From an uncultured Bacteroidota bacterium (GTDB taxonomy: Bacteria; Bacteroidota; Bacteroidia; 2-12-FULL-35-15): 64,000 nucleotides of DNA. The stretch is taken from positions 67,929 through 131,928 of the forward strand of contig CAINDA010000065.1 in the NCBI GenBank assembly GCA_903847205.1, read 5' to 3'. A model generated the notes under the pieces. The model did no database searches. It worked only from the letters and a program-made list of their open reading frames with translations, and was not told the origin of the DNA. Every line of letters starts with the position of its first letter. Positions within the stretch are counted from its first letter, which is position 1. The position numbers and the translations under genes are program-made. Positions 1-64,000 of the stretch are shown here, piece by piece.

Positions 1-1
1 T

Positions 2-577
2 GAAGATGCTTTGTTATTGGTGTCAAAACGTGCAATTGCAATGCAGAAAGCCTGTGAATTGAATCCTTCAACAATGGCAGCTATTTTAAATTTAGATGAT
101 AAAATTACGGAAGCTATCTGTGCCGAGGTTTCTAAAACAGGCGAAATAGTTGTTACTGCAAATTATAACTGTCCAGGCCAATTGGTGATTTCCGGAACCA
201 TAAATGGGATAAACACTGCCTGCGAAAAATTAAAAGCTGCCGGTGCTAAACGCGCATTAATACTGCCTGTCGGAGGTGCTTTTCATTCCCCGATGATGGA
301 ACCTGCGCGCATTGAACTGCAGGATGCTATCAATGCAACAATTTTTAACCAGCCTATTTGTCCTGTATATCAAAATGTCACGGCAAATGCTGTTTCAAAC
401 CCATCCGAAATTCAAAAGAATTTAATTGCACAGCTTACCGCTCCTGTCAGATGGACACAAACTATTCAACAGATGATTGCTGACGGTGCTTCTTCATTTA
501 CAGAGCTTGGACCGGGAAAGGTACTTCAGGGCCTTGTGAAGAAAATAAATCCTGCAATGGAAGCGGCAAGTGTGTGA
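2..577 (+). CDS. fabD: ACP S-malonyltransferase (malonyl-CoA:ACP transacylase), 5'-truncated by window edge
   Basis: The frame is open from position 2 and reads EDALLLVSKRAIAMQKA... It contains the motifs GQLVISG and GAFHSPMM and the C-terminal TELGPGKVLQGL typical of FabD. The N-terminal active-site region lies outside the window. Confidence 0.8.
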   Translation, partial: EDALLLVSKRAIAMQKACELNPSTMAAILNLDDKITEAICAEVSKTGEIVVTANYNCPGQLVISGTINGINTACEKLKAAGAKRALILPVGGAFHSPMMEPARIELQDAINATIFNQPICPVYQNVTANAVSNPSEIQKNLIAQLTAPVRWTQTIQQMIADGASSFTELGPGKVLQGLVKKINPAMEAASV

Positions 578-603
578 ATGATTTGACAATTCTGTTTTAT
601 AAA

Positions 604-640
604 GAAGGATAAATTACAATTTATCCTTCTCTTTGCCGTT
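604..640 (+). terminator. Putative intrinsic terminator after fabD
   Basis: An 11-bp perfect stem GAAGGATAAAT / ATTTATCCTTC (604-614 / 619-629) with loop TACA is followed by a T-rich tract CTTTGCCGTTTT. Confidence 0.4.
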
Positions 641-1301
641 TTACTTAAAAAAGACAATGAAAAAAATATTTTTAGCTGCACTTATTATTTCATCTGCTTT
701 TAACTGCAGCGCCCAATTCCTTAACAGCATTGGGATCACAGTAGGCGTGTCGGCAGCAAATCAGAAATTTTATTTTTACGATCCTCAGGCAGTATCCAAG
801 AAAAATTATATTTTCGGATATAACGGGAGCATATTCGCTGAATTTTTCAGCGGCGATTATGCCCGCTGGGTTTCAGAAATACAATATGATCAAAAGGGCT
901 CATTAGATAAACAGCCCGAAAAAAATTACGGAAACAAACTTCAATACATTTCTTGGAATAATTATTTAAAACTGCGGTATGAAATGTTTAATATTATCCC
1001 ATACATTTTAGTCGGACCGAAACTGGAGTACGATTTATCACAGGGCACTTCATCGCCGGTAATAACTGCAAAATTCCGCCCGCTCCATGTAAGCGCTGCA
1101 TTCGGCGGAGGTATTGAATTTATAAGCTATTCCAATATCAAATTTTTTGTTGAGGGATTTTATAATCCTGATTTAGCAATGTATGCCTACAAACAAACAG
1201 CACTAGGGATACAAAATAAGAATATTGAACTCAGGGTCGGCTTGAAGTATCAGTTCGACAGTAGAAAAGAGACGTGCAATACCCCGACTTATGTGGAATA
1301 A
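633..1301 (+). CDS. Outer-membrane beta-barrel family protein (hypothetical)
   Basis: N-terminal signal peptide MKKIFLAALIISSAFNCSAQ. The 222-aa sequence has the alternating amphipathic pattern with aromatic/Gly residues typical of small OM beta-barrels. Confidence 0.45.
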   Translation: MPFYLKKTMKKIFLAALIISSAFNCSAQFLNSIGITVGVSAANQKFYFYDPQAVSKKNYIFGYNGSIFAEFFSGDYARWVSEIQYDQKGSLDKQPEKNYGNKLQYISWNNYLKLRYEMFNIIPYILVGPKLEYDLSQGTSSPVITAKFRPLHVSAAFGGGIEFISYSNIKFFVEGFYNPDLAMYAYKQTALGIQNKNIELRVGLKYQFDSRKETCNTPTYVE

Positions 1302-1305
1302 AAAA

Positions 1306-1332
1306 CTCTCAATTCAATTTATGAATTGAGAG
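1306..1332. terminator. Bidirectional hairpin between convergent genes
   Basis: An 11-bp perfect inverted repeat CTCTCAATTCA / TGAATTGAGAG with a 5-nt loop lies between the stop of 633..1301 (+) and the stop of 1357..1779 (-). There is an A-run upstream on +, which reads as a T-run on -. Confidence 0.5.
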
Positions 1333-1356
1333 TCTACCTTAATATTTCTCCTTAAT

Positions 1357-1779
1357 TTATTTTGACAAAACTGCAGTTACAGTATCATAATGAGTTGATG
1401 TTGTTCTCACGAAGTACGTCATATTAATTTGATTGGCGCTTGCCAGAACACCGTTATTGCAGGAAACACTAAAGCCTTGTATTGTCTGAGCTGGAATTGT
1501 GAAATTACTTCCGCTTGGTGTTCCGTAAATTTTTTTATTTAATCCCCATAAATAAGCAATGAGAATGTGTGTTGCATCCGATGAATCCGATATAGTGCAA
1601 TTATAGGTTGCCGCGCCATTATCCTTGCTGTTTTCAGATACATGCCAATTTCCCAGGAATTTATCACGAGGGTCTGAACTTGTTGGTGTAGCTGCAGGGT
1701 CATCCTGCTTGGCACATGAGGCTAAAAATAAAGTTGCGAATAAAATTGCTGCAATAGATAGTTCAGCTGCCTTTCTCAT
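1357..1779 (-). CDS. Hypothetical lipoprotein
   Basis: Signal peptide with a lipobox-like LASCAKQ. The 140-aa protein is Ser/Thr/Asn-rich with no recognisable catalytic motif. Confidence 0.45.
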   Translation of the reverse strand: MRKAAELSIAAILFATLFLASCAKQDDPAATPTSSDPRDKFLGNWHVSENSKDNGAATYNCTISDSSDATHILIAYLWGLNKKIYGTPSGSNFTIPAQTIQGFSVSCNNGVLASANQINMTYFVRTTSTHYDTVTAVLSK

Positions 1780-1818
1780 GGGATTAAAATTTTATGATTG
1801 ATTATAAAAAATGTTCGG

Positions 1819-3861
1819 TTAAAATAAATTATTCAATAAGCTGTCATCAACTAAATTTGGCAGTGTTACTTTTAAGTCAGGCTTGCGGGCCATTTCCCGC
1901 TTAATTGCAAATATCGCTCCATTATTGCGGGCCCAGCTTCTGCGGGCAATTCCGTTGTTCACATCCCAAAATAACATTGATTTTAATCTTCGGTCACTGT
2001 CAGCAGTACCGTCCAGCACCATACCAAAACCGCCGTTGATTACTTCGCCCCAGCCTACTCCTCCGCCGTTGTGCAGAGATACCCAGGTAGCTCCGCGGAA
2101 GCAGTCGCCTGCAAAATTCTGAACGGCCATATCGGCTGTATAGCTGGAACCATCATATATATTGGATGTTTCGCGGTAAGGAGAATCAGTGCCTGATACA
2201 TCATGGTGATCACGGCCAAGAACAATGGGAGCGGAAATTTTTCCTGCTTTAACCGCCTTGTTAAAAGCTTCTGCAATTTTTATCCGTCCTTCTGCATCAG
2301 CATATAAAATGCGGGCTTGCGAGCCTACTACCATTTTATTCTGCTGTGCTGCTTTTATCCAGCGGATGTTATCATCCAGCTGCTGCTTGATTTCATCGGG
2401 TGCAGTTTTACGTATTTTTTCAAGAACCTGAGCTGCAATTTTATCTGCGGCTTCCAGATCCTTCGGGTCGCAGGAAGTGCATACCCAGCGAAAAGGGCCG
2501 AAGCCGTAGTCAAAACACATAGGGCCAAGAATGTCTTGTACGTAGGATGGGTACTTGTATGTATTAGACCTGACAGGTTTCGAAAACCTGTCAGGTCTTT
2601 CCTCGGCAAAAATAGCAGCATTAGCTCTGCCCGCTTCTAACAGAAATGCATTACCATAATCAAAGAAATACATTCCTTTTTTAGTAAGCTGATTTATGGC
2701 ATTAACATGGCGCTGCAAAGTTTTCTGAACTTCTATTTTAAATTGTTCAGGATTTTCTGCCATCATTTTATTCGCATCTTCAAGCGAAATCCCCGCTGGA
2801 TAATAGCCTCCAGACCATGGATTGTGCAGTGATGTCTGGTCGGAACCTAAATCTATTTTTACATTTTCAGCAGCAAGTTTTTCCCAGAGGTCAACCACAT
2901 TGCCATGATAAGCCAATGATACAACCTCTTTTGAGAGGCGGGCTTTTTCAATCCGTACAATTAATTTATCCAGATTGTTATATATTTCATCCACCCAGCC
3001 CTGCGAATGGCGTATTTTAATTGCTTTAAGATTCACTTCTGCAATTACTCCTACAGCACCAGCGATAACTGCAGCCTTTGGCTGAGCGCCGCTCATCCCT
3101 CCCAAACCTGCACTCACAAATACTTTCCCGGCTAAGCCTTCTTTACCGCCTCCTGCAAATTTTCTGCCCGCATTCAGCAGCGTAATGGTTGTACCGTGAA
3201 CAATGCCCTGCGGACCGATGTACATAAATGAACCTGCGGTCATCTGCCCGTACTGCGTTACTCCGAGCGCATTAAATTTTTCTAAATCATCCGGTTTGCT
3301 GTAATTCGGTATCATCATTCCGTTTGTAATAACAACCCGGGGCGCATCTTTATGCGATGGAAATAAACCCATAGGATGCCCGGAATATAAGGCCAGTGTC
3401 TGTTCATCCGTCATCTCGGCCAGATATTTCATCGTTAATAAATACTGAGCCCAGTTCTGGAAAACTGAGCCGTTGCCGCCATATGTAATTAACTCATGAG
3501 GGTGCTGTGCTACTGCATTATCTAAATTATTCTGCAGCATCAGCATTATTGCTGCCGCCTGTTTCGACCGGTGCGGATAATCATTGATGGGTCGGGAATG
3601 AATGGCATAATCTGGTCGGAAGCGGTACATGTATATACGGCCGAATTTTTTTAATTCAGCTGCAAATTCTTTTGCCAAAACAACGTGATGTTTTTTATCG
3701 AAATAACGAAGCGCATTGCGGACAGCCAATTTTTTTTCCTCCGTTTTTAAAATATCTTTTCGCTTGGGTGCATGATTTAATACCGGGTCAAATGGCTTTA
3801 CAGGCGGTAATTCAGAAGGAATGCCTTTTAAAATTTGTTTTTTGAATTCTTTGTTCGTCAT
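1819..3861 (-). CDS. hutU: Urocanate hydratase (urocanase), long 680-aa form
   Basis: Conserved urocanase blocks are present: GGMSGAQPKA (NAD-binding), MCFDYGFGPFRWV, YIGPQGIVHGT and SLHNGGGVGWGEV. The six internal ORFs on both strands are antisense or out-of-frame artefacts. Confidence 0.85.
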   Translation of the reverse strand: MTNKEFKKQILKGIPSELPPVKPFDPVLNHAPKRKDILKTEEKKLAVRNALRYFDKKHHVVLAKEFAAELKKFGRIYMYRFRPDYAIHSRPINDYPHRSKQAAAIMLMLQNNLDNAVAQHPHELITYGGNGSVFQNWAQYLLTMKYLAEMTDEQTLALYSGHPMGLFPSHKDAPRVVITNGMMIPNYSKPDDLEKFNALGVTQYGQMTAGSFMYIGPQGIVHGTTITLLNAGRKFAGGGKEGLAGKVFVSAGLGGMSGAQPKAAVIAGAVGVIAEVNLKAIKIRHSQGWVDEIYNNLDKLIVRIEKARLSKEVVSLAYHGNVVDLWEKLAAENVKIDLGSDQTSLHNPWSGGYYPAGISLEDANKMMAENPEQFKIEVQKTLQRHVNAINQLTKKGMYFFDYGNAFLLEAGRANAAIFAEERPDRFSKPVRSNTYKYPSYVQDILGPMCFDYGFGPFRWVCTSCDPKDLEAADKIAAQVLEKIRKTAPDEIKQQLDDNIRWIKAAQQNKMVVGSQARILYADAEGRIKIAEAFNKAVKAGKISAPIVLGRDHHDVSGTDSPYRETSNIYDGSSYTADMAVQNFAGDCFRGATWVSLHNGGGVGWGEVINGGFGMVLDGTADSDRRLKSMLFWDVNNGIARRSWARNNGAIFAIKREMARKPDLKVTLPNLVDDSLLNNLF
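2566..2598. repeat. 33-bp palindromic element, copy A (in-frame inside hutU)
   Basis: AGACCTGACAGG-TTTCGAAAA-CCTGTCAGGTCT has 12-bp perfect inverted arms and a 9-nt spacer. It matches 30 of 33 positions of the copy at 31921-31953. On the hutU strand it encodes RPDRFSKPVRS in frame. Confidence 0.6.
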
Positions 3862-4012
3862 TTAATGGTTTATTAGTCGTTGAACATTGCTGGTAATCTT
3901 AATTTTGAAAATAGCGGAAGAATGCACCTGAAATTAAAAGCATCCCTCTCCCTGCAATGACTGAAAAATCCAGTGATTATTTTATTCCCGGTACTACATT
4001 GGTAAATCATTT

Positions 4013-4092
4013 CATCAGTACATAATCACATCGGCACATAAGTATATCAGTACATCACCACATCACCACATCAGCACATCCTCACATCATTT
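4013..4092. repeat. Degenerate octamer tandem repeat (CATCAGCA-like) x ~10
   Basis: The tract reads catcagta cataatca catcggca cataagta tatcagta catcacca catcacca catcagca catcctca catcattt. It lies between the hutU start and the 3' end of the small Cys-rich ORF. Confidence 0.4.
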
Positions 4093-4266
4093 TTTCTTAT
4101 CAATTCGCCCTTTAACTTTATTGAACCAATAAGGACAATGTTTGCAGCCATTCTGGCAGCAGTAACCCCGTTTGAGAAGATATTTTTCTGTAAATACAAT
4201 ATAGCCTTCCGGACTATAATAAAAATCGTCAGGCTCTAAATCTTTCCTTTGTGAAAATCCTTCCAT
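4087..4266 (-). CDS. Small cysteine-rich conserved hypothetical protein (59 aa, missed by the 60-aa ORF cutoff)
   Basis: Hand translation gives MEGFSQRKDLEPDDFYYSPEGYIVFTEKYLLKRGYCCQNGCKHCPYWFNKVKGRIDKKK with a CCxxGCxHC metal-binding-like motif. From memory it resembles a short DUF-type family common in Bacteroidota. Confidence 0.45.
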   Translation of the reverse strand: MEGFSQRKDLEPDDFYYSPEGYIVFTEKYLLKRGYCCQNGCKHCPYWFNKVKGRIDKKK

Positions 4267-4295
4267 TGGCTTGCAAAATTAAGTAATTTTACTGA

Positions 4296-5246
4296 ATGCC
4301 ATTTGAATCCGAAATTATTCCGCTGCAGGCTGTAAATGATGCTGTAACAAAGGCCCACGGCATTCGTTTGTTTGTGCTTCGTACGGATTTAAATCATCCC
4401 GATTTCAGCGGCAACAAGCTTTTTAAACTTAAATACAATCTGCTTGAAGCCCAAAAGCTGGGAAAAAAAACACTTCTTACTTTCGGCGGTGCATTTTCAA
4501 ATCACATTGCAGCAAGTGCCGCTGCAGGGAAAAAATATGGATTTAAAACCATTGGAATTATCCGGGGAGAAGAATACCCAGAGTTAAATCCAACACTGCA
4601 GTTTGCTAAACGCTGCAGGATGCGTCTGCATTATGTTTCACGTTCTCTATACCGCAATAAAACTGAGCTTTACGAATATGTCGAGCAGCAGTTTTCTGCG
4701 GAAAATTATTATCTGATTCCGGAAGGCGGTTCAAATGAGTTTGGTGTAACAGGCTGTAAAGAAATTACTGAACACATCAATATGGATTTTGATTATGTGT
4801 GCACCCCTTGCGGTACAGGCGCTACAATGGCCGGTATAGTTATGTCATTGAAGCAAAATCAAAATGCTGTCGGGTTCCAGATTTTAAAGGCCAAAGGTTA
4901 TATTCAAAAAGAAGTATCTCAATGGATAAATAAATTTGGTGAAAGCAGTGCAGCAGATTTAGATGATTCAGAAATGTTTTCTCCGGCAGGCAATTGGAAC
5001 ATCAATGAAAATTACCATTTCGGAGGATATGCAAAAGTAAACAAGGAGCTGGCAGTATTCATTAAGCAGTTTGAACTTGAGAACAATATACCGCTTGATT
5101 TCATATACACAGGAAAAATGATGTTCGGCATTTATGACTTAATAGGGAAAGGCTTTTTTAAAAAAGGTCGGACAATCATAGCAATCCATACAGGCGGTCT
5201 GCAGGGTAATTCAGGGTTTAGTTTTCGCAGCCTTATTCATGAATGA
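4296..5246 (+). CDS. PLP-dependent 1-aminocyclopropane-1-carboxylate deaminase / D-cysteine desulfhydrase family enzyme
   Basis: SGNKLFKLKYNL carries the PLP-lysine motif of the ACC-deaminase family (GGNKxRKLE-like). Downstream are GGAFSNHIAASAAAG and HTGGLQG. Length is 316 aa. Confidence 0.7.
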   Translation: MPFESEIIPLQAVNDAVTKAHGIRLFVLRTDLNHPDFSGNKLFKLKYNLLEAQKLGKKTLLTFGGAFSNHIAASAAAGKKYGFKTIGIIRGEEYPELNPTLQFAKRCRMRLHYVSRSLYRNKTELYEYVEQQFSAENYYLIPEGGSNEFGVTGCKEITEHINMDFDYVCTPCGTGATMAGIVMSLKQNQNAVGFQILKAKGYIQKEVSQWINKFGESSAADLDDSEMFSPAGNWNINENYHFGGYAKVNKELAVFIKQFELENNIPLDFIYTGKMMFGIYDLIGKGFFKKGRTIIAIHTGGLQGNSGFSFRSLIHE

Positions 5247-5304
5247 TTACCAAATAGTGAGGTGCCGCATTATTCATTTCGTTTTTTAGTATTACTTTTG
5301 ATTT

Positions 5305-5829
5305 ATGTCAAGATACATTAAAATCGCTTTATTTGTCTCAATTTTTAGTCTCTCATCTTATAGCGGGAATAATGAGCCTGTTACTGCAGCCCAGCGGTAC
5401 GTGCGCAATTTTAAAAACGATGCGGTAAAGGAAATGCAGCTGTACAACATTCCGGCAAGTATCATATTGGCGCAGGGAATGCTCGAAAGCGGTTACGGAA
5501 CAAGTGATTTAGCTGTTTATGCAAATAATCATTTCGGTATCAAATGCCATGACGAATGGGAGGGGCCTATCTTTATTAAAACTGACGATCAAAATAATGA
5601 GTGCTTCAGAAAATATACTTCTGTTCTTGATTCTTACACCGATCACTCTTTATTTTTAAAATCCCGTGCACGTTATGCTGAGTTGTTCGAGCTCAATCAT
5701 ACTGATTATAAAGGATGGGCAAAAGGCTTGAAAGAGGCCGGCTATGCTACAGATCCAAAATATGTGCAGCACCTGCTGGAAATAATTGAAACGTATCAAT
5801 TATTTAAATATGATCTTTTTCCTCAATAG
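5305..5829 (+). CDS. Glucosaminidase-domain protein (peptidoglycan N-acetylglucosaminidase, FlgJ-like)
   Basis: ASIILAQGMLESGYGTSDLAVYANNHFGIKC is the mannosyl-glycoprotein endo-beta-N-acetylglucosaminidase signature. The N-terminus is hydrophobic. Confidence 0.65.
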   Translation: MSRYIKIALFVSIFSLSSYSGNNEPVTAAQRYVRNFKNDAVKEMQLYNIPASIILAQGMLESGYGTSDLAVYANNHFGIKCHDEWEGPIFIKTDDQNNECFRKYTSVLDSYTDHSLFLKSRARYAELFELNHTDYKGWAKGLKEAGYATDPKYVQHLLEIIETYQLFKYDLFPQ

Positions 5830-5847
5830 TCAAAGAAGGCTGCTGTC

Positions 5848-7185
5848 TCAATGAAAAAACATATATGAAATAAAAATAGCGGCAATGACACCAGCCAGAT
5901 CCGCTATTAAACCTGCAGTAATTGCATACCTAGTTTTCTTTATCCCTACGGAGCCGAAATACAATGCAACAATGTAAAAAGTGGTATCTGCAGAACCCTG
6001 AAACACGCATGACAAGTGGCCTACAAACGAATTAGGTCCGTAAACATCCATTGCATTAATCATCATTCCCCTGGAACCGCTGCCGCTTAAGGGTTTCATC
6101 AATGCAGTCGGCAGAGCGCCGACAAAATCAGTATTGAAGCCTAAGAATCCAACTATCCATCCGATGCCGTTAACAAAATAATCCATTGCGCCGGAAGCCC
6201 TGAAAACAGCTATCCCCACTAACATTGCGACGAGATATGGAATTATTTTAATTGTTGTTTCAAATCCGGTTTTTGCTCCTTCAATAAAAGAATCATAAAC
6301 ATTTACTTTTTTGCGGACCGCCCCTATGATAAAAGCTGTAATAATTGAAAACAAAATTACGTTGGCGCTTACTTTTGAAATTACCGCAATCTGCTCATGC
6401 CGCAATGTGCTGAAGTACCAGATAAGACAGCCGACTAAAGCGCTTATACCCAATATCCATGTTAGGACAACACGGTTAAATAAATTTATTTTCTGCCAGA
6501 AGGCAACAGTTAAAAGCCCTATTAACGTTGAGAAATAAGTGGCAAGTAAAATCGGAATAAAAACATCAGAAGGGTCCGTTGCATGCTGTATGGCTCTCTG
6601 GGCAATGATTGTAATCGGTATCAGCGTAAAGCCGGAAGTGTTAAGAACCAAAAACATAATCTGAGCATTGGAGGCTGTTTCTTTATCAGGATTTAATTCC
6701 TGCATACTGCTCATTGCCTTTAATCCAATAGGTGTTGCGGCATTTCCAAGTCCTAACATATTGGCAGAAAAATTCATTAATATCTGTCCGTTGGCGGGAT
6801 GATTTTTGGGGATCCCAGGAAAGAGCCTGCTGAAAAACGGACCTACTATCCGTGATAAAAAATTTATTGCGCCGGCCTTTTCGCCGATGTTCATAAGCCC
6901 AAGCCACAGAGTCATCACGCCGGTCAGAGGCAGTGAAATATCCATCACCGCCATTTTTGATGAATCAAATGTGGCATCAATGATAGTTTTAAAAACTTCG
7001 GTATCGCCGGTAACCATCAGCTTTATAAGAGCGACGGCAAAGGCAATAATAAAAAATGCAATCCAGATATAATTCAGCACTTTGTTTAATTTTATTTCAG
7101 CCCGTAAAAAAAATAGCTTAATTAATAAACTGTTTAAATTATCAGCGAGCCCTTTTTTAATTGGCAGGCTTTGCAATTTTAACAA
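5848..7185 (-). CDS. Nucleoside-recognition (Gate) domain membrane protein, SpmA/SpmB-like fusion
   Basis: The 445-aa polytopic membrane protein has two glycine-rich Gate-like modules (GLMNIGEKAG... and GSGSRGMMINAMD...). Three overlapping short ORFs in this region are spurious. Confidence 0.5.
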   Translation of the reverse strand: MLKLQSLPIKKGLADNLNSLLIKLFFLRAEIKLNKVLNYIWIAFFIIAFAVALIKLMVTGDTEVFKTIIDATFDSSKMAVMDISLPLTGVMTLWLGLMNIGEKAGAINFLSRIVGPFFSRLFPGIPKNHPANGQILMNFSANMLGLGNAATPIGLKAMSSMQELNPDKETASNAQIMFLVLNTSGFTLIPITIIAQRAIQHATDPSDVFIPILLATYFSTLIGLLTVAFWQKINLFNRVVLTWILGISALVGCLIWYFSTLRHEQIAVISKVSANVILFSIITAFIIGAVRKKVNVYDSFIEGAKTGFETTIKIIPYLVAMLVGIAVFRASGAMDYFVNGIGWIVGFLGFNTDFVGALPTALMKPLSGSGSRGMMINAMDVYGPNSFVGHLSCVFQGSADTTFYIVALYFGSVGIKKTRYAITAGLIADLAGVIAAIFISYMFFH

Positions 7186-7325
7186 ACAGACTATTTTGGC
7201 GAATGTAACGAATTAATAATTTTCGGAATAATTTTATCCTATTAAATATTAACAAAATGCGTAGAAAATATTATTAAAAAGCGCTTTTTCAATTCGGTTT
7301 TATTTCTACTTTTGAATCGTCTTAA

Positions 7326-8654
<1,329 letters not shown>

Positions 8655-8881
8655 ATCACGTGTTTACTGGAGTGTTCCCTTATTGTTAAACCCTTTGGAT
8701 GTAGTAGTGTTCAGATTTGATTTCTAAATTAAATTGTAATTTTAAATTCTCTTCAGCCATTATTAAAATAGAACCAATATAAATAGAATTTCCACATGCA
8801 ATTTTTTGTCAGATTGTTTTTTAGTTTGATAAAAACCCTTTACCTTGCGGGAAAATAGAACAAAATTAATTCCTATACAAA

Positions 8882-10216
8882 ATGGATACATTAAAAGATA
8901 AATTTGCAGCAAAAGCAGGCCCGATGAACGCGGCTGTAAAAGCACTGATCAAAGAAAAAGGTGATTTTAAATTAGGTGAATATACCGTAGCTCAGGTATA
9001 TCAAGGAATGAAGAGCATGATTGGTATGGTTACTGAAACATCAAAGCTTGATCCTGAAGAAGGAATCCGTTTTAGAGGTTTCTCAATACCCGAATTGCGT
9101 GAAAAACTTCCAAAGGCACCTGGCGGTACTGAACCGTTGCCGGAAGGTATTTTTTATCTGATGCTTCTGGGTGAACTTCCTACTCAGGAAGAGGTATTAA
9201 ATTTAGGCAATACCTGGGCCAGAAGAGCAATTGTTCCAAAACATGTATTTGATGTATTGGATGAATTGCCTGCTTCTACTCATCCAATGACTCAGTTTGT
9301 AATTGCCATTATGTCTATGCAGACAGAATCATTATTTGCAGCAGCCTACAAAAAGGGAATCAATAAAAAAGATTATTGGGATTATGTTTATGAAGATTCA
9401 ATGAATCTTATCGCACGTTTACCGCGTGTTGCGGCTTATATCTACCGCAGAAAATATAAAAACGGCGTTCACATTGAACCGGATCCAAAATTAGACTGGG
9501 CTGCAAATCTTGCACACATGCTGGGTTACGAAGAGTTTGATATGAAACGTTTGATGCGTTTGTATATGACAATTCACGTAGATCATGAAGGAGGCAACGT
9601 TTCAGCACACGCTACACATCTTGTGGGCTCTGCATTGAGCGACCCTTATTTTGCTTTTGCTGCAGGTATGACAGGATTGGCAGGCCCTTTGCATGGATTA
9701 GCAAATCAGGAAGTATTGAGCTGGATTATTGAATTACGCAATGAGTTAGGCGGCGGACTTCCTACTGAAAAACAGATTGAAGATTATATTAAAAAAACAC
9801 TTGCCGATGGCAAAGTTGTTCCAGGATACGGACACGCGGTGCTTCGTAAAACAGATCCGCGCTTTACTGCTCAGCAGGATTTTTACAACCGTTATATCAA
9901 GCCAAAAGGCAAGGATGATCTTTGCGAAATAGTGCAAATGGTTTATAAAGTTGCTCCGCCGATTCTTGAAAATACAGGGAAAATTAAAAATCCATGGCCG
10001 AATGTAGATGCTCATTCAGGTGTATTATTGAATCATTTCGGTATGGTAGAACACGATTTTTATACAGTATTATTCGGTGTGTCCCGTTCATTAGGGGTGC
10101 TTGCCTCATTAATCTGGGACAGAGCTCTCGGTCATCCGATTGAACGTCCGGGTTCAATTACCACAGAGGGTATAAAAAAGAAAATTGCTATTGCAGAAAC
10201 AAAAGCAAAAATCTAA
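8882..10216 (+). CDS. gltA: Citrate synthase (eukaryote-like type common in Bacteroidota)
   Basis: VVPGYGHAVLRKTDPR contains the catalytic His. The 444-aa protein also has HEGGNVSAHATHLVGSALSDPY and GLAGPLHGLANQEV. Confidence 0.9.
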   Translation: MDTLKDKFAAKAGPMNAAVKALIKEKGDFKLGEYTVAQVYQGMKSMIGMVTETSKLDPEEGIRFRGFSIPELREKLPKAPGGTEPLPEGIFYLMLLGELPTQEEVLNLGNTWARRAIVPKHVFDVLDELPASTHPMTQFVIAIMSMQTESLFAAAYKKGINKKDYWDYVYEDSMNLIARLPRVAAYIYRRKYKNGVHIEPDPKLDWAANLAHMLGYEEFDMKRLMRLYMTIHVDHEGGNVSAHATHLVGSALSDPYFAFAAGMTGLAGPLHGLANQEVLSWIIELRNELGGGLPTEKQIEDYIKKTLADGKVVPGYGHAVLRKTDPRFTAQQDFYNRYIKPKGKDDLCEIVQMVYKVAPPILENTGKIKNPWPNVDAHSGVLLNHFGMVEHDFYTVLFGVSRSLGVLASLIWDRALGHPIERPGSITTEGIKKKIAIAETKAKI

Positions 10217-10224
10217 AACAAAAT

Positions 10225-10258
10225 AAGGCTTCGAAATTATTTCGGAGCCTTTCTTTTT
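10225..10258 (+). terminator. Intrinsic terminator after gltA
   Basis: Stem AAGGCTTCG / CGGAGCCTT (one G-U wobble) with loop AAATTATTT is followed by TCTTTTTAT. Confidence 0.55.
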
Positions 10259-10505
10259 ATCTGCTGTTTTTTAGAAATATCGTTAAATTTTCATTGTTAG
10301 TTTAATGCTTCCTTTTGGAAATCATTACCATTTTGCTTATTTTTATTCGATTGTTAAATTTATTTATAATTTGTTGTATAAATAATTTTAGTAAGTTTAC
10401 TTTTATTTGAAAAAAAAGAGATTGATTTTTATGGAATTAACCCGGAAATACATATAAATCCTATTAACAGCCTTGACGTTTTTTTAAGGCATTAAAAAAA
10501 ATAGT

Positions 10506-11084
10506 ATGGAAAGCTCATTCAGCGACATTATTTTGTCAGGAAAAAAACCCGAAGAAATTTTAAGGGTAAATCTTCATTTTGGTAATTTTAGCAAACTGCC
10601 TGAAGAACTTTGGGAATATGAAAATATCGAATTTCTTGAACTATCAGAAAATAATTTAACCTCTCTTCCTGATAATTTTGCAGTGTTTAAAAACCTGAAA
10701 ACTATTTCACTTCACAAAAACAATCTGGTAGAACTGTTTGATGGTTTTTCGAACCTTAAGAATTTAGAACATCTTGATTTAGGCGGTAATTTTAATTTAG
10801 ATATTCAAAAAGTAACAAAGCAGATTGCAAAACTTCCGAAGCTGAAAGAGCTTGTTCTCAGCCACTGCAGTTTAAGGTCGGTGGATCAAAGTTTATTTAA
10901 AATAGAACACCTTAAAATTTTATACCTAAACAGTAATAAAATCACTGACCTTCCGGTTTTTGATTTGGATAATGACTTCTTCAGTAAATTTCAAAAAATT
11001 GATTTATCTGTGAATGATTTTTTACCAGAAAAAAAGATTGAATTGCGTGATAAGCTGGGTAAAGCGGAACAGTTATTCGTATAG
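10506..11084 (+). CDS. Leucine-rich repeat protein
   Basis: Repeated LxxLxLxxNxL units (LEFLELSENNLTSLP, LKTISLHKNNLVEL, LEHLDLGGN, LKILYLNSNKITDLP). The 192-aa protein has no signal peptide. Confidence 0.7.
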   Translation: MESSFSDIILSGKKPEEILRVNLHFGNFSKLPEELWEYENIEFLELSENNLTSLPDNFAVFKNLKTISLHKNNLVELFDGFSNLKNLEHLDLGGNFNLDIQKVTKQIAKLPKLKELVLSHCSLRSVDQSLFKIEHLKILYLNSNKITDLPVFDLDNDFFSKFQKIDLSVNDFLPEKKIELRDKLGKAEQLFV

Positions 11085-11535
11085 GTGTTTTTGAAAAATT
11101 GAATATAGGGAAGGGAAGAACAATCGGAGCGATATTTGCGGTTCAAACGATATGATTCTTTTTTTTTTGCAAAAAATATTAAAACGATTTTTTTATTTTT
11201 TTTATCGGCTGCTGTTTTCCGTAGAATAGAAATTCTTCTTTTAATACCCTTTTACATCACATCTACCTTATTATTAAAATTTTTCATTTCCTCTTCGCAT
11301 CGGAATAGTCTGTCCTTTCACAATAATTTTATGATCTTTAATTGATGTGATTTTTCTAATCTAACAGCCCGCTCATCATGTTTCTCGTTGAAGCATGTAC
11401 AACATACTTTTCCTTCAACTATGAATAGCAGCATAATCAAGCATTGTTTCTATCAAAAAAATATTTTTGGATCCAAACTAACTAAAAATGTGTAGACCTA
11501 ATTGGAAATTAAGCTGTTTACACCTTGATCTTTAC

Positions 11536-11718
11536 TCAAATAAAATGTTTTTTTGCTTTTAAAACGGCTTGTAAAAATCTCGAAGGTTCAACCGGCCTTA
11601 AAATAAAATCACAGACTTCGTGATCGTAAGCATCAATAGCAAATTCTTTTTTGGAAGCCATTACAATAACCTGTTGTTCTGGCTGAGTAAGGGTTTTGAG
11701 AAACTCTATACCTGTCAT
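11536..11718 (-). pseudogene. Orphan fragment of a response-regulator receiver domain (C-terminal half only)
   Basis: MTGIEFLKTLTQPEQQVIVMASKKEFAIDAYDHEVCDFILRPVEPSRFLQAVLKAKK matches the alpha3-beta5 region of CheY-like receivers (MPxMDGxELL...VIMLTA...A...GAxDYLxKP). An in-frame stop lies five codons upstream of the Met. There is no phospho-acceptor Asp region and no output domain. It sits in a 1.2-kb low-coding region. Confidence 0.35.
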
Positions 11719-12282
11719 GCCCGCCGTGGAATGCTAAAAAAACAAATCAATTTTTTCTTCAATTAATAATATTAGAAGCCTCGGACACTGAGCTGCATTT
11801 TAATGTGAAATGCAAAAATTTAGTTTTAGAAACTTACTTTTCAATCAAGTTTAATTTATGTTCATTGTAGTCGACTATAATACAGTTCATTTTTTACTTT
11901 TTAATTTGAGTATCAAAAGGTGTTTTCAAATGTGCAGTTTTATAAATTCTGAACGTCGGTGAGGAAAAATATGGCGGCAAAGAACACAGCATATTGACTT
12001 ATTAAGTATATAAAAAACATTCACCGCTAATATTTAAACATAAAAGGAATAGGGAAGGTTTAATTTTGTAAAATTCGGTTAAAAAAAGAATTCAAGCCAG
12101 CCTGACAAAAATTAAAATTTATAAAACAAAAAATCAGGCTTTCAATATAAATTCCAAAGCAATGGAGACGGGTTAAAGGGAGATTTTATATATAATAATC
12201 GGTATGAACTGAATAATGCATCCCGATTATTTATTTAAAGGATTAATCTGCGGTTTTGTTTTAGCTAAGAATTAAAAAAAAG

Positions 12283-12633
12283 TTAGAGGACAATAATTTT
12301 TCTACTATAAAATTTTTCGCCGTCCGAAAGTTTCACAAAATAAATACCTTTTGGTGAGTTTGAAATATCAATTATTGGTTGTTTGTCATTAATTTTTGAA
12401 TACAATTTTTCTCGAAGATTATTGTAAATTTCAATAGTCTGAGGCTTGCTTTCAGCTATATTCTGACGGATGGAAAAAACGCCGTTTTCAGGATTAGGAA
12501 AAATCTCCATAGAGTTTTCATTCTCTAAAACCTGGCTGATGCCTGTCGGCAGGGTTACACTTGCATCATCAATCCATAAAACACTGCCCGCTTTGGATTT
12601 TTGTCGAGTGATGATGAACTGTACAATATCCAT
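12283..12633 (-). pseudogene. Remnant carrying a T9SS C-terminal sorting domain
   Basis: The C-terminus EIFPNPENGVFSIRQ...IEIYNN...GIYFVKLSDGEKFYSRKIIVL is a Por/T9SS CTD. At 116 aa it is too short for a cargo protein. The upstream minus strand has protein-like sequence in another frame (VATGSSNWQQASINLTYLSSVTPDT) interrupted by stops, which suggests frameshift decay. Confidence 0.35.
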
Positions 12634-13114
12634 AATGTGTCAGGGGTTACAGAGCTTAAATAAGTTAAATTAATGGACGCCTGCTGCCAGTTTGAAGAAC
12701 CGGTTGCGACATTTGTTTTAAACACTCTGCCGGCAATCGGAAAGCCTTATTTCACTTGTTCCACATGGCATTCGGCAGTATCATTTCCATGAGGTTTATA
12801 TTGTTAATAAAAACTGAAATGGGTTATTTTTTGAGTGCAGGGGATGCCCGGTTTATATATTACGGTTGTTTCATTTTCATTACCATTAAATAAAATACCC
12901 AATGTATCAGAATATACATGGCCGATAAATGGAATTCCCAGTTTTTATAATAACCCCATGAAGTCTGGGTATATACTTTTGTTTCAATGCGGGCTGAGTA
13001 GGTGCCGGAATGTACTGTATCAGTGCATCTGGTAACTGATATAGGGCTGCTCCCGAGATAAGAATAATTAAAAAAATTATACTTTAAAATGGCAAGCTGT
13101 TTTTTTAACAGATT

Positions 13115-14008
13115 TTAATGTTTGGAAATAAAATCACCAACGGCTTTCAAGTAATTCTCAAAACCCATTGTGGTTTCAATAGTGCTGTGTCCAGCATCTG
13201 GTATGCGGTGCCCTTCTTTGAAAGAGCCTTGGTAATTATTATAAATAACAGCACCATGTGTATTAATATTTAAAAAAGCATCAGCCTCGCCGTGAATCCA
13301 AAAGAAAGGCTGCTGAATTTTTTTTATTTCTTCAGCATTATCCAATTTCAGAGTGGTAAAAAAATCGCCTGGCATTGCAAGGCCTGAAGCATCTTGTATC
13401 ATTACTTCTGCAGAAGCGAAAGGAGCTTCCAGCATAAGCTTAGCTGGTTTCATACTATAATTTTCAGCACTTAATTTTGTTGCAGGAGCAGAGCCCATGC
13501 TGAAGCCATACATCATCAGCCTGCTGTTTGACAGTCCTTTACTGCTGAGCCATTTTAATGCAGCATCAGCATCGGCATACAAGCCGTTTTCTGTGGGTTT
13601 GCCGTCCGACATACCGTACCCGCGGTAATCTATCATCATAACGCCGTAATGATTTTTGCTTTTTGTGTTTGCAAGCAGTTTAGCACGCGGCCAGTAAAAG
13701 TCCATGTGGTCCCGGTTTCCATGGCAGTACATAATAACTGTGTCGGTTGCAATGCGGCTGATATTTCCGATATAAATTGCATAAATGCTCACTGCAGCTG
13801 CATCTTCAGGTCCTTGAGAAGCAAGTGTGAAAATATGAATTAAACTGTCAGGGATCTGGTACGACATATCCAACCTGAAATTAACATCGCCAGTATAATT
13901 ATCTAATTTATATTCGGTGAGTTTACTGTTTTCATATAGATTATTATCTAAATTAAAACAACTCGAAAGACTGATTAAAACGGCAGTTATAAGAATATAA
14001 TTTTTCAT
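13115..14008 (-). CDS. Alpha/beta hydrolase (secreted or lipoprotein)
   Basis: Signal peptide MKNYILITAVLISLSSC. GFSMGS is the nucleophile elbow (GxSxG). A downstream HG..D.F block fits a serine hydrolase fold. Confidence 0.65.
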   Translation of the reverse strand: MKNYILITAVLISLSSCFNLDNNLYENSKLTEYKLDNYTGDVNFRLDMSYQIPDSLIHIFTLASQGPEDAAAVSIYAIYIGNISRIATDTVIMYCHGNRDHMDFYWPRAKLLANTKSKNHYGVMMIDYRGYGMSDGKPTENGLYADADAALKWLSSKGLSNSRLMMYGFSMGSAPATKLSAENYSMKPAKLMLEAPFASAEVMIQDASGLAMPGDFFTTLKLDNAEEIKKIQQPFFWIHGEADAFLNINTHGAVIYNNYQGSFKEGHRIPDAGHSTIETTMGFENYLKAVGDFISKH

Positions 14009-14012
14009 GAGT

Positions 14013-14693
14013 TTAAAATTTGCGGGTTAAACCGAAATAAACACCCAAAGCACCATGGCTTTTGAAAGGCGTTTGGTAATCAACTACCAGATTTTGATTT
14101 GATAAATTTGGGGCAATCACTTTAGTTTCTATAATAAAATTCCATTTTTTTAAAGTAAAGTTATGACCTGCTTCCGGCATAAATATCCAATGATTAGGCT
14201 GTATAATATCAAATGCTCGCTTCTGCGAGAGCTCAAACCAATTATCAATGCCGATGTAAAAAAAGTTTTTGCGCTTTCCGTATTCCCAAAATGCATTTAC
14301 AGTGAGCTGCGGATAAAGTTTGTGAGCATCCTTATTCCGGTAGATAATATTTAATGCAGGCGTGATTGTTAATGCCGGTAAATAAGTATGCTGCCTGCAC
14401 AGCTGTTTAGCTGCGCCGAGTTCCATCTGTAAATTTGCGAATAAAGCGGATGTAATATTAACGGAGCCAAAACCGGTTAACGAGCTGTCGATTCCATAGC
14501 CGTAGTTAGCAGTTAAAAACGGAACTGGAATAACAGAATTTCCATAGGTGATAAGAGGGCCTCCTAATGAAATATTTGCTGACTGCTGATTTTTATTCAA
14601 TGGTTTTACAAAACGTGCAGGAGAGCATGAATAAGAATTAATTATTAAAATACAAGCAGATATGCAGATTAAAAAAAAGAGATTTATTTTCAT
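14013..14693 (-). CDS. Putative outer-membrane beta-barrel protein (hypothetical)
   Basis: It has a signal peptide and a C-terminal ...GLTRKF ending in Phe, which looks like a beta-signal. The 226-aa protein is Gly/aromatic-rich with an alternating pattern. Confidence 0.4.
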   Translation of the reverse strand: MKINLFFLICISACILIINSYSCSPARFVKPLNKNQQSANISLGGPLITYGNSVIPVPFLTANYGYGIDSSLTGFGSVNITSALFANLQMELGAAKQLCRQHTYLPALTITPALNIIYRNKDAHKLYPQLTVNAFWEYGKRKNFFYIGIDNWFELSQKRAFDIIQPNHWIFMPEAGHNFTLKKWNFIIETKVIAPNLSNQNLVVDYQTPFKSHGALGVYFGLTRKF

Positions 14694-14828
14694 TTTGTTA
14701 AAATTGTTTCTGGATTAATCGGAGCACCGGTTCGATTGTTCACCCTATCAGCCGTAATTTTAAGATGCTCTTTAAAATTGCAGCAAATATAATTCTATTT
14801 ATATAAAACATTTACCTTTGCTTCTTAT

Positions 14829-15047
14829 ATGAGAGATGTTTTTTATACCATATTAGTAGTCTGGATTATTTCGCGGGTGTTCAGCAGCATTAGTGCTTAT
14901 GGCAGCAAAAAAGAAAATAATTCAGCCGATTCAAAACCAAAGAGTAAACGTACAGATGGCCAAACCTCTGTTGATTATATTCCTCCTGTAAAAAAGAAAA
15001 TAAGCGATGATGAGGGAGAATATGTTGATTACGAGGATGTGAAATAA
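14829..15047 (+). CDS. Small membrane protein (one N-terminal TM helix, acidic C-terminus)
   Basis: The 72-aa protein starts FYTILVVWIISRVF (TM) and ends DDEGEYVDYEDVK. It resembles small DUF-type proteins of Bacteroidota. Coding status is uncertain. Confidence 0.3.
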   Translation: MRDVFYTILVVWIISRVFSSISAYGSKKENNSADSKPKSKRTDGQTSVDYIPPVKKKISDDEGEYVDYEDVK

Positions 15048-15075
15048 ATTTTAGAAATTTAAATTTGAAAAGCAG

Positions 15076-16032
15076 TTAATTTCCTTTTGCTATTTGATCA
15101 TAAATTCCCAGCATCTCAGCCTGTTCTTCAATAGTTTTAAATTCAGAAACATCACCGATTAAAAATTGCTTTGTCTGTAGCAGCAGCCCTGGTTTAAATT
15201 GAGTATCCAAAGCGTTATCAAGTTCGACTTTATTGACAGCAACAGAACCTTTCAATTGAATCTGGAGTTCTTCAAGAGGACGCAAAATTAACCGCGATTT
15301 TTTAGTAAGAATTTCAACACTCCATCTGCCCGGAGCATCCCAGTTAGCCTGATAAGAGAATAATAAATCATCCTTTGTTCTGCCAGCACCGGTAAACACA
15401 GATTTATTATGCCAGGAAAGACCACCCGATGCAAAACAGCTGATTTCAGAAGGCTTCCCGCCTAAATAAAAAGCTAAGTCAATCACATGAGTAGAATTGG
15501 CAAGCAGCCAATTTTCTTTTATTCCCGGCTTTTTATCTAATGGTTCAATAATATGAGCCCATTCAGTAAACTCAAAATTAAAAGATTTTACACCGCCGTC
15601 CTGCTCAATAATTTCTTTTGCTTTTAAAACAGATGCATAAAACCTGCGGTTGTAGGCCAGAAGTACCCTTGCCTTTTGCTGTTTAACAATTTGAGCAAGC
15701 TCATTAATTTCCTGATTATTCAGCCCGGCAGGCTTTTCAATCAATATATTTTTAAACCCTTTATTAACTAACTGAATTGCAGTGTAGGCAAGATCTTCCA
15801 TTCCAACCGCAATAATTGCAGCATCAAATGTAATCTTGTTCTCAAGCAGAAATTTTTCCGTGCCGCCGGTAATTATTTTACAGCTGGTTTTTTCTTCAAA
15901 ATTTGCTGCAGAATTTTCTCCTCTGCCAATAACTGTAACATCACATTGTAAGGCTTTCAGCACCTTGTAATAATCAACAGCCATTATGCCTGCACCGATT
16001 AATAATACTTTTTTATTTAGGTTATCGAACAT
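15076..16032 (-). CDS. Gfo/Idh/MocA family NAD(P)-dependent oxidoreductase (WbpB-like sugar dehydrogenase candidate)
   Basis: The N-terminal Rossmann motif reads KVLLIGAGIMAVDY. Length is 318 aa. It overlaps the next gene by 16 nt, consistent with an operon. Confidence 0.7.
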   Translation of the reverse strand: MFDNLNKKVLLIGAGIMAVDYYKVLKALQCDVTVIGRGENSAANFEEKTSCKIITGGTEKFLLENKITFDAAIIAVGMEDLAYTAIQLVNKGFKNILIEKPAGLNNQEINELAQIVKQQKARVLLAYNRRFYASVLKAKEIIEQDGGVKSFNFEFTEWAHIIEPLDKKPGIKENWLLANSTHVIDLAFYLGGKPSEISCFASGGLSWHNKSVFTGAGRTKDDLLFSYQANWDAPGRWSVEILTKKSRLILRPLEELQIQLKGSVAVNKVELDNALDTQFKPGLLLQTKQFLIGDVSEFKTIEEQAEMLGIYDQIAKGN

Positions 16033-16988
16033 TCGTCAATAGAATTATCATTGTTTTCTTTTCGTAAAAATGAGATCAAATTATTTAAAAATAATAAATG
16101 AAGTTCAGCAGATTCTTTATAGGCGGTGAGACTGCAGTTTCCTGTTCTTAAAATTTCATCTGCTGCTATATTTGTTAATTGGCTCTGAAAAGGCATATTA
16201 AATGTTTGTTCTTCAAGGGCCCAATTATTATCAAGTCTGCTTATCCAAACTTTTGCTTCAGGCCCCTCTTCAATACTGTATCTTACAGCTGCGGTATTTA
16301 TATTTATCCTCAAAGAAGGCGTTTTATCCGGAAAAGAAGCGATGAGAAATGTATGTCCGCCTGTCTTTCCCGTTATGGTGCCTGTGAATTCAATATAACC
16401 CGGACGTTTGCTTTCAATAACTGTTTTATCAATTAAATCATTTGATAATACAATGTTATCTGATTTTGTTAAAAATGCAAACAAATCAAGTAAATGAATA
16501 CCGTTGCAGCTCAATCCCCATGAATTTCCAGAAGCATTGAATTCAACATTTCCGGAAAGTTCCTTTTGTAAATTCTGATAAAAAGGAATCATTCTGCGCG
16601 GGCAGTTTACCCAGGCTTTAATTTTTTTTTCAGTCAGCAATTTTTCAACCGCTTGATAATCGTCCGATTTAACAAATAAGAATTTTTCTAAAATTAAATT
16701 CTTAACATTTGAGTTTGCTGTTAACTGCTCAACCACGCGCCTCCGCACTTTAGAATTAGTAGCAACAATAGCAATATCAATTTGTTTTTCAAGCGCAGAA
16801 ATATCCGTATGAAAAGAAATTTTTCCAGTAAAATTGCTGCCAACCTCTTTAAAACGGGCCTCAGCAACTGCTAATGACTCGGCAGAAGAATCAACTACCT
16901 GAATGCAAACCGGATGTTTCATTGAAGCCAGTGCCTGCAAATGCCTGCTTCCTAATTGCCCTGCTCCTATTATTGCTATGTTTTTCAT
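16017..16988 (-). CDS. Gfo/Idh/MocA family NAD(P)-dependent oxidoreductase
   Basis: MKNIAIIGAGQLGSRHLQAL Rossmann N-terminus in a 323-aa protein. It is a paralog-like partner of the downstream gene. Confidence 0.7.
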   Translation of the reverse strand: MKNIAIIGAGQLGSRHLQALASMKHPVCIQVVDSSAESLAVAEARFKEVGSNFTGKISFHTDISALEKQIDIAIVATNSKVRRRVVEQLTANSNVKNLILEKFLFVKSDDYQAVEKLLTEKKIKAWVNCPRRMIPFYQNLQKELSGNVEFNASGNSWGLSCNGIHLLDLFAFLTKSDNIVLSNDLIDKTVIESKRPGYIEFTGTITGKTGGHTFLIASFPDKTPSLRININTAAVRYSIEEGPEAKVWISRLDNNWALEEQTFNMPFQSQLTNIAADEILRTGNCSLTAYKESAELHLLFLNNLISFLRKENNDNSIDECSIT

Positions 16989-17084
16989 TTATAAAAAGCC
17001 TGAAATATTTTTATCCTAAGCTACCTTTATCATAAAATTAGTAAAAAAGGCGTTTTACTTGATTCATTTTTCAACTATTTCAGC

Positions 17085-17310
17085 CAAATCTAATCTTTTT
17101 CATCCAAATATGTTTTTGTTTCATCCAAAACAAATTTTTTTCAGCCTATGCAAAACATTTTCAGCTTGTACAAACCTTTTTCAGCCTATGCAAACCTTTT
17201 TCAACTCATGCAAACCTTTTTCAGCTTGTGCAAACCTTTTTCGACATATGCAAAACTTTTTCGGCCAGTGCAAACCTTTTTCAGCCTAATATGTTTTGTT
17301 TCAGCCTAAT
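17085..17310. repeat. Tandem array of ~10-11 copies of a 20-bp unit (consensus CAAACCTTTTTCAGCCTATG)
   Basis: Units are contiguous with no spacers. Each has a conserved 12-nt core CAAACCTTTTTC and a variable 8-nt tail (agcctatg, aactcatg, agcttgtg, gacatatg, ggccagtg, agcctaat). The array sits in the divergent intergenic region between the Gfo/Idh/MocA operon (-) and the FG-GAP T9SS gene (+). Confidence 0.7.
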
Positions 17311-17441
17311 CGATTCGATTCGGCTAAAACCTATTATATCACAATTATACCATTATATTCTTTTAATCATGTTTTTAATCGTTTTTTTTGTATACTATTG
17401 TCGCTAATTAAGTTTCAATTTTAAATTAAAGAAATAAGGTC

Positions 17442-19907
17442 ATGAAAAAAACTAACATCCTCACAATTTTTCTTTTTGTCGTATTGGCCTTTAATTCAAA
17501 TGGACAACCGGTTATTACTTCATTTACCCCTGCATCCGGTGCAGTCGGCACTTCAGTAACAATTATCGGAAGCAATTTCAGTGCAGTGCCCGCCAATAAT
17601 ATTGTTTATTTTGGTGCAGTAAAGGCTGTTGTAAATACTGCATCAGTCTCTAGTCTAAATGTTACTGTTCCTGTTGATGCATCATACCAGTTTATTACAG
17701 TTACCACGAATAATCTTACGGCCTATTCGTTTCAGCCATTTAATGTGACATTCCAGTGTTTCGGGGCAATAGATTCCAGCTCCTTTTCAGGACATATAGA
17801 TTATACCACAGGAACCGATCCCCGCAGGATTTCAATAGGCGATTTGGACGGAGACGGGAAGTCTGATCTGGCTGTTGCGAACCATATCGGCCAAACCATT
17901 TCAGTATTTAAAAGCACTAGTACAAGCGGAACTATTTCATTTTCACCAAAAGTGGATTACACACCGGGAGGAGCCCCATCATGCGTTACTATCGGCGATT
18001 TAGACGGCGACGGAAAGCCCGAACTTGTTACAGCGAATAATAATAGTAATGATAACGTTTCAGTATTCAAAAACACAAGTACAATCGGTGCTGTTTCCTT
18101 TGCCGCACGTGTTGATTTTATAGCTGGGACTTATCCTTATTTAGTTTCAATTGGAGATTTGGACGGGGATGGGAAACCGGATCTTGCTGTAGTGAATTAT
18201 TCAAACAATACTGTTTCAATATTAAGAAATACAACTTCAGGCGGGATAATTTCATTTGCAGCAAAAGTTGATTACATAACTGGCAGCAGCCCTAACAGTA
18301 TTTCAATTGGTGATTTGGATGGAGATGGAAAACCTGATTTGTCGATAGCAAATCGTTCCTCCAACACAGTTTCTGTCTTAAAAAACTTAAGCACAAACGG
18401 AACAATTTCATTTGCCCCTAAAGTGGACTATATTACCGGCACATCTCCCTGCGGCGCTTCTATAGCTGATTTGGATGGAGATGGAAAGTTTGATCTAATA
18501 ATACCAAATTTGGGTTCTAACACTCTTTCTATATTTAGAAATACAAGTATAAGCGGAACTATTTCCTTCGCTTCGAAGGTGGATTTTAGCGGCGGAGCCG
18601 GTTCAAGCAATATTTCGACCGGTGATTTAAATGGCGACGGAAAGCCTGATATTGCTGTGACAAATTACAATGCCAATAGCATTTCTATATTTAAAAATAC
18701 GAGTACAATCGGGGCCATTTCTTTTTCTCCAAAAACTGACTTTCCGGCCTCTGGCTCCGCAAACCCTGCCTGTGTTTCTATCGGCGATTTAGACGGTGAC
18801 GGGAAACCCGACCTAGCTGTGGCGAGTGAAGGAGCAAGCAGTTCAGGAACTTCTATTTCAATTTTAAAGAATCAGGTAACATGCGCTTCTTCTTCTCCCG
18901 CCGATGCACGTTTTACATCATCGCAACCAGGCTGTACCGGCCAGTTAGAAAACTTTTACAGCGTTATGGCCGGAGTATCTGGTATAACTCATTCATGGAG
19001 TTTTGGTTCAGGAGCGGCCCCGGCCTCATCTGCTTTGGAAAATCCAACCGGAATAGTTTATTCAATAATGGGAGCTAAAATTGTTACACACATTGTTACC
19101 GCAGGCTCTAACTCCGATACAGTTATTAATATAATAACAATCAACCCTTCCCCGGCTGCATCCTTTATTTCCTCAGCCCCCGCATGTAGCGGTAATATTG
19201 TTAATTTCAGCAATTCAGGGAGCACGGGACCAGGGGTAACTTATTCCTGGGATTTTGGCTCTGGGGCATCTCCAAATACTTCTACATCTCTAAATCCAAA
19301 TGGAATAATTTATAATACTGCAGGAACAAAAACAGTTTCTTTATCCATAAGCAATGAATTTGAATGTGTTACTTCCACAACACAAACCATCACTATAAAT
19401 CCTTTACCATTAATAAGTTTATTTCCTTTTACAGCAGTTTGTATGCAGGCTGTACCATTTGCATTAACTGGCGGCCTGCCCACCGGAGGAACATATTCCG
19501 GAACAGCTGTTGATAGTTTGGGTGTATTTCATCCAGGAAGCGCAAATGCAATTCAGACAATTTTTTATACCATAACTAATTCATTTAACTGTTCTAATAT
19601 GCTATCTCAAAACATTACTGTTCATGACTGCACCGGAATTGACGAAAATAATGTCCTGCCGGAAATTACCATTTACCCTAACCCGGCAAATGGAATATTT
19701 AATATTGCAGTAAAAAATTCAGGCTCAAATGAGCTGCAGATTGGCATATTTGATATGCAGGGAAAGGAAGTATTCAATACTTTATATAAAAACACCGGAG
19801 CTGATTTCAATAAACAAATAAGCTTAGAGACTTTGGCAAAAGGCATTTACTATGTTAAACTAAATACAAGATTGAATTCTCAGATTCAAAAATTAATTAT
19901 TCAATAG
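17442..19907 (+). CDS. T9SS-secreted FG-GAP repeat / PKD-domain surface protein
   Basis: It has a signal peptide and an IPT-like N-terminus. There are at least nine FG-GAP repeats of the form ISIGDLDGDGKPDLAVAN, then PKD-like modules. The C-terminus is a T9SS sorting domain (ITIYPNPANGIFNIAV...GIYYVKLNT...KLIIQ). Confidence 0.75.
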   Translation: MKKTNILTIFLFVVLAFNSNGQPVITSFTPASGAVGTSVTIIGSNFSAVPANNIVYFGAVKAVVNTASVSSLNVTVPVDASYQFITVTTNNLTAYSFQPFNVTFQCFGAIDSSSFSGHIDYTTGTDPRRISIGDLDGDGKSDLAVANHIGQTISVFKSTSTSGTISFSPKVDYTPGGAPSCVTIGDLDGDGKPELVTANNNSNDNVSVFKNTSTIGAVSFAARVDFIAGTYPYLVSIGDLDGDGKPDLAVVNYSNNTVSILRNTTSGGIISFAAKVDYITGSSPNSISIGDLDGDGKPDLSIANRSSNTVSVLKNLSTNGTISFAPKVDYITGTSPCGASIADLDGDGKFDLIIPNLGSNTLSIFRNTSISGTISFASKVDFSGGAGSSNISTGDLNGDGKPDIAVTNYNANSISIFKNTSTIGAISFSPKTDFPASGSANPACVSIGDLDGDGKPDLAVASEGASSSGTSISILKNQVTCASSSPADARFTSSQPGCTGQLENFYSVMAGVSGITHSWSFGSGAAPASSALENPTGIVYSIMGAKIVTHIVTAGSNSDTVINIITINPSPAASFISSAPACSGNIVNFSNSGSTGPGVTYSWDFGSGASPNTSTSLNPNGIIYNTAGTKTVSLSISNEFECVTSTTQTITINPLPLISLFPFTAVCMQAVPFALTGGLPTGGTYSGTAVDSLGVFHPGSANAIQTIFYTITNSFNCSNMLSQNITVHDCTGIDENNVLPEITIYPNPANGIFNIAVKNSGSNELQIGIFDMQGKEVFNTLYKNTGADFNKQISLETLAKGIYYVKLNTRLNSQIQKLIIQ

Positions 19908-20011
19908 TAGAAAAGGATATAAGAAAAAGAACCATTTTTTTCAATTAAAACAGTTCATTTTTTCAGGCTTCATTTTATCAATCCTTACCTGATTTTTATC
20001 TGCAATTATAA

Positions 20012-20051
20012 TTTTAATCAGGGTTTAAGCCCGATCAAGCCCTGATTAAAA
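20012..20051. terminator. Hairpin downstream of the T9SS cargo gene
   Basis: A 12-bp perfect inverted repeat TTTTAATCAGGG / CCCTGATTAAAA has a 16-nt loop containing a GGG...CCC inner stem. It lies ~100 nt after the stop with only a weak T-tract. Confidence 0.35.
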
Positions 20052-20296
20052 TTCCGACCTCATTTTTTCGCCCCGGAAGCTTTGAAACCCAATCGGAGAT
20101 ATGCTTAAAACAGCGGATAAAATTTATTCTGTTATAAAAACTGTTTGAATATATTTCTCCAAAAAATTGTTAATTGAATAATATCGGAACAAAAAAAAGA
20201 CTAATTTCACAGTCCTTGATGACTCAATGCAATAATTCTGAAAAAGTATTGGAAAATTGACTGAGCATCTCTATAGAACACAAATAAAATTTCAAT

Positions 20297-21118
20297 TTGA
20301 TTATGAAAGAAAATAATACCTGGGCGGTTTTACTTTGCGGCGGTTATGGAAGCCGGATGGGGGCCCTAACTAAAACAATTCCAAAACCCCTTATTAAAAT
20401 CCATAACCAGCCGATACTCTGGTATATATTAATGACGCTGCATAAACACGGGATTAAAAATTTAATATTTCCATTAGGTTATAAGGGTGCAATGCTGGAA
20501 AAATACATTAAAAAAAATTTTAAGGATAAAGATTTTAAAATGCATTTTATTGATACAGGTGTTGATTCGACAATTGCAAAACGGCTTGGTAAAATTTCAA
20601 GTGTTATTCCCGAAAATGCCGACTTTCTGTTACTCAACAGCGATACTATTTTTGATTTTGATATTAATGCCATGCTCAGATTACACAGAAGCAAAAAGGC
20701 ATTAATTACCCTCTCTTCTGTTGAAATAATATCTGCATGGGGATTAATACATACTCGAAAAGGGGCGCTTGCCGCTTTTTCAAGAGAAAGAAAAGTGCAT
20801 TACCTAGCTTCAAAAGAAGATGCCGAACTCAAAGGGTATATTTATTCTGGGATTGGATTTATTAATAAAAACGCCTTGAAATATATTGATTTAGAAACCT
20901 GCTACGATTTTGAGCAGGATTTATATTCGAAAATAATAAAAATGAAACGTGCTGCTCATTTCGAAATTGACGGAAGCTGGTTTGCTATTGATACTCCAAA
21001 GGATATTGAAATAATTCATCAGCTGATCGGCGATAAAAGCAACAGGGGCGTAAAAGTTCAGGCAATCAAAAAAAAATTAAGCGTAGCCAGTCCCGCTGTA
21101 AAAAAAAATAAAAAATAA
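20297..21118 (+). CDS. Sugar-1-phosphate nucleotidyltransferase, glucose-1-phosphate cytidylyltransferase (RfbF)-like
   Basis: WAVLLCGGYGSRMG...KPLIKIHNQPILWYILMTLHKHGIKNLIFPLGYKGAMLEKYI parallels the RfbF blocks GGxGTRL...KPKPMVEIGGKPILWHIMK..HGIKDFII.CGYKG. The Lys-rich C-terminal tail is unusual. Confidence 0.65.
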   Translation: MIMKENNTWAVLLCGGYGSRMGALTKTIPKPLIKIHNQPILWYILMTLHKHGIKNLIFPLGYKGAMLEKYIKKNFKDKDFKMHFIDTGVDSTIAKRLGKISSVIPENADFLLLNSDTIFDFDINAMLRLHRSKKALITLSSVEIISAWGLIHTRKGALAAFSRERKVHYLASKEDAELKGYIYSGIGFINKNALKYIDLETCYDFEQDLYSKIIKMKRAAHFEIDGSWFAIDTPKDIEIIHQLIGDKSNRGVKVQAIKKKLSVASPAVKKNKK

Positions 21119-21182
21119 AACCGGCCTTTTTTTATTTTCATTTGAACAAAAAAAAATTAAACTTTGAAAGACATTTCTTGCA

Positions 21183-22313
21183 ATGGATGCTAAAAAATCA
21201 CTTATTTCACGCTACTTATATGAATCGCCATATGTTAAAGACATACAAAAATTCAAAGAAGACATTATTCACAAAAGAGTTATTCCACATCAGGTGGAAG
21301 TACAGCCCGGGCCTTTAGGTAAAAATATATGCTGGCTTAACTGTCCTTATTGTTATGGAAAATCCGCAATAAACTCAACCGAGCGCCTTTCCATCGAAAG
21401 ATATATTGAAGTTTTAAAAAATATTACTGATGGCGGCTGCAAGAAATTTATTTTTGCAGGATGGGCCACCGATCCGCTGTATTATAAACATATTGATGAT
21501 TTGGTTCAGACCGTTGTTGAACGCGACAGCGTTATCGGTTTTAACACACGTGCTATTGACGTAAGCGATAGATTAGTAGAGCTTGTATCGACCCCGTCAC
21601 TGGCCAAGACCAGCTATATGAGTATCAGCGTAAATGCTGGTAATAATGAGAATTACAATAAAGTTAATGCTGCCAGAGGCAAAGCTAAACTGTATGACAG
21701 AGTGCTCAAAAACGTCACCAGCATTGTTACTCATAAGAAAAAAAATAATGCATCGCTCGATATAAGTGTTTCTTATCTGATAAATCAATATACGAACTCA
21801 AAAGAAGAGATAATAAAATTTATTACTGATTTTAAAAATGCAGGCGCTGACCTTATTCGCTTTTCATGCCCGCAGATTCCAAGAGGAGATGTTCCAGGTG
21901 AAAACCCTTTCATACCAACACAAATTGAATATCAGGATTATATTAATGAGTTGACACAGATTATTGAAAGCTTCAGCGATGAAAGCTGCAAAGTAATTGT
22001 TGTGAAGAGTGACGATAAATTTATACAAGCCCGCACAACACCCTGTTTCGCCAGATTTATTTATCCTACCATCGGCTATGATGGCTGGCTGTACCACTGT
22101 TCTCAGTCATCAGGCTCTAACTTCCGCAGTCAGGCTTTGGGAAATCTTGCAACAGATAATTTCTGGGATCTTTTATACGATTATGATGCAAATAATTTAG
22201 ATAATTATTTTTCCTCCTGCTCAAAAAAGATGGAAAACAATAATTGCAGGTGCGATAGAAAAGAACATACCGTTAACAGCCTGATCAAGGACAACGGCTT
22301 TTTTAATAAATAG
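21183..22313 (+). CDS. Radical SAM enzyme of unknown specificity (no cobalamin-binding domain)
   Basis: The CX3CX2C motif is at residues 50-57 (NICWLNCPYCYG). The protein is 376 aa. Additional C-terminal cysteines (YHCSQ..., SCSKKMENNNCRCDRKEH) may bind an auxiliary cluster. It sits inside a nucleotide-sugar operon. Confidence 0.65.
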   Translation: MDAKKSLISRYLYESPYVKDIQKFKEDIIHKRVIPHQVEVQPGPLGKNICWLNCPYCYGKSAINSTERLSIERYIEVLKNITDGGCKKFIFAGWATDPLYYKHIDDLVQTVVERDSVIGFNTRAIDVSDRLVELVSTPSLAKTSYMSISVNAGNNENYNKVNAARGKAKLYDRVLKNVTSIVTHKKKNNASLDISVSYLINQYTNSKEEIIKFITDFKNAGADLIRFSCPQIPRGDVPGENPFIPTQIEYQDYINELTQIIESFSDESCKVIVVKSDDKFIQARTTPCFARFIYPTIGYDGWLYHCSQSSGSNFRSQALGNLATDNFWDLLYDYDANNLDNYFSSCSKKMENNNCRCDRKEHTVNSLIKDNGFFNK

Positions 22314-22348
22314 AGTTTTTCATTTATGAAACAGCAAAATTTTCATCG

Positions 22349-23284
22349 ATGAAAGGCATAGGAGAACAAGGTAATTCATTAAAAGTAGCAATACTCGGAG
22401 CCGGCGGAATCGGCAAAGTGCATGCTCGAATTTTTCATTCGCTGGGTGCAGAGATATATGCAATTTTGGGCAGCAGTACCAAAACAGCATCTGAATCTTC
22501 AAATGATTTAAAACAATCCTTCGGATTTAAACCTAAAGCTTTTGCAAATATTGAGGAGCTTTTGGCAGAGCCTATTGATGCAGTATGCATATGTACACCG
22601 CCTCATTTACATGTTGAACATACCTTAGCTGCTTTTAATAAAGGATTTGCAGTTTTCTGCGAAAAGCCGCTTTTCTGGAATGATAAAATGTCTAAAACTG
22701 ACATGCTGTTAAAACTCGATCAACTAAAATCTCACCCCAGCCGGCGTTTTATGATGAACGCTCCTAATGCATTTTTCTTAGAGGGACTTAATAACAGGAT
22801 AAATGAACCAGGTAAAATTAAATCCTTTAAATTTAGTTTTCATACAAATGGAAATTACAAAGGCAGAGAAATAGGAGTTGATTTACTTACTCATGGATTA
22901 TCGCTGATATATAAACTTTTTGGTCTGCGAAACCTAAGTTTATTTAAGTCCCAGACGGCTGATAACAAATATTCCTGTTCTTTCAGATTCGGCAATTGCA
23001 AAGTAGAATTTGATTTTATGGAAGATCTCAATGGATCTAAATTATTTTTGATTGATATTGACGGACATGTTTTTACCCGCGGACAGGAAGGTTTTGGGGC
23101 TGAGTATAATGTATTTCTTCTTGACTCAAGAACAAATGAAAAAATAAAAATAACTGACCCTTTTCAGCAATCCATTAGTAATTTTTTAGATTATTGTAAA
23201 AGCGGGTCACCCATTGGTCACGATAAATTTGAGGAGGCTGAAGTTATTATGAAAATTATGATTCAAAATTTATTAGTTAGTTGA
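22349..23284 (+). CDS. Gfo/Idh/MocA family oxidoreductase
   Basis: VAILGAGGIGKVHARIFHSLGAEIYAILG Rossmann N-terminus in a 311-aa protein. Confidence 0.65.
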   Translation: MKGIGEQGNSLKVAILGAGGIGKVHARIFHSLGAEIYAILGSSTKTASESSNDLKQSFGFKPKAFANIEELLAEPIDAVCICTPPHLHVEHTLAAFNKGFAVFCEKPLFWNDKMSKTDMLLKLDQLKSHPSRRFMMNAPNAFFLEGLNNRINEPGKIKSFKFSFHTNGNYKGREIGVDLLTHGLSLIYKLFGLRNLSLFKSQTADNKYSCSFRFGNCKVEFDFMEDLNGSKLFLIDIDGHVFTRGQEGFGAEYNVFLLDSRTNEKIKITDPFQQSISNFLDYCKSGSPIGHDKFEEAEVIMKIMIQNLLVS

Positions 23285-23361
23285 AGCAGGGCTTTGTAAA
23301 ATAAAAACAAAAATTTCAAAAACAAAATACACTGGAAATACGAATTAATTAATCTCTTTAA

Positions 23362-24405
23362 ATGAATATACTTATAACTGGCAACCTTGGTTATGTAGGA
23401 CCTAACCTGATTAAATATTTAAAAAAGAATTATCCTGCTGATAAACTTTTCGGTTTTGATATCGGATACTTTAGCAACTGTGTTACAACTCCCTTCAGAA
23501 TGCCTGAAACAATGCTGGAAGCGCAGTACTTTGGCGATGTAAGAAATTTTTCGGAGCACCTGCTCAAAGGGATAGATGCTGTAATTCACTTAGCTGCTAT
23601 TTCAAATGACCCGATGAGCAGCCAGTTTGAAGAAATCACTTATGCCATTAACCACAAAGCAAGTATTGATATTGCAAAAAAAGCAAAGAATGCAGGTGTA
23701 AAAAGTTTTGTATTCGCTTCTAGCTGCAGTGTATATGGCTTTGCAGCCGATGGCGCACGTGTTGAATCATCTGACCTTAATCCGCTAACAGCTTATGCAA
23801 AATCTAAAGTCCTTACAGAAGAGGATTTACAGCCTTTAGCGGATGATAACTTTAAAGTTACCTGCCTGCGTTTTGCCACAGCCTGCGGTATGAGTGACCG
23901 TTTACGTTTAGATCTTGTACTCAATGATTTTGCTGCATCAGCAATTGCAAATAAAAAAATCTCTATACTCAGCGACGGCACGCCATGGCGTCCGCTCATC
24001 AATACGCTTGATATGGCAAGAGCAATGGGCTGGTCTGTAAATAGAGAAACCTCGAAAGGAGGAAATTTTTTACTTATGAATGTAGGCAGCAACGTTTGGA
24101 ACTACCAGGTAAAAGAAATTGCAGGATTTGTAAAAGAGCAATTTCCTGAGGTAGAAATTAGCATCAATCCAAATGCGCAGCCTGATAAACGGTCATACCG
24201 TGTGAATTTCGATTTCTTTAATTCTTTAGCGCCTGATTTTACTCCTAAAATCACTATACAGCAGAGCATTGCTGATTTACTTAATGGATTAAATGCAATT
24301 AAGTTTAATGATGCAGATTTCAGGCAGTCGAATTTAATCCGCCTCAATATGATCAACAGTCTGAAAACAAATAATTTTATTGACGATAATATTAATTGGG
24401 TATAA
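23362..24405 (+). CDS. Extended-SDR NAD-dependent sugar epimerase/dehydratase (candidate NDP-hexose 4,6-dehydratase)
   Basis: MNILITGNLGYVGPNLIKYL glycine-rich N-terminus. It also has IHLAAISND, FASSCSVYG and a YAKSK catalytic YxxxK. Length is 347 aa. Confidence 0.65.
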   Translation: MNILITGNLGYVGPNLIKYLKKNYPADKLFGFDIGYFSNCVTTPFRMPETMLEAQYFGDVRNFSEHLLKGIDAVIHLAAISNDPMSSQFEEITYAINHKASIDIAKKAKNAGVKSFVFASSCSVYGFAADGARVESSDLNPLTAYAKSKVLTEEDLQPLADDNFKVTCLRFATACGMSDRLRLDLVLNDFAASAIANKKISILSDGTPWRPLINTLDMARAMGWSVNRETSKGGNFLLMNVGSNVWNYQVKEIAGFVKEQFPEVEISINPNAQPDKRSYRVNFDFFNSLAPDFTPKITIQQSIADLLNGLNAIKFNDADFRQSNLIRLNMINSLKTNNFIDDNINWV

Positions 24406-24408
24406 TCT

Positions 24409-24960
24409 ATGGACTTTATTAAAACACCCTTTGCTGGTTTATTCTTAATTCAGGCAAAACCAATTAAAGATGACAGAGGTTTGTTTGGCAGGACATTTTG
24501 TAAAAAAGAATTTGCTGAAATTAATTTCACAAAAGATTTTGTTCAATTTAACCATTCATTGACTTTAAAAAAAGGTACCGTCAGAGGGCTGCATTTTCAA
24601 CTTCCGCCCTATTCCGAAACAAAATTAATCAGATGTGTTCAAGGAAAAATTTATGATACGGCAGTTGATTTAAGAAAAAATTCGCCCACATTTTTGCAGC
24701 ATTTCGACACAGAGCTTAGTGCTGAAAGCATGATGTCTATATTAATTCCAGAAGGTTTTGCTCACGGCTATCAAACACTGGAAGACAATTCTGCTTTTAT
24801 CTATCACCATACACAATTTTATACACCAGGCTCCGAATCAGGGATAAGGTATGACGATCCTTTACTGAAAATAAAGTGGCCTCTGCCGATTGTAAATGTA
24901 AGTGAAAAAGACAAAAGCCAAAACTTATTAGAAACTAATTTTAAAGGAATAGAACTATGA
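24409..24960 (+). CDS. dTDP/CDP-4-dehydro-6-deoxyhexose 3,5-epimerase (RmlC-like cupin)
   Basis: GLFLIQAKPIKDDRGLFGRTF, RGLHFQ, KLIRCVQGKIYDTAVDLRKNSPTF and EGFAHGYQTL are RmlC-family blocks. Length is 183 aa. Confidence 0.7.
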   Translation: MDFIKTPFAGLFLIQAKPIKDDRGLFGRTFCKKEFAEINFTKDFVQFNHSLTLKKGTVRGLHFQLPPYSETKLIRCVQGKIYDTAVDLRKNSPTFLQHFDTELSAESMMSILIPEGFAHGYQTLEDNSAFIYHHTQFYTPGSESGIRYDDPLLKIKWPLPIVNVSEKDKSQNLLETNFKGIEL

Positions 24961-26183
24961 ACTGCAGGTTTTGTAAAAATGAGTTGAAACATGTTTTTAT
25001 TGATTTAGGAAATTCTCCTCCATCAAATTCTTTCTTAACGCCCGCTCAATTAAATGTGCCGGAAAGCTTTTTCCCTTTAAAAATTTTCGTCTGCGAAAAA
25101 TGTTTTTTAGTACAGGTAGATGAATATAAAAAAGCTGCCGAAATTTTTGACAGTGAGTATGCCTATTTTTCTTCCGTTTCAAGGAGCTGGCTTGAACACT
25201 CAAAAAAATATACCGAAAAAATGATCTCCGAATTCGGGATTAATTACCAATCACAGGTAATTGAAATTGCTTCAAATGATGGCTATCTGCTTCAATATTT
25301 TAAAGAAAAAGGAATACCTGTTTTGGGAATAGAACCAACAGAATCAACGGCAAACGCAGCCAAAGCAAAAGGGATTGAATCAATAGGAGAATTTTTTGGT
25401 GAGCGATTAGCAAGCCAGCTCAGCAATGAAGGCAGAAAAGCCGATTTACTTTTAGGAAATAATGTATTAGCGCATGTTCCGGACATTAATGATTTTGTTA
25501 AAGGCTTACAAATTGCTTTAAAAGCGGATGGAATAATTACAATGGAATTTCCTCATTTGCTTCAATTAGTTAAGAACAATCAGTTCGATACAATTTACCA
25601 CGAACATTTTTCGTATTTATCTTTTACAACGGTGAAAAGAATTTTTGAAAAACATAATCTTGAAATGTTCCATGTAGAAGAACTGCCTACACACGGCGGT
25701 TCATTAAGAATTTTTGCCAAACAGAAAACATCCGCTTTAAACCCTGTAAGAAGCACTGTAAATGCATTGCTTGTAAAAGAAGATCAGGCTGGAATAAATG
25801 GTCTGGAATTTTATAAAGGTTTTGATAAGAATGCCGCAAAAGTTAAACTTGATTTTCTTGAGTTTTTGATACATGCTAAAAAGGAAGGCAAAAAAATTGC
25901 AGCTTACGGCGCAGCAGCAAAAGGTAGCACCATGTTAAACTTCTGCGGAATTAAAAATGACTGGATAGAATATGTAGTTGACGGCGCAGCCAGCAAGCAG
26001 GGAAAATATATGCCTGCCAGCCACATACCAATTGTTAATGAAGTAAAAATAAAAGAACACAAACCCGACTATATAATTATTCTGCCCTGGAATATTAAGG
26101 AAGAAATAATGAATCAATTAAGTTATGTAAAAGGATGGGGATGCATCTTTGTAACTGTCATACCTGATTTGCAGAAATTTTAA
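24957..26183 (+). CDS. NDP-hexose C-methyltransferase (TylC3/EryBIII-like)
   Basis: An N-terminal Cys4 zinc ribbon (CRFCKN...CEKCFLVQ) precedes a class I SAM-MTase core (VIEIASNDGYLL, LGIEP). The C-terminus has the C-methyltransferase domain signature (IAAYGAAAKGSTMLNF...YIIILPWNIKEEI). Length is 408 aa. Confidence 0.7.
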   Translation: MNCRFCKNELKHVFIDLGNSPPSNSFLTPAQLNVPESFFPLKIFVCEKCFLVQVDEYKKAAEIFDSEYAYFSSVSRSWLEHSKKYTEKMISEFGINYQSQVIEIASNDGYLLQYFKEKGIPVLGIEPTESTANAAKAKGIESIGEFFGERLASQLSNEGRKADLLLGNNVLAHVPDINDFVKGLQIALKADGIITMEFPHLLQLVKNNQFDTIYHEHFSYLSFTTVKRIFEKHNLEMFHVEELPTHGGSLRIFAKQKTSALNPVRSTVNALLVKEDQAGINGLEFYKGFDKNAAKVKLDFLEFLIHAKKEGKKIAAYGAAAKGSTMLNFCGIKNDWIEYVVDGAASKQGKYMPASHIPIVNEVKIKEHKPDYIIILPWNIKEEIMNQLSYVKGWGCIFVTVIPDLQKF

Positions 26184-26333
26184 AAAAAAAATTGTACAAG
26201 ATATATGGTTTTGCATAGAACCTTGTTCAGCTTAAATAAGCAAGTTTATAACACATTAGTAATTAGATGATAATTATCTTTTCAGAAATTCAAGTACTAT
26301 TTAATAATTTTCATTATTAATCTATTTAATTAT

Positions 26334-27314
26334 ATGAGCAAAAAAAACAAATCCACACCAATAGAAGAAGAAGCTGCCGCATTTGACAAAAGAATGACCG
26401 AAAGAAGCAGTGCCGGCTTCATTCCTGATTTAAGGGATGCTGTAAAATGCGATTATTTTTATAAAAGTTTTTTCCGTGACCCTTATTTTATGAAATTGTA
26501 CCAGGGGCAGATGACTGATTTGTTCGTCAACGGCCTTGAAAAACATAAAGGAAAAAAATTAACAATTTTAGATGTGGGATGCGGGCCAGGGCTGAGTACC
26601 CTGGAAATAGCAAGAAACGGGCACAATGTTACCGCAATTGACATTTCAGAAAAATCTATTGAACTCGCAAAAAAAGCGCTTGCCAATAATCGATACAAGA
26701 AAAATTTCGGCTTGTTAAATTATCAGGTATTACCTTTTGAAGAAGTGAAGGGAAAATTTGACGCAATTATATTTTCTGGTGCACTGCATCATTTTCCAAA
26801 CCTCAAGGATGTGGTAAAAAAATCCGTAACCCTTCTTAATAAAGATGGCATTTTACTTTGCTATGAACCTTGGCATGAAAAATGGCGAAAACAAGATGCC
26901 GCTCAAGTGGCACTGTTCAGAATGATTTTGTCCATCACAGGATTTTGGTATGAAAAAAATCTTTTTAAAAACACCAAAAATAAGCCGAAAATGTTTGATG
27001 AATATGTTGATGATATTCACCTTGAATATGTTTCGGAGAAAGATAAAAATGAACCTGACGGACAGTCTCCAAATGATAATGCTGCCAGCGGGGATGAAAT
27101 TATAAAATGCCTGAATAAATATTTTGTTCAGAAAGAATTAAAATCTGGATTTTCTTTTATTTACAGATTCTTGGGAGGCATGAGAGGGTCAGATGAAATC
27201 TTGCACCGCCTGGCCGATTTGTTCACAGTTTATGATCAATATGCTGTTGAAAATGGATGGATGAATTCAAATGCATTTTTTTACATCGGAACAAAAAACA
27301 ATATTCAGAAATAA
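26334..27314 (+). CDS. Class I SAM-dependent methyltransferase
   Basis: ILDVGCGPGLSTLEIARNGHNVTAIDISEKSIELAKK is SAM-binding motif I. Length is 326 aa. Confidence 0.65.
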   Translation: MSKKNKSTPIEEEAAAFDKRMTERSSAGFIPDLRDAVKCDYFYKSFFRDPYFMKLYQGQMTDLFVNGLEKHKGKKLTILDVGCGPGLSTLEIARNGHNVTAIDISEKSIELAKKALANNRYKKNFGLLNYQVLPFEEVKGKFDAIIFSGALHHFPNLKDVVKKSVTLLNKDGILLCYEPWHEKWRKQDAAQVALFRMILSITGFWYEKNLFKNTKNKPKMFDEYVDDIHLEYVSEKDKNEPDGQSPNDNAASGDEIIKCLNKYFVQKELKSGFSFIYRFLGGMRGSDEILHRLADLFTVYDQYAVENGWMNSNAFFYIGTKNNIQK

Positions 27315-28218
27315 AATAATTCCGATCGTTTCATCTTACCTATTTTACAGAAATTTTAAAATAATAATTTTGAAAATACTAGTTACCGGAACGTCAGGAT
27401 TTGTAGGCAGATATGTTTTAAGTGAATTGTTAAAATATCAGCATTCTATTGTGATTGCAGCTGCAGATATTTCAAAACAAAATTTTCCAAAACAAAATGA
27501 TACCGTTGAAATAAAAGAATTCAATTTAGATTTTGTGAATAGCTACGGAAATCTGATGGACTATTTTAATAATCCGGATATGCTTATTCACATTGCATGG
27601 AAAGGCCTTCCGAATTTTAACGCACAGATACATGAAGAGCAATTAACTAGTCACTGTGATTTCATAAAAAAATTAGTTAAGAACGGCATAAAAAAAATTA
27701 CTGTTACCGGAACCTGTTTAGAATATGGATTACAGGAAGGCTGCCTGATGGAAACAATGGATATTAAACCAAGCCTAACCTACCCTATTGCAAAAGCCGA
27801 ACTATGCAATTTTATTAGTAATTTACAAGAGCTTCATGATTTTGAATTTAACTGGCTTCGATTATTTTATATGTATGGCGAAGGCCAAAATCCAAAATCA
27901 ATTCTTTCGCAGTTAGAAAATGCAATTAAAAACAATGACAAAATTTTTAATATGTCCAAAGGAGATCAGCAAAGAGATTATCTCCCAATAGAAAAAGTTG
28001 CTGAATATATTGTAAAAACGGCTTTGCAGAACAAGATTAAAGGTATTGTAAATTGCTGTTCAGGAAAACCAATAACAATCCTTAAATTAGTTCAGGATTA
28101 TTTAGATGAACATAAAGCAGATATAAAATTAAATTTAGGTTATTTCCCTTATCCCGATTATGAACCATTTGCCTTTTACGGTGATGCAAAAAAATTAAAT
28201 GCATCAATAGGTAATTAA
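27271..28218 (+). CDS. NAD-dependent epimerase/dehydratase family protein (candidate 4-ketoreductase)
   Basis: Rossmann start LKILVTGTSGFVGRYVL. The true start is probably the in-frame TTG at 27370, which would avoid a 44-nt overlap with the upstream gene. A YPIAKAE YxxxK-like motif is present. Confidence 0.6.
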   Translation: MHFFTSEQKTIFRNKIIPIVSSYLFYRNFKIIILKILVTGTSGFVGRYVLSELLKYQHSIVIAAADISKQNFPKQNDTVEIKEFNLDFVNSYGNLMDYFNNPDMLIHIAWKGLPNFNAQIHEEQLTSHCDFIKKLVKNGIKKITVTGTCLEYGLQEGCLMETMDIKPSLTYPIAKAELCNFISNLQELHDFEFNWLRLFYMYGEGQNPKSILSQLENAIKNNDKIFNMSKGDQQRDYLPIEKVAEYIVKTALQNKIKGIVNCCSGKPITILKLVQDYLDEHKADIKLNLGYFPYPDYEPFAFYGDAKKLNASIGN

Positions 28219-28229
28219 ATTAAACAAAA

Positions 28230-29306
28230 ATGGAAGACGAATTAAAAGCCTTATCAAAAGGAAACAAAGTTATTTTCAAGCAAAATTCTGTTCCTCTTTT
28301 TCAAAATAAAGTTTACCGTACAAAAGAGGAAGCACTCAATGCCCCTACAGGCGAAGTACAGCTTGCTGAATCTGCACAAACAGGTTTTATTTTTAATAAA
28401 ACATTTGATAACAGTTTGATGGACTATGATGCCGACTATCATAATGAACAATCGAATTCGCCGATATTTAAAGAACATCTGCAATATGTTTTTGATCTTA
28501 TTAAGAGATATGATCTTACTGGCAAAAAAGTAGTAGAAATAGGATGCGGGAAAGCTCACTTTTTTAATCTTATGAAAGAAAACGGAGTTAACTGCATTGG
28601 GTTTGATCCTGCCTATGAAGGCAATGACACAGCCATTATAAAAGATTATTTCAGTGACAAATATGACATTAACGGCGATTTAATTATACTCAGGCATACA
28701 CTTGAACACATAGAAAATCCACATTTATTTATTTCCGACATCGCAAAAGCAAACAAGTACAGAGGATATATTTTTATTGAAGTGCCTACTTTTGACTGGA
28801 TAAATAAAAAACAGGCTTTTTGGGATGTTTTTTATGAACATTGTAATTATTTTACTGAAACAAGCCTGGGCTCTATGTTTAATAAAGCTGAAACAGGGAG
28901 CTTTTTCGGGGGACAGTATATTTACTGCTATTCAGCCCTGAAAGAATTAAAAACTACTATTGAAAAGAAATCTGAAGGCTCAATTGAAAATATATCATTC
29001 GATTCAAGCGTTTTAAAATGGGGGAAATTTCTTGACGAGAAAAAAAATATCGCAGTGTGGGGTGCAGGTGCAAAAGGCTCAACTTTTTTAAATTTACTGG
29101 ATCAGAAAAAAGAAAAAATAAAATTTGTTATTGATATTAATCCCGAAAAGCAAAACAAATTTATTGCCCGCACATGTCATCCAATATATTCTCCAAAAGC
29201 GCTTGAAGGCAGCGGTATTGAAAACATTTTAATAATGAATGAAAATTATATTGACGAAATAAAAGCTGCAGTAAATAATCCAAACATTAATTTTTATTGT
29301 TTATAG
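28230..29306 (+). CDS. SAM-dependent methyltransferase with C-methyltransferase C-terminal domain (second C-MT-like gene, lacks zinc ribbon)
   Basis: SAM motif VVEIGCGKAHFFNLMKENGVNCIGFDP. The C-terminus IAVWGAGAKGSTFLNLL...FVIDINPEKQNKF aligns with the C-terminus of the 24957 gene product (IAAYGAAAKGSTMLNF...). Confidence 0.55.
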   Translation: MEDELKALSKGNKVIFKQNSVPLFQNKVYRTKEEALNAPTGEVQLAESAQTGFIFNKTFDNSLMDYDADYHNEQSNSPIFKEHLQYVFDLIKRYDLTGKKVVEIGCGKAHFFNLMKENGVNCIGFDPAYEGNDTAIIKDYFSDKYDINGDLIILRHTLEHIENPHLFISDIAKANKYRGYIFIEVPTFDWINKKQAFWDVFYEHCNYFTETSLGSMFNKAETGSFFGGQYIYCYSALKELKTTIEKKSEGSIENISFDSSVLKWGKFLDEKKNIAVWGAGAKGSTFLNLLDQKKEKIKFVIDINPEKQNKFIARTCHPIYSPKALEGSGIENILIMNENYIDEIKAAVNNPNINFYCL

Positions 29307-29310
29307 ATTC

Positions 29311-30348
29311 ATGCTGAAAAAAATAACACTGATAACAATATCAAGAAACCGGCATCCCTATCTCGAGAGAATTATTGATTATTATGCGAACAGCGCCATT
29401 CAAGTGCTTATTGCAGATGACAGTAAAGAAAAATATTCAAAAGTCCTGCCTCCCAATACTGCGTATTACCAATATTCAGGAGTGCCTTATTTATTCAGGT
29501 TTGATGATATAATTCAAAAAGTAAAAACTCCTTACGTTGTATTTTGTGCCGATGACGATTTCATTGTTCCTGAAGGAATTTCAAAATGCGTTTCATTCTT
29601 AGATACTAATCCCGATTATAACTCTGCTCACGGGCAATATGTTTTTTTTTATCACAGCAAAAATAAACTGTTTTACACACCAGGTTATTTAGTTACAGTT
29701 GGGTGTGATATTAATGAAGATACAGCAATGGGCCGGACTGAAAGGTATAAAAAACTCCCTATTCAATTATGCTATTGTGTTCACAGAACAGAAAATTTGA
29801 AGCTGACATTTAACACTTTAAAAAATTCTGTAAATAATTTAGGCCTGTTTGAAACTATAATAGGTATGAAAACTTTAATTGAGGGGAAACATAAAGTATT
29901 ACCTGTTTTTTATTCTGCGCGGCAAAGTTTATACAGCTCCGCAGGCAGCGGCGCCAGCATTGATGTTTGCGCTTCAAAGGATGAATATAAAAATGAATAT
30001 AATTCCTATCTTGTTGAAATGGCTTCCCTGCTCTCAAAAAAAGATAATATCCCTTTTGATGAAGCATTTGCTTTTTTTAAACAATTGATGGTTGAATTTG
30101 TTGATTATAGATATATTTCAAAACCATCTTCAAAAAAAATGATGATGAAGTTTATAAAAAAAACAATTCCTTTTGGCCTGCGTAAAGGAGCACGTCATTA
30201 TTTATTACTTCTTCAGGAACAAAACAAGAAAAAGAATAATATTCAATTATCTCAAAAAATAAATAGTTTTCCTTTTATCACAGGCAGTCCTGAAAATAAA
30301 GAACTTCAAAAAATAGAGAACTGTATTTTAAAATATAATGTAAAGTAA
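29311..30348 (+). CDS. Putative GT-A fold glycosyltransferase (GT2-like)
   Basis: The N-terminus ITLITISRNRHPYLERIIDYY...VLIADDS resembles GT2 (IPTYNR...DDGS). FCADDDF is a possible DxD motif. Length is 345 aa. The match is weak. Confidence 0.4.
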   Translation: MLKKITLITISRNRHPYLERIIDYYANSAIQVLIADDSKEKYSKVLPPNTAYYQYSGVPYLFRFDDIIQKVKTPYVVFCADDDFIVPEGISKCVSFLDTNPDYNSAHGQYVFFYHSKNKLFYTPGYLVTVGCDINEDTAMGRTERYKKLPIQLCYCVHRTENLKLTFNTLKNSVNNLGLFETIIGMKTLIEGKHKVLPVFYSARQSLYSSAGSGASIDVCASKDEYKNEYNSYLVEMASLLSKKDNIPFDEAFAFFKQLMVEFVDYRYISKPSSKKMMMKFIKKTIPFGLRKGARHYLLLLQEQNKKKNNIQLSQKINSFPFITGSPENKELQKIENCILKYNVK

Positions 30349-30395
30349 ATTCTTTAATTTCGGGTTCATAACAACCTCTAAAATCAAGCATCTAA

Positions 30396-31877
30396 TTGGG
30401 AATTATAGAAAAGCAGGCAACCAAAAACTTAATATACTCTTATCTTGGAGCAGGGCTTGGTTTTGTTACTTTAATGTGGTCGTCGCATTTATTAAGTCCG
30501 GATGAAAACGGATTAACGCGCATTTTACTTTCAATCACAGCTCTCTTTTCTCAATTTGCAAGTTTAGGATTCAATGCAGTAACCTCTCGTTTTTTTCCTT
30601 ATTTTAGAAATAAAGAAAAAGGCCATCATGGCTACCTGTATTATGGCATCATCACCACTTTAGCCGGATTTACGCTATGTTACATTACATTCTATTTTTT
30701 CAAAGATCAAATAATTGCCGATAATCAACAAAAATCAAAGTTATTTGCCGACTATCTTTTTTACTTAATGCCTCTTACCTTCTTCACTTTATTTTTTGGT
30801 TTATTCGATTACTATTTAAGAGCCTGTTATAGATCAGTTATCGGCTCCTCTTCAAAAGATTTAACCCAGCGCATTTTAATTCTGGCAGTCCTATTTTTAT
30901 ATTTTTTAAAAATAATCAACTTTAACATTTTTGTTTTTTTATATGTTGCAGCAACTTGTATTCCTACTTTAATTCTTCTCTATTATATTGTAAAACTTGG
31001 CGAATGGCATGTAAAACCTGTTAGAGGATTTGTGAGCAAAGAGCTTAGAAAAGAAATGATAAACCTTAGTTTATATGCAATAATAATAGGTAGTTCCGGA
31101 ATTTTAATGTCGAGTATTGATGTAATAATGGTGAATCAAAAATTGGGCCTCAAACAAACTGGTATTTACGGCATTGCGTTTTATTTCGGCAGCATCATAA
31201 TTATTCCATCACGCTCATTACTGCGGATTGCGATGGGGATTGTTGCTGATGCATTTAAAAAAAATGATCTGGAAGAAATCAGCCGTTTGTATAAAAAATC
31301 CTGCAACAGCCAGCTGACAATCGGTTTATTACTTTTTATCGGAATATGGTGTAATATAAATAACATTATGGCTTTATTGCCTCCGGAATATGCAGGAGGT
31401 AAAAACGTAATACTGTTTATCAGTTTAGGCAATTTAATAGATATGGGAACCGGCTTTAATTACATCATAATGATGACTTCAAAACATTACAGGTTTGATG
31501 GAATATTTATGATCATTATTTTATTTTTAACAATATTTTTAAACTATCTTTTGATTCCCATCTACGGAATCACAGGATCAGCAATAGCAACAGCAACAAC
31601 CATTGCAGCTTATAATATTATGAGATGGCTGTTTTTACTTTTCAAATTTAAAATGCAGCCTTACGATTTAAATAATGTAAAAATTATTGTTATCGCCGCG
31701 ATAGCTTTTTTACCCGGGTATTTTATGCCGTACTTAAATTTTCTGGTGATTGATATAGCCGTGAGAAGCGGGATTGTAGGAGGATTATTTATTCTCTTAC
31801 TTTTAAAAACGGAAGCAGCCCCCGAAATAAATATCAAAATCAGAAAAAACCTGAAACGATTTTCAATTCATATTTAG
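30396..31877 (+). CDS. Wzx-like oligosaccharide flippase (MOP superfamily polysaccharide biosynthesis protein)
   Basis: A 493-aa protein with ~12-14 TM helices. GLTRILLSITALFSQFASLGFNAVTSRFFPYF is a Wzx-type N-terminal block. The predicted start is TTG. It is a clear paralog of the gene at 59764..61233. Confidence 0.65.
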   Translation: MGIIEKQATKNLIYSYLGAGLGFVTLMWSSHLLSPDENGLTRILLSITALFSQFASLGFNAVTSRFFPYFRNKEKGHHGYLYYGIITTLAGFTLCYITFYFFKDQIIADNQQKSKLFADYLFYLMPLTFFTLFFGLFDYYLRACYRSVIGSSSKDLTQRILILAVLFLYFLKIINFNIFVFLYVAATCIPTLILLYYIVKLGEWHVKPVRGFVSKELRKEMINLSLYAIIIGSSGILMSSIDVIMVNQKLGLKQTGIYGIAFYFGSIIIIPSRSLLRIAMGIVADAFKKNDLEEISRLYKKSCNSQLTIGLLLFIGIWCNINNIMALLPPEYAGGKNVILFISLGNLIDMGTGFNYIIMMTSKHYRFDGIFMIIILFLTIFLNYLLIPIYGITGSAIATATTIAAYNIMRWLFLLFKFKMQPYDLNNVKIIVIAAIAFLPGYFMPYLNFLVIDIAVRSGIVGGLFILLLLKTEAAPEINIKIRKNLKRFSIHI

Positions 31878-31920
31878 GATTTCCCTAACAGCAATATAGC
31901 TTCCTTCCTTTGATGAAAAA

Positions 31921-31953
31921 AGACCTGACAGGTTTTAAAAACCTATCAGGTCT
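31921..31953. repeat. 33-bp palindromic element, copy B (intergenic, likely bidirectional terminator)
   Basis: AGACCTGACAGG-TTTTAAAAA-CCTATCAGGTCT has the same arms and spacer length as the copy at 2566-2598. It lies between the convergent flippase (+) and YfhO-like (-) genes and is flanked by A and T runs. Confidence 0.6.
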
Positions 31954-32040
31954 AAATTAAAAAGCAGCATAAAATGCGAGGCCGAATCTATTAAATCATT
32001 ACACAAAAATCAAGATATAATACATCGAAACGCCTGTGTA

Positions 32041-34563
32041 CTATTGTTCTTTTTTTCTAAATGAAAGAAAAATCGAAGCCCCTGCAGCCAAAAACAATAA
32101 AATACAAGAGGCCAGTGAAATTTTTTCTCCAAGGAAATATTTTTTGGGCTCAAATTTGAATTCAATCTGATGCTTCCCTGCCGGAATGCGCATTGCACGC
32201 AATACATAGTCGGCTCCAAAGTGAGGTTTTGCAACACCGTCAATGTAAGCATCCCAGCCTTTATTATAGTAGATTTCAGAAAAAACTGCCAGTTGCTCAG
32301 TACCCGCATTTGATTCGTATTTAAGGTCATTAGGTTTACATTCCAGTAGTTTAATGGAAGCAGAACCGTCTGGTTTTGGAGAGAAGCCATCCAGTTCATT
32401 GTGGTATCGTTCATCAACAACTGCAGTATTTCCAGGGTTTACCTCTCCTATTGTTTTAATTTCTTCGTCCGCATTTTTAACAACTTTCACTTCCTTAACA
32501 AACCAGGCATTTCCCAGTGCATAACGGTTCTGCAGAGGAGATGCATCCGGATTGTAAATAATATAACGTGCGTTCAGCATATTCAATACCCCCTGCTTTG
32601 CAAAAACAGCCCGTAACGACGAATCATTTGGGTTTGATTTCAGTGTTGTCATTATATCCTGAATACTATTTTGAATATGCATATCTATCAAATCCTGGTA
32701 CCGTCTCAATTTTGCTGCATGGTAGCCGCCAATTGATTTATGATAATACGATGTACCTGATTCATTAAAAGTATTTACAGCAATATTCAACACACGGTAA
32801 TCCGGATCTTTGTCCTCTAAAATTTCCTGACTGGCTTTTGTTAAAGGAAAAGGAACAGCTGCCTCTTGTTTTGTTTTAAAATTTTTATCATTTACATATC
32901 CTTTATCAATCTGAACTAAATCAACAAAAATTAACAATCCTAAAACTACAGTCAAAATAGTTTTATTAATTATTGATTTAAAAAACAGCCAGATCGCGCC
33001 AGCGGCAAGCGTTATAAAAATAAAACTTCGCAATGCATCTGATTTAAATAATGTAATACGGGCAATTTCAACATTGTCAATAAATTTTTGAGCAATTACT
33101 GCACCGTTGCTCTTTAAAATCTGATTGTACATTTTATCATACTCGCCGTCGCCGAAAAATGTGGTTAAGCCCGGCATAATGTAATAAATCAATGACAAGC
33201 CGCCAGTTATTGCGAATGAAATAAAGAAAGCATTTTGAACACTTATTTCCTTTTTGATAAAAGCAATTTTGATTTTATGTTTAAAAAAATCAGGGTTCTT
33301 TAATATTTTATTTATTGCCAATATCGCCAAAAGCGGAATTGTAAATTCTGCCACTACCAATATCATAGAAACTGCTCTGAATTTATTATAAGCAGGAAAG
33401 TGATCTAAAAAAAATTCTGTCAAAGGCATAAAATTTTTGCCCCACGACATCATCAGCGAAAACAGCGTACCAGTTAACAGCACCCATTTCATCCGCCCCT
33501 CAACAATAAATAATCCGAAAACAAATAAAAATATAATAATGGCTCCTGCGTAAGGCGACATAGTAAACGGCTGATCGCCCCAATATTGCGACATGCCTCC
33601 GATACTTTCACGCATATCAGGATCAACATTTTTCAAGGCGCTTTTATTTTCACCTACACTTATTGATGAAGACCGCCCTTTAAAACCCGGAATCATCAGT
33701 GTCATCGTTTCAGAAACACCCATGCTCCATTGTGTTGCATAATCTTTATCCAAACCAGACGTTTTATTTCCTTTATCAGACGACAATTCAGAAGCACCTC
33801 GTATTGTTACTGAAGCGTAATCAGCAGTGTTCCATAAATTACTGATATTGCATCCAATAGCCAAAACACCCGCAATGGCGAATATGCCGATACTTTTTAA
33901 AATTGCTTTATACTCTTTTTGTTTAATGCGCGCCACCCATTCAAATGCTATATAAATACCTAAAAACAAAAACAAATAATAAGTTATCTGAACGTGATTC
34001 CAATATAATTCCATTCCTAAAAAAAGCGCTGTAAGCGCGCCTCCAAGCAGATATTTACCTCTGTTAACAAGTATAACCCCCGCAAATACCAATGGCATGT
34101 ATGCAATAGCAAATGCTTTTGTAATATGCCCGGCATCAATTATTATAAAGAAATATGCAGAAAATGCAAACGCCACGGCCCCGAGAATACTAAGCCATGG
34201 ATCAATCTTAAGCACAAGCAGCAGAATAAAGAAACCTAATAAATAAGAAAAAACAATATTGGCCGGAAAAGGAAGCCACAATGTAGAAACGCCGCGAAAA
34301 TACAACAGCAGATTATCCGGATGCCGAATTGATATTTGATATGCAGGCATACCCCCGAACATTGAATTTGTCCATAAAGGTTCTTCATGATACTGATCTC
34401 TGAAATCATTTGATTCTTTTGCCATTCCGGCGCTTGAAACCATATCGCTCTGTATAATTACTTTCCCTTTTAATACAGGTGTAAAATATCCTAGAGTCAA
34501 AACAATAAAAATTACTATTGCTGCAATAATCGGAACAAGTGCTTTAAGATTGATATTTTTCAT
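32041..34563 (-). CDS. Large polytopic membrane protein, YfhO-like (putative glycan/lipid glycosyltransferase family)
   Basis: 840 aa with ~14 TM helices in the N-terminal two-thirds and a soluble C-terminal domain plus a final TM. The overall architecture and N-terminus (MKNINLKALVPIIAAIV...) resemble the YfhO family. No motif-level confirmation. Confidence 0.45.
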   Translation of the reverse strand: MKNINLKALVPIIAAIVIFIVLTLGYFTPVLKGKVIIQSDMVSSAGMAKESNDFRDQYHEEPLWTNSMFGGMPAYQISIRHPDNLLLYFRGVSTLWLPFPANIVFSYLLGFFILLLVLKIDPWLSILGAVAFAFSAYFFIIIDAGHITKAFAIAYMPLVFAGVILVNRGKYLLGGALTALFLGMELYWNHVQITYYLFLFLGIYIAFEWVARIKQKEYKAILKSIGIFAIAGVLAIGCNISNLWNTADYASVTIRGASELSSDKGNKTSGLDKDYATQWSMGVSETMTLMIPGFKGRSSSISVGENKSALKNVDPDMRESIGGMSQYWGDQPFTMSPYAGAIIIFLFVFGLFIVEGRMKWVLLTGTLFSLMMSWGKNFMPLTEFFLDHFPAYNKFRAVSMILVVAEFTIPLLAILAINKILKNPDFFKHKIKIAFIKKEISVQNAFFISFAITGGLSLIYYIMPGLTTFFGDGEYDKMYNQILKSNGAVIAQKFIDNVEIARITLFKSDALRSFIFITLAAGAIWLFFKSIINKTILTVVLGLLIFVDLVQIDKGYVNDKNFKTKQEAAVPFPLTKASQEILEDKDPDYRVLNIAVNTFNESGTSYYHKSIGGYHAAKLRRYQDLIDMHIQNSIQDIMTTLKSNPNDSSLRAVFAKQGVLNMLNARYIIYNPDASPLQNRYALGNAWFVKEVKVVKNADEEIKTIGEVNPGNTAVVDERYHNELDGFSPKPDGSASIKLLECKPNDLKYESNAGTEQLAVFSEIYYNKGWDAYIDGVAKPHFGADYVLRAMRIPAGKHQIEFKFEPKKYFLGEKISLASCILLFLAAGASIFLSFRKKEQ

Positions 34564-34805
34564 TTTTTATTGATTTTGTTTTAATGTATTTAAATGTAAG
34601 ATCTGATTTAATTTAAAATATAATTTTAAGAGTCATTGCGTTTTTTTAACAGGCGCAAATATAAACTAAAATGACTTAAATATATAATTGATTCAGCGAT
34701 ATGTTCCAGTTAAAAAGTAATAAAAACCGCATTTCTTTGACCCTGCCGGAGATATATTGAATCAACATTATTTATGTACTTTTACTAATTCAAAAATATT
34801 CAAAC

Positions 34806-35621
34806 ATGAAAAACTTAATTAATCCGGCATATTTAACCGAAGAAAAAATAAAAGAAATTCGCCTTCAGTTCCAAAATGCTGCACCTTGTAAACATGTTGC
34901 TTTAGATAATTTTTTGGACACCGCCGCCGCGAATACGCTTTACGAAAATTTCCCAAAACTGGAAACTCTGAATGTAAAACGGAAAAGCATCAACGAAAAT
35001 AAATCGGAAGAATACCATTTAGACAGGTATCATCCTCAGTTTAATGAGCTGCGCGATTTTTTAAATTCACCCGAAATGTATGAGTGGATAAGTAAAGTTA
35101 CAGGCATAGAAGGATTAAGCTCTACTTATGATTCATTGGGATCAGGCGTTCACCAGGGCGGACCAGGCAGTTTTGTGGATATTCACGTTGATGTGAATAT
35201 GAACACTGCTGAAAAATTACATCGTAGAATTAACCTGCTCATCTACCTGAATAAAAACTGGAAAGATGAATACGGCGGGGCTTTGGAGTTTTGGGACAAA
35301 GACGTAAAAAACTGCATTTCCAAAGTTATGCCTTATTTTAACCAGGCTGCAATTATGGTTACTGATGAAACATCGTACCACGGTTATTCAAAAATCAATA
35401 TCCCTGAAGGTGAAAGCCGCAAATCATTCTACTGCTATTATTATACGCCCGCAGGCAGCGATTTTGTTTACCGCGATTCCCGCTTTAAAAGCCGTCCCGA
35501 TGAAAGTATGACAAAAACAGCAATTACAGAAGTAAAAGAAACTTTAAAAATAAATGCAAAAAAACTTCTGAAATTTTTAGGTGTTAAATCTTTAGATTTT
35601 CAGGATAAGAATAAAAAATAA
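34806..35621 (+). CDS. 2OG-Fe(II) oxygenase superfamily protein
   Basis: HVDVN gives the HxD motif and SYHGYS the distal His. The block RRINLLIYLNKNWKDEYGGALEFWD is typical of prolyl-4-hydroxylase/PhyH-like enzymes. Length is 271 aa. Confidence 0.6.
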   Translation: MKNLINPAYLTEEKIKEIRLQFQNAAPCKHVALDNFLDTAAANTLYENFPKLETLNVKRKSINENKSEEYHLDRYHPQFNELRDFLNSPEMYEWISKVTGIEGLSSTYDSLGSGVHQGGPGSFVDIHVDVNMNTAEKLHRRINLLIYLNKNWKDEYGGALEFWDKDVKNCISKVMPYFNQAAIMVTDETSYHGYSKINIPEGESRKSFYCYYYTPAGSDFVYRDSRFKSRPDESMTKTAITEVKETLKINAKKLLKFLGVKSLDFQDKNKK

Positions 35622-35654
35622 TTCACCCCTCTTTCCTTCAGGGATAGATTCATT

Positions 35655-36455
35655 ATGGCGGACGATCTAAAAAATAAAGTAATCTGGATAACAGGTGCAT
35701 CCTCCGGTATCGGTGAAGCGCTGGCGTATGCATGCATAAACGAAGGTGCAAGGCTGGTTTTATCTGCACGCAGAGAAGATGAACTAAAACGGGTTGCTGC
35801 AAACTGCAAAACAGATCCGAAAAATATTCTTATTCTTCCGCTCGATCTTGAACACACCGAAAACATTGAAGAAAAGGTAAAAGAAGTAATTCTGAAATTT
35901 GGGAGAATTGATATCCTGATAAATAACGGGGGCATGGGACAGCGCGGAAAGGCACTGAATACAAGCACGGAGGTTGACAGAAGAATAATGGAGATAAATT
36001 TTTTCGGCACTATTAATCTTTCAAAAGCGGTTTCCCGGATTATGCAGAATCAAAAATCCGGCAAGATAGTAGTAATTTCAAGTATTATGGGAAAATACGG
36101 GCTTCCGCTTTATTCAAGTTATGCAGCCTCGAAACATGCCCTACACGGCTATTTTGAATCACTCCGACAGGAACTGTATGGTGATAATGTGCAGGTATTA
36201 ATTGTAAGCCCCGGGTTTATTAATACTGATATAAGTTTAAAATTACTTACTGAAAACGGCGGACAATACGGTGTTAAAAGCGACGCGCAGGAAAAAGGGA
36301 TGTCTGCAGAGGATTGCGCAAAAGGAATTCTGAAGGCCGTTAAAGGAGGCCGTAACCATAAGTATGTAGGCGGGTATGAATTATTTTCGGTATTTGTAAA
36401 ACAGTATTTCCCGAAAATGTTTTATAAGCTTATGAGAAAAATGACAAAAGAATAA
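35655..36455 (+). CDS. Short-chain dehydrogenase/reductase (classical SDR)
   Basis: VIWITGASSGIGEALA is the TGxxxGxG motif, NNGG is present, and YSSYAASKHAL gives YxxxK. Length is 266 aa. Confidence 0.8.
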   Translation: MADDLKNKVIWITGASSGIGEALAYACINEGARLVLSARREDELKRVAANCKTDPKNILILPLDLEHTENIEEKVKEVILKFGRIDILINNGGMGQRGKALNTSTEVDRRIMEINFFGTINLSKAVSRIMQNQKSGKIVVISSIMGKYGLPLYSSYAASKHALHGYFESLRQELYGDNVQVLIVSPGFINTDISLKLLTENGGQYGVKSDAQEKGMSAEDCAKGILKAVKGGRNHKYVGGYELFSVFVKQYFPKMFYKLMRKMTKE

Positions 36456-36571
36456 GTTTGCATAAAAAAATTATACGGCCTTTTATTCGGTTCAATTTCT
36501 GAGGTAACTTCTGGTAAAAGGACGGAGAGCCTGCTACAAACAGAAAGCCGGCCGATTATTAAATTTGGGGG

Positions 36572-37267
36572 TTATTGGCAATTACAATTATTGGTACATG
36601 TTTGCCAAACTTTTTGTAAAGCATCTGCTAAACCATCTTTTAATTGCTTTTCTGTTGTTACGGTATTTGCTCCCGCTTCTTTATAACACCCATGGGCTAA
36701 CAAATATTTATATTTGGCATAATTGGCACAGTTCTCTGCCCATGCAAGATGCTGTTCAATTGCCAAGTCCTTGTATTTTTTTACAACAGGATCGGATGTA
36801 CTGTTGTTTTCGCAGTCGGCGAAAGTTGTTGCTGCAGCATTTTCGCTTACATTGTTTTTACTTTCATTTCCAAGTGCTATTCCAGTATTTTTTACTTCAT
36901 CTTTTTTAAATTCAAGGTTCTGTCCGTTTAAGAAAATATTTAAATGTTTTGTATCCTCTTTAAGTGAAAAAAAGTCGGGCGCAGTATAGGATCCAAGTGG
37001 CGTACTTAATTTTAATGTATATAAGTCGATGGGAAGGGTTAGTGTTTTTGCTTCTTTCGGATCAAATATATATTGATTCTCGTTAAAATATATTTTAACA
37101 GCCGCATCCCCCTCCCATATTGCCTGAAAAGTAATGCCGGCAGTAACTGGAGATTTTTTTGATTGATCTGAATTGGCAATTGTATTCTGTTTCACATTCT
37201 GTGAAGATAAAATGGATGTCGTAAAATTTAAAGTGATAAATGTGATAAAAAAGAATTTAGCTTTCAT
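36572..37267 (-). CDS. Hypothetical secreted protein
   Basis: Signal peptide MKAKFFFITFITLNFTTSILSSQN with a Cys-rich C-terminus. The overlapping + strand ORFs are low-complexity artefacts. Confidence 0.5.
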   Translation of the reverse strand: MKAKFFFITFITLNFTTSILSSQNVKQNTIANSDQSKKSPVTAGITFQAIWEGDAAVKIYFNENQYIFDPKEAKTLTLPIDLYTLKLSTPLGSYTAPDFFSLKEDTKHLNIFLNGQNLEFKKDEVKNTGIALGNESKNNVSENAAATTFADCENNSTSDPVVKKYKDLAIEQHLAWAENCANYAKYKYLLAHGCYKEAGANTVTTEKQLKDGLADALQKVWQTCTNNCNCQ

Positions 37268-37702
37268 TGAATTGAAATGGCTGAAATATTTAAGGTTTAG
37301 TGAACAAGTATCCTGTTAACATTAAAATAATATCTTTTTTGAAATATATATCCAAAGGGAAACGGCATTTATTTTAATTTTTTTGCAGAGCGAATTAATT
37401 TAAATTCAAATGGTTGTTTCTTGATAAAAACTGAAAATATGATTAATATCATGAAATGTCGTGTAAAGTTAAATCAAAAAATTATTGGTTTGAAGGTTTT
37501 CGACAGATATTTATAACGGGCAGATAAATCCTATAAAATCTGGATTATTGGGCAATAAATCCTTTAATGAATAATTGCAGCTTATTATTTATCTGCTGAA
37601 GCTTTTATGTTTTCTGAAATATTTTTTATGATATATGTTGTAAAATCAAAGGAAAGGGAAAAGAATACTTTGGGTGGAGTAGTGGCAATTTTATAATAAA
37701 AA

Positions 37703-40700
37703 TTAAATTTTAATTCCGATTAGAGTTACGTCATCTATCTGCTCCAAATTACCTTTCCAGGAATGAAAAGAAGATGCCAGTAATGCTTTTTGCTCCGGCA
37801 TTTCCTTTGTCGAATTTATTTTTAATAATTCCTTTAATTGTTTATGCATAAATTTTTTGCCTTTATCTCCTCCGAATTGATCTGCATAACCATCGGTAAT
37901 TAAATAATATGAGGTATCTCCGATGTATTCCAATACGCGAGTAGTAAATGGTTTGCTCATTTCCTGTTTACCAACTGGCTGCTTGTCGCCCTTGATTTCA
38001 AGCATTTCTCCATTTGAGAAATACCATAAAGGATTATTTGCACCGCTCCACTGAATTTGTTTTGAGATTTTATTAATTGACAATAAAGAAATATCCATTC
38101 CGTCTTTTACATTCTCGCCGCTTTTTTCAAATGTTTCAATTACCAAACTCCTGGTTTTATCAAGAATTTCACCTGTATTTCTTAAACCAAATTCTTTAAC
38201 TGCCCTGTTGAGTGCATTACTGCATACAACACTAATCATAGCGCCGGGAACACCATGGCCCGTACAGTCCGCTGCAGCAATAAAAATCTGATCTTCAAAT
38301 TTCTCGAGCCAGTAAAAGTCTCCTGCAACAATATCCTTAGGTTTATAGAGTACAAAACTATTCGGGAAATATTGTTTTATCATTTCAAAGGATGGCAAAA
38401 TGGCATTCTGAAGGCGTTTCGCATACGTTATTGAATCAGTGATTTCTTTATTTTTTTCCTCTACCAATTCTTTTTGATGCTTCAGTTCAAATGTGCGTTC
38501 AGTTACTTTAAATTCCAATACTTTTTTCTCCGAAATTAATTTCCTTTCGCGGTATCTTATAAAAAAATAAACTGCGCTGATTCCGAAAATAATCATCAAT
38601 GAATAAAACCATTTTGTTTTCCAAAATGGGGGTTGAATTATCACTTTTACGCTGCATCCTCTATTATTCCAATGTCCTTCATTATTAGCACCTTTTACAC
38701 GAAAAATATACTCGCCCGGATCGAGGTTTGTATAAACCGTTTCATTTTTAGCACCCGAGAAAACCCAGTCTTTATCAAAGCCTTCAAGCATATAAGCAAA
38801 TTGATTTTTTTCTGGAAAAATAAAATTTAATGCAGCAAAGGAAAAAGATATTGAGTTTTGATCATAATTAAGATCAATTTCTTTTTTAAGTATTAAAGAG
38901 CTGTCTAATGATGCTTCCTTACCAAATAATTTAAATCCTGTAAGTGCAATTTTCGGAGGTGTTTTGTTTTCAATAATATCTTCAGGAGAAAAAGTATAAT
39001 ATCCATCCCCGCCGATATATAATTTTTTATCAAATTTCGATTTTATTGCAGCAGATCCTGCAGCGCCCTCAAAGGGTAGTCCATCCTGCGTTTTAAATAT
39101 TTTCAGTATTCCTTTTGGATATAATGAATCATTATTTTTACCGCCAAGATAAGATGGAGGAGTATAAAATGTCATGCTGGATGCGGTACACAGCCACATC
39201 GAGCCGTCATCATTAAATAGAATGGGGCCGACATTATTATCAGGTAAACCATCATTATCGGTCAGGTGCCAGAATTTCACCTTTTGTAAATCCCTTTTGA
39301 GAGATTTTAAATTCAGAGCATTTAAACCTCCTCCGAAAGTACCAACCCATAGTATTCCGGTTGTTGGATCAATTTCAATATGAAATATTGAATTATAACT
39401 CAAACTATTCGCGTCATTGTTTTTATATATAAAACGGGTAAATTTTTTTGTTTCAGGATCAAAAGTATTTATACCTCCACCCATTGTTCCGACCCAAAGA
39501 AGTTTATTCCAGCGATCCCATTTCATATCCATTATTCTATTATCATTAAGTGAAGCAGGATCATTGCTCTTTTCCTTTGTCCACCTAAAAACAGAATACT
39601 TTTCAGTATGCGTGTCAAATTTTACCAGTCCGCCTCCTAGCGTACCAAGCCATAAAATTCCATTTTCACCTTTCAGGATATTTGCCTGCCTGTGTATTTT
39701 CGCTATTTCGGGTTTATCTTTTTCTTCATTTTCTCTGAAATAACGTTTTACTACTTTCCATGTTCTAGTATCAAATTTTATAAGACCGTTTTCTGTACCA
39801 ATCCACATGATATCATTTTCATCTTCTGAAAAATTATAAACAAGTCCCAGATCGGCTTCCTTGTTGAGAATATGCCTTGTTATTCCAGTTGTTCTGTCTA
39901 TAACAGTTGCTCCTGAACCATAATAGCCGATCCATAGATTATTGTTTTTACTTTCATAAAATGTAAAAACGGCATTTGATAAAATTGGATCATCCTGTTT
40001 TTCTATATGAGTAATTGATTTAGTTTTAACAGGCATTTTGTACATAACCTCCAGAGATGCATTTTTACCCACTATCCATATACTGCCTTTCGAATCTTCA
40101 AAAAAAGTCTGGTAAGAACCGCCTCCATCGTTTGCTGAAATTGGGTTTTCAGGGTCGTGAATAAAATGCTGAGCAGTTTCGTGAATTCTGTCAAAAATGT
40201 CGCATCCTTTATTTGTTTTCAAAAGCAGGTTTCCGTTTTTCATCACCAATAAGCCTGAAGGATCTGATAATAGGGATTCAGGGTCTTTCGGATTGTGATA
40301 AAATGTTTTACATTTTTGAGTTTTCAAATTGTAAAAAATTAATTCCTTATTTGTTATGCAGACTAATTCGGTATCAGAAATTTGTTTTGCTTTCCAAACA
40401 GAATAAGAGGAACTAAATTTGTAGGGGATATTATACCTTTTTATTTTTCCGGTTTCAGGATCAAACAAATCAATGGACTGTCCTACATTCCCAAAATAAC
40501 TTAACCAAAATTTACCATCTTTAGTTATATCCAGTAATACAGGAGCGTTTGTTAATATGGAAGTACTGTCGTTATCCTTATGCGTATAATTAATAAATGA
40601 TTCAGTAGAAGGATCGAATACACATAAGCCCCCGCCATAGGTGGCCATCCAGATTCTTCCTTTTTTATCTTCGGAAAGCCCCCAGTTAATTCTTGTTGAA

Positions 40701-41107
40701 CCAAGTGTGTTTACCGGATTTTTATATTGTTTGAATTTTTCATTGATGGGATCATACTTGTATATTCCTATACCGTCGAATCCAACCCACAGTGTTCCAT
40801 TTTTTGTAACCAGCAGAGTCCGCACAGCATCGGTTTCAAATGTATTTGTATCCGACTGTAAATGTTTAAATGCTTTAAATATTTTGCCGTCATATCGGTA
40901 CAAACCATTATTGGTGCCAATCCAAATGAAGCCTGAAGAATCTTCTGCAACAGCAGATATATCATAATCCTTAAAATTTATTTCTTTTCCCGGGTGATAA
41001 AATACGAATGATTCAGGATCTTGTATCGGATCAGGATTTTGCGAATGGCATAAAAAAGAAATGAAAAGTAAAAAAAACAGACTGCAGGCAGCAAAAAAAT
41101 TATTCAT
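37703..41107 (-). CDS. Periplasmic beta-propeller/Y_Y_Y sensor fused to a PP2C-type (SpoIIE) serine phosphatase
   Basis: A signal peptide precedes many two-component-regulator propeller repeats (WIGTNNGLYRYD, LWVGFDGIGIYKYD, LWIGYYGSGATVID...). Then come a Y_Y_Y block (GEYIFRVKGANNEGHWN), a TM helix (WFYSLMIIFGISAVYFFIRY), a coiled coil and a PP2C core (VAGDFYWLE...AADCTGHGVPGAMIS...DGMDISLL...ITDGYADQF). Length is 1134 aa. Confidence 0.75.
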   Translation of the reverse strand: MNNFFAACSLFFLLFISFLCHSQNPDPIQDPESFVFYHPGKEINFKDYDISAVAEDSSGFIWIGTNNGLYRYDGKIFKAFKHLQSDTNTFETDAVRTLLVTKNGTLWVGFDGIGIYKYDPINEKFKQYKNPVNTLGSTRINWGLSEDKKGRIWMATYGGGLCVFDPSTESFINYTHKDNDSTSILTNAPVLLDITKDGKFWLSYFGNVGQSIDLFDPETGKIKRYNIPYKFSSSYSVWKAKQISDTELVCITNKELIFYNLKTQKCKTFYHNPKDPESLLSDPSGLLVMKNGNLLLKTNKGCDIFDRIHETAQHFIHDPENPISANDGGGSYQTFFEDSKGSIWIVGKNASLEVMYKMPVKTKSITHIEKQDDPILSNAVFTFYESKNNNLWIGYYGSGATVIDRTTGITRHILNKEADLGLVYNFSEDENDIMWIGTENGLIKFDTRTWKVVKRYFRENEEKDKPEIAKIHRQANILKGENGILWLGTLGGGLVKFDTHTEKYSVFRWTKEKSNDPASLNDNRIMDMKWDRWNKLLWVGTMGGGINTFDPETKKFTRFIYKNNDANSLSYNSIFHIEIDPTTGILWVGTFGGGLNALNLKSLKRDLQKVKFWHLTDNDGLPDNNVGPILFNDDGSMWLCTASSMTFYTPPSYLGGKNNDSLYPKGILKIFKTQDGLPFEGAAGSAAIKSKFDKKLYIGGDGYYTFSPEDIIENKTPPKIALTGFKLFGKEASLDSSLILKKEIDLNYDQNSISFSFAALNFIFPEKNQFAYMLEGFDKDWVFSGAKNETVYTNLDPGEYIFRVKGANNEGHWNNRGCSVKVIIQPPFWKTKWFYSLMIIFGISAVYFFIRYRERKLISEKKVLEFKVTERTFELKHQKELVEEKNKEITDSITYAKRLQNAILPSFEMIKQYFPNSFVLYKPKDIVAGDFYWLEKFEDQIFIAAADCTGHGVPGAMISVVCSNALNRAVKEFGLRNTGEILDKTRSLVIETFEKSGENVKDGMDISLLSINKISKQIQWSGANNPLWYFSNGEMLEIKGDKQPVGKQEMSKPFTTRVLEYIGDTSYYLITDGYADQFGGDKGKKFMHKQLKELLKINSTKEMPEQKALLASSFHSWKGNLEQIDDVTLIGIKI

Positions 41108-41184
41108 AATGCACTAATAAAATCTGTTTTTACAACAGCCAAAACCTTTACAGATTAGGTTGTTTGAAAGAATTGCATTTAAAT

Positions 41185-44004
41185 TTACTTGCTCAAATAC
41201 AAATTTCGCTCTGAATAAATTGTATGAAAAAATTCATCTGTTAAATCGTCAATAAAATAAATTGCTTCACCGGTTGACTTCATTTCGGGGCCGAGCTCTT
41301 TAATTACTTCAGGAAATTTATTGTAGGAAAACACCGGGATTTTAATTGCATACCCTATTTTGCGCGGATTGAATTTAAAGTCTTTCACTTTCTTTTCGCC
41401 GAGCATAACTTTGGCGGCATAGTTTACATACGGCTCGTCATAAGCTTTTGCAATAAACGGCACTGTGCGTGATGCGCGCGGGTTGGCTTCAATAATATAT
41501 ACTACTTCATTTTTTATTGCAAACTGTATATTCAATAAACCGACAGTATGCAGAGCCAATGCGATGGTTTTTGTATGCTGTTCAATCTGTTTAAGCACGT
41601 TTTCGCTCAAATCAAAAGGAGGAAGCACAGCGTATGAATCGCCAGAATGAATTCCTGCAGGCTCTATGTGCTCCATGATGCCTATAATATAAACATCTTC
41701 GCCGTCGCATATAGAGTCAGATTCCGCTTCTATGGCTCCTTCTATGAAATTATCAAGCAGTACTTGGTTGCCAGGATGATCTTTTAATAAATTTACAACA
41801 TGCTGTTCTAACTCAGCTTCATTGATAACAATTTTCATATTCTGTCCGCCAAGCACATACGAAGGACGCACTAGCAGAGGGAAGCCGAGTGTTTTTGAAA
41901 GTTCAACGGCCTGTTCACCGTCTTCAATTACGCCGAATTTCGGGTAAGGGATATTATTTTCTTTTAAAAGTTTTGAAAAGCTTCCTCTGTCTTCGGCTAA
42001 ATCCAGTGACTTATAATCTGTACCGATAATTTTGATGCCGTATCGTTCGAGCTTTTCAGCAAGCTTTAAGGCTGTTTGTCCGCCAAGCTGAACAATAACA
42101 CCAACAGGCTTTTCATTCAAAATAATATCATAAATATGTTCCCAGAAAACAGGCTCGAAATATAATTTATCAGCAACATTAAAGTCGGTGGAAACCGTTT
42201 CGGGGTTGCAGTTTATCATTATAGTTTCGTAGCCGCATTCTTTAGCGGCAATCACTCCGTGAACGCAGCTGTAATCAAATTCAATTCCCTGCCCGATGCG
42301 GTTTGGACCGCTGCCAAGTACAATTACTTTTTTATTATCCGAAGCAATGGATTCATTTTCATCTTCAAATGTGCTGTAGTAGTAGGGTGTTTTAGCTTCA
42401 AATTCTGCGGCACAGGTATCTACTAATTTATAAACACGTTTTATTTTTAATTCCTGTCTGCGGTTAAACACTTCACTTTCCAAGCATTTCAGAAGATGTG
42501 CAATCTGTCTGTCAGCATATCCTTTTTGTTTGGCTTCATAAAATAAATCGCGCGGAAGCTGAGGCAGCGTATATTTCGAAATCTCGCCTTCCAGCAGAAT
42601 CAATTCTTCAATCTGGTTTAAAAACCAGGGATCAATGTGGGTGAGCTTTTGAATTGTTTTGATGGAGATGCCTAATTTAATTGCATCGTAAATATGGAAA
42701 AGCCTGTTCCAGCTGGGGCGTTCGAGGCTTTTTAATAATTCATTCTGGTTGGTTACTTCTCTTCCGTCGGCGCCTAAACCATTGCGTTTAATTTCCAAAG
42801 ACTGACATGCTTTTTGCAACGCCTCCTGAAAGGACCGCCCAATGCCCATTACCTCGCCGACTGATTTCATTTGAAAACCTAATTCGCGGTTAGCGCCTTT
42901 AAATTTATCGAAATTCCAGCGCGGAATTTTTACAATAACATAATCCAATGTAGGCTCAAAAAAAGCAGATGTTGATTTAGTTATTTGATTCTCTAATTCA
43001 TCCAGGTTAAAGCCTATTGCAAGCTTTGCAGCGATTTTTGCAATAGGATAGCCGGTTGCTTTGCTTGCCAATGCTGATGAACGGGATACGCGAGGATTAA
43101 TTTCAATAGCAATTATTTCTTCCGAGTCATCGGGATTAACCGCAAACTGTACGTTGCAGCCGCCTGCAAAATTTCCGATGCTGCGCATCATTTTAATTGA
43201 CAATGTGCGCATCTTCTGAAAAGTACTGTCAGATAAAGTCATTGCAGGAGCAACAGTAATGCTGTCGCCGGTATGGACGCCCATCGGGTCAAAATTTTCA
43301 ATAGAGCAGATAATTACAACATTATCATTGTTGTCCCGAAGTAATTCAAGCTCATATTCTTTCCAGCCCAGCACCGCTTTATCAATAAGTACTTCATGAA
43401 TAGGTGATGTATGCAGGCCGCGGTCAAGCGCTTTATCAAAATCTTCTTTATGATAAACAACGGCACCCCCGCTGCCTCCAAGGGTAAATGAAGGGCGGAT
43501 TACCAATGGGAAACCGAAATCCTGTGCAATTTCTTTTCCTTCTAAAAAGGAACGGCAGATTTTTGAAGGCGCCATTCCTACACCTATAGATTCCATGCAT
43601 TGGCGGAATTTTTCACGGTCTTCTGTAATTTCAATCGCGTGTATATCAACACCGATCATGCGGATGCCGTATTTTTTCCAAATGCCCATTTCATCGCATT
43701 TCATTGCAAGATTGAGGGCAGTCTGCCCCCCAACACTGGGCAGTACGGCATCAATATGTTTATTTTCTTCTAATATTTTGATTATAGATTTAGCTTCCAG
43801 CGGCAAAAGGTAAATGTTTTCAGCAGTAACCTTGTCCGTCATAATAGTTGCCGGATTAGAGTTAATAAGCGTTACAGTGATTCCTTCTTCTCTTAAAGAG
43901 CGTGCAGCCTGCGATCCAGAATAGTCGAACTCGCAAGCCTGTCCGATCACAATTGGACCGCTGCCGATGATTAAAACTGACTTTATGGAATGATCTCTTG
44001 GCAT
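41185..44004 (-). CDS. carB: Carbamoyl-phosphate synthase large subunit (939-aa form lacking the C-terminal MGS-like domain)
   Basis: Duplicated ATP-grasp halves. The N-terminus MPRDHSIKSVLIIGSGPIVIGQACEFDYSGSQA and the second-half repeat VIVLGSGPNRIGQGIEFDYSCVHG are CarB hallmarks. Confidence 0.9.
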   Translation of the reverse strand: MPRDHSIKSVLIIGSGPIVIGQACEFDYSGSQAARSLREEGITVTLINSNPATIMTDKVTAENIYLLPLEAKSIIKILEENKHIDAVLPSVGGQTALNLAMKCDEMGIWKKYGIRMIGVDIHAIEITEDREKFRQCMESIGVGMAPSKICRSFLEGKEIAQDFGFPLVIRPSFTLGGSGGAVVYHKEDFDKALDRGLHTSPIHEVLIDKAVLGWKEYELELLRDNNDNVVIICSIENFDPMGVHTGDSITVAPAMTLSDSTFQKMRTLSIKMMRSIGNFAGGCNVQFAVNPDDSEEIIAIEINPRVSRSSALASKATGYPIAKIAAKLAIGFNLDELENQITKSTSAFFEPTLDYVIVKIPRWNFDKFKGANRELGFQMKSVGEVMGIGRSFQEALQKACQSLEIKRNGLGADGREVTNQNELLKSLERPSWNRLFHIYDAIKLGISIKTIQKLTHIDPWFLNQIEELILLEGEISKYTLPQLPRDLFYEAKQKGYADRQIAHLLKCLESEVFNRRQELKIKRVYKLVDTCAAEFEAKTPYYYSTFEDENESIASDNKKVIVLGSGPNRIGQGIEFDYSCVHGVIAAKECGYETIMINCNPETVSTDFNVADKLYFEPVFWEHIYDIILNEKPVGVIVQLGGQTALKLAEKLERYGIKIIGTDYKSLDLAEDRGSFSKLLKENNIPYPKFGVIEDGEQAVELSKTLGFPLLVRPSYVLGGQNMKIVINEAELEQHVVNLLKDHPGNQVLLDNFIEGAIEAESDSICDGEDVYIIGIMEHIEPAGIHSGDSYAVLPPFDLSENVLKQIEQHTKTIALALHTVGLLNIQFAIKNEVVYIIEANPRASRTVPFIAKAYDEPYVNYAAKVMLGEKKVKDFKFNPRKIGYAIKIPVFSYNKFPEVIKELGPEMKSTGEAIYFIDDLTDEFFHTIYSERNLYLSK

Positions 44005-44104
44005 AATTTAGATGTGCTGATTTAAAGAGTTGATAATTTAAAAATGATAACGAAAGTACTTATAAATGCCTTCTTTGCTTTAAAAAATCTATTAACAAGT
44101 TTTC

Positions 44105-44136
44105 AAAAAAAATGCCCCGCAGGTGCGGAGCATTTT
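44105..44136 (-). terminator. Intrinsic terminator of rpmH
   Basis: On the minus strand a 9-bp stem TGCTCCGCA / TGCGGGGCA (one mismatch) with a CC loop is followed by eight T residues. It lies 40-70 nt downstream of the rpmH stop. Confidence 0.6.
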
Positions 44137-44174
44137 CAAATTTTTGAATTAATAAATTTTCAAATTTTATTTTT

Positions 44175-44330
44175 TTATTTATGAGTTTTTTCGTCAGAAA
44201 CAGTTAATTTTTTTCTTCCTTTAGCTCTGCGGGAAGCCAATACTCTGCGGCCATTTGCAGATGCCATTCTCTCACGGAAACCGTGTTTGTTTTTTCTCTT
44301 TTTTACCGATGGTTGGAATGTACGTAACAT
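44175..44330 (-). CDS. rpmH: 50S ribosomal protein L34 (51 aa; below the ORF-track length cutoff)
   Basis: Hand translation gives [51 protein letters not shown]. This matches the L34 consensus MKRTFQPS.RKR.N.HGFRARMAT..GR.VLA.RRAKGRK.L. Confidence 0.85.
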
Positions 44331-44819
44331 TTTACTTTATTTTATGTCCCTCTGATGAAGAACTATTTATATTCTGTTTTCTTGATTTAAGGACTGCAAA
44401 GATATAACTTTTTTCTTTCCTGCAACTTTTTTCTTAGAATCAGGCTGATTTAGTTTTGATTTGGAGAGAAAAAGAGCCTGTTTGCCAATAAAAATAACCC
44501 GTTCCCAAAGGGAAAGAAGCATTGAGAGCTTTGAACCAAGGGGGAAGAAAGAGGCTTATTGGCAAAAAGAAGTGGTTAGCAAGAGTCCACTGTCCTGCGG
44601 GTAAATATTCTTAATTTAAGATCCAACCTCCTTATGGGCACAGGGACTGATTGATAATTATTTTTTTGATTGAAACAGAAAAGATGATAGGTCGATTTCC
44701 TCCAAAATATTCTAAAATTCAGTAGATTTGTGCTTAATAACATTCATAAAATTCAGCCTGTTTCATACGGCAATTTTAACAAAGGATAAAATTAAACCGA
44801 ATAATAGTTAGAAATTTTA

Positions 44820-46004
44820 ATGATTTTAGAAATCCCAAAGCCGGCATTAACAATGTATAAACAAACAGTTGATTTTATTAAATCACAATTCCCATCTCAG
44901 GATTCGATTCAGCTGCATGAGCCTGTTTTTAATGGTAATGAAAAAAATTATCTGATAGACTGTGTTGATTCAACCTTTGTTTCATCAGTTGGAAAATATG
45001 TGGATAATTTTGAAAAACAGTTGGCTGCTTATACAGGTGCAAAGTATGCTGTTGCCTGCGTAAACGGCACTGCAGCCCTTCACATGGCAATGATTACCGC
45101 AGGAGTTCAAAGGAATGATATTGTAATTACTCAGCCTTTAAGTTTTATTGCAACATGCAATGCCATTGCCTACATTGGTGCATCGCATTTATTTGTGGAT
45201 GTTGATAAGGATACAATGGGTTTAAGCCCGGAAAAACTAAAAACTTATTTGACTGAAAATGCTGTAAAAAAATCAGACGGTTTTGCCTATCATAAGTCAA
45301 CCGGACAAAAAATCGCAGCCTGCATACCCATGCATACATTCGGTCATCCCTGCCGTATTGATGAACTTGCCGTTATCTGCAATGAATATAATATTGCACT
45401 GATTGAAGATGCAGCTGAATCTATAGGCAGTTATTATAAAAATAAACATACAGGCACTTTCGGACTTTTAGGAACATTTAGTTTTAACGGCAATAAAACC
45501 ATTACCTGCGGCGGGGGAGGAGCTATTGTTACCAATAATGAAGCATTGGCAAAAAGAGCTAAATATTTAACCACCCAGGCTAAAGTGCCTCATCGCTGGG
45601 AATTTGTGCATGATGAAATTGGATATAATTACCGGATGCCTAATATTAACGCGGCATTGGCCTGTGCCCAGCTGGAGCAGCTGAATCCTTTTCTTGAAAA
45701 TAAACGCAGTCTGGCGAAGCTCTATTCCGAATTTTTTAAAGGAACCGGGATGCAATTTATGGAAGAGCCGTCTGATTCAAAATCAAACTATTGGCTTTGT
45801 TCAATATTGCTGCCTGATAAAAAAACACGTGACGAGTTTTTACAATACAGCAATGATAACGGGGTAATGACCCGTCCTGTGTGGAGATTAATGAATAAAC
45901 TTGTGATGTTTAAAGATGCCATCTGCGGTAATTTAGATAATGCACAGATGCTGGAAGACAGGCTGGTGAATATACCGAGCAGTGTGAGGATGCAAATAAA
46001 ATGA
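44820..46004 (+). CDS. DegT/DnrJ/EryC1/StrS family PLP-dependent sugar aminotransferase (LegC/PseC-like)
   Basis: LHEPVFNGNEKNYLIDCVDSTFVSS...AVACVNGTAALHMAMI...FSFNGNKTITCGGGGAIVTN carries the conserved Lys (FNGNK). The start may instead be Met12 at 44853. Confidence 0.8.
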   Translation: MILEIPKPALTMYKQTVDFIKSQFPSQDSIQLHEPVFNGNEKNYLIDCVDSTFVSSVGKYVDNFEKQLAAYTGAKYAVACVNGTAALHMAMITAGVQRNDIVITQPLSFIATCNAIAYIGASHLFVDVDKDTMGLSPEKLKTYLTENAVKKSDGFAYHKSTGQKIAACIPMHTFGHPCRIDELAVICNEYNIALIEDAAESIGSYYKNKHTGTFGLLGTFSFNGNKTITCGGGGAIVTNNEALAKRAKYLTTQAKVPHRWEFVHDEIGYNYRMPNINAALACAQLEQLNPFLENKRSLAKLYSEFFKGTGMQFMEEPSDSKSNYWLCSILLPDKKTRDEFLQYSNDNGVMTRPVWRLMNKLVMFKDAICGNLDNAQMLEDRLVNIPSSVRMQIK

Positions 46005-46636
46005 GAGTGCTTGTAATCAGCGATATTCATGGAAATTTACCTGCTTTAGAATACGTTCTTAAGGAGGAGCAATCTGCTGATTTGGTTATTTCATTGGGTG
46101 ATGTTGTAAATTACGGACCTTGGAGTAATGAATGTGTTGATTTAATGGATTCATTAAAAAGTAAAGTTTTGATTTTAGGAAATCACGAAGAGGCATTTCT
46201 TGATGGGCTGTATCAGGGAAGTAATTTAACAGCAAAAGCCTTTTTTGAAATATGTTACCCAAGCTTTAATCGAAAAGACCAAGTCAGTAAGTACATAAAA
46301 ATGTATTCTTTCAAAGATGCAGTTTTTACTCATACATTAAACAATAGCTATATTTTCAATGACTCAGAAATTCAAATTGAGAAAGATACTTTTATCGGCC
46401 ATTCGCACCGGATATTTTTAAAAGATGTAAACGGTTATAGATTGGTAAACGTTGGCAGTGTAGGACAAAACCGTATAAATATCGATGAGCTCAATTATGT
46501 AATCTGGGATACTGAAAATAATTCTGTCGAATTAATGAGAAAAGAATTTAATGTCGATCAGCTTATTCAAGAAATGAAAATTAAAAACTATCCCGAAATA
46601 TGCCTCAATTATATTTTATCTAAACGCATTAAATAA
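46001..46636 (+). CDS. Metallophosphoesterase (calcineurin-like, YfcE-type)
   Basis: MRVLVISDIHGNLPALEYV (DxHG), SLGDVVNYGP (GD motif), GNHE and GHSH form the motif series. Length is 211 aa. Confidence 0.65.
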   Translation: MRVLVISDIHGNLPALEYVLKEEQSADLVISLGDVVNYGPWSNECVDLMDSLKSKVLILGNHEEAFLDGLYQGSNLTAKAFFEICYPSFNRKDQVSKYIKMYSFKDAVFTHTLNNSYIFNDSEIQIEKDTFIGHSHRIFLKDVNGYRLVNVGSVGQNRINIDELNYVIWDTENNSVELMRKEFNVDQLIQEMKIKNYPEICLNYILSKRIK

Positions 46637-46638
46637 TA

Positions 46639-47631
46639 ATGGGAAACAAAATAAATATAGCCATTACGGGAACAGGCAGTTTAATTGGTCAGGCGGTTAT
46701 TAAGTCAATACAGCGTTCTAATCTAAAAGATAAAATTAGTATAGTCGGCTTTGATTATTTTAAAGAAACAGTTGGTTCGTTTTGGTCAGATAAAAATTAT
46801 TTTCTGCCTGATATTTTAAGACCTGGTATCAGCGAGGAAAAATGGATAAACGTAATTATAAATGCAATTCTTGAAAACAACATTAAACTATTATTTGCCG
46901 GAGTTGATTTTGAACTCCCTCTTTTTGCTAAATATAAAACTGTTATAGAGGAAAAAACAGGTGTTATAATAATGGTAAGTTCTGCAGCCGTTATTGAAAT
47001 TGCAGACGATAAATATTTAACTTACGAATTCTTAAAGAAACATGACCTTTCGCATCCAAAATCTTTTTTACCTGGCGAAGCAGATTTTAATACATTAAAA
47101 TATCCTCTGATTATAAAACCCAGAAAAGGAGCAAGAAGCAAGGGTGTTTATAAAGTAAAAGATAAAGATCATCTCTTAAGCGTTATTGACTCAATTAAAG
47201 ATCCGATTATTCAGGAATGTATAGGTATTGACGAAGAAGAATATACCTGCGGAACAATATATTTGAATGGCGAACTAAAAAAAATAATTGTTTTAAAAAG
47301 GAGTTTAAAAGAAGGAAATACGTTTATCTCTCATTACAAAAATGATTTTCCGGAGATTATTACGACCTATTTAAAAGAAGTTTCGAATTACTTAAAACCT
47401 TTTGGGGCTTGTAATTTTCAGTTAAGACTTGATTCAGAAGGCCTGCCTAAAATATTTGAGATTAATTCTCGTCACTCGGGTACAACCTACATTCGTTCAT
47501 TGTTCGGTTTTAAGGAAGTTGAATATATTATCAATTATCTTTTATTTAATATTGAAATGGAATTTGAAATGAGAGAAGGAACTGTGGTGAGATATTTCGA
47601 CGAATTTTTTGTTCAATCTAATAAAAAATGA
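46639..47631 (+). CDS. ATP-grasp domain enzyme (ligase) within the nonulosonic-acid cluster
   Basis: PLIIKPRKGARSKGVYKVKDKD is the B-loop and FEINSRHSGT the Mg/ATP site. Length is 330 aa. Confidence 0.6.
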   Translation: MGNKINIAITGTGSLIGQAVIKSIQRSNLKDKISIVGFDYFKETVGSFWSDKNYFLPDILRPGISEEKWINVIINAILENNIKLLFAGVDFELPLFAKYKTVIEEKTGVIIMVSSAAVIEIADDKYLTYEFLKKHDLSHPKSFLPGEADFNTLKYPLIIKPRKGARSKGVYKVKDKDHLLSVIDSIKDPIIQECIGIDEEEYTCGTIYLNGELKKIIVLKRSLKEGNTFISHYKNDFPEIITTYLKEVSNYLKPFGACNFQLRLDSEGLPKIFEINSRHSGTTYIRSLFGFKEVEYIINYLLFNIEMEFEMREGTVVRYFDEFFVQSNKK

Positions 47632-48485
47632 AAATTTTAATTACCGGCGTTAACGGTTTTGCAGGGAAGGTGCTGTATAAATATTTGTCCCAGCAGCATG
47701 AAGCTGCAGGGATATATAACAGCGGTAAGGCAATGTTTGGTAATTGTTTTAAAGTTGATTTAACAAAAGAAGCCGAAACAATTCAGGTTATTGGAAAGGC
47801 AGGCGGAGGTTCTATTGATGCTATTGTGCATTTGGCTTCACAGACAGCAAATACAGGCAATGTTAATGATCTTTCGGTGCTATTCAATAATGCAGCTATT
47901 TCAAAGAATATTGCTTTAGCAGCCAGAGAATATGCCGTTAAGCAATTTGTTAATTTATCAAGCTCCTCTGTCTATCCCAATATTGACGGTGTATTCCATG
48001 AAAATTCCAGTATAAACCCAGCGTTGAATTCTGACGGCATTTATGGGTTATCAAAATATAACAGCGAAGTGATTTTAGATTATTTTTTGTCTAAAACAGA
48101 AATTGAAATAACACATTTAAGAACCGCAATGATAATCGGCGAAGAAATGGAAAGTACACGTTTAATTCCCGTTATTGAAAATGAAATAGTAGAACATAAT
48201 ACAGTTACATTATTTGGAAAAGGTGAGCGCTTATTGAACTTAATCAGGGTGGAAAAGCTGGCTGAATATGTATCTTTTTTTTTAAGCCATCCATCTCATA
48301 ATATTGTTAATATAGCAGAAGAGTGCTTATCAGTATTTGATTTAGCTAAAAGGATAATTGTTCAAAAAGGGAATGCTGAAACTAAAATTATCTTGAAAGA
48401 AGAAGGAAACAGAAGTAAATTTATTTTGGATATACAAAAGTTGAAAAAAATAATGGCAAATAGCGTGAATCATGGAGAAAAATAA
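47628..48485 (+). CDS. NAD-dependent epimerase/dehydratase family protein
   Basis: MKILITGVNGFAGKVLYKYL Rossmann N-terminus and YGLSKYNSE YxxxK. Length is 285 aa with a 4-nt overlap with the ATP-grasp gene. Confidence 0.6.
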   Translation: MKILITGVNGFAGKVLYKYLSQQHEAAGIYNSGKAMFGNCFKVDLTKEAETIQVIGKAGGGSIDAIVHLASQTANTGNVNDLSVLFNNAAISKNIALAAREYAVKQFVNLSSSSVYPNIDGVFHENSSINPALNSDGIYGLSKYNSEVILDYFLSKTEIEITHLRTAMIIGEEMESTRLIPVIENEIVEHNTVTLFGKGERLLNLIRVEKLAEYVSFFLSHPSHNIVNIAEECLSVFDLAKRIIVQKGNAETKIILKEEGNRSKFILDIQKLKKIMANSVNHGEK

Positions 48486-48641
48486 TAATCTGTAAGTTAG
48501 GCAAAAAAGGTTAAATAAGGGACAGTTTTTGAATAGGCACATGATTTATAGTTTAGTTATTTGTTGATATAATTTATCCTTATACCTTTGATTCGATGAA
48601 TATTTTAATTCACCTGCTTCAATGTCGAAACAATTACCGTT

Positions 48642-50132
48642 ATGAAAAATTTCAAAAAAAAGTTTCAACTTTTATTCATTATATTTTTTATCAATACCTT
48701 TTTGACTTTTACAAAATGTGATGCCCAAAATAATGTCGGTATTGGTACGACTACACCTGCACCATCTGCTTTATTAGATATAGATGCAAGTCCAGCAAAT
48801 GATAAAGGAATACTTATTCCAAGGATGAATACAGGGCAGATGAATGCTATTGTCTCCCCAGCAAATGGGTTATTAATTTATAATACGGATTGTAATGTGT
48901 TCGATTATTGGAACGGCTCAGCTTGGATCCCTTTTCCTTTCTCTGGCATAGGCCCTCCACAGCCTAGCACGATTACTGGCATGAGCCCTGTTTGTTTAGC
49001 TCAAAACGGAGTTGTTTATTCTGTTATCAATGTGAGCGGTGTAACGTACTCATGGACCTATTCTGGTACAGGCTTCACCTGCTCTTCAGGATGCACAAGC
49101 AATACCATAACAGCCGCCTTTTCTGCTTCAGCAACTTCCGGTATTCTCACCGTTACACCAAGCAGTGCCTGTGCTGTTGGCACACCCCAAACCTTTAATA
49201 TTACTGTGAATGGCCTTCCTACTGCTGCCAACGCAGGAGCTGATATAAATCCGGCATGCAGTGTAAGCAATACTACGTTAGCCGGAAATCCACCAATAAT
49301 TGGTACAGGTTCATGGTCGGTAGTATCTGGTACGGCCTCCATCACTACCCCAGGTTCTCCTTCATCTGGGGTCACAGGATTGGCAGTGCCTGGCATAGCT
49401 ACCTTGCGGTGGACAATTTCCAATGCTCCCTGCACCTCGTCAACTGATGATGTTGTTATTACAACTACCTCATGCGGATCCACTTGCGGCTTACAAACAT
49501 TTGCATCAGCTAATTTAAATGTTGGTGTCATGGTAACCAGCGATGGTTCACATACTGCACAGCAGCAAACCAATAACGGTGTTGTCGAAAAATACTGTTA
49601 TAACAACGTGACTGCCAATTGTGCCATTTACGGCGGTTTTTATGAATGGCCAGAAGCAATGAGCTACTCTGCTTCTATTAACTGCGATCCTTGCGGAAGC
49701 AGCGGTGTTCAGGGGATATGTCCTTCAGGTTTGCATATACCGACCGATTTAGAATTTAGCCGCTATGAATATTGCTTAGAAAATACTATTGCGCCGACTG
49801 GAAACACAACTTTGTCAGATTTTCAGACTTTAACAAGCTGGCGCGGCACTAATTCAACAGCAGGACCGGGGGCGAAAATGAAAGTAACAAACAGTAACTC
49901 TCCCGCATGGGATGGCACCAATGCCAGCGGTTTCTCGGCACTTCCCGGAGGATTTCGAACGAGCTCAAATGGTGCGTTCTCAACTATGGGCTTATACTCG
50001 CTCTTCTGGAGTGCATCGGAGAATAGTGGTATTGATGCTTGGGCTCGTCGTCAAACTACAGGCAGCGGGCAGTCCGATCGGGGGCTGGGAACAAAAACAG
50101 GTGGTTTTCAGGTTCGTTGTCTGTACGATTGA
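48642..50132 (+). CDS. Secreted protein with C-terminal Fibrobacter succinogenes major paralogous (FISUMP) domain
   Basis: It has a signal peptide and a central Ig/PKD-like Thr/Ser-rich region. The C-terminus FSALPGGFRTSSNGAFSTMGLYSLFWSASENSGIDAWARRQ...GGFQVRCLYD has the YWSS...A..R....SVRC-type signature of the Fib_succ_major domain. The 171-aa antisense ORF 49058..49573 is spurious. Confidence 0.6.
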   Translation: MKNFKKKFQLLFIIFFINTFLTFTKCDAQNNVGIGTTTPAPSALLDIDASPANDKGILIPRMNTGQMNAIVSPANGLLIYNTDCNVFDYWNGSAWIPFPFSGIGPPQPSTITGMSPVCLAQNGVVYSVINVSGVTYSWTYSGTGFTCSSGCTSNTITAAFSASATSGILTVTPSSACAVGTPQTFNITVNGLPTAANAGADINPACSVSNTTLAGNPPIIGTGSWSVVSGTASITTPGSPSSGVTGLAVPGIATLRWTISNAPCTSSTDDVVITTTSCGSTCGLQTFASANLNVGVMVTSDGSHTAQQQTNNGVVEKYCYNNVTANCAIYGGFYEWPEAMSYSASINCDPCGSSGVQGICPSGLHIPTDLEFSRYEYCLENTIAPTGNTTLSDFQTLTSWRGTNSTAGPGAKMKVTNSNSPAWDGTNASGFSALPGGFRTSSNGAFSTMGLYSLFWSASENSGIDAWARRQTTGSGQSDRGLGTKTGGFQVRCLYD

Positions 50133-50214
50133 TTAGTTAACAATTTGCCTCAAAATTGAGGTTTGTAATTCTTGAAATTATCTATCCTAGATTTGAATTG
50201 ATATTTAATCAAAA

Positions 50215-50757
50215 ATGTTTAAGCACCTAAAATTCATTCTGTTTTATCCTAAAATAGGACCAGATATGTACTTAACACATTGGCTTTTGTTTTTTAAACC
50301 TTTTCGTATGTGGTTTCAAAAATATAAAATTGGGAGCATTGGGTCCAACTCTGAAATAAGGCCTTATTGCACAATTATAGGAACCCAAAATGTAGTTATC
50401 GGAAATAATGTTATTATTCCCAATGGGACGACGTTATGTAATTTACCTGGAGATAAAAAATCATTTATTTATATTGAGGATGATGTGCTGCTTGGACCTA
50501 ATGTGGCTATTTACAGCAGTACACATAATTTTCAGAATATAGAAATTCCTATAAAAAATCAAGGTTACAAAACTGCCGAAACACGTTTAAAAAAAGGATG
50601 CTGGGTGGGAATTAATTCTGTGATATTACCGGGTGTTACAATTGGAAAAAATAGCGTTGTAGGTGCTAATTCTGTAGTAAATATAGATGTGCCGGATTTT
50701 GCCGTTGTCGCCGGTGCTCCAGCCAAAATAATAAAATATATCAATGATCCTAAATAG
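50215..50757 (+). CDS. Hexapeptide-repeat (left-handed beta-helix) sugar acetyltransferase (LegH/PseH/WbpD-like role plausible)
   Basis: Consecutive [LIV]GxxxxI hexads: IGNNVIIPNGTTL, VLLGPNVAIYSS, CWVGINSVILPGVTIGKNSVVGANSVV. The true start may be an internal Met. Confidence 0.7.
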   Translation: MFKHLKFILFYPKIGPDMYLTHWLLFFKPFRMWFQKYKIGSIGSNSEIRPYCTIIGTQNVVIGNNVIIPNGTTLCNLPGDKKSFIYIEDDVLLGPNVAIYSSTHNFQNIEIPIKNQGYKTAETRLKKGCWVGINSVILPGVTIGKNSVVGANSVVNIDVPDFAVVAGAPAKIIKYINDPK

Positions 50758-51778
50758 AAACAAAGTATTTATAATAGCCGAAGCAGGCGTTAATCATAAC
50801 GGAAGCATGGATATGGCTGTAAAGTTGATTGACGCAGCAATTAATGCAAAGGTTGATGCAGTAAAATTTCAGACCTTTATTGCCGAAAATGTAATTTCAA
50901 AATACGCTGAAAAAGCCGACTATCAGAAGGAATCCACTGGTGAAAACGAAAGTCAGCTGGATATGGTTAAGAAACTTCAATTGAGTTTCAAAAATTTTAC
51001 TGAATTAAAAATGTATTGCGATTCAAAAGGAATAATGTTTCTTTCTACTCCGTTTGATATGGCCAGTGTTGATTTCTTAGCCACATTAAAAATGGGATTG
51101 TGGAAAATTCCCTCCGGCGAAATTACTAATATGCCCTATCTGCAAAAAATTGGGAGTTTTAATGAGGAAGTTATTTTCTCTACGGGTATGTCAACTTTAG
51201 GCGATATAGAAAATGCATTAAAAATATTAATTGATGCTGGTACATCAAAAGAAAAAATTACAGTACTGCATTGCAATACAGAATATCCTACCCCGATGAT
51301 TGATGTAAATTTAAAGGCGATGTTAACCATTAAAGGAGCATTTGATATTAACATAGGTTATTCTGATCATACCTTAGGAATTGAAGTGGCCATCGCAGCA
51401 GCGGCTTTAGGAGCAAATGTTATTGAAAAACATTTTACATTGGACAAGTCACTTCCTGGACCGGATCACAAAGCATCATTAGAACCTCAGGAATTAAAAG
51501 CGATGACGGCAGCAATAAGAAATACTGAACTGGCTTTAGGAAGCAGAGTAAAATTGCCGACATCTTCAGAAAAAAAGAATATTAACATAGCCCGCAAAAG
51601 TATTCATTTAGCAAAAAATATCACAAAAGGGGCAGTTATTACAACTGATGATTTAATTATTAAACGTCCTGGAAATGGGATAAGTCCGATGTTTTTAAAT
51701 GAAATTATAGGCTGCGTTGTAAAGCATGATCTCACCGAGGACAGCATTTTAAATTTCAAAGATATAGAATGGAAATAG
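50744..51778 (+). CDS. Nonulosonic acid synthase (NeuB/LegI/PseI family, with C-terminal SAF domain)
   Basis: VFIIAEAGVNHNGSMDMAVKLIDAA is the NeuB N-terminal signature. It also has KFQTF, YSDHTLG and a SAF-domain C-terminus. Length is 344 aa. Confidence 0.8.
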   Translation: MILNRNKVFIIAEAGVNHNGSMDMAVKLIDAAINAKVDAVKFQTFIAENVISKYAEKADYQKESTGENESQLDMVKKLQLSFKNFTELKMYCDSKGIMFLSTPFDMASVDFLATLKMGLWKIPSGEITNMPYLQKIGSFNEEVIFSTGMSTLGDIENALKILIDAGTSKEKITVLHCNTEYPTPMIDVNLKAMLTIKGAFDINIGYSDHTLGIEVAIAAAALGANVIEKHFTLDKSLPGPDHKASLEPQELKAMTAAIRNTELALGSRVKLPTSSEKKNINIARKSIHLAKNITKGAVITTDDLIIKRPGNGISPMFLNEIIGCVVKHDLTEDSILNFKDIEWK

Positions 51779-52878
51779 CAATTTTAACCAGTTCGCGCGC
51801 CGATTTTGGTTTTTACAAGCCCTTGCTAAATCGTTTAAATAAACAAAAATCGATTAAAGCAAAACTGGTTGTTTTTGGAACTCATCTTTCTAAAAAACAT
51901 GGTTATACCATTGATGATATAAGAAACTCCGGTTATAAAATATTTTCAGAAATAGATGTTATCCCTGCGGGTGACAAGCCTCAAGATATTTCTAAATTAA
52001 TAGGTAAAGCGCATTTGAAATTTGGCGAATTTTGGAAACAAAATAAATTTGATTTGATTTTATGTCTTGGCGATAGATATGAAATGTTTGGGGCTGTGTC
52101 TGCATCTGTGCCTTTTAATATACATGTTGTTCATATCAGCGGCGGTGAAGAAACTTTAGGAGCGATTGATAATATCTACAGGCATTCACTTTCTTTAATC
52201 GCAAAATATCATTTTACCAATACTAAAAAAAATGCAGAGAGAGTGAAGCAGATTAAAAATTCGTCAAAAAATATTTATCATACTGGTTCAATGGCAGTTG
52301 ATAATATCAATGCTACTGAATTATATAATGCCAAAAATTTCCAAAAAAAATTTAATTTTAATATTGCTGAACCCTTTATACTCTTTACGTTTCATCCTGA
52401 AACTGTAAACTATGCAAACAATGAATCTTATTCTTCAATTATTAAAGAAACACTGCTCAGTTTAAATACAAATGTGCTTGTAACAATGCCTAACGCAGAT
52501 ACAATGGGTGATGTGATCAGAAAACAATTACACGAAGCAGCCACAGAAAATAAAAGGATTCACCTTTTTGAATCATTGGGTTCTAAGGGCTATTACACTG
52601 CTTTAAAAAATTGTGATTTTGTATTAGGAAATTCATCAAGCGGCATTGTTGAAGCGGCATCATTTGGTAAATATGTAATTGACTTGGGCAGTCGTCAGCA
52701 GGGAAGGGAAACCGGGAAAAATGTAATTCAATGCAAAATAAATAAAGATAAAATTCTCATAGCAGTTAAACAATTAAGAGTTTTACCTAAATTTAGTACT
52801 AAAAATATTTATGGTGATGGAGATGCGAGCGGTAAAATTTTCGCTCTGTTAAAAAAAATTGAAGCTGGACTAATCTAA
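51769..52878 (+). CDS. UDP/GDP-N-acetylhexosamine 2-epimerase, hydrolysing (NeuC/LegG family)
   Basis: MEIAILTSSRADFGFYKPLL, GDRYEMFGAV and HISGGE are NeuC blocks. Length is 369 aa. Confidence 0.8.
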   Translation: MEIAILTSSRADFGFYKPLLNRLNKQKSIKAKLVVFGTHLSKKHGYTIDDIRNSGYKIFSEIDVIPAGDKPQDISKLIGKAHLKFGEFWKQNKFDLILCLGDRYEMFGAVSASVPFNIHVVHISGGEETLGAIDNIYRHSLSLIAKYHFTNTKKNAERVKQIKNSSKNIYHTGSMAVDNINATELYNAKNFQKKFNFNIAEPFILFTFHPETVNYANNESYSSIIKETLLSLNTNVLVTMPNADTMGDVIRKQLHEAATENKRIHLFESLGSKGYYTALKNCDFVLGNSSSGIVEAASFGKYVIDLGSRQQGRETGKNVIQCKINKDKILIAVKQLRVLPKFSTKNIYGDGDASGKIFALLKKIEAGLI

Positions 52879-52887
52879 ATTTTATTC

Positions 52888-53940
52888 ATGACAGATTTTA
52901 ATAAATACATATTTCCTGAAACGGGTACAGCCCGCGAAGCACTGCAGTTAATTAATAAAATAGGCATTCCCAATATGGCTGTTTTTATTGTTAATGAAAA
53001 TCAGCAGTTAGTTGGATCATTGACTGACGGCGATATCCGGCGCGGTTTATTGAACGGGATTACTATTGATGCTCTGGTAGGTAAATTTATGAATCCTTCA
53101 AGCAAAAGTTTTGAAGACGGCGGAAACAATTTTGAAAAAGTAAATAAATATAAGGCTGCCGGAATACGTTTTATTCCTGTGATTGATGAAAATAAAAAAA
53201 TTGTAAGGGTTGTCGATCTCGAGAAGCTGCGTTCTATAATTCCTGCAGATGCGGTATTGATGGCCGGAGGGAAGGGAGAAAGGCTGAAACCATATACTGA
53301 TACTACTCCTAAACCAATGCTGAAAATTGGCGATAAGCCTATTATTGTGAGGAACCTTGAACGGCTTGCGAATTATGGTATAAGCAATTTTCATATTTCA
53401 GTGCGTCACATGGCCGATCAGATTGAAAATGGCATTAAAGAATATAAAATTGATAATAGTTTATTAAATTTTGTAAAAGAAGAAAAACCCCTTGGGACAA
53501 TTGGTTCCGTTAAGTTAATCAAAACATTTATATATGATACAATCCTGCTGATGAACGCGGATTTGCTTACTAATATTGATTTTCAAGATTTTTACAAAAA
53601 ATTTCTCGAATCGGGAGCCGACATGCAGGTGGCTACTATTCCCTATAACATTGATGTTCCTTACGCCATAATGGATATAAGCGATAAAAATGAAGTACTG
53701 TCTTTTAGCGAAAAGCCCCGTTATACATATTATTCGAATGCAGGAATTTATGTATTCAAAAAAGAATTAGTGAGTTTGATTCCTGATAATGATGTGTTTG
53801 ATGCTACTCATTTTATGGAAGCAGTAATCGCCTCCAAGAAAAAATTAACATCCTATCCAATTTTAGGATATTGGCTGGATATAGGCCGTATAGAGGATTT
53901 TTACAAAGCACAGGAGGATGTTAAACATATTTATTTCTGA
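52888..53940 (+). CDS. CBS-pair + sugar-phosphate nucleotidyltransferase (PtmE-like)
   Basis: The N-terminal ~110 aa contain two CBS motifs. Then comes an NTP-transferase core AVLMAGGKGERLKPYTDTTPKPMLKIGDKPII. This matches the architecture of C. jejuni PtmE in the legionaminic acid pathway. Confidence 0.6.
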   Translation: MTDFNKYIFPETGTAREALQLINKIGIPNMAVFIVNENQQLVGSLTDGDIRRGLLNGITIDALVGKFMNPSSKSFEDGGNNFEKVNKYKAAGIRFIPVIDENKKIVRVVDLEKLRSIIPADAVLMAGGKGERLKPYTDTTPKPMLKIGDKPIIVRNLERLANYGISNFHISVRHMADQIENGIKEYKIDNSLLNFVKEEKPLGTIGSVKLIKTFIYDTILLMNADLLTNIDFQDFYKKFLESGADMQVATIPYNIDVPYAIMDISDKNEVLSFSEKPRYTYYSNAGIYVFKKELVSLIPDNDVFDATHFMEAVIASKKKLTSYPILGYWLDIGRIEDFYKAQEDVKHIYF

Positions 53941-54623
53941 TGAAAATTTTATATATCATACCTGCACGCGGGGGGAGTAAGGGACTTCCTGGCAAAAACA
54001 TTCGTGTATTAAATGGTAAACCGTTGATTGCTCATAGCATTGCAGCAGCTCAAAATTCGCATCATCATGGAACTATCCTCGTTAGCACGGATGATGAAAA
54101 AATAGCGGCTATTTCAAAAGAATACGGTGCTGAAGTTCCCTTTCTGCGCCCTGCTCAATTGGCCTCTGATACAGCTTCTTCAATTGATGTGCTTTTTCAT
54201 GCACTGGTTTTTTACAGTGCTCAAAACATAACATTTGATAGTATTGTTTTGTTACAGCCGACATCACCGCTGCGGACTTCCAAAGATATTGATGCGGCAA
54301 TTGAATTAATGATTAAAAAAAATGCAGAAGCAATTGTATCAGTATGCGAAGCCGAACATCACCCGCTTTGGGCAAATACATTACCTGAAGATGGCTGTAT
54401 GAAAGATTTTATCCGTGAAGAAATAAAAGGATTAAACCGGCAGCAGCTGCCAAAATATTATCGGTTGAACGGAGCAGTTTATATTTCCACCATTTCTGCA
54501 TTAAATAAGTACAAAGATTTTTTACATGAAAAAACGTTTGCTTATGTTATGCCTGCAGAACGTTCAGTAGATATTGACCACGAAATAGATTTCAAATTAG
54601 CAGAGCTTCTGCTGAAGGAATAA
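53940..54623 (+). CDS. CMP-nonulosonic acid synthetase (acylneuraminate cytidylyltransferase family, NeuA/LegF-like)
   Basis: MKILYIIPARGGSKGLPGKNIRVLNGKPLIAHSI is the CMP-sugar synthetase P-loop-like signature. Length is 227 aa. Confidence 0.8.
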   Translation: MKILYIIPARGGSKGLPGKNIRVLNGKPLIAHSIAAAQNSHHHGTILVSTDDEKIAAISKEYGAEVPFLRPAQLASDTASSIDVLFHALVFYSAQNITFDSIVLLQPTSPLRTSKDIDAAIELMIKKNAEAIVSVCEAEHHPLWANTLPEDGCMKDFIREEIKGLNRQQLPKYYRLNGAVYISTISALNKYKDFLHEKTFAYVMPAERSVDIDHEIDFKLAELLLKE

Positions 54624-54641
54624 TTATTGTTGAAACAATCC

Positions 54642-55517
54642 TTATTTTAATTTAATCCGCTCAAACGCATCAATAAAGGAAATCTCACTGGCATTATATA
54701 TTTTGCAATTAAGTTTTGCTGCATAATGGTTTAAAATAAAGTAAGCAGAGAATGTCCTGCTCCAGATATCAAAAAATTCATGTGCTTTTTGTGTTCCTTT
54801 ATCAGGATAAGCTTTTAGAAAGGGGACAAATTTTATTTCCTTTTCATTTTCAAAAAAGTGAGCCACTTTTGTGTAAAGAATATTTTCGTCGCTCATGTGC
54901 AGATTCTCATGCCAGGTATGATCAGCACCGACTAAATAAATTTCTTTATACTTCATATTTATCCCTAAAAACAGTGCAGCTATAGTAACATTTAAACTTT
55001 GAGGCATTGCCAGGTCACTTTTGTAAAACCGTTCTGCAAGGCTCGGGAACCCTTTAAATACTGTATAGTTGAAAGGAGTCAAAATTATGCTGCTGTTTTT
55101 TTTTTGTAATTCAATAAAAATAGGCTGATTCATTGCGCGTTTCGGCACCATTAAATTCAAAGGCCAATTTGTTTTTTCTTGAAGGCTTTTGAAAGTTGCT
55201 GCAATAGCCTCATTCGTCCCTTTCCAAAAGAAAGGATCAAGTATAACATAATATTTTGGTTTTAGTGTTTCAAACTCCGGTGTTAAAGCAAAAGTATTTA
55301 CGCAGATAAGCGGATACTGTTTAAATAATTCAGGATGTTTTTCAAGGGAAGCTTTAAGTGAGGGACCATTCGCCAATACAATGCATCTTTCGCTTTTTGC
55401 CTTTGGAAGATGAAGCCCGAATTTGGACTGTACAAGGATTTTTAAAACAGACAGAAAAGTATTTACGCTTTGCGATATAAAATTCACTAAATTTTTATAG
55501 GCTGCTTCCGCTGTCAT
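54642..55517 (-). CDS. DUF115 / MptE-like (motility-accessory-factor-like) protein, candidate nonulosonic-acid glycosyltransferase
   Basis: CIVLANGPSLK is the glycine-rich GNGPSL-type motif of the DUF115/Maf family. YLVGADHTW appears later. Length is 291 aa. It is convergent with the CMP-sugar synthetase gene. Confidence 0.4.
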   Translation of the reverse strand: MTAEAAYKNLVNFISQSVNTFLSVLKILVQSKFGLHLPKAKSERCIVLANGPSLKASLEKHPELFKQYPLICVNTFALTPEFETLKPKYYVILDPFFWKGTNEAIAATFKSLQEKTNWPLNLMVPKRAMNQPIFIELQKKNSSIILTPFNYTVFKGFPSLAERFYKSDLAMPQSLNVTIAALFLGINMKYKEIYLVGADHTWHENLHMSDENILYTKVAHFFENEKEIKFVPFLKAYPDKGTQKAHEFFDIWSRTFSAYFILNHYAAKLNCKIYNASEISFIDAFERIKLK

Positions 55518-55689
55518 TTGGTTTAAATATTTTTACAAATGTAATTATAATCATTAAAAACTGATTTCCAATTTACCCAATAATAAATCAGCCCTTCTCC
55601 AGCCATGCCGCAATAGTAATTTCAAATACTGAAGATTGTTATTTTTTGCTAATTTTGACATCTGCTTATTCAAATTAAAAAGATTATTA

Positions 55690-56385
55690 ATGAAAAGTAA
55701 ATTACCAAGACCGATCGTCGATTTAGCTAAAAAAGTGGTTATCCCCATTTTAAGAAACCGCTGGAAAAAAAATCCTATTGTAGCTGAATGGGTTAAGAAA
55801 GGCTATATTGATGATAAGGAAATAGATTTTATTGTGTTGAATTGGCATAAATGGAATGCACCGACTCCGCCTCCTCATAAAATAAAACAACTTACTGTTG
55901 CTGAATTCGGCAAAAAATATAAATGCAGAATATTGGTTGAAACCGGCACTTTCCGAGGAGATATGATGGAAGCTCAGAAAAATAATTTTGATAAATTATA
56001 TTCCGTTGAACTAAGCATTGAATACTGGGAAAAAGCAAAACAGCGTTTTAAAAGTGATTCACGGATTAATTTAATTCAGGGCGACAGCGGTGAAGTGCTT
56101 CCGAAACTTGTTCCGACACTGGAACAGCCTGCATTATTTTGGTTAGACGGTCATTACTGCGGGAGCTCAACTGCTTTGAGTGCTGTGGAGTGCCCTATTT
56201 ATGCAGAAATTGATGCGGTTTTTAAAAATAATAAGGGACACGTAATGCTTATTGATGATGCCCGTTTATTTATAGGAGAGCATGATTACCCGACAATTCC
56301 TGAGTTAACTCAATATGTTAAAAAAATAAATCCGGATTATTCCGTTACTGTTGTTGACGACATGATTAGAGTTGTGAAATCTTAG
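55690..56385 (+). CDS. Class I SAM-dependent methyltransferase, TylF/MycF/CmcI-like (sugar O-methyltransferase candidate)
   Basis: ILVETGTFRGDMMEA is the SAM motif and LFWLDGHY a metal/active-site-like block. The ORF track starts at 55636, but Met19 (55690, MKSKLPRP) is a more plausible start. Confidence 0.5.
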   Translation: MKSKLPRPIVDLAKKVVIPILRNRWKKNPIVAEWVKKGYIDDKEIDFIVLNWHKWNAPTPPPHKIKQLTVAEFGKKYKCRILVETGTFRGDMMEAQKNNFDKLYSVELSIEYWEKAKQRFKSDSRINLIQGDSGEVLPKLVPTLEQPALFWLDGHYCGSSTALSAVECPIYAEIDAVFKNNKGHVMLIDDARLFIGEHDYPTIPELTQYVKKINPDYSVTVVDDMIRVVKS

Positions 56386-56404
56386 CAAATTTAATGAAGA
56401 CAAA

Positions 56405-57136
56405 ATGATCAACGTAGAACGTATCACAAAAAAAATATTTCAAAATTTCGGACTGCTTATTCGTAAGTACAATGCCGCTACCAGTGAAGAACTCAGACGC
56501 ATTAAACTTTTGGAGCATTACAACATTGATTTGGTTTTTGATATCGGTGCAAACAAAGGCCAATATGCTACCGGTATCATTGATGCCGGTTATGCCCATA
56601 AAATAGTTTCATTTGAGCCTTTATCTTCTGTTTACAAAATAATTGAAGCTGAAAGCAAAAAGTATGAAAATTGGACTGTTGCACCGCGCTGCGCTATCGG
56701 CAGTAAAAAGGAAGAAATTGAAATTAATATTTCTGCAAATTCGGTAAGCAGTACTTTGCTGAATATGCTGGATTCACACTATCAAGGCGCCCCCGACTCA
56801 AAAATTATCGGTAAAGAAAAAGTACAGGTATATCCATTAGATGAAATAGGACTGGAATACAGCAAATCCGCAAAAAATATTTTTTTTAAAATTGATGTGC
56901 AAGGGTTTGAGCAGGAGGTGTTGAAAGGGGCGCAGACAATGATTGCTAGCGCAAAAGGAATTGAAATGGAAATTTCATTGCTGCCATTATATGAAAATCA
57001 AAATTGGTTATTGCCGCAGGTCTTGGAATATATGGAACAAACCGGATTTCAACTAAACAGTATTGCGCCGGCATTTACTGATAATAAAACGGGTGTGGTG
57101 CTGCAATGCAACGGCATATTTTTTAGAAAAAAATAA
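56405..57136 (+). CDS. FkbM family methyltransferase
   Basis: LVFDIGANKGQYATGII and FKIDVQGFEQEVLKGA are the two FkbM-domain signatures. Length is 243 aa. Confidence 0.8.
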   Translation: MINVERITKKIFQNFGLLIRKYNAATSEELRRIKLLEHYNIDLVFDIGANKGQYATGIIDAGYAHKIVSFEPLSSVYKIIEAESKKYENWTVAPRCAIGSKKEEIEINISANSVSSTLLNMLDSHYQGAPDSKIIGKEKVQVYPLDEIGLEYSKSAKNIFFKIDVQGFEQEVLKGAQTMIASAKGIEMEISLLPLYENQNWLLPQVLEYMEQTGFQLNSIAPAFTDNKTGVVLQCNGIFFRKK

Positions 57137-57167
57137 AAGTTTACAATTTTAATGAATAAAAAAATGC

Positions 57168-57198
57168 AGCTGATCGGCTGCATTTTTTATTGATTTAA
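57168..57198. terminator. Bidirectional terminator between convergent genes
   Basis: AAAAAAATGCAGC-TGATCG-GCTGCATTTTTT has a 7-bp stem flanked by an A-run and a T-run. It lies between 56405..57136 (+) and 57218..58297 (-). Confidence 0.55.
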
Positions 57199-57217
57199 TA
57201 AAGTTTGAATTTAAAAA

Positions 57218-58297
57218 TCAAATACAATTTTTAACAGAAATTGTTTTACTCATCGTATTATAAATATCTACAAACGTATCCTGCAGGTTCCATTTATATT
57301 TCCATTCAGGATAATCATTTTGAAATTTTGAAACATCACTGATGTACCATATATGATCACCGCTGCGTGCCTGCTCGCTGTAGCTGTGGTTTAATTTTTT
57401 GCCGCTGATATCTTCGCACATTTTTATTGCTTCAATCATCGAACAGTTAGCAAACCGCCCGCCGCCGGCATTGTAGGCAGCACCTTTTTTGGGATTTTGA
57501 TAAAAATTCCAAAACATATCTACCAAGTCGGAGCTGTGGATATTATCACGCACCTGCTTTCCTTTGTAGCCGAATATGGTATAATGATCTCCGGAAAGCG
57601 TGCATTTCATTAAGTAAGATAAAAAACCATGAAGCTGTGCCCCGCTGTGGTTTGGGCCCGTTAAGCATCCGCCGCGGAATACACCTACATTCATATCAAA
57701 ATATTTTCCATACTCCTGAGCCATCACATCGGCAGCTACTTTTGAAGCGCCGAATACAGAATGTTTGGTATGATCAATACTCATTTGCTCATCAATGCCG
57801 TTTTTAAAATACGGATGAGATTCATCAATTTCCCAGCGTGTTTCTTTTTCTATCAACGGCAGAAAATTAGGATTATCGCCATATACTTTATTGGTAGAAG
57901 TAAAAATAAAAACAGCTTCCTTGCAATATTTGCGGGTCAGTTCAAGCATGTGCATGGTGCCTAAAGCGTTCACGCCGAAGTCTGTGATTGGCTCTTTAGC
58001 TGCCCAGTCATGACTGGGTTGTGCGGCAGTATGTACAATCAGTTTAATATCACTTCCGTATTGATTGAATATTTTTTCGAGTTCAATTAGGTTTCGGATA
58101 TCAATTGAATAATGTTCGTAGTTAGAAACAGTTTCTTTTATTCTGGTTACATTCCAATTGGTGGATGCGGCTGTTCCGAAAAAATAACTTCTCATATCAT
58201 TATCGATACCGATTATTTTATCAAATTTTTTCGAAAAAAAGGAAACAGCTTCACTGCCGATTAATCCTCCAGAGCCTGTTATTAATGCTATATTCAT
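57218..58297 (-). CDS. Extended SDR NDP-sugar epimerase, CDP-paratose/tyvelose 2-epimerase-like
   Basis: [21 protein letters not shown] glycine-rich N-terminus. [38 protein letters not shown] gives YxxxK plus the post-motif block typical of the CDP-tyvelose epimerase subfamily. Length is 359 aa. Confidence 0.6.
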
Positions 58298-58395
58298 GAT
58301 AATTACAAATAATGTTTTGGGTTAGTAAAAGTAACTTTTTTTTACTGTTTTCTGAAAATAAATTTTCAAATCAAACAGGTGCTCCTCATTCACGA

Positions 58396-59541
58396 TTATT
58401 GAGCCCATGACGCAATTGTGTCATAGCTCTGCCTTACAAGGTTATTTAAAGTTTTCGATATTTTTACTGCATTTTGTTTTTTGATATTTATTTCATCACG
58501 GTTTAAAGAAGAAAATATTGTTTGGATCTCCTCCTTTAGATTGGGGCTGTCTTCCGCAAACCAGCCTGCATCCTGCAGTAAAAACCAGTTGTCGCTTTCT
58601 TTGTTTCCGCAGAAAATAATGGATGCTCCGCAGCAGATACTGCTTACTGCTTTTGAAGGCACGGCAACATGAGTCCATGAATTTACAAGTGTTACAAGAT
58701 GCACATCAATATGATGCAGTTCGTTCCGGGGCACGCTGTTTAGTATAGTTACCGAAGGATTATTTTTTGCGTATTGTTTCAGCTCTTCCGCTTTAATTCC
58801 GTAAACAGCCAGTACCATATGGTGTTTATCAGGGTTCAGCTGATCGATTACAGTTTTAATAAAATCTCCGGAATGGGGATTTCCGCAATTACCGCAGTAT
58901 CCAAGGTATATCTTATCAATATGGACTTTCCATGCAGGAGTTTTTTCAATTTTATTTTGATCTAAAAAAACACCGCAGGGTAAAATAACATGTTCTATCT
59001 GCCGTCCGTATTTTTTATCTAAAAGTTTTTTTTGATGAGGTCCAAGAGCTATTATTTTATCGGGAGCATTTTTATAAGTCTGTTTAAGAGCGTATCTATA
59101 TAAAAAATTGTTTTCGCTTAATTCGCCAGTAGCAGCAAACCCTTCCGGGAATAAATCCATGCTCCATAAAATCCATTCAATTTTTTTACGGCCTAATATT
59201 TTTGATGCCCACATCGGCAGCAGGGGAGGACTTGTCATTACTATAATCGGTCCGTGATTTAATTTAGCGGCCTTCCGGATTAAATTGTAACCATCCAATA
59301 AACTGCTCAGATAGCGGAGTATTTTATTATTCCCTTCATAAATCGTTTTGATTGGATACGTTTTGCCAACCGGTTCACGTTTGGTCCCGCCTCCTTCATA
59401 ACTGCGGCTGATGTGAACAACTGCCACTTCTAATTTATGATGTTCAATTAAATAATTTGCGAGGTCCCAGGCATTTTCACCTGTAATGTTAATATTGGGA
59501 GGGTAATGACGGTTGACTATAGTTAATTTTTTTGTCTGCAT
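58396..59541 (-). CDS. GT-B fold glycosyltransferase (GT4/GT1 family)
   Basis: The N-terminus TIVNRHYPPNINITGENAWDLANYL resembles GT4 WcaI-like proteins (YxP.....G). Length is 381 aa. Confidence 0.65.
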   Translation of the reverse strand: MQTKKLTIVNRHYPPNINITGENAWDLANYLIEHHKLEVAVVHISRSYEGGGTKREPVGKTYPIKTIYEGNNKILRYLSSLLDGYNLIRKAAKLNHGPIIVMTSPPLLPMWASKILGRKKIEWILWSMDLFPEGFAATGELSENNFLYRYALKQTYKNAPDKIIALGPHQKKLLDKKYGRQIEHVILPCGVFLDQNKIEKTPAWKVHIDKIYLGYCGNCGNPHSGDFIKTVIDQLNPDKHHMVLAVYGIKAEELKQYAKNNPSVTILNSVPRNELHHIDVHLVTLVNSWTHVAVPSKAVSSICCGASIIFCGNKESDNWFLLQDAGWFAEDSPNLKEEIQTIFSSLNRDEINIKKQNAVKISKTLNNLVRQSYDTIASWAQ

Positions 59542-59763
59542 ATATAACTACCGAAGCAATTTATTAAAGGAACCGAAAGATGGATTATAAGTATAATTTT
59601 TAAAACCTGTTTGTTATGATTTGCAGCAACGGTAAGGTTTTTTAATCCTTACAAAGTTAATTAAATTTTTTAATTTCTGTTTCTATGCTACCTTTGGAAA
59701 AATGATTTTTAATTGAAATATTTGAATCATCATTTCGTTATAATCCTCAAATAAAAAAACAAA

Positions 59764-61233
59764 TTGGGATCAATAAAAAGGCAGGGAATACAAAACGCTG
59801 TTATCACTTACTCAGGTGTGATGATTGGTTTTGTGAGTCTGTTGTTTATACAGCCGAATTTACTTAAACCCGAAGAGCTTGGATTGACGCGCATTTTAAT
59901 TGCTGCTGCAAGTCTGATCGCAACTATTTTACCATTGGGTGTGAGCAGTGTCACAACCAGATATTTTCCTTTCTTTCGTAATGAAGAGAAAAAACATCAC
60001 GGCTATTTTGGTTTTATGCTCCTCTTTCCCCTGCTGGGGACTGTTATTTGCGGTATTTTAGTTTACTGTTTCAAAAATGTAATCATCAATCAATACATTG
60101 AACAGTCATTTTTATTCACCCGCTTTTTTGATCTGCTTTTGCCCTTTGCCTTTATAATAGGGCTTAATATGGCATTGAATGCCTACTGCGCTTCCCTTTT
60201 TAAAACCGCAGTAATAAGTTTTTTTGAAGGGATTTTCTGCCGTGTTCTTTTTATTTTCCTGATTGTAATCTATTATTTCAGATGGATAGATCTTACCATG
60301 TTTATCAATTTGTTTGTCACCATTTATGCATTACAGGCTGTGTCAATGATAATTTATATTTATTCAGAGGATAAACCTTCGTTAAAAATCGATACTGGTT
60401 TTCTGAAATCTATTGGGCTTAGAAACCTCATAAAATATGGTTTAATACTAACGGTGACAAATTTCTCTTCCCTGAGTTTGAAGCACCTCGATGCAATTAT
60501 GATTGGTAAATATATGAACCTTGATTATGTCGGCATTTTTACTGTTGCTGCATATATTGCACTTGTGATTGAGATACCGCTTACTTCGCTGGAGCGGATT
60601 ACACACACTAAAGTCGCTCAGGCATGGGCGAATAAGGATACAGAGAGTATCAAAAAAATATATAATCAATCAGTAAAATATTTAATGCTGGCAGGCGGGT
60701 TGCTGTTAGTCGGTATTATTGCAAATGTTCATGAACTGCTGGGGCTGCTGCCTGAGGCATATCACAAGGGTGCTGTGGTTATTGTGATTACCTGCATCGG
60801 CGGGTTTTTAAATATTGCGACAGGTGTAAATACTTCAATACTTTTTGCTTCCGAAAAATACGTTTACGGCGCTTATTTATTGATCTTTTTAATGATAGCG
60901 GCCATTATTTTGAACATTATTTTAATACCAAAGTACGGCATTGAAGGGGCTGCATTTGCAACCGCTCTGTCGTCTGTAATTTATAATGCTTTGAAGTATT
61001 TTATTATTTTGAAAAATTTTAAAATGCAGCCTTATGATATGTCGAGTGTGAAAATACTTCTTGTGATTGCGGCAGCATTTTTTGTAAGCTATTTGCTGCC
61101 TTCAATGAATAACACTGCTGCATCTATTGTGTTTAAAACAGTTGTAATTACAAGTGTTTACGGAAGCCTTACAATTCTTTTAAAAATTGTGCCGGAGTTT
61201 CATCAGTACATTTCATTCAGCAGAAAAAAATGA
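59764..61233 (+). CDS. Wzx-like oligosaccharide flippase, paralog of 30396..31877
   Basis: A 489-aa polytopic protein with a TTG start. The N-terminal block GLTRILIAAASLIATILPLGVSSVTTRYFPFFRNEEKKHHGY and the C-terminal FKMQPYDMSSVKILLVIAAAF align residue-by-residue with the other flippase gene. Confidence 0.65.
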   Translation: MGSIKRQGIQNAVITYSGVMIGFVSLLFIQPNLLKPEELGLTRILIAAASLIATILPLGVSSVTTRYFPFFRNEEKKHHGYFGFMLLFPLLGTVICGILVYCFKNVIINQYIEQSFLFTRFFDLLLPFAFIIGLNMALNAYCASLFKTAVISFFEGIFCRVLFIFLIVIYYFRWIDLTMFINLFVTIYALQAVSMIIYIYSEDKPSLKIDTGFLKSIGLRNLIKYGLILTVTNFSSLSLKHLDAIMIGKYMNLDYVGIFTVAAYIALVIEIPLTSLERITHTKVAQAWANKDTESIKKIYNQSVKYLMLAGGLLLVGIIANVHELLGLLPEAYHKGAVVIVITCIGGFLNIATGVNTSILFASEKYVYGAYLLIFLMIAAIILNIILIPKYGIEGAAFATALSSVIYNALKYFIILKNFKMQPYDMSSVKILLVIAAAFFVSYLLPSMNNTAASIVFKTVVITSVYGSLTILLKIVPEFHQYISFSRKK

Positions 61234-61282
61234 GTCGGAAGTCTGTTCTAAAAAAATGTAATTTTTTTTGTATCGAAAAGAG

Positions 61283-61330
61283 GAAAATAGCCACAGAGTC
61301 ACAGAGACACGGAGAACACGGAGTAACACG
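61283..61330. repeat. Degenerate octamer micro-repeat (CACRGAGW) x ~5
   Basis: The tract reads ccacagagt cacagaga cacggaga acacggagta acacgaag. It lies just downstream of the flippase paralog. Confidence 0.3.
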
Positions 61331-61372
61331 AAGAAGAAACCATCTCAGCTCTTCAATTAGGTTCGAATAGAA

Positions 61373-62479
61373 CTACAATGCAACAAAGTTAATTGTTACC
61401 GTTCCATAAAAAGGGTTTGTGAGTTTATTTTCCATTACATAAGGCAGATTGCTATAACCTCTGTAAAAATCACCTTCATCAATATTAAATTTTGAATTAA
61501 TCCTGTAACCGGCTTGTAATGAAAGCCAGATAGATTTATGAATTGAACATTCGTAAGTAAGCCTAACTCTTAATTCAGATCTTCTAAGTTCTAATTTGCT
61601 GTATGCCGGCAATGGATTAGAATTCATTAAATTTCCTAAATAATAGGAATTTCCTTCCAACAAAAATCCTCCTGAAATAATATTTTTGGCATTAGCATTG
61701 AAACGGACTGCAGCCCGTGATGGAAGCAGTGATTCAATTCCCCATTTACTATTTTGGAATGTGCAGTTATATAGAAGCACCGGCACAATACTCTGCTCCC
61801 CGCCTCTATATGTGCGGCTTAATCCGATGGCAGTCTGAAGCCTGGAATGAGGCTTCCATCCAAACAATACTGCAGTCGAAAATTTAATAGTTGAGAGAGG
61901 CTGCAATTTTGAAAGGCTGTAATCTCCGCTCAATGTGAAATTATTTTGATTTAATAAAAAGAATTTTTCATTAAGCGGCTTGAAAATAGTGAAATTGCCA
62001 TCCATGCTGCGCAGTCCGTTATCATTAAGCGTTTTCGGAAAAGGACTTAATCCATCTGGCGATGTGAAACTGTATTTATTGTCTAAATAGCTGAAACCAA
62101 CTAATACCATCCACTTGGCTTTTGAAATTATCGGGAGGTTCACTGCAAACCTAAATCCTTGATTAAAATTTATTGTGTTTTTCTGCGGGCTTCCGAAAGA
62201 GGGGTTTATAGGAGTTTGGGCAGTGGCTATATTGGACGATAAGATATTAGATGATTGAAAATCATATCCTGCTGAAATTACTTTAAAAGGTGTGCTTCCC
62301 AAAACTTTTAAGTTACAATATGTTTTTCCGTCAGCATCAATTACATAGTATTTGTTGACTTCTATTTTGCTGGTTGTATCTTTCTGTGCAGAAACAAAAT
62401 TTGAAATGCAGACAGATATGATTAGCAAAAATATTTTATTCCTTTTTATAAAATCATTTAGACTTATTTTTTTTCTCAT
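61373..62479 (-). CDS. Hypothetical secreted / outer-membrane protein
   Basis: Signal peptide MRKKISLNDFIKRNKIFLLIISVCISNFVSAQ. The 368-aa sequence is Gly/Asn/Ser/aromatic-rich and beta-strand-like. Confidence 0.4.
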   Translation of the reverse strand: MRKKISLNDFIKRNKIFLLIISVCISNFVSAQKDTTSKIEVNKYYVIDADGKTYCNLKVLGSTPFKVISAGYDFQSSNILSSNIATAQTPINPSFGSPQKNTINFNQGFRFAVNLPIISKAKWMVLVGFSYLDNKYSFTSPDGLSPFPKTLNDNGLRSMDGNFTIFKPLNEKFFLLNQNNFTLSGDYSLSKLQPLSTIKFSTAVLFGWKPHSRLQTAIGLSRTYRGGEQSIVPVLLYNCTFQNSKWGIESLLPSRAAVRFNANAKNIISGGFLLEGNSYYLGNLMNSNPLPAYSKLELRRSELRVRLTYECSIHKSIWLSLQAGYRINSKFNIDEGDFYRGYSNLPYVMENKLTNPFYGTVTINFVAL

Positions 62480-62600
62480 TTCAGATTTTAATTCATTTTT
62501 AAAACAACAGTAGATTTTATATGAAGCAGCTATATCATTTAAAAGTCATTTCAACCCCTGCCCGCGGATGTTTAAATGACAAGTTGAAATATTCTAAAAT

Positions 62601-62628
62601 AAAAAAAGTACAGTTTTCTTAACTGTAC
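62601..62628 (-). terminator. Intrinsic terminator of the TPR gene
   Basis: On the minus strand an 8-bp stem GTACAGTT / AACTGTAC with loop AAGAA is followed by seven T residues. Confidence 0.55.
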
Positions 62629-62649
62629 TTTCTCTTTTTAAGTAAATTT

Positions 62650-63414
62650 TTAATTCAATTTTTTAAGAAGAGCTTCGCAGTCAGTTTTTGCTTTTTTGTC
62701 GTCTTCATTCGAAGGTGTAATTTCCAAAGCTTTTTGAGCCCAAAGTTTAGCTTCCACTTTTTTCCCCATGTCGGAATAGGTCTGAGCAAGTTCAAATTGG
62801 TGGTTCATATATTTAGGTTCAATACCTATGGCTGTGATAAAGGCTTTTACGGCATCATCATAAGTACCGCCCGGAGGCACTCCTCCGAAAAATGAATTAA
62901 TCATAATTTTTTCAACACCGTTAAAACCTGCAATTGTTCGGTTCCAGCGGCCAAGTATATGGTATGCACCGGCTAATCTGGGGTTGAGTGCAATTGCCCT
63001 GTCAACCTGTGTTTTAATTAATTTTGCATTCGCTACTTTTTGCTTTGAACTGGCATTTTCGTTGATGCGTCCTAAAGCCATTGCATAAGCAAAATGGGCA
63101 TCGGCACTTGCCTCATTTAATTTAATTGCTTTTTTAGCAAGGTACTCTGCCGTTTGGTAATACTTCATTTTTTCAGCATCGGCAACATAAAAAAAGCCGT
63201 ATTTAGAATAGCAGTAACTTGCGCCCTGCACATAATTTACGTTATTTGAATCTGTTTTTAATAAGGCTTGAAACGCAGGAAATGCATCTTTATATCTGAA
63301 TTCAAGTTTAGCCTTTAAAGCTTTTGCATATTGTTCATCATTGGTTTGAGAAATTGCCGAAAGACTGGCAATGACCGCAAAAACTGCAGTAAATAGTGTT
63401 TTCATCTTTTTCAT
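62650..63414 (-). CDS. Tetratricopeptide-repeat (TPR) protein, secreted
   Basis: Signal peptide MKKMKTLFTAVFAVIASLSAISQ followed by several TPR-like 34-mers (W..AL...P.N..). Length is 254 aa. Confidence 0.7.
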   Translation of the reverse strand: MKKMKTLFTAVFAVIASLSAISQTNDEQYAKALKAKLEFRYKDAFPAFQALLKTDSNNVNYVQGASYCYSKYGFFYVADAEKMKYYQTAEYLAKKAIKLNEASADAHFAYAMALGRINENASSKQKVANAKLIKTQVDRAIALNPRLAGAYHILGRWNRTIAGFNGVEKIMINSFFGGVPPGGTYDDAVKAFITAIGIEPKYMNHQFELAQTYSDMGKKVEAKLWAQKALEITPSNEDDKKAKTDCEALLKKLN

Positions 63415-63628
63415 TTTTTATTAATATTCTGGTTTGTAAATTTCATGAATTCTCGGCTTATGCAATTTGAGATTGCAAAGTAGCAGTAATTTTTTTATCC
63501 ATTGTAAAGAATTTTTAATTTCTTTTACAATGCTGTTCTGAACGATTTTTCACGATCGTAAATTTATTAATTTTTATTGGCGGTAAAGAGAGGGGAGCAG
63601 GTTGTGCGATTTATATTTAATCAAAAAA

Positions 63629-63991
63629 TTAGTTATTCGGATAGCCTGAATTCACCCATTTTACAATGGCAGTAATGTCGCAGTCGGTTAGTTTATTATT
63701 CTTAGGCATAGGAGAAAAGCCGGTAGATTGCTTTAAACATCCTATTAATCTGTTATTTATAGCAGTTGCAGCAACTCCGCTGTAAGAAGTTAAATCATAA
63801 CCTCCCCCTTTATTACTTGCTGAATGACATCCTGTGCACCATGTATTTATTATTCCGCTGATTCTGCCGCTGTATGTATAACTTGAGGTATCGCAGGTGC
63901 CGCCGCAATTAGACGTGTTTTGGGCGCCCATCTGAATCCATATTTTTATGTAATTGATGTCTTTCAGATCTAATTTTTTTTTAATGGGCAT
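63629..63991 (-). CDS. Putative c-type cytochrome domain protein (CxxCH), possibly N-terminally truncated by the window edge
   Basis: WCTGCHS carries a CxxCH heme-binding motif. The frame stays open to the window end, so the true start may lie beyond position 64000. Confidence 0.35.
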   Translation of the reverse strand: MPIKKKLDLKDINYIKIWIQMGAQNTSNCGGTCDTSSYTYSGRISGIINTWCTGCHSASNKGGGYDLTSYSGVAATAINNRLIGCLKQSTGFSPMPKNNKLTDCDITAIVKWVNSGYPNN

Positions 63992-64000
63992 TGATGCAAA

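Follow-up and report, generated by a model that had tools for sequence, protein, structure and literature searches.

In-frame insertion of a 33-bp hairpin repeat, very probably a RAYT-associated REP, in an indel-tolerant loop of urocanate hydratase from a Bacteroidota bacterium

Results

Two copies of a palindromic element

The DNA analyzed here is a stretch of 64 kb, referred to as the window, in which the features listed below were recognized. The two copies of the palindromic element are designated REP copy 1 and REP copy 2, after the class to which they very probably belong.

1819-3861, minus strand: hutU, urocanate hydratase of the long type, 680 aa (from the ORF, PDB and Pfam matches, and invariant columns)
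2566-2598, minus strand: REP copy 1, in frame in hutU (from sequence, fold, and match to the family consensus)
30396-31877, plus strand: ORF for a membrane protein of 493 aa, convergent toward REP copy 2 from the opposite side
31921-31953, minus strand: REP copy 2, intergenic between convergent genes (from fold and terminator pattern)
32041-34563, minus strand: ORF for a membrane protein of 840 aa, with its 3' end 88 bp upstream (in the sense of transcription) of REP copy 2

The product of hutU matches the urocanase structures PDB 6uek (E=3.6e-263 over residues 8-676) and 1uwl (E=1.5e-100), and carries the domains PF17391 (Urocanase_N), PF01175 (Urocanase), and PF17392 (Urocanase_C). The gene is intact and the family-invariant residues are conserved.

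Sequence comparison bore out the original prediction of a 33-bp palindrome within hutU at 2566-2598 (AGACCTGACAGGTTTCGAAAACCTGTCAGGTCT) and of a second copy, identical at 30 of 33 positions, at 31921-31953 (AGACCTGACAGGTTTTAAAAACCTATCAGGTCT); of the three differences, two affect the loop and the third affects an arm. The predicted geometry of 12-bp arms and a 9-nt spacer is to be corrected to 15-bp arms and a 3-nt loop, REP copy 1 being a perfect palindrome in which TTT and AAA are also paired. Folding of this hairpin was predicted at -25 kcal/mol (z = -6.6). The window contains these two copies only, as against no match to the element pattern in 100 dinucleotide-preserving shuffles.

Read on the minus strand, REP copy 1 makes up 11 codons for RPDRFSKPVRS, as had been claimed, corresponding to HutU residues 422-432. 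The element is free of stop codons in two of the three frames on either strand. The long antisense-type ORFs that had been noticed over REP copy 1 do exist (2317-2640, plus strand, 107 aa; 2355-2621, minus strand, 88 aa), but these are by-products of the stop-free frames of the element and are not supported as coding.

Insertion of the element in hutU

The closest HutU orthologs (P0002 and P0005; 87% identity) are 669 aa in length and lack exactly the 11 codons, indicating a clean insertion without target duplication. The loop of these empty sites reads KPD-GKFKYPSY in P0002, P0005, and most of the 120 Bacteroidota orthologs, and removal of the 33 bp from the window hutU restores exactly the loop length of the empty-site orthologs. 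At the DNA level, the comparison with the empty-site ortholog of locus L123 gave a clean difference of 33 bp, with no target-site duplication or repeated flank at the insertion. The 11 residues are thus lineage-specific, as proposed originally. The proposal that the enzyme tolerates the insertion also held, since indels are tolerated at just two positions, or loops, of HutU among the 120 orthologs, and the site is one of them. HMMER alignments to the urocanase structures of P. putida and T. cruzi place gaps at the same point, which is the loop 421-428 in the T. cruzi structure (6UEK). An AlphaFold2 model of the window HutU, built with 42 close orthologs, reached a mean pLDDT of 64.7, and the insert (422-431) stayed below 50, as did many core segments. 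Altogether, the comparisons of sequence support the 33-bp element as an in-frame insertion in a tolerant loop of urocanase.

The peptide RPDRFSKPVRS is partly common to P0003 and P0083, where the codons come from this same palindrome and not from divergent DNA, the case that the original prediction had named as evidence against an inserted element. The insertion lies at one and the same point in P0001 and P0003, within derived flanks (E|REP|N-x-Y) that stand in place of the D|G-K-F of empty sites, and yet the two formed exclusive sisters in just 1 of 200 bootstrap replicates. Both observations are in line with a transfer of the REP between lineages, in which homologous recombination of a short piece of hutU, and not transposition in each lineage, would have brought it into the genes of the window and P0003. 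This is, however, very unlikely: such a transfer merely shifts the question to the first insertion, and precise excision in the empty lineages, by the "peel and paste" mode of HUH enzymes, gives the same pattern. In addition, hutU of locus L122, from a distant clade, carries a different variant of the same REP, indicating at least one further independent insertion. In other lineages the same loop contains an independent REP variant and also an unrelated family of G-rich palindromes. Near-identical orthologs differ only in that some carry a hairpin insert and others none, and the one site has received three kinds of insert.

The recurrence of hairpin-forming inserts in this loop in many lineages could also be read as a sign that the hutU hairpin began as a REP but is now under selection at the nucleic-acid level, as an mRNA structure or DNA site tuning the expression or stability of hutU. 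In line with such selection, the arms of the window copy still pair perfectly over 15 bp, and within the REP the third-codon positions of the window and L121 are identical at 10 of 11, against 55% gene-wide (binomial about 0.014). Recent or independent insertion, or homogenization by other copies, predicts the same pattern, however, and two outer pairs are already lost in L121, most close orthologs are without any insert, and no U tract follows the hutU copy on the sense strand, by which it is not terminator-like. We therefore consider selection of this kind improbable, and the hutU REP is most likely a passenger in an indel-tolerant loop.

The intergenic copy

In contrast to the hutU copy, REP copy 2 is followed on the minus strand by TTTTTT after its 15-pair stem. 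All 15 pairs form in the minus-strand fold (-22.5 kcal/mol), the lone arm mismatch being a G-U pair on the minus-strand RNA. By pattern match, REP copy 2 is thus predicted to be terminator-like, fitting the intrinsic-terminator pattern for the gene at 32041-34563, and the copy may double as a terminator or a 3' stabilizing hairpin of this upstream minus-strand gene.

A dispersed family of 33-bp repeats

The element was expected to belong to a dispersed repeat family, and at least 135 copies were found in at least 120 loci of other genomes. Among the matches listed, the hosts are Bacteroidota, Chloroflexota, and giant sulfur Gammaproteobacteria, that is, at least three phyla. The consensus is A-R-ACCTGACAGG-TYT-loop-ARA-CCTGTCAGGT-Y-T, a 33-bp unit with sharp bounds, and its 11-bp arm core is conserved in hosts ranging in GC from 0.28 to 0.66 over the three phyla. 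Within the 135 copies listed, outer pair 1 covaries (G-C 69, A-T 42, C-G 13, T-A 3), as does inner pair 2 (T-A 99, C-G 26), outer pair 2 is A-T in 121, and the spacer is 9 nt in 101, while one base beyond the unit the pairing is down to 31%, the level of chance. The length of 11 codons is constant over the whole superfamily, despite different cores.

By a crude ORF-based count of the same 135 matches, the copies lie between tandem genes in 46 cases, between convergent genes in 24, between divergent genes in 5, and inside ORFs in 15, with 45 left without a context call. Such a distribution is typical of REPs, which are mostly extragenic and favor positions downstream of genes. In-frame copies were found in the genes for MutL (L019), MetH (L071), the R subunit of a type I restriction enzyme (L029), an amidohydrolase (L105), and a WD40-caspase protein (L042). 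Seven of the 135 listed copies are located at the exact center of a longer palindrome, against 1.1 expected. The 50-bp tandem arrays of Thiomargarita (L049) were considered as CRISPR-like or type III antitoxin-like, but their "spacers" are identical, indicating plain tandem duplications. An origin of the element as a sequencing adapter or assembly artifact was likewise rejected, because the element is also present in genomes of isolates and in contigs of Mb size, and the HutU protein is recorded for four contigs.

An ancestral palindrome, or one made locally (for example by template switching), with only a coincidental likeness to the intergenic copy, might be suggested by T. cruzi urocanase, which has PD..VRS in the same loop as if from an old peptide motif. 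This explanation is refuted in practice: no insert exists at the site in 83 of 120 close orthologs, the nearest of which are short by exactly 11 codons; the 33-mer recurs around RAYT genes and in intergenic DNA of unrelated context in three phyla; and the chance expectation in shuffled sequences is zero.

When five hairpin loci were compared with Rfam in E-value mode, only spurious microRNA-type hits were obtained, far below the gathering scores, indicating that no curated RNA family covers the hairpin. A full-text literature search with four 12-mers of the element gave no relevant match, nor was the core encountered in supplementary material of the two principal surveys of REPs; the sequence was found in no paper.

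Association of the hairpin with a RAYT transposase

A gene for a protein of 193 aa carries the hairpin on both sides in Flavobacterium paronense (L005) and in two other loci (L004 and L119), and is abutted by the hairpin in two more (L096 and L008). The flanking of a RAYT gene by copies of its REP is known as a REPtron arrangement. The L005 protein contains the motifs NHFH and YIHNNP. The protein matched NCBIfam REP_Tyr_transpos with E=1e-14 (54.6 bits, under the curated cutoff of 80) and Pfam Y1_Tnp with 17.9 bits (under the cutoff of 23), and its only PDB match was E. coli TnpA_REP (4ER8). Subclass 2.4 of TnpA_REP (Quentin et al. 2018, PMC6006769), which is equivalent to RAYT Group 4 (Bertels et al. 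2017, PMC5581495), is characterized by the motifs NH[IFV]H and YIxNNP, a length of about 194 aa, and in-frame REPs within tnpAREP (PMC6006769). As judged from motifs, length, homology, and in-frame REPs, the associated enzyme fits this subclass.

The association was also apparent from the opposite direction, in 80 metagenome loci found by RAYT protein patterns alone. The hairpin is present at 35 of these loci, and hairpins were placed upstream in 26, downstream in 23, on both sides in 18, and inside the RAYT gene itself, about 200 nt from its start, in 18 of the 80; at the other loci, sister hairpins of 33 bp but of another core are present. Sister REPs include ACCTTCAAGGT. The in-gene copy of L004, at 1437-1465 of that locus, is read as LHLTGFQNLSGVE, and remnants or a sister REP are present in the RAYT genes of L001 and L029. 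The RAYT copies beside hairpins are pseudogenes in several loci (L119, L004, and L008), and no RAYT homolog was detected within the 64-kb window.

The element had been described as MITE/REP-like, of which the REP part stands, with RAYT as the associated enzyme, and the MITE part does not. MITEs have terminal inverted repeats and a direct target-site duplication, and are 70-300 bp in length. The perfect inverted arms and the dispersed multicopy distribution would agree with a minimal MITE moved by a DDE transposase via terminal inverted repeats. The insertion in hutU, however, is exactly 33 bp, far under the sizes of MITEs, and its lack of target-site duplication extends to the 135 other copies listed, among which neither a duplication nor a flank consensus was found even after orientation by the loop. 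The flanks are unrelated, except that G is slightly underrepresented at -1 and C at +1 in the copies listed, and the bases adjoining the element pair in the inverted sense instead of forming direct repeats. As the bracketed gene is also of the HUH/Y1 and not of the DDE type, the MITE explanation is hardly tenable.

The flank profiles also lack a GTAG/CGTC foot, all positions outside the 33-bp unit being random. The core site of a tyrosine recombinase, with two 11-bp arms and a 7-bp center, was rejected as another candidate, because covariation extends to both inner and outer pairs and the gene bracketed by the copies is of the HUH type.

Discussion

A model for the insertion in hutU

The evidence altogether makes it very probable that the 33-bp palindrome is a REP and that its cognate enzyme is a RAYT, a single-domain HUH/Y1 protein of TnpA_REP subclass 2.4 (Group 4 of Bertels). 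The hairpin repeat has apparently been spread by this tyrosine transposase. The RAYT, which would be encoded elsewhere in the genome, may bind the folded single-stranded hairpin, and would then cut and rejoin the DNA as the IS200/IS605 transposases do, so that neither insertion nor excision would leave a duplication or scar. A unit of 11 codons, with two of three frames on each strand free of stops, would survive in coding DNA wherever it falls in a permissive loop with the frame left open, and the hutU element would then be a translated passenger, seen in the enzyme as a loop extension of 11 residues. To our knowledge, movement of a REP by RAYT in vivo has not been demonstrated, and we know of no experiments on RAYT of subclass 2.4.

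A bolder view is that the 33-bp REPs of subclass 2.4 are built for coding DNA too, homing to DNA structures such as hairpin apexes and moving between phyla together with their RAYT. This view is suggested by the constant length of 11 codons with its stop-free frames, and by the seven copies at the center of longer palindromes, which may mean that insertion is not random. If it were true, targeting in addition to selection would explain why one hutU loop received two REP variants and a family of G-rich palindromes, and the arm core, nearly the same in three phyla, would be the signature of a REP and its RAYT traveling together across phyla. We regard this view as rather unlikely. At the empty hutU site of L123 no hairpin was found other than a weak 5-bp stem adjoining the site, giving no support for targeting of loop apexes.

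The hutU element is an example of selfish hairpin DNA that became part of an enzyme and left it intact, here in free-living Bacteroidota instead of Rickettsia. The loop offers a natural experiment of use for timing the activity of REPs, testing precise excision by RAYT, and finding permissive loops for protein engineering, and the arm core provides a defined substrate for the biochemistry of subclass 2.4 RAYTs. That hosts as different as the GC-poor Flavobacterium and GC-rich Chloroflexota have one 11-bp arm core in common goes against the usual picture of REPs as lineage-specific. For genome annotation, the element accounts for recurrent odd peptides in predicted proteins, such as RPDRFxKPVRS, DLTGFxNLSGL, and TSEVFKTSEV.

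Comparison with known repeat systems

In-frame REPs within genes have already been published, and the element described here is a further case, from a sequence family that appears in no paper found. The palindromic elements of Rickettsia are reportedly selfish palindromic DNA inserted in frame and translated as an extra surface segment, and RPE-1 is said to be about 100-150 bp and restricted to Rickettsia; we know of no RAYT flanking an RPE. The present element resembles RPE as a palindrome in frame in coding genes, but it is 33 bp in length and is spread over several phyla. Heterocystous cyanobacteria are said to carry dispersed repeats of 21-27 nt, both intergenic and within conserved genes, with nested insertions, for which reportedly no link to a transposase has been established. 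These are similar to our element as very small mobile repeats in intergenic and genic positions, but differ in sequence and lineage.

The E. coli REPs are imperfect and bulged, and their 5' GTAG is required for cleavage by TnpA_REP (4ER8, PMC3479197). The enzyme fold and catalytic motifs of the RAYT described here are homologous to those of E. coli TnpA_REP, and the DNA substrate is a hairpin in both, but the hairpin here has a perfect 15-bp stem and no conserved flank. REPs of the GTAG/CGTC type have been described within functional genes, including those for DNA repair (Di Nocera et al. 2013, PMC3733652), and are similar to the present family in being in frame in functional genes (here MutL of L019), with the addition of about 11 to 30 residues. 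The family is different from these REPs with respect to its sequence, the absence of the GTAG/CGTC tag, and its occurrence as single units instead of dimers, and here one enzyme loop was hit repeatedly in different lineages.

The REPs of TnpA_REP subclass 2.4 have a GT[AG]G foot or a "double foot" and three G-C pairs at the stem base (PMC6006769), whereas the hairpin of this study is fully symmetric, without foot, double foot, or three basal G-C pairs, and keeps one 11-bp arm core across hosts of GC 0.28-0.66 in three phyla. Common to both are a short hairpin repeat bracketing a single-domain HUH/Y1 gene, an occurrence in Bacteroidetes with a scatter over other phyla, and copies located mainly downstream of genes.

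A 33-bp palindrome present in two copies

Two related palindromes had been predicted from the sequence, one inside the urocanase gene hutU and the other about 29 kb away, and both are present as follows.

1819..3861, minus strand: hutU, 680-aa long-type urocanase (6uek match and Pfam domains)
2566-2598: copy 1, inside hutU, sequence AGACCTGACAGGTTTCGAAAACCTGTCAGGTCT
30396..31877, plus strand: ORF converging on copy 2
31921-31953: copy 2, intergenic, sequence AGACCTGACAGGTTTTAAAAACCTATCAGGTCT
32041..34563, minus strand: ORF (840-aa gene) converging on copy 2

By direct comparison, the two copies agree at all but three positions; two of the differences fall in the loop and the third in an arm. 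Searching of the 64 kb with up to three mismatches recovered these two copies only, and the same search gave no match in 100 dinucleotide-preserving shuffles. The original prediction assigned 12-bp arms and a 9-nt spacer to the hairpin, but the actual stem of copy 1 consists of 15-bp arms with a 3-nt loop, and each strand folds at about -25 kcal/mol (z near -6.5).

Copy 2 is located between the two convergent ORFs. On the minus strand its stem is followed by a T6 tract, the single arm mismatch forms a G-U pair, and the copy was scored as terminator-like by pattern match. It is probably the terminator or 3' hairpin of the 840-aa gene, a role generally proposed for repetitive extragenic palindromes (REPs), and this reading agrees with the gene contexts assigned by a crude ORF rule among the copies listed (convergent, 24; divergent, 5).

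In-frame insertion into a permissive loop of HutU

HutU matched 6uek over residues 8-676 (E=3.6e-263) and contained the three Pfam urocanase domains; copy 1 is translated therein as RPDRFSKPVRS. The lineage specificity of these 11 residues was checked with 120 HutU orthologs of 76-100% identity, all the named ones being from Bacteroidota. The short loop (...KPD-GKFKYPSY...) was found in 83 of the 120, and the two nearest relatives, P0002 and P0005, have 669 aa each, precisely 11 fewer than the HutU of the window. The window hutU DNA equals the empty-site gene of locus L123 plus exactly 33 bp, added between the GAA and AAT codons, and this comparison revealed no repeated flanking base. Copy 1 is a scar-free 33-bp insertion, in frame as predicted.

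Internal length variation among the 120 orthologs was confined to residues ~236-243 and site ~421, the latter carrying inserts of 1 to 31 residues in 37 sequences. Since indels concentrate at site ~421 and HMMER gaps are also found there in the alignments to the structures from T. cruzi and P. putida, this site behaves as a permissive loop. The AlphaFold2 model of HutU was of too low quality to inform this reading (mean pLDDT 64.7), the insert being below 50, as are many core segments.

The only other indel-tolerant loop among the 120 orthologs, residues ~236-243 (window ~3133-3156, minus strand), is of the short form in the window protein. In several lineages it carries palindrome-type peptides, NNTPSPEGKTGEG, KNAPSPGGRAGEG and NPSPSLAGRVGEG (orthologs P0028, P0029, P0036, P0040, P0045, P0046, P0083, P0111 and P0115), of the same G-rich type as a second palindrome family at site ~421 (see below).

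Anatomy and distribution of the repeat family

Genome scanning with the pattern ACCTGAYAGG-N5-13-CCTRTCAGGT, one genome per species, identified at least 135 copies in at least 120 loci of other genomes, in agreement with the predicted dispersed repeat. As assigned by record title, the 120 loci listed comprised 52 from Chloroflexota (contigs of 3.1 and 5.2 Mb among them), 41 from Bacteroidota broadly defined (some of them isolates of Flavobacterium, Cyclobacterium, Larkinella and Gelidibacter), 25 from Gammaproteobacteria (mainly Beggiatoaceae and Thiotrichaceae) and two from Betaproteobacteria.

Only non-core positions are informative because the core is fixed by the search pattern. Among the copies listed, the first pair outside the core covaries (G-C, 69; A-T, 42; C-G, 13; T-A, 3), the second is A-T in 121 of 135, and pairing one base further out is at the chance level (31%). 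The second pair inside the core also covaries (T-A, 99; C-G, 26), and 101 of 135 have a 9-nt spacer. These positions give a unit with sharp ends, A-R-ACCTGACAGG-T-Y-T-(3-4 nt)-A-R-A-CCTGTCAGGT-Y-T, which measures 33 nt in three quarters of the copies listed; copy 1 in hutU is a full unit. Neither a consensus nor a GTAG/CGTC tag nor direct repeats were seen in the flanks of the copies listed.

In tandem arrays, the REP and an identical linker of ~20 bp are repeated head to tail (L049:2529-2954 of a Thiomargarita MAG, with six copies, five at a 50-bp period; L054:3012-3132; L013:5432-5500; L115:1-100). A CRISPR-like reading of these arrays was ruled out by the identical linkers. Seven of the 135 copies listed lie exactly at the middle of a longer perfect palindrome that adds at least four pairs, against 1.1 expected from flank shuffles. 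Those with 8-11 extra pairs (L059:3178-3230, L081:773-826, L078:836-884 and L035:4998-5048) look as if inserted at the apex of a pre-existing hairpin or terminator.

Association with a RAYT gene

Flavobacterium paronense (L005) has a 193-aa gene with a REP copy on either side. Its product carries the motifs NHFH and YIHNNP, and matched NCBIfam REP_Tyr_transpos at E=1e-14, below the curated cut-off, and Pfam Y1_Tnp weakly. Such genes for a REP-associated tyrosine transposase (RAYT, or TnpA_REP) are likewise bracketed by REP copies in L004 and L119, and abutted by a copy in L096 and L008. The six-member RAYT profile gave a single match among solved structures, E. coli TnpA_REP (4ER8), in an alignment that takes in both motifs.

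As an independent test, metagenome contigs were searched with the RAYT protein profile only. Among the best 80 loci, the hairpin (up to two mismatches per arm) was present in 35: within 250 bp upstream of the gene in 26, within 250 bp downstream in 23, on both sides in 18, and inside the gene, ~200 nt from its start, in 18. Most of the remaining loci of the 80 are bracketed by 33-bp hairpins built on the same plan around a different core, for example ACCTTCAAGGT, ACCCCGAAGGT or AACCCTTCCAGAGTT, as co-evolution of enzyme and repeat would predict. The GC content of the hairpin-positive loci ranges from 0.28 to 0.66, indicating that the enzyme-repeat pair, not the repeat alone, resides in very different hosts. 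The 64-kb window contains no RAYT gene.

REP-bracketed RAYT pseudogenes were noted at L119:4974-5516 and L004:1211-1825, both with an in-frame stop and the latter also with a third, in-frame REP copy; another (L008:4120-4266) is truncated after ~50 codons. The RAYT of an Anaerolineales MAG (L029:3881-4486, minus strand; 33% identity) carries, between its HuH and Y motifs, the peptide TSEVFKTSEV, a translated sister REP with core ACCTCAGAGGT; within a gene for a type I restriction enzyme, this genome carries the ACCTGACAGGT REP as well.

Recurrent insertion at the hutU site

The ortholog P0003 (L121, 86% identity) carries the same element at the identical insertion point, with two outer pairs decayed. 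The more distant P0083 (L122, 79% identity, distant clade) carries a different perfect variant, AAACCTGACAGGGTTTCAAACCCTGTCAGGTTT, which is an independent insertion. An exclusive clade of the window HutU and P0003 was recovered in 1 of 200 bootstrap replicates, and third-codon identity between the two genes is 10/11 inside the REP against 55% in the rest. Taken together, these observations point to separate recent gains, one gain followed by precise losses, recombination, or constraint on the DNA.

Another occupant of this site is a G-rich palindrome family, CCCCTCTCC-n4-GGAGAGGGG-CAGGGGGTGAGG, found in three hutU genes (L124:450-2480, L126:63-2123 and L127:735-2762) and, as a nested pair with one G-rich palindrome in the loop of another, in a fourth (L125:903-2993). 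Some of the near-identical orthologs P0006 to P0015 have it and others lack it. This family, unrelated to the 33-bp REP and without a copy in the 64-kb window, occupies the site in many Bacteroidota orthologs, giving peptides such as LPSPDGEGQGVR and SPLGGEAGRG. The simplest reading of the recurrent inserts is frequent insertion filtered by selection; targeting may also contribute, given the seven of 135 REP copies listed that lie in the middle of a longer palindrome (1.1 expected). The hutU of P0106 (L128:5001-7178) carries there an AT-rich, lysine/asparagine-rich insert 31 residues longer that contains no palindrome, and its second loop has an insert as well.

By homology to TnpA_REP and the IS200/IS605 transposases, RAYT would act in trans on the folded single strand, inserting or excising the REP unit without duplication. 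Because the unit spans 11 codons, and of the three frames on each strand only one contains a stop (TGA), a genic insertion could survive where it is read in an open frame and where 11 additional residues are tolerated in the protein; HutU has two such tolerant places. In-frame copies were also found in MutL (L019), MetH (L071), a type I restriction enzyme R subunit (L029), an amidohydrolase (L105) and a WD40-caspase protein (L042), and both open frames are used (RPDRxxxPVRS and DLTGxxNLSGL).

The 1391-aa MetH methionine synthase of an uncultured Anaerolinea MAG (L071:58-4230, plus strand; CAYQOF010000013.1) carries, besides the REP, several G-rich palindrome peptides. Residues 750-857, flanked by two of these peptides, form an entire endonuclease-like domain of the DUF559 type (Pfam E=2.7e-31), which separates the pterin-binding domain from the B12-binding one. 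Repeats travelling with DUF559 genes may be what these G-rich palindromes are.

Comparison with known REP systems

TnpA_REP subclass 2.4, defined by Quentin et al. 2018 (PMC6006769), is equivalent to RAYT Group 4 of Bertels et al. 2017 (PMC5581495). Its members have the motifs NH[IFV]H and YIxNNP and a mean length of 194 aa, are abundant in Cyanobacteria and Bacteroidetes and scattered elsewhere, and uniquely contain in-frame REPs within the tnpAREP gene, between the two motifs (PMC6006769). The RAYT genes described here fit all of these features, and their REP differs from those of subclass 2.4 in being symmetric and in lacking both the GTAG foot and the stem base reported for that subclass. 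Di Nocera et al. 2013 (PMC3733652) had described intragenic REPs, many of which lie in DNA repair genes. Neither this REP sequence family nor its cross-phylum conservation appears in these papers, as far as they are searchable. The predicted MITE- or REP-like element tolerated in frame is thus very probably a REP of a RAYT subclass 2.4 system, residing in a permissive urocanase loop. The kind is already known and this family member is new, its interest arising from the recurrent use of one HutU loop and the conservation of the REP across phyla.

Follow-up and report, generated by a model that had tools for sequence, protein, structure and literature searches.

Bacterial minisatellites, or VNTR loci, are imperfect, lineage-specific, non-coding arrays of 10–100-bp units that are generated by slippage or unequal recombination. 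Porphyromonas gingivalis carries BrickBuilt, an intergenic minisatellite of imperfect 23-nt units that lies inside a MITE with IS5-like ends. Of its 19 copies per genome, 5 adjoin T9SS CTD genes; its bidirectional promoter activity has been demonstrated and its copy number varies by strain (PMC4596501). In Vibrio cholerae, the ctxAB promoter is preceded by tandem T-rich heptad repeats that are bound by regulators and by H-NS, and the number of these repeats is strain-variable and influences promoter output (10.1101/2021.05.14.444153). Iterons and the ParR/ParG centromeres are arrays of ~20-bp direct repeats, upstream of an operon and able to wrap a cooperative protein filament. One example, pSK41 parC, has four 20-bp repeats. 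The ribbon-helix-helix (RHH) centromere binders have been reviewed (PMC3074162).

Here, we analyze a 20-bp repeat array in a 64-kb stretch of DNA, hereafter the window, from an uncultured Bacteroidia bacterium. By analogy, its closest described precedent in kind is BrickBuilt. Both occur in Bacteroidota as strictly intergenic, head-to-tail, imperfect repeats of ~20 nt (20–23 nt) without spacers, and in both, conservation is limited to part of the unit positions. BrickBuilt frequently lies beside T9SS C-terminal-domain genes, ~50–600 nt from coding sequences, and the present array adjoins a T9SS cargo gene. The precedent of intergenic imperfect minisatellites in P. gingivalis (PMC4596501) speaks in favor of a minisatellite here. 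The two differ in that BrickBuilt has a 23-nt unit, a leader and a tail, IS5-like inverted ends and 19 copies, whereas the array has a 20-nt unit and one copy in 64 kb; promoter activity and strain-dependent copy-number change have been measured for BrickBuilt, whereas the array is known from sequence alone.

The original prediction, in which the array could mediate phase-variable or regulator-titrated expression of a glycan locus, is by analogy closest to the ctxAB model. The heptads are identical 7-bp units at the core promoter with known binders, whereas the array units are 20 bp long and diverged, most of them 100–300 bp from the candidate T9SS-gene promoter. Iterons and ParR/ParG centromeres, which the array may resemble in repeat length and arrangement, are plasmid-borne and sit beside rep or par genes, whereas the array is chromosomal and has neither such genes nor a plasmid or phage match. 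No difference was established from VNTR and minisatellite loci in general, the class to which we assign the array: we consider it an ordinary lineage-specific non-coding minisatellite whose effect in cis is passive or weak at most, at a probability of about one half.

Location and anatomy of the array

The array sits in a 453-bp gap (16989–17441) between divergently read genes, and its units and neighbors are arranged as follows.

15076–16032, minus strand: Gfo/Idh/MocA oxidoreductase, second of an overlapping pair (Pfam, ORFs)
16017–16988, minus strand: Gfo/Idh/MocA oxidoreductase, first of the overlapping pair (Pfam, ORFs)
17077–17136, plus strand: three older degenerate left units that keep TTTCAKCC(A/T)AA at 20–21-bp spacing (Tandem Repeats Finder, lay-out)
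17137–17276, plus strand: seven central units with consensus TTTTTCAGCCTATGCAAACC and a mean pairwise identity of 81% (Tandem Repeats Finder, lay-out, identity matrix)
17277–17316, plus strand: two decayed right units, TTTTTCAGCCTAATATGTTT and TGTTTCAGCCTAATCGATTC (lay-out, repeat families D2 and D3)
17442–19907, plus strand: T9SS cargo protein of 821 aa with TIG, FG-GAP repeats, PKD and Por_Secre_tail, and an N-terminal signal-like sequence (Pfam)

A glycan biosynthesis locus follows the T9SS cargo gene at 20.3–31.9 kb (Pfam). ORFs and Pfam domains agree with the location first given for the array, in a divergent promoter region between the start of the Gfo/Idh/MocA operon and the T9SS cargo gene. 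Regulatory repeats typically occupy such a position, ahead of a gene for a secreted adhesin-like protein and of a glycan locus, an observation that speaks against a plain minisatellite.

Tandem Repeats Finder (TRF) returned a tandem array with a period of 20 at 17137–17288 (7.6 copies, 78% matches, score 185), whose consensus is the one originally proposed in rotated form. A 60-bp super-period (84% matches) was detected within the array, and a second, degenerate 20-bp array was reported at 17078–17143 (3.2 copies, 74%). With the units laid out at 20 bp, the whole comprises ~12 phased units over 17077–17316 (~240 bp), and TTTC occurs 12 times at a spacing of 20–21 bp (17078, 17098, 17119, 17139 and onward to 17299). 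The initial description of ~10 contiguous 20-bp units at 17085–17310 is a fair one, given 7.6 good copies by TRF and 12 occurrences of TTTC.

Pairwise comparison of the central units gave matches at 13–19 of 20 positions, every unit being distinguishable; the units at 17137 and 17177 agree at 19/20 and those at 17157 and 17217 at 18/20. Outer units share only 6–14 of 20 positions with central ones. The unit at 17277 starts well and then decays, and the unit at 17297 does likewise. Repeat family D2 pairs 17073–17116 with 17254–17297 (80%), overlapping only the first of the right units, and family D3 pairs 17099–17117 with 17280–17298 (84%), so that the left and right flanks of the array resemble one another. 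Within the array, exact repeats reach 18 nt in length and recur at distances of 40 and 100 bp.

The GC content of the array is 0.36, which is not below that of the window. Matches to the unit pattern numbered seven in the array and one elsewhere in the window, over the full length of which 1.76 would be expected by chance. In 100 shuffles a count of eight was never attained; the array pattern is therefore not due to chance. These results confirm that the array is real and that its place, period, consensus and approximate copy number had been given correctly.

Conserved positions and helical phasing

The unit had been described as an invariant 12-nt core followed by a variable 8-nt tail. This description did not hold: the exact 11-mer CAAACCTTTTT, reading CAAACCTTTTTC each time in the 20-bp lay-out, occurs five times, and the invariant columns, 12 of 20 among the seven central units, are non-contiguous. 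Treating the units as related copies on most parsimonious trees, we counted 13 substitution steps in total among the seven central units, 9 of which fall in six adjacent columns (7–12). A scan test for clustering of the variable columns gave p ~0.05 under a uniform multinomial and 0.12 under column permutation. The core-plus-tail pattern is thus no more than suggestive. The outer units keep TTTCAKCC, a motif that coincides in part with the columns variable in the central units. Conservation falls on different parts of the unit in the two groups, which a single constrained binding core would not predict.

Substitutions are not clearly confined to a spacer, as suits a minisatellite. The concentration of 9 of 13 steps in six columns and the presence of TTTC in 12 of 12 units fit weak selection on a repeated site, which suits it less well.

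With a standard helical repeat of 10.5 bp per turn, a 20-bp period rotates by ~34° per unit and by more than one full turn across 12 units. The proposed alignment of sites on one face of the DNA applies to neighboring units, whereas over the whole array the sites are not all on one helix face because of this drift. Strong curvature was rejected: in a wedge model, the end-to-end shortening of the array ranks at about the 26th percentile within the window, with only the left edge reaching the 94th–97th percentile.

These features bear on the main rival to the minisatellite reading, a cooperative binding platform on which a regulator (LytTR-, AraC-, OmpR-type or ribbon-helix-helix) or a nucleoid protein would polymerize from a terminal palindrome along the units. 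The divergent Gfo operon, the T9SS cargo gene and the glycan genes would then come under the control of this protein, with unit number setting the dose response. We regard this as a tentative possibility. The strict phasing of TTTC and T-tracts at 20–21 bp over 12 units argues for it, as do the borderline clustering of variable columns and an analogy with the ctxAB TTTTGAT heptads, which are bound by ToxR, ToxT and H-NS (10.1101/2021.05.14.444153). The weak core statistics, the conservation of different parts in outer and central units and the loss of a common face through helical drift argue against it. Operators of LytTR-, AraC- or OmpR-type regulators have direct repeats roughly two helical turns from one another, beside the −35/−33 element of their promoter; the array is spaced at 20–21 bp, but it counts 12 units rather than 2–3 and stops ~70 bp short of the candidate −33 element of the T9SS gene. 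The unit motif is also absent from every other intergenic region of the 64-kb window, in which no part of the unit is enriched elsewhere.

Terminal palindrome and folding

The right end of the array carries one further feature.

17298–17330, no strand assigned: imperfect palindrome in which the last unit is joined by a partial unit in inverted orientation (GTTTCAGCCTAATCGATT / CGATTCGGCTAAAAC) (DNA fold)

When folded as DNA, the palindrome reached z-scores of −4.4 (plus strand) and −5.5 (minus strand), and 0 of 200 shuffles were equally stable. A terminal palindrome built from the unit motif is an arrangement typical of protein-binding sites, and this sharing of the motif favors cooperative binding. 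A palindrome of such significance, made from the unit motif, is not what a simple minisatellite suggests.

In contrast to the palindrome, the array itself gave z +1.4 to +1.6, a poorer fold than that of shuffled sequence, and a folded RNA was rejected. For the region as a whole, z was 0.19 on the plus strand and −1.9 on the minus strand, the latter signal being due to the terminal hairpin alone. The original prediction had named an annotated structural RNA as the outcome that would speak against it. A known structured RNA was rejected, the search of the region with Rfam having returned nothing relevant at E up to 10; at gathering thresholds, the whole window likewise gave nothing relevant in Rfam. 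Coding sequence was rejected, since a period of 20 is not divisible by 3 and the mechanical ORFs have no family match.

A product encoded by the array, either a small RNA or 5′ leader sponging an RNA-binding protein or a small repetitive peptide, is extremely improbable. The plus strand of the unit is stop-free in all frames, giving mechanical ORFs of 53–76 aa, and the minus-strand fold (z = −1.9) could hint at an RNA. However, the period of 20 puts successive units in different frames and the ORFs match no family; Rfam has no match at E up to 10, the array is less stable than its shuffles, the minus-strand signal is that of the terminal hairpin, and a terminator-like site was not found.

CRISPR arrays alternate ~23–55-bp repeats with unique spacers of about equal length, and a leader or cas genes nearby are usual though not obligatory. 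The array was rejected as a CRISPR locus because its 20-bp units run head to tail without spacers, and Pfam identified no cas domains or genes among all 50 ORFs of at least 150 aa in the window, as the original prediction had anticipated.

Candidate promoters and the question of slippage

The Bacteroidetes promoter consensus consists of TTTG at −33 and TAnnTTTG at −7. A pattern scan with these elements yielded two candidates.

17085–17092, minus strand: perfect Bacteroidetes-type −7 box TAGATTTG, located among the left degenerate units and oriented toward the Gfo pair (pattern scan)
17387–17416, plus strand: candidate promoter of the T9SS cargo gene, with TTTG, an 18-nt spacer and TAAGTTTC (pattern scan, consensus match only)

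The −7 box is a candidate element of the Gfo-pair promoter and has no −33 TTG at canonical spacing. The candidate T9SS-gene promoter lies ~70 bp downstream of the array, as measured from the array end to its −33 element, and ~25 bp upstream of the ATG; the array overlaps only the candidate Gfo-pair −7 box. Both the overlap with this perfect box and the proximity to the candidate T9SS promoter are in keeping with a cooperative binding platform. On the minus strand, six central units read AAGGTTTG or AAGTTTTG and match TAnnTTTG at 7 of 8 positions; they were rejected as promoters, the TTTG-to-box spacing being 12 nt and not ~19. A sigma-54 reading of the unit was rejected by eye on account of an unsuitable GG-to-GC spacing. 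The promoter matches, as consensus matches only, would fit a repeat that has grown from the Gfo-pair promoter region.

The original prediction also invoked phase variation by copy-number slippage. As a contingency locus, the array would undergo frequent slipped-strand gain and loss of units that tunes the T9SS adhesin-like cargo and the glycan locus. The array is upstream of surface-related genes, it contains exact repeats of up to 18 nt at distances of 40 and 100 bp, and its history shows block duplications. A fragmentary assembly of the same strain also breaks 54 nt upstream of the Gfo ATG; this break carries little weight because the same assembly is broken elsewhere too. The near-identical units of a contingency locus were not found, the mean identity being 81% and the longest exact repeat 18 nt, and with every unit distinguishable a recent homogenizing turnover is not apparent. 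In addition, the candidate promoters are at or outside the array edges, so that unit number leaves the −33/−7 spacing unchanged. Phase variation by slippage is disfavored by the divergence of the central units, and a fast switch is unlikely because frequent slippage would have kept the units alike. We consider a contingency locus decidedly unlikely; rare copy-number change would still be allowed by the exact matches of up to 18 nt.

Search for regulators and mobile elements in the window

No gene for a regulator or DNA-binding protein was found in the 64 kb, either by Pfam among all 50 ORFs of at least 150 aa or among the small ORFs in gaps, and no small DNA-binding (RHH-like) ORF was present in any intergenic gap of the window. 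Citrate synthase is followed in the window by an LRR protein and then by 2 kb of gene debris, in which a 60-aa receiver-domain fragment and a truncated T9SS C-terminal domain can be recognized; the former, in a decayed region, is the sole receiver-domain sequence in the 64 kb. A regulator that would polymerize on the array is accordingly not encoded nearby, which weighs against the binding platform, and neither a cognate regulator nor other targets of a direct-repeat operator were found within the 64-kb window.

A more specific form of protein binding is doubtful. It holds that the array is a multi-site operator nucleated at the palindrome and bound by a Bacteroidia protein encoded elsewhere, that unit number, altered by rare block duplication or deletion, sets expression, and that the targets are the secreted adhesin-like protein and the glycan locus. 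If true, this operator would parallel the ctxAB heptad array, with 20-bp units, in a phylum for which no such device has been described.

The resemblance to iterons extends to tandem direct repeats of ~17–22 bp (here period 20, with 7.6 good and ~5 degenerate copies); it fails in that there is no rep gene, no DnaA box and no plasmid or phage match. It is very improbable that the array represents the iterons or partition centromere of an integrated plasmid or phage, a chromosomal origin or an assembly artefact. Its 20-bp direct repeats are similar in size to iterons and ParR centromeres, and the genes around it are divergent. However, plasmid or phage iterons were rejected because rep, par, integrase and phage genes are absent from the window, and blastn of 72,556 plasmids and 50,697 phages gave no match. 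A ParR/ParG-type partition centromere was rejected as the neighbors are Gfo/Idh/MocA and T9SS cargo genes, with no parMR or parAB. For oriC, also rejected, no DnaA box within one mismatch occurs in 16989–17441, and there is no GC skew switch, the skew simply tracking gene orientation. Against an artefact, the proteins of the two flanks occur on contigs as long as 338 kb, and the contig-length distribution is the same for the Gfo and the radical-SAM genes to either side, suggesting that several assemblies span the region.

In view of the likeness to BrickBuilt, the array could instead be the internal minisatellite of a non-autonomous MITE with outward promoters, inserted between the genes. BrickBuilt is an intergenic 23-nt imperfect Bacteroidota array with conserved and non-conserved halves, often beside T9SS CTD genes, with bidirectional promoter activity and strain-variable copy number (PMC4596501), and the present array takes up the greater part of the gap between its neighboring genes, within a rearranged island. 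Yet the window holds no second copy of the unit array or of either array flank, and no transposase. No IS5-type terminal inverted repeats were seen (no GAGACC...TTTGCA-type ends, by eye), the sole flanking inverted pair, I3, being 15 nt long, 80% complementary and AT-rich. A non-repetitive leader and tail with IS5-like ends were not found, the flanks consisting of decayed units. We regard such an element as unlikely.

Comparison with relatives and other DNA

The nearest retrievable Gfo orthologues share 72–74% protein identity and belong to a differently organized glycan operon. Upstream of four of them (L124, L128, L129 and L131) there is no array, only ordinary AT-rich regions without repeats. 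A LytTR response regulator and a histidine kinase adjoin the homologous glycan locus in relatives, which lends some support to a cooperative binding platform, but the relatives' loci hold nothing comparable to the array. Apart from the same strain, relatives of the T9SS cargo protein are at paralog level, with at most 58% identity over about half of the protein.

At the citrate-synthase-cluster loci of relatives (L132–L137), synteny extends from urocanase to citrate synthase, with complete divergence beyond; the region downstream of citrate synthase differs in each relative examined, and none of these loci carries an array. The single blastn match to the first 11 kb of the window is ~74% identical (L137). 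Divergence after citrate synthase in every relative places the array within a variable, rearranged island, beside decayed genes. As far as can be seen from these sequences, the array appears to be lineage-specific; the relatives compared are too distant to inform on selection.

A contig search with a single 16-mer returned chance single matches only, and none of 119 loci holds an array. A two-unit pattern searched in metagenome and viral collections retrieved four loci (L120–L123). L121, with up to 40 copies of a 20-bp unit, is unrelated, as MORN and RING-finger genes on its contig make it eukaryote- or giant-virus-like; L120, L122 and L123 (2–5 units) lie in unrelated contexts. We took all four for chance occurrences of a T-rich 12-mer. 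As a base rate, ~0.95 Mb of unrelated prokaryotic loci contained just two arrays with a period of 12–40 and at least 5 copies, and in both the period is a multiple of three. A non-coding array such as the present one is uncommon but not extraordinary. That nothing comparable was found in ~0.95 Mb bar those two sits less easily with an ordinary minisatellite.

Origin and significance of the array

The anatomy of the array, its non-coding and non-RNA nature, its absence from the distant relatives compared and its position in a variable island are established here. We read the array as a minisatellite grown by tandem and block duplication because it has two age layers, block-wise similarity, flanks that are alike and 81% identity among its central units. 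As its anatomy suggests, a ~20-bp piece of the Gfo-pair promoter region would have been tandemly duplicated in at least two rounds, an old layer giving the decayed outer units and a younger layer the seven central ones. Block duplications probably took place in the younger layer, in which units 1 and 3 are alike, as are units 2 and 5. The copies may have been produced by slippage during replication or by unequal recombination, in either case between exact matches as short as 14–18 nt, and would have drifted apart after duplication. The present effect of the minisatellite is probably mostly passive, that of ~240 bp of unstructured, phased T-tract/TTTC DNA between divergent promoters, and its copy number may change on rare occasions. 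Nothing points to a dedicated binding protein or to an RNA or peptide product. The interpretation offered by the original prediction is, overall, partly supported.

As it stands, the array is a further example of a lineage-specific minisatellite, placed in a variable island for surface glycans and adhesins. Such arrays can break short-read assemblies, and this one is a possible strain marker. To our knowledge, very little is known about how environmental Bacteroidota tune their T9SS surface proteins. Should protein binding or a link between unit number and expression prove true, the array would provide a handle on the tuning of T9SS-secreted surface proteins in environmental Bacteroidota, and it would extend the BrickBuilt observation that repeats gather beside T9SS cargo genes.

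Surroundings of the Gfo pair

The two overlapping Gfo/Idh/MocA oxidoreductase genes (Gfo pair; window 15076-16032 and 16017-16988, minus strand) belong to a longer glycan operon in the relatives fetched through the Gfo protein, comprising an epimerase, DegT, NeuB and Epimerase_2 (L129 1-3631; L131 1-3603). There a gene for a 221-aa protein that has no Pfam match precedes the pair, and a histidine kinase lies at the flank. A LytTR response regulator adjoins the kinase in L129 and in one contig from the same place, and the corresponding gene in L131 is cut and carries no Pfam record. Unlike in these relatives, the Gfo pair of the window stands apart from such operon, kinase and regulator genes. 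The features around it and further along the window are as follows.

Features of the window outside the array
4002-4089, divergent gap between the urocanase (minus) and PALP enzyme (plus) genes: second small tandem array (TRF)
11085-13114: gene debris, 2 kb, without long ORFs
11536-11718, minus: 60-aa fragment inside the debris, resembling a response-regulator receiver domain
12283-12633, minus: 116-aa ORF inside the debris; its equivalent on a contig of the same strain carries the annotation T9SS C-terminal sorting domain
14829-15047, strand opposite to the Gfo pair and downstream of it: small 72-aa ORF, match to DUF4834 (E 3.8e-6)
44820-54623: second sugar-nucleotide cluster, with DegT aminotransferase, NeuB, UDP-GlcNAc 2-epimerase, NTP_transferase plus CBS domain, and CTP_transf_3 cytidylyltransferase

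Gene calling on an independent assembly picked out the ORF matching DUF4834 as well; its neighbor, a 226-aa protein (14013-14693, minus), gave no family match. The second sugar-nucleotide cluster is distinct from the locus at 20-32 kb and looks like a nonulosonic acid pathway.

Tandem repeats at other sites

The small array between the urocanase and PALP genes is built from an 8-bp CACATCAG-like unit in ~10 copies, on which a super-period of 40 bp is superimposed (TRF scores 70 and 100). Two of the four loci matched by a two-unit repeat pattern, like the other two, were judged unrelated to the 20-bp array beside the Gfo pair. In L120 (68-135), from an organism unrelated to that of the window, a CCCAAACCTTTTTCT direct repeat occurs twice, 20 bp apart, in a neat two-site layout immediately adjoining a promoter-like TTGACA-N17-TATAGT, upstream of a gene that starts MRLSKRGEYGLRAM and resembles an Rrf2-type regulator. 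L121, a metagenome contig bearing MORN-repeat and RING-finger genes and probably of eukaryotic or giant virus origin, opens with a nested repeat region (109-1260), in which a 20-bp unit (TGAGTCTCCAAAACTTTTTC) recurs ~40 times and the run is broken about every 300 bp by a 115-bp segment that is itself repeated.

Gene order past citrate synthase

Urocanase, PALP, glucosaminidase, Gate, enolase and citrate synthase follow the same order in the window and in the loci fetched through the citrate synthase cluster (L132-L137). Three of these, on related metagenome contigs (L133, L134 and L135), carry a 171-bp tandem repeat at 6427-6954 (3.1 copies, 95% identity), between a PMT_2 glycosyltransferase-like gene ending at 6334 and the Gate transporter gene starting at 7141. 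The shared order breaks immediately past citrate synthase (window 10217 onward), and from there gene content differs in each relative (AbiEii, metal efflux, UbiD and others). Because each relative has different genes past this point, we place the array and the glycan loci within a variable island.

Follow-up and report, generated by a model that had tools for sequence, protein, structure and literature searches.

A predicted eleven-gene operon for making and exporting an unusual methyl-branched sugar, with a radical SAM module shared across phyla, in an uncultured Bacteroidota bacterium

We propose that eleven genes at positions 20303–31877 of a 64,000-nucleotide stretch of DNA from an uncultured Bacteroidota bacterium (hereafter the window) form one operon within a surface-glycan locus, and that its enzymes make a nucleotide-activated methyl-branched hexose, which then goes to a glycosyltransferase and a flippase. 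Taken jointly, from the extent of the unit to the making and export of an unusual sugar, we regard this explanation, which is predicted from gene families and gene order, as having somewhat better than an even chance of being right. Its first three genes, g1, g2 and g3, probably constitute an uncharacterised module that modifies activated sugars by radical chemistry, to judge from homology and from analogy with known enzymes; neither the literature nor the databases that we searched yielded a curated family, a solved structure or a publication on it.

Ten open reading frames lie co-directionally on the forward strand between 20297 and 30348, as a sequence-only reading of this DNA had described. 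Profile HMM searches gave significant family matches for all ten and upheld the families that it had named, except that the RfbF assignment of g1 proved distant. Several overlaps of 4 nt had also been claimed; within the ten-gene set only g5 and g6 overlap in this way (24957–24960), and elsewhere neighbouring genes are 3 to 150 nt apart. A 44-nt overlap between g7 and g8 is only apparent and vanishes if g8 starts at TTG 27370, a start indicated both by the PF01370 match, which begins at residue 36 of the ORF, and by the DNA itself (TTG AAA ATA CTA GTT ACC GGA, MKILVTG). The ten genes are thus as described, but the unit runs past 30348: a co-directional gene for a Wzx-like polysaccharide flippase (g11, 30396–31877; PF01943, 38 bits, cutoff 28.2) starts 47 nt past g10, and is followed by a strong hairpin with a 15-bp stem and T-runs (31921–31953), likely a bidirectional terminator closing the unit. 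Upstream of the flippase, g10 (29311–30348) is a GT-A-type glycosyltransferase, as expected, of the TIGR04440 family (171.3 bits, cutoff 70), with weaker homologues in SAR11 loci. Beyond the hairpin, a convergent reverse-strand gene (32041–34563) encodes an 840-aa membrane protein that is weakly YfhO-like (PF09586, 27.3 bits, just below the 28.5 cutoff and over the C-terminal 80 residues only) and might tentatively be a glycan-attaching GT-C enzyme. The E1/E3 dehydrase pair is indeed absent; the sole DegT-family gene in the window (44820–46004) belongs to a separate nonulosonic-acid cluster, where it encodes an aminotransferase of the LegC family.

That the operon product is a C-branched sugar, as had been suggested, is very likely given g6 (24957–26183), a TylC3-type enzyme as predicted. 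It belongs to the TylC3/MtmC/TcaB9 family of NDP-hexose 3-C-methyltransferases, with complete PF08421 (84.7 bits; the N-terminal zinc domain) and PF08484 (199.9 bits) matches and full-length alignments in the range 200–236 bits to MtmC (4rv9, 236 bits), KijD1 (226) and TcaB9 (205). Two further methyltransferases accompany it. The class I SAM enzyme g7 (26334–27314; several class I methyltransferase Pfam models, 54–68 bits) was correctly recognised; it is rare in related loci and possibly O-methylates the sugar. The second C-methyltransferase-like enzyme, g9 (28230–29306; PF13489, 79.5 bits), lacks the zinc domain and is absent from related loci. The C-methyltransferase C-terminal domain ascribed to it is there, although the PF08484 match is partial (49.3 bits), and alignment with MtmC and TcaB9 shows the E-H dyad, the LxHI histidine and the GAxAKG motif to be kept. 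With the family's catalytic dyad and its nucleotide-binding C-terminal domain both kept in g9, a second C-methylation is possible.

The RmlC-type NDP-4-ketohexose 3,5-epimerase g5 (24409–24960) passes the TIGR01221 cutoff (170.8 against 155.75 bits; PF00908, 207 bits), and the second extended SDR, g8 (27370–28218; PF01370, 89.6 bits), is the presumed final 4-ketoreductase, with homologues of 39–46% identity following the C-methyltransferase gene in three other loci (L003, L013, L030). The first SDR, g4 (23362–24405; PF01370, 113 bits), had been called a dehydratase/epimerase. It is an extended SDR, of epimerase/C4-dehydrogenase type, but not a 4,6-dehydratase: it gives no match to TIGR02622, the CDP-glucose 4,6-dehydratase HMM, and its motif is SSCSVYG...YAKSK in place of the T(T/S)DKCYEN (TTDKCYEN) of RfbG-type enzymes. 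In the PDB it comes closest to 6vo6 (72 bits), which we take to be Cj1427, followed by the WbgU/WbpP epimerases. No 4,6-dehydratase-type SDR was found in the window, so that the earlier term 6-deoxyhexose is not supported for this locus; since an additional divergent S/T-D-K dehydratase-like SDR is present in seven of the 11 other loci with a g4-type gene, the case for g4 as the C4 oxidase is weak.

The sugar-1-phosphate nucleotidyltransferase g1 (20303–21118; PF00483, 71 bits) shows GGxGSR and KPL motifs; its ORF opens at TTG 20297, ATG 20303 being the likelier start. RfbF is its best match by HMM and in the PDB (1tzf, 76.6 bits; GMPPB, 70.8), but the relationship is distant, at 104 bits against a TIGR02623 cutoff of 300.25 and nearly level with the 85.5 bits for HddC. 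Other g1-type enzymes likewise reach only 84–118 bits on the RfbF model and form a distinct clade. Although g1 is below the RfbF equivalog threshold, the CDP activation proposed earlier gains indirect support from the closest relatives (L042 and L044; g1 69–77% identical), in which g1 is the sole nucleotidyltransferase listed and an equivalog CDP-glucose 4,6-dehydratase stands where the window has the odd SDR g4. The nucleotide used by g1 is probably CTP, which would give a CDP-hexose. To call C-branched sugars classically dTDP-linked is too strong, as CDP-vinelose, CDP-yersiniose and UDP-apiose are branched sugars with other activation.

The radical SAM enzyme g2 (21183–22313; PF04055, 49 bits) and the Gfo/Idh/MocA NAD(P)-dependent oxidoreductase g3 (22349–23284; PF01408, 74 bits), the latter identified as before, accompany g1 in about 40 loci of SAR11, Nitrospina, Myxococcales, Motiliproteus and Bacteroidota. 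Among 37 non-redundant loci, which span at least six phyla or classes, almost every one has the triad, and the recurrence of the gene order in unrelated genomes shows that chance does not explain the cluster. In about 33 of these 37, a g3-type gene, the constant partner of g2, is the immediate neighbour of the radical SAM gene; its EKP and DLLxH motifs are invariant in 34 family members. Moreover, in several loci g1 and g2 are fused, nucleotidyltransferase part first, as collinear NTP_transferase-Radical_SAM proteins of about 640 aa (P0011, P0051, P0063, P0069, P0070, P0072), with g1 55% (P0011) and 49% (P0063) identical to the N-terminal half. Fusion and cross-phylum synteny make the radical SAM enzyme integral to the sugar pathway, as had been supposed; for the radical-mediated rearrangement also suggested, we found nothing specific in support. 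In 24 of the 37 loci a TylC3/MtmC-type zinc-domain C-methyltransferase is encoded no more than 10 kb from the radical SAM gene; RmlC and reductase or aminotransferase genes are frequent, and an equivalog CDP-glucose 4,6-dehydratase (TIGR02622, 356–477 bits) directly follows the triad in L003, L013, L036, L030, SAR11 loci, L042 and L044. Nitrospina-type loci hold just a fused triad and a PgfS/ArnC-like polyprenyl-phosphate glycosyltransferase, which suggests that the triad can produce a complete donor sugar by itself.

A 3-C-methyl-6-deoxyhexose can be reached by a complete route that omits g2 and g3, so these two introduce an additional modification that the route does not explain. The reading that we favour, with modest confidence on the positive side of even, is a radical-initiated dehydration or oxidation of an NDP-hexose with ketoreduction, then C4 oxidation, 3,5-epimerisation, C-methylation and reduction, an order with which the genes g1-g2-g3-dehydratase-RmlC-C-methyltransferase-SDR are collinear. 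In this scheme g1 would activate a hexose-1-phosphate, probably with CTP, to a CDP-hexose on which g2 and g3 would act as a fixed pair. A ring hydrogen adjacent to a hydroxyl would be abstracted by g2, and either the neighbouring hydroxyl eliminated (diol dehydration, as in AprD4 and BlsE) or the carbon oxidised (as by DesII with TDP-quinovose), giving a keto sugar in both cases; g3 would reduce the keto group, so that on balance C3 or C2 would most likely end up deoxygenated. A classical 2,3-dehydratase and a Gfo reductase beside the triad in one locus (L001) argue against 2-deoxygenation as its universal role. Subsequently, g4 would oxidise C4 with the 6-OH kept, g5 epimerise C3/C5, g6 methylate C3 through the 4-keto enolate and g8 reduce C4; g7 and g9 may add further methyl groups before g10 and g11 deliver the sugar to a glycan.

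Alternatively, g2 may work as a radical dehydrogenase or epimerase, with its keto sugar reduced by g3 from the other face or used directly, so that no deoxygenation occurs. We consider this unlikely, though several observations suit it. BtrN, SpeY and HygY, all twitch/SPASM sugar enzymes, are dehydrogenases or epimerases. DesII dehydrogenates TDP-quinovose (PMC11434129), DegT aminotransferase genes directly follow the radical SAM gene in L022, L026 and L027 and the Gfo gene in L001, and one distant relative (P0240) is itself a fusion with a DegT sugar aminotransferase, which fits the keto-sugar product of either reading. However, SDR and RmlC enzymes of the same loci already perform oxidation and epimerisation cheaply, and a radical SAM enzyme with an obligatory reductase partner better fits the deoxygenation logic of AprD4/AprD3 (PMC5461906). 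A keto sugar used directly would be a substrate for transamination or C-methylation, and other-face reduction a net epimerisation.

The order of activation could also differ, with g2 and g3 acting on a sugar phosphate and g1 specialised for the modified sugar-1-phosphate. The distinct g1-type clade coexists with a near-canonical RfbF (262–282 bits) in SAR11 loci L025 and L026, so that g1-type enzymes may have another sugar-phosphate as substrate or come into play after g2/g3; a GHMP anomeric-kinase-like (HddA-like) gene precedes g1 in L016 and L019, and fusion fits consecutive steps in either order equally. We find this decidedly unlikely, since the nucleotidyltransferase is N-terminal in the fusions, g1-g2-g3 is the order in most loci, DesII and BlsE, the nearest sugar-acting structural relatives of g2, use nucleotide-linked substrates, and in L042 and L044 the neighbouring CDP-glucose dehydratase has no candidate supplier other than g1. 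Nor is it at all likely that the operon serves two independent sugars, one donor from the triad and an ordinary vinelose- or evalose-like branched sugar made by the SDR, RmlC, C-methyltransferase and SDR from a precursor supplied elsewhere. Triad-only loci do occur in Nitrospina, the full 3-C-methyl hexose route needs neither g2 nor g3, and SAR11 loci have a second nucleotidyltransferase. Yet C-methyltransferases, otherwise uncommon in glycan loci, accompany the triad in most of the loci compared, the order triad-dehydratase-RmlC-C-methyltransferase is contiguous and conserved across phyla, and the operon has only one nucleotidyltransferase and only one glycosyltransferase. A GDP-heptose-type pathway as in the Campylobacter jejuni capsule, with HddC-like g1, Cj1427-like C4-dehydrogenase g4, C3/C5 epimerase, C4 reductase and added methylations, would suit the HddC score, the best PDB match of g4, the HddA-like kinases and the documented logic of Cj1427, epimerase and reductase (PMC10680097), but is very improbable, because GmhA and GmhB genes were not found within the window, RfbF is the best match of g1 by both HMM and PDB, and in the closest relatives g1 goes with equivalogs of CDP-glucose 4,6-dehydratase.

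The radical SAM enzyme g2 reaches no NCBIfam family, and seven cysteines are invariant in 22 sequences: the CxxxCxxC cluster motif (C50/C54/C57) and four more (C288/C306/C355/C357) in a SPASM/twitch-like C-terminal region, a set of the auxiliary-cluster type. The AF2 model (pLDDT 89) has SuiB, SkfB, DesII (TMq 0.63–0.65), BlsE and anSME as Foldseek neighbours, and a profile search of the PDB gave SkfB (1.7e-6) and DesII (2.8e-5); peptide-modifying SPASM enzymes match g2 as well as DesII and BlsE do, or better. The closest sugar-acting enzyme, by fold and by profile, is DesII, remote like BlsE at 13–14% identity (E 2.8e-5), which with the diol substrate TDP-quinovose catalyses dehydrogenation, not dehydration (PMC11434129), while AprD4/AprD3 provides the documented precedent for deoxygenation by a radical SAM enzyme and a reductase (PMC5461906).

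The new element of this operon (g1-g11, plus strand, 20303-31877) is its front end, a module of nucleotidyltransferase (g1), radical SAM enzyme (g2) and Gfo/Idh/MocA oxidoreductase (g3) that is conserved and sometimes fused. A scan of the GTDB representatives, one genome per species and without the window's own genome, yielded 36 related loci, and contig look-ups added 8 places; the window proteins were compared with the ORFs of these loci by BLASTP, and counts are given over 37 non-redundant loci. The scan loci belong to Pelagibacteraceae, Nitrospina/Nitrospinaceae, Myxococcales, Rhodospirillaceae, Rhodobacteraceae, Motiliproteus, other Gammaproteobacteria and Neomarinimicrobiota. A Gfo gene stands beside the radical SAM gene in about 33 of the 37 loci, and a g1-type gene is present separately in 27 and fused in at least 6. 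Indeed, six of the top 120 relatives of g2 are proteins of about 640 aa that join NTP_transferase and Radical_SAM domains; in two such fusions the N-terminal half shares 55% and 49% identity with g1, and the C-terminal half 63% and 48% with g2. The oxidoreductase g3 (GFO_IDH_MocA, PF01408, 74 bits) belongs to a family that keeps EKP and DLLxH motifs in 34 of 34 sequences, which we take to be the catalytic Lys and Asp/His of Gfo/Idh/MocA oxidoreductases, from inositol dehydrogenase and relatives. Hence g1, g2 and g3 are coupled, and this conserved, sometimes fused, triad lends good support to the proposal, made in the sequence-only reading, that a radical SAM step is integral to the sugar pathway. 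Among the other genes, a zinc-domain C-methyltransferase occurs within 10 kb of the radical SAM gene in 24 of the 37 loci, RmlC in 11, a DegT aminotransferase in 10 and a g8-type SDR in 9, while g7 and g9 are virtually confined to the window.

The radical SAM enzyme g2 matches PF04055 (49.1 bits against a cutoff of 29.5) with a CWLNCPYC motif and reaches no NCBIfam family threshold; on the DesII model TIGR04426 it scores 31.8 bits against a cutoff of 450. The triad lies far below the threshold of every curated family, DesII included, and we found for the module neither a curated family nor a solved structure, nor, in open-access full text, a paper on a nucleotidyltransferase-radical SAM-Gfo combination (publication in a subscription journal is possible). 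Relatives of g2 in a database search numbered 358, mostly 45-55% identical and from very diverse organisms. An exhaustive search with the g2 profile of 1.84 billion cluster representatives returned 68 proteins below 1e-30 and 373 below 1e-10, and the family is compact. Using tblastn, no match to g2 was found in PLSDB plasmids or INPHARED phages. Seven cysteines are invariant in an alignment of 22 sequences: C50, C54 and C57 of the SAM cluster and, in the C-terminal part, C288, C306, C355 and C357, of which C355 and C357 belong to a conserved C(R/K)CDRKEH motif.

Structural comparison places g2 near both SPASM/twitch and sugar-acting radical SAM enzymes. With an AlphaFold model of g2 (pLDDT 89.3), Foldseek against the PDB retrieved the SPASM/twitch enzymes SuiB, SkfB and anSME, and also DesII and BlsE, with DesII giving the top query-normalised TM-scores (0.63-0.65). 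The g2 profile searched against PDB sequences likewise matched SkfB (E 1.7e-6) and, over the whole radical SAM core, DesII (E 2.8e-5). We also considered a viperin-like nucleotide dehydratase, but viperins matched much more weakly than DesII (query-normalised TM-scores of 0.46-0.50). The Pfam SPASM model PF13186 gave weak matches in only 3 of 22 family members (best E 0.0013) and clearer ones in distant relatives, which include fusions to TIR domains (P0153 and P0208, TIR + radical SAM + SPASM) and one fusion to a DegT aminotransferase (P0240, radical SAM + SPASM + DegT). The TIR fusions suggest a defence-system context for those distant proteins.

The nucleotidyltransferase g1 (NTP_transferase) has the RfbF model TIGR02623 as its best match, at 104 bits against an equivalog cutoff of 300.25; it scores 85 bits on HddC and 83 bits on the archaeal GlmU type, and in the PDB it matches RfbF (1tzf, 76.6 bits) and GMPPB (70.8 bits). 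It has both the catalytic loop GGYGSRMG and the KPL motif. The g1-type homologues of other loci score 84-118 bits on TIGR02623, whereas the SAR11 loci L025 and L026 (Pelagibacter; L026 is carried by the isolate HIMB1587) have in addition a near-canonical RfbF of 262-282 bits. Along with the radical SAM/Gfo pair, these two loci contain a CDP-glucose dehydratase, a C-methyltransferase and a TIGR04440-like glycosyltransferase. Therefore, g1 belongs to a distinct clade: it is RfbF-like, as had been proposed, but it is not a plain RfbF. Its start is probably the ATG at 20303. The public gene call for the g1 homologue on an identical contig is 228 aa long and begins at the equivalent of window 20432; this is probably a start-site mis-call, since such a start would remove the GGxGSR nucleotide-binding loop.

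The related loci carry the triad in three architectures. In architecture A the next genes encode an equivalog CDP-glucose 4,6-dehydratase (TIGR02622, 356-477 bits, cutoff 278), RmlC, a C-methyltransferase and a reductase or aminotransferase, as in L003, L013, L036, L030, L034, the SAR11 loci and the nearest relatives of the window, L042 and L044. Identity to the window is 69% for g1, 80% for g2, 65% for g3 and 68% for g6 in L042, which continues with an aminotransferase and an N-formyltransferase, and 77%, 75% and 63% for g1, g2 and g3 in L044. In both, the g1 homologue is the sole nucleotidyltransferase among the genes listed beside the CDP-specific dehydratase. Architecture A loci thus give the best argument, though an indirect one, for CDP-glucose as the entry metabolite, and the CDP activation suggested earlier for the window's sugar is plausible: relatives with a 69-77% identical g1 adjoin an equivalog CDP-glucose 4,6-dehydratase, but g1 itself falls below the RfbF cutoff. 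Architecture B, found in the window and 11 other loci, combines the triad with a g4-type SDR. In architecture C, mostly from Nitrospina, a fused triad precedes a PgfS/ArnC-like polyprenyl-phosphate glycosyltransferase, and no further sugar-modifying gene was found on these contigs, a sign that the triad suffices by itself to produce a finished donor sugar. Related loci, namely L044 (1398-3036 and 7442-8965) and L001 (1-1362), have split transketolase-like genes (possible two-carbon branch transfer) and B12-binding radical SAM enzymes alongside the triad, suggesting further branched-sugar chemistry in these related loci.

In the window, the ORF listing gives ten co-directional plus-strand ORFs (20297-30348) and an eleventh at 30396-31877. 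Gaps measure 64 nt (g1/g2), 35 nt (g2/g3), 77 nt (g3/g4), 3 nt (g4/g5), 150 nt (g6/g7), 11 nt (g8/g9), 4 nt (g9/g10) and 47 nt (g10/g11). The genes are tightly spaced, as described before, but of the several 4-nt overlaps then reported only that of g5/g6 is real. The g7 and g8 ORFs seem to overlap by 44 nt only because the first ATG was taken as the start: the SDR domain of g8 begins at ORF residue 36, and the DNA at 27370 reads TTG AAA ATA CTA GTT ACC GGA, which marks TTG 27370 as the predicted start and yields the usual MKILVTG. A hairpin with a 15-bp stem (31921-31953) lies between g11 and a convergent gene, and no comparable terminator-like site was found inside the operon. The 390-nt leader region upstream of g1 contained no Rfam element or riboswitch, and a sigma-70 promoter scan was uninformative (44 sites, 49.7 expected). 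The operon is preceded by a plus-strand gene for an 821-aa FG-GAP/PKD/TIG repeat protein with a Por_Secre_tail (T9SS) sorting domain (17442-19907), followed by a terminator-like hairpin (20014-20038). This sorting domain is the neighbourhood's single hint at taxonomy and points to Bacteroidota. Upstream of this T9SS cargo gene, on the opposite strand, are two short Gfo/Idh/MocA-like ORFs of 318 and 323 aa (15076-16032 and 16017-16988), which overlap by 16 nt.

Profile-HMM searches of the ORFs bore out the earlier family assignments for the radical SAM enzyme, C-methyltransferase, RmlC, SDRs and glycosyltransferase. With 170.8 bits on the dTDP-4-dehydrorhamnose 3,5-epimerase model TIGR01221, above the cutoff of 155.75, g5 is assigned as an RmlC-type epimerase. 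The extended SDRs g4 and g8 (PF01370, 113 and 89.6 bits) gave no match to the CDP-glucose 4,6-dehydratase model TIGR02622 (cutoff 278.45). The g4 family reads SSCS(V/I)YG...YAKSK where RfbG-type proteins of related loci read T(T/S)DKCYEN...YSxSK; the Asp-Lys (or Asp-Glu) pair that serves as acid/base in 4,6-dehydratases is missing from the former. The best PDB match of g4 (72 bits) is 6vo6/6vo8, deposited as a 'putative sugar-nucleotide epimerase/dehydratase' and presumably Cj1427, followed by the 4-epimerases WbgU and WbpP; no CDP-tyvelose 2-epimerase was among its PDB matches, and that identity was dropped. We therefore read g4 best as a putative C4-oxidising or epimerising SDR of the Cj1427/GalE type, and the 'dehydratase' half of its earlier dehydratase/epimerase label, set against the lack of a TIGR02622 match and the SSCSVYG motif, does not hold.

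RfbG-type and g4-type SDRs never occur in the same locus. A simple replacement of RfbG by the g4-type SDR was nonetheless downgraded, as 7 of the 11 other g4-type loci carry a divergent dehydratase-like SDR with an S/T-D-K motif (120-186 bits on dehydratase models). The window, L016, L019 and L028, which have no dehydratase-like gene at all, remain compatible with such a replacement. Whole-window tblastn found no RfbG-like gene near the operon. A 6-deoxy product, and with it the 6-deoxyhexose expected earlier, is thus unsupported for the window locus, no 4,6-dehydratase-type SDR being present in the cluster. Elsewhere in the window, an SDR on the minus strand (57218-58297) has an STNKVYG motif and FGASK in place of the catalytic YxxxK (Phe for Tyr) and scores equally, at about 85 bits, on GalE and dTDP-glucose dehydratase models; it may be tyvelose-epimerase-like or non-canonical.

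The case for a C-branched sugar, as proposed earlier, is strong. g6 combines the zinc, SAM and C-terminal domains of such C-methyltransferases (PF08421, 84.7 bits; PF08484, 199.9 bits) and aligns end to end with MtmC (236 bits), KijD1 (226 bits) and TcaB9 (205 bits); it is a true sugar 3-C-methyltransferase by family. g7 matches several class I methyltransferase models at 54-68 bits. g9 combines Methyltransf_23 (79.5 bits) with a partial PF08484 match (49.3 bits), is without the zinc domain PF08421, and is a remote relative (43 bits). It keeps an E-H pair (fyEHcnyf, against iyhEHlsy in MtmC and ifdEHfflf in TcaB9) as well as the LxHI histidine and the GAxAKG motif of the nucleotide-binding domain; the E-H pair of TcaB9 is reportedly catalytic, according to mutagenesis in the Holden laboratory. 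Of the two C-methyltransferase-domain proteins recognised before, g6 is complete, and g9 shows a partial domain match and no zinc domain. The tailoring genes g5, g6 and g8 are new members of well-known enzyme families.

Two further genes probably serve transfer and flipping: g10 encodes a TIGR04440 glycosyltransferase (171 bits, cutoff 70) and g11 a Wzx-like flippase (PF01943, 38 bits, cutoff 28.2). Both lie in the same unit as the sugar genes with no strong internal terminator between, as in a Wzx-type surface-glycan locus. The convergent gene on the opposite strand encodes a weakly YfhO-like membrane protein (27.3 bits, just under the cutoff). We saw no initiating transferase, polymerase or chain-length regulator near the operon, so the sugar may be a side-chain decoration and not part of a repeat unit. 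The absence of E1/E3 was correctly observed, there being no DegT-family gene in the operon; the window's single DegT-family gene (44820-46004) encodes a LegC-family aminotransferase (549 bits, cutoff 420). DegT genes of related loci were considered as hidden E1-type dehydrases, but all score as ordinary aminotransferases and lie below the RfbH cutoff. The LegC-family gene opens a separate nonulosonic-acid (legionaminic-acid-type) cluster on the plus strand (44820-54623) with metallophosphoesterase, ATP-grasp, SDR, hexapeptide acetyltransferase, NeuB, UDP-GlcNAc 2-epimerase family, CBS-domain nucleotidyltransferase and CMP-sugar synthetase-like genes, interrupted by a Fib_succ_major/PKD protein.

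Known sugar-acting radical SAM enzymes form an alpha-hydroxyalkyl radical, after which a neighbouring leaving group is eliminated or an electron is lost. DesII, which begins with such a radical, acts as a deaminase on its natural substrate, as a dehydrogenase on TDP-quinovose and in part as a dehydratase on TDP-fucose (PMC11434129), and AprD4 turns a diol into a keto-deoxy sugar that NADPH-dependent AprD3 reduces, for a net deoxygenation (PMC5461906). We infer that g2 and g3 would bring about net deoxygenation of an NDP-hexose prior to C4 oxidation, because the constant pairing of a radical SAM enzyme with an NAD(P)-dependent sugar oxidoreductase fits the two-step logic best, and because the SDR and cupin enzymes of the same loci are already able to oxidise and epimerise. 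Were C3 the site, architecture A would use radical chemistry in place of E1/E3 in an ascarylose-like scheme, with C-methylation added; were it C2, the pair would parallel the 2,3-dehydratase and Gfo-type 3-ketoreductase of mycarose-type pathways, which is somewhat disfavoured since L001 has a classical 2,3-dehydratase and Gfo reductase besides its triad. g4 would then give the 4-keto sugar, g5 epimerise it, g6 methylate C3 and g8 reduce C4; in Campylobacter jejuni heptoses the order is dehydrogenase, C3/C5 epimerase, C4 reductase (PMC10680097). g7 could perhaps O-methylate and g9 perhaps add a second C-methyl group, g10 would transfer the sugar, g11 would flip the lipid-linked product and the YfhO-like protein might attach it. 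The order g1-g2-g3-dehydratase-RmlC-C-methyltransferase-SDR is collinear with the proposed reactions, which is suggestive only.

Alternatively, g2 may be a dehydrogenase or epimerase. In several SAR11 loci DegT genes lie directly 3' of the radical SAM gene, and this, like the DegT fusion of a distant relative, would fit a keto product that is transaminated; the constant Gfo partner is what favours deoxygenation. It may also be that g2 and g3 act on a sugar phosphate and g1 activates the modified sugar, which would account for the coexistence of g1-type enzyme and canonical RfbF in SAR11 and for the GHMP kinase preceding g1 in L016 and L019. The triad and the C-methyl branch may serve two separate sugars; architecture C, with the triad by itself, speaks for this, and the C-methyltransferase near the triad in most loci speaks against it. 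A GDP-heptose pathway, to which the Cj1427-like g4 could belong, is least likely, with no GmhA or GmhB genes found in the window and with the closest relatives pairing the triad with CDP-glucose dehydratases.

We tentatively put forward, as a possibility somewhat short of an even chance, that the triad is a new radical route that deoxygenates nucleotide-activated hexoses for the surface glycans of abundant marine bacteria, SAR11 and Nitrospina among them, and that here it feeds a doubly C-methylated sugar. If so, cells would have a cofactor-independent way around the PMP/E1-E3 system or 2,3-dehydratases. Radical SAM enzymes act on nucleotide sugars in a few antibiotic pathways (DesII, with AprD4 and BlsE on related substrates), and we know of no description of such chemistry for ordinary cell-surface glycan loci, into which it would here have moved, coupled to C-methylation. 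For SAR11, Nitrospina, Myxococcales, gammaproteobacteria and Bacteroidota the triad would then open a new way into the biosynthesis of rare sugars, and it would add an unannotated determinant of surface diversity in the most abundant marine bacteria, relevant to recognition by phage and grazers. Overall, the sequence-only reading was largely right in what it observed and partly so in what it made of it: C-branching and an integral radical SAM step have good support, '6-deoxy' has none at this locus, and CDP is plausible but indirect. Recognition of the conserved triad is the most valuable outcome.

Among known systems, DesII of the desosamine pathway, which acts on TDP-4-amino-4,6-dideoxyglucose, is a radical SAM enzyme on a nucleotide sugar and the best sugar-acting match to g2. 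Yet g2 is only 13-14% identical to it, with four extra invariant cysteines and a constant Gfo partner, and the window has no 4-amino substrate or DesI-type step. AprD4/AprD3, which deoxygenate C3' of paromamine, would share the two-enzyme logic of g2/g3, a functional likeness drawn from gene logic, and BlsE is among the structural neighbours of g2; their substrates are an aminoglycoside and a nucleoside, not NDP-hexoses. With the CDP-3,6-dideoxyhexose pathway (RfbF/RfbG/E1/E3, AscE/AscF) the related loci share an RfbF-like enzyme, CDP-glucose 4,6-dehydratase, RmlC-like epimerase and SDR reductase, in a gene order comparable to the asc operon. However, E1 (RfbH) and E3 are absent from all loci examined, with radical SAM/Gfo and a C-methyltransferase instead, and the window itself has no dehydratase.

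In C. jejuni the C4-dehydrogenase Cj1427 offers a route to a 4-keto sugar that keeps its 6-oxygen, after which the RmlC-like C3/C5-epimerase Cj1430 and the C4-reductase Cj1428 act (PMC10680097), and g4 has 6vo6 as its best PDB match. That likeness amounts to only 72 bits, and the C. jejuni pathway uses GDP-heptose with neither radical SAM enzyme nor C-methyltransferase. The C-methyltransferases TylC3/EryBIII/MtmC (mycarose), TcaB9 and KijD1 have the same three-domain architecture as g6, and in mycarose-type pathways, as in the window, they are accompanied by an RmlC-like epimerase and an SDR reductase. In contrast to these antibiotic pathways, the window is a surface-glycan locus whose sugar is probably CDP- and not dTDP-linked; it is without RmlA/RmlB and 2,3-dehydratase, has a radical SAM/Gfo pair upstream and has the extra zinc-less paralogue g9. 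CDP-vinelose of Azotobacter vinelandii is CDP-6-deoxy-3-C-methyl-2-O-methyl-L-talose, and with this precedent the initial premise that branched sugars are dTDP-linked is too strong. The chemistry of vinelose dates from the 1960s; we know of no genes for it, and no Azotobacter locus was among the 36 of the genome scan. The loci described here would supply gene candidates for CDP-linked C-methyl sugars. Vinelose is 6-deoxy and requires no radical SAM step, whereas the window has no 4,6-dehydratase; as a CDP-activated, 3-C-methylated and O-methylated L-hexose, it is nevertheless the type of product that g1, g5, g6, g7 and g8 could make.
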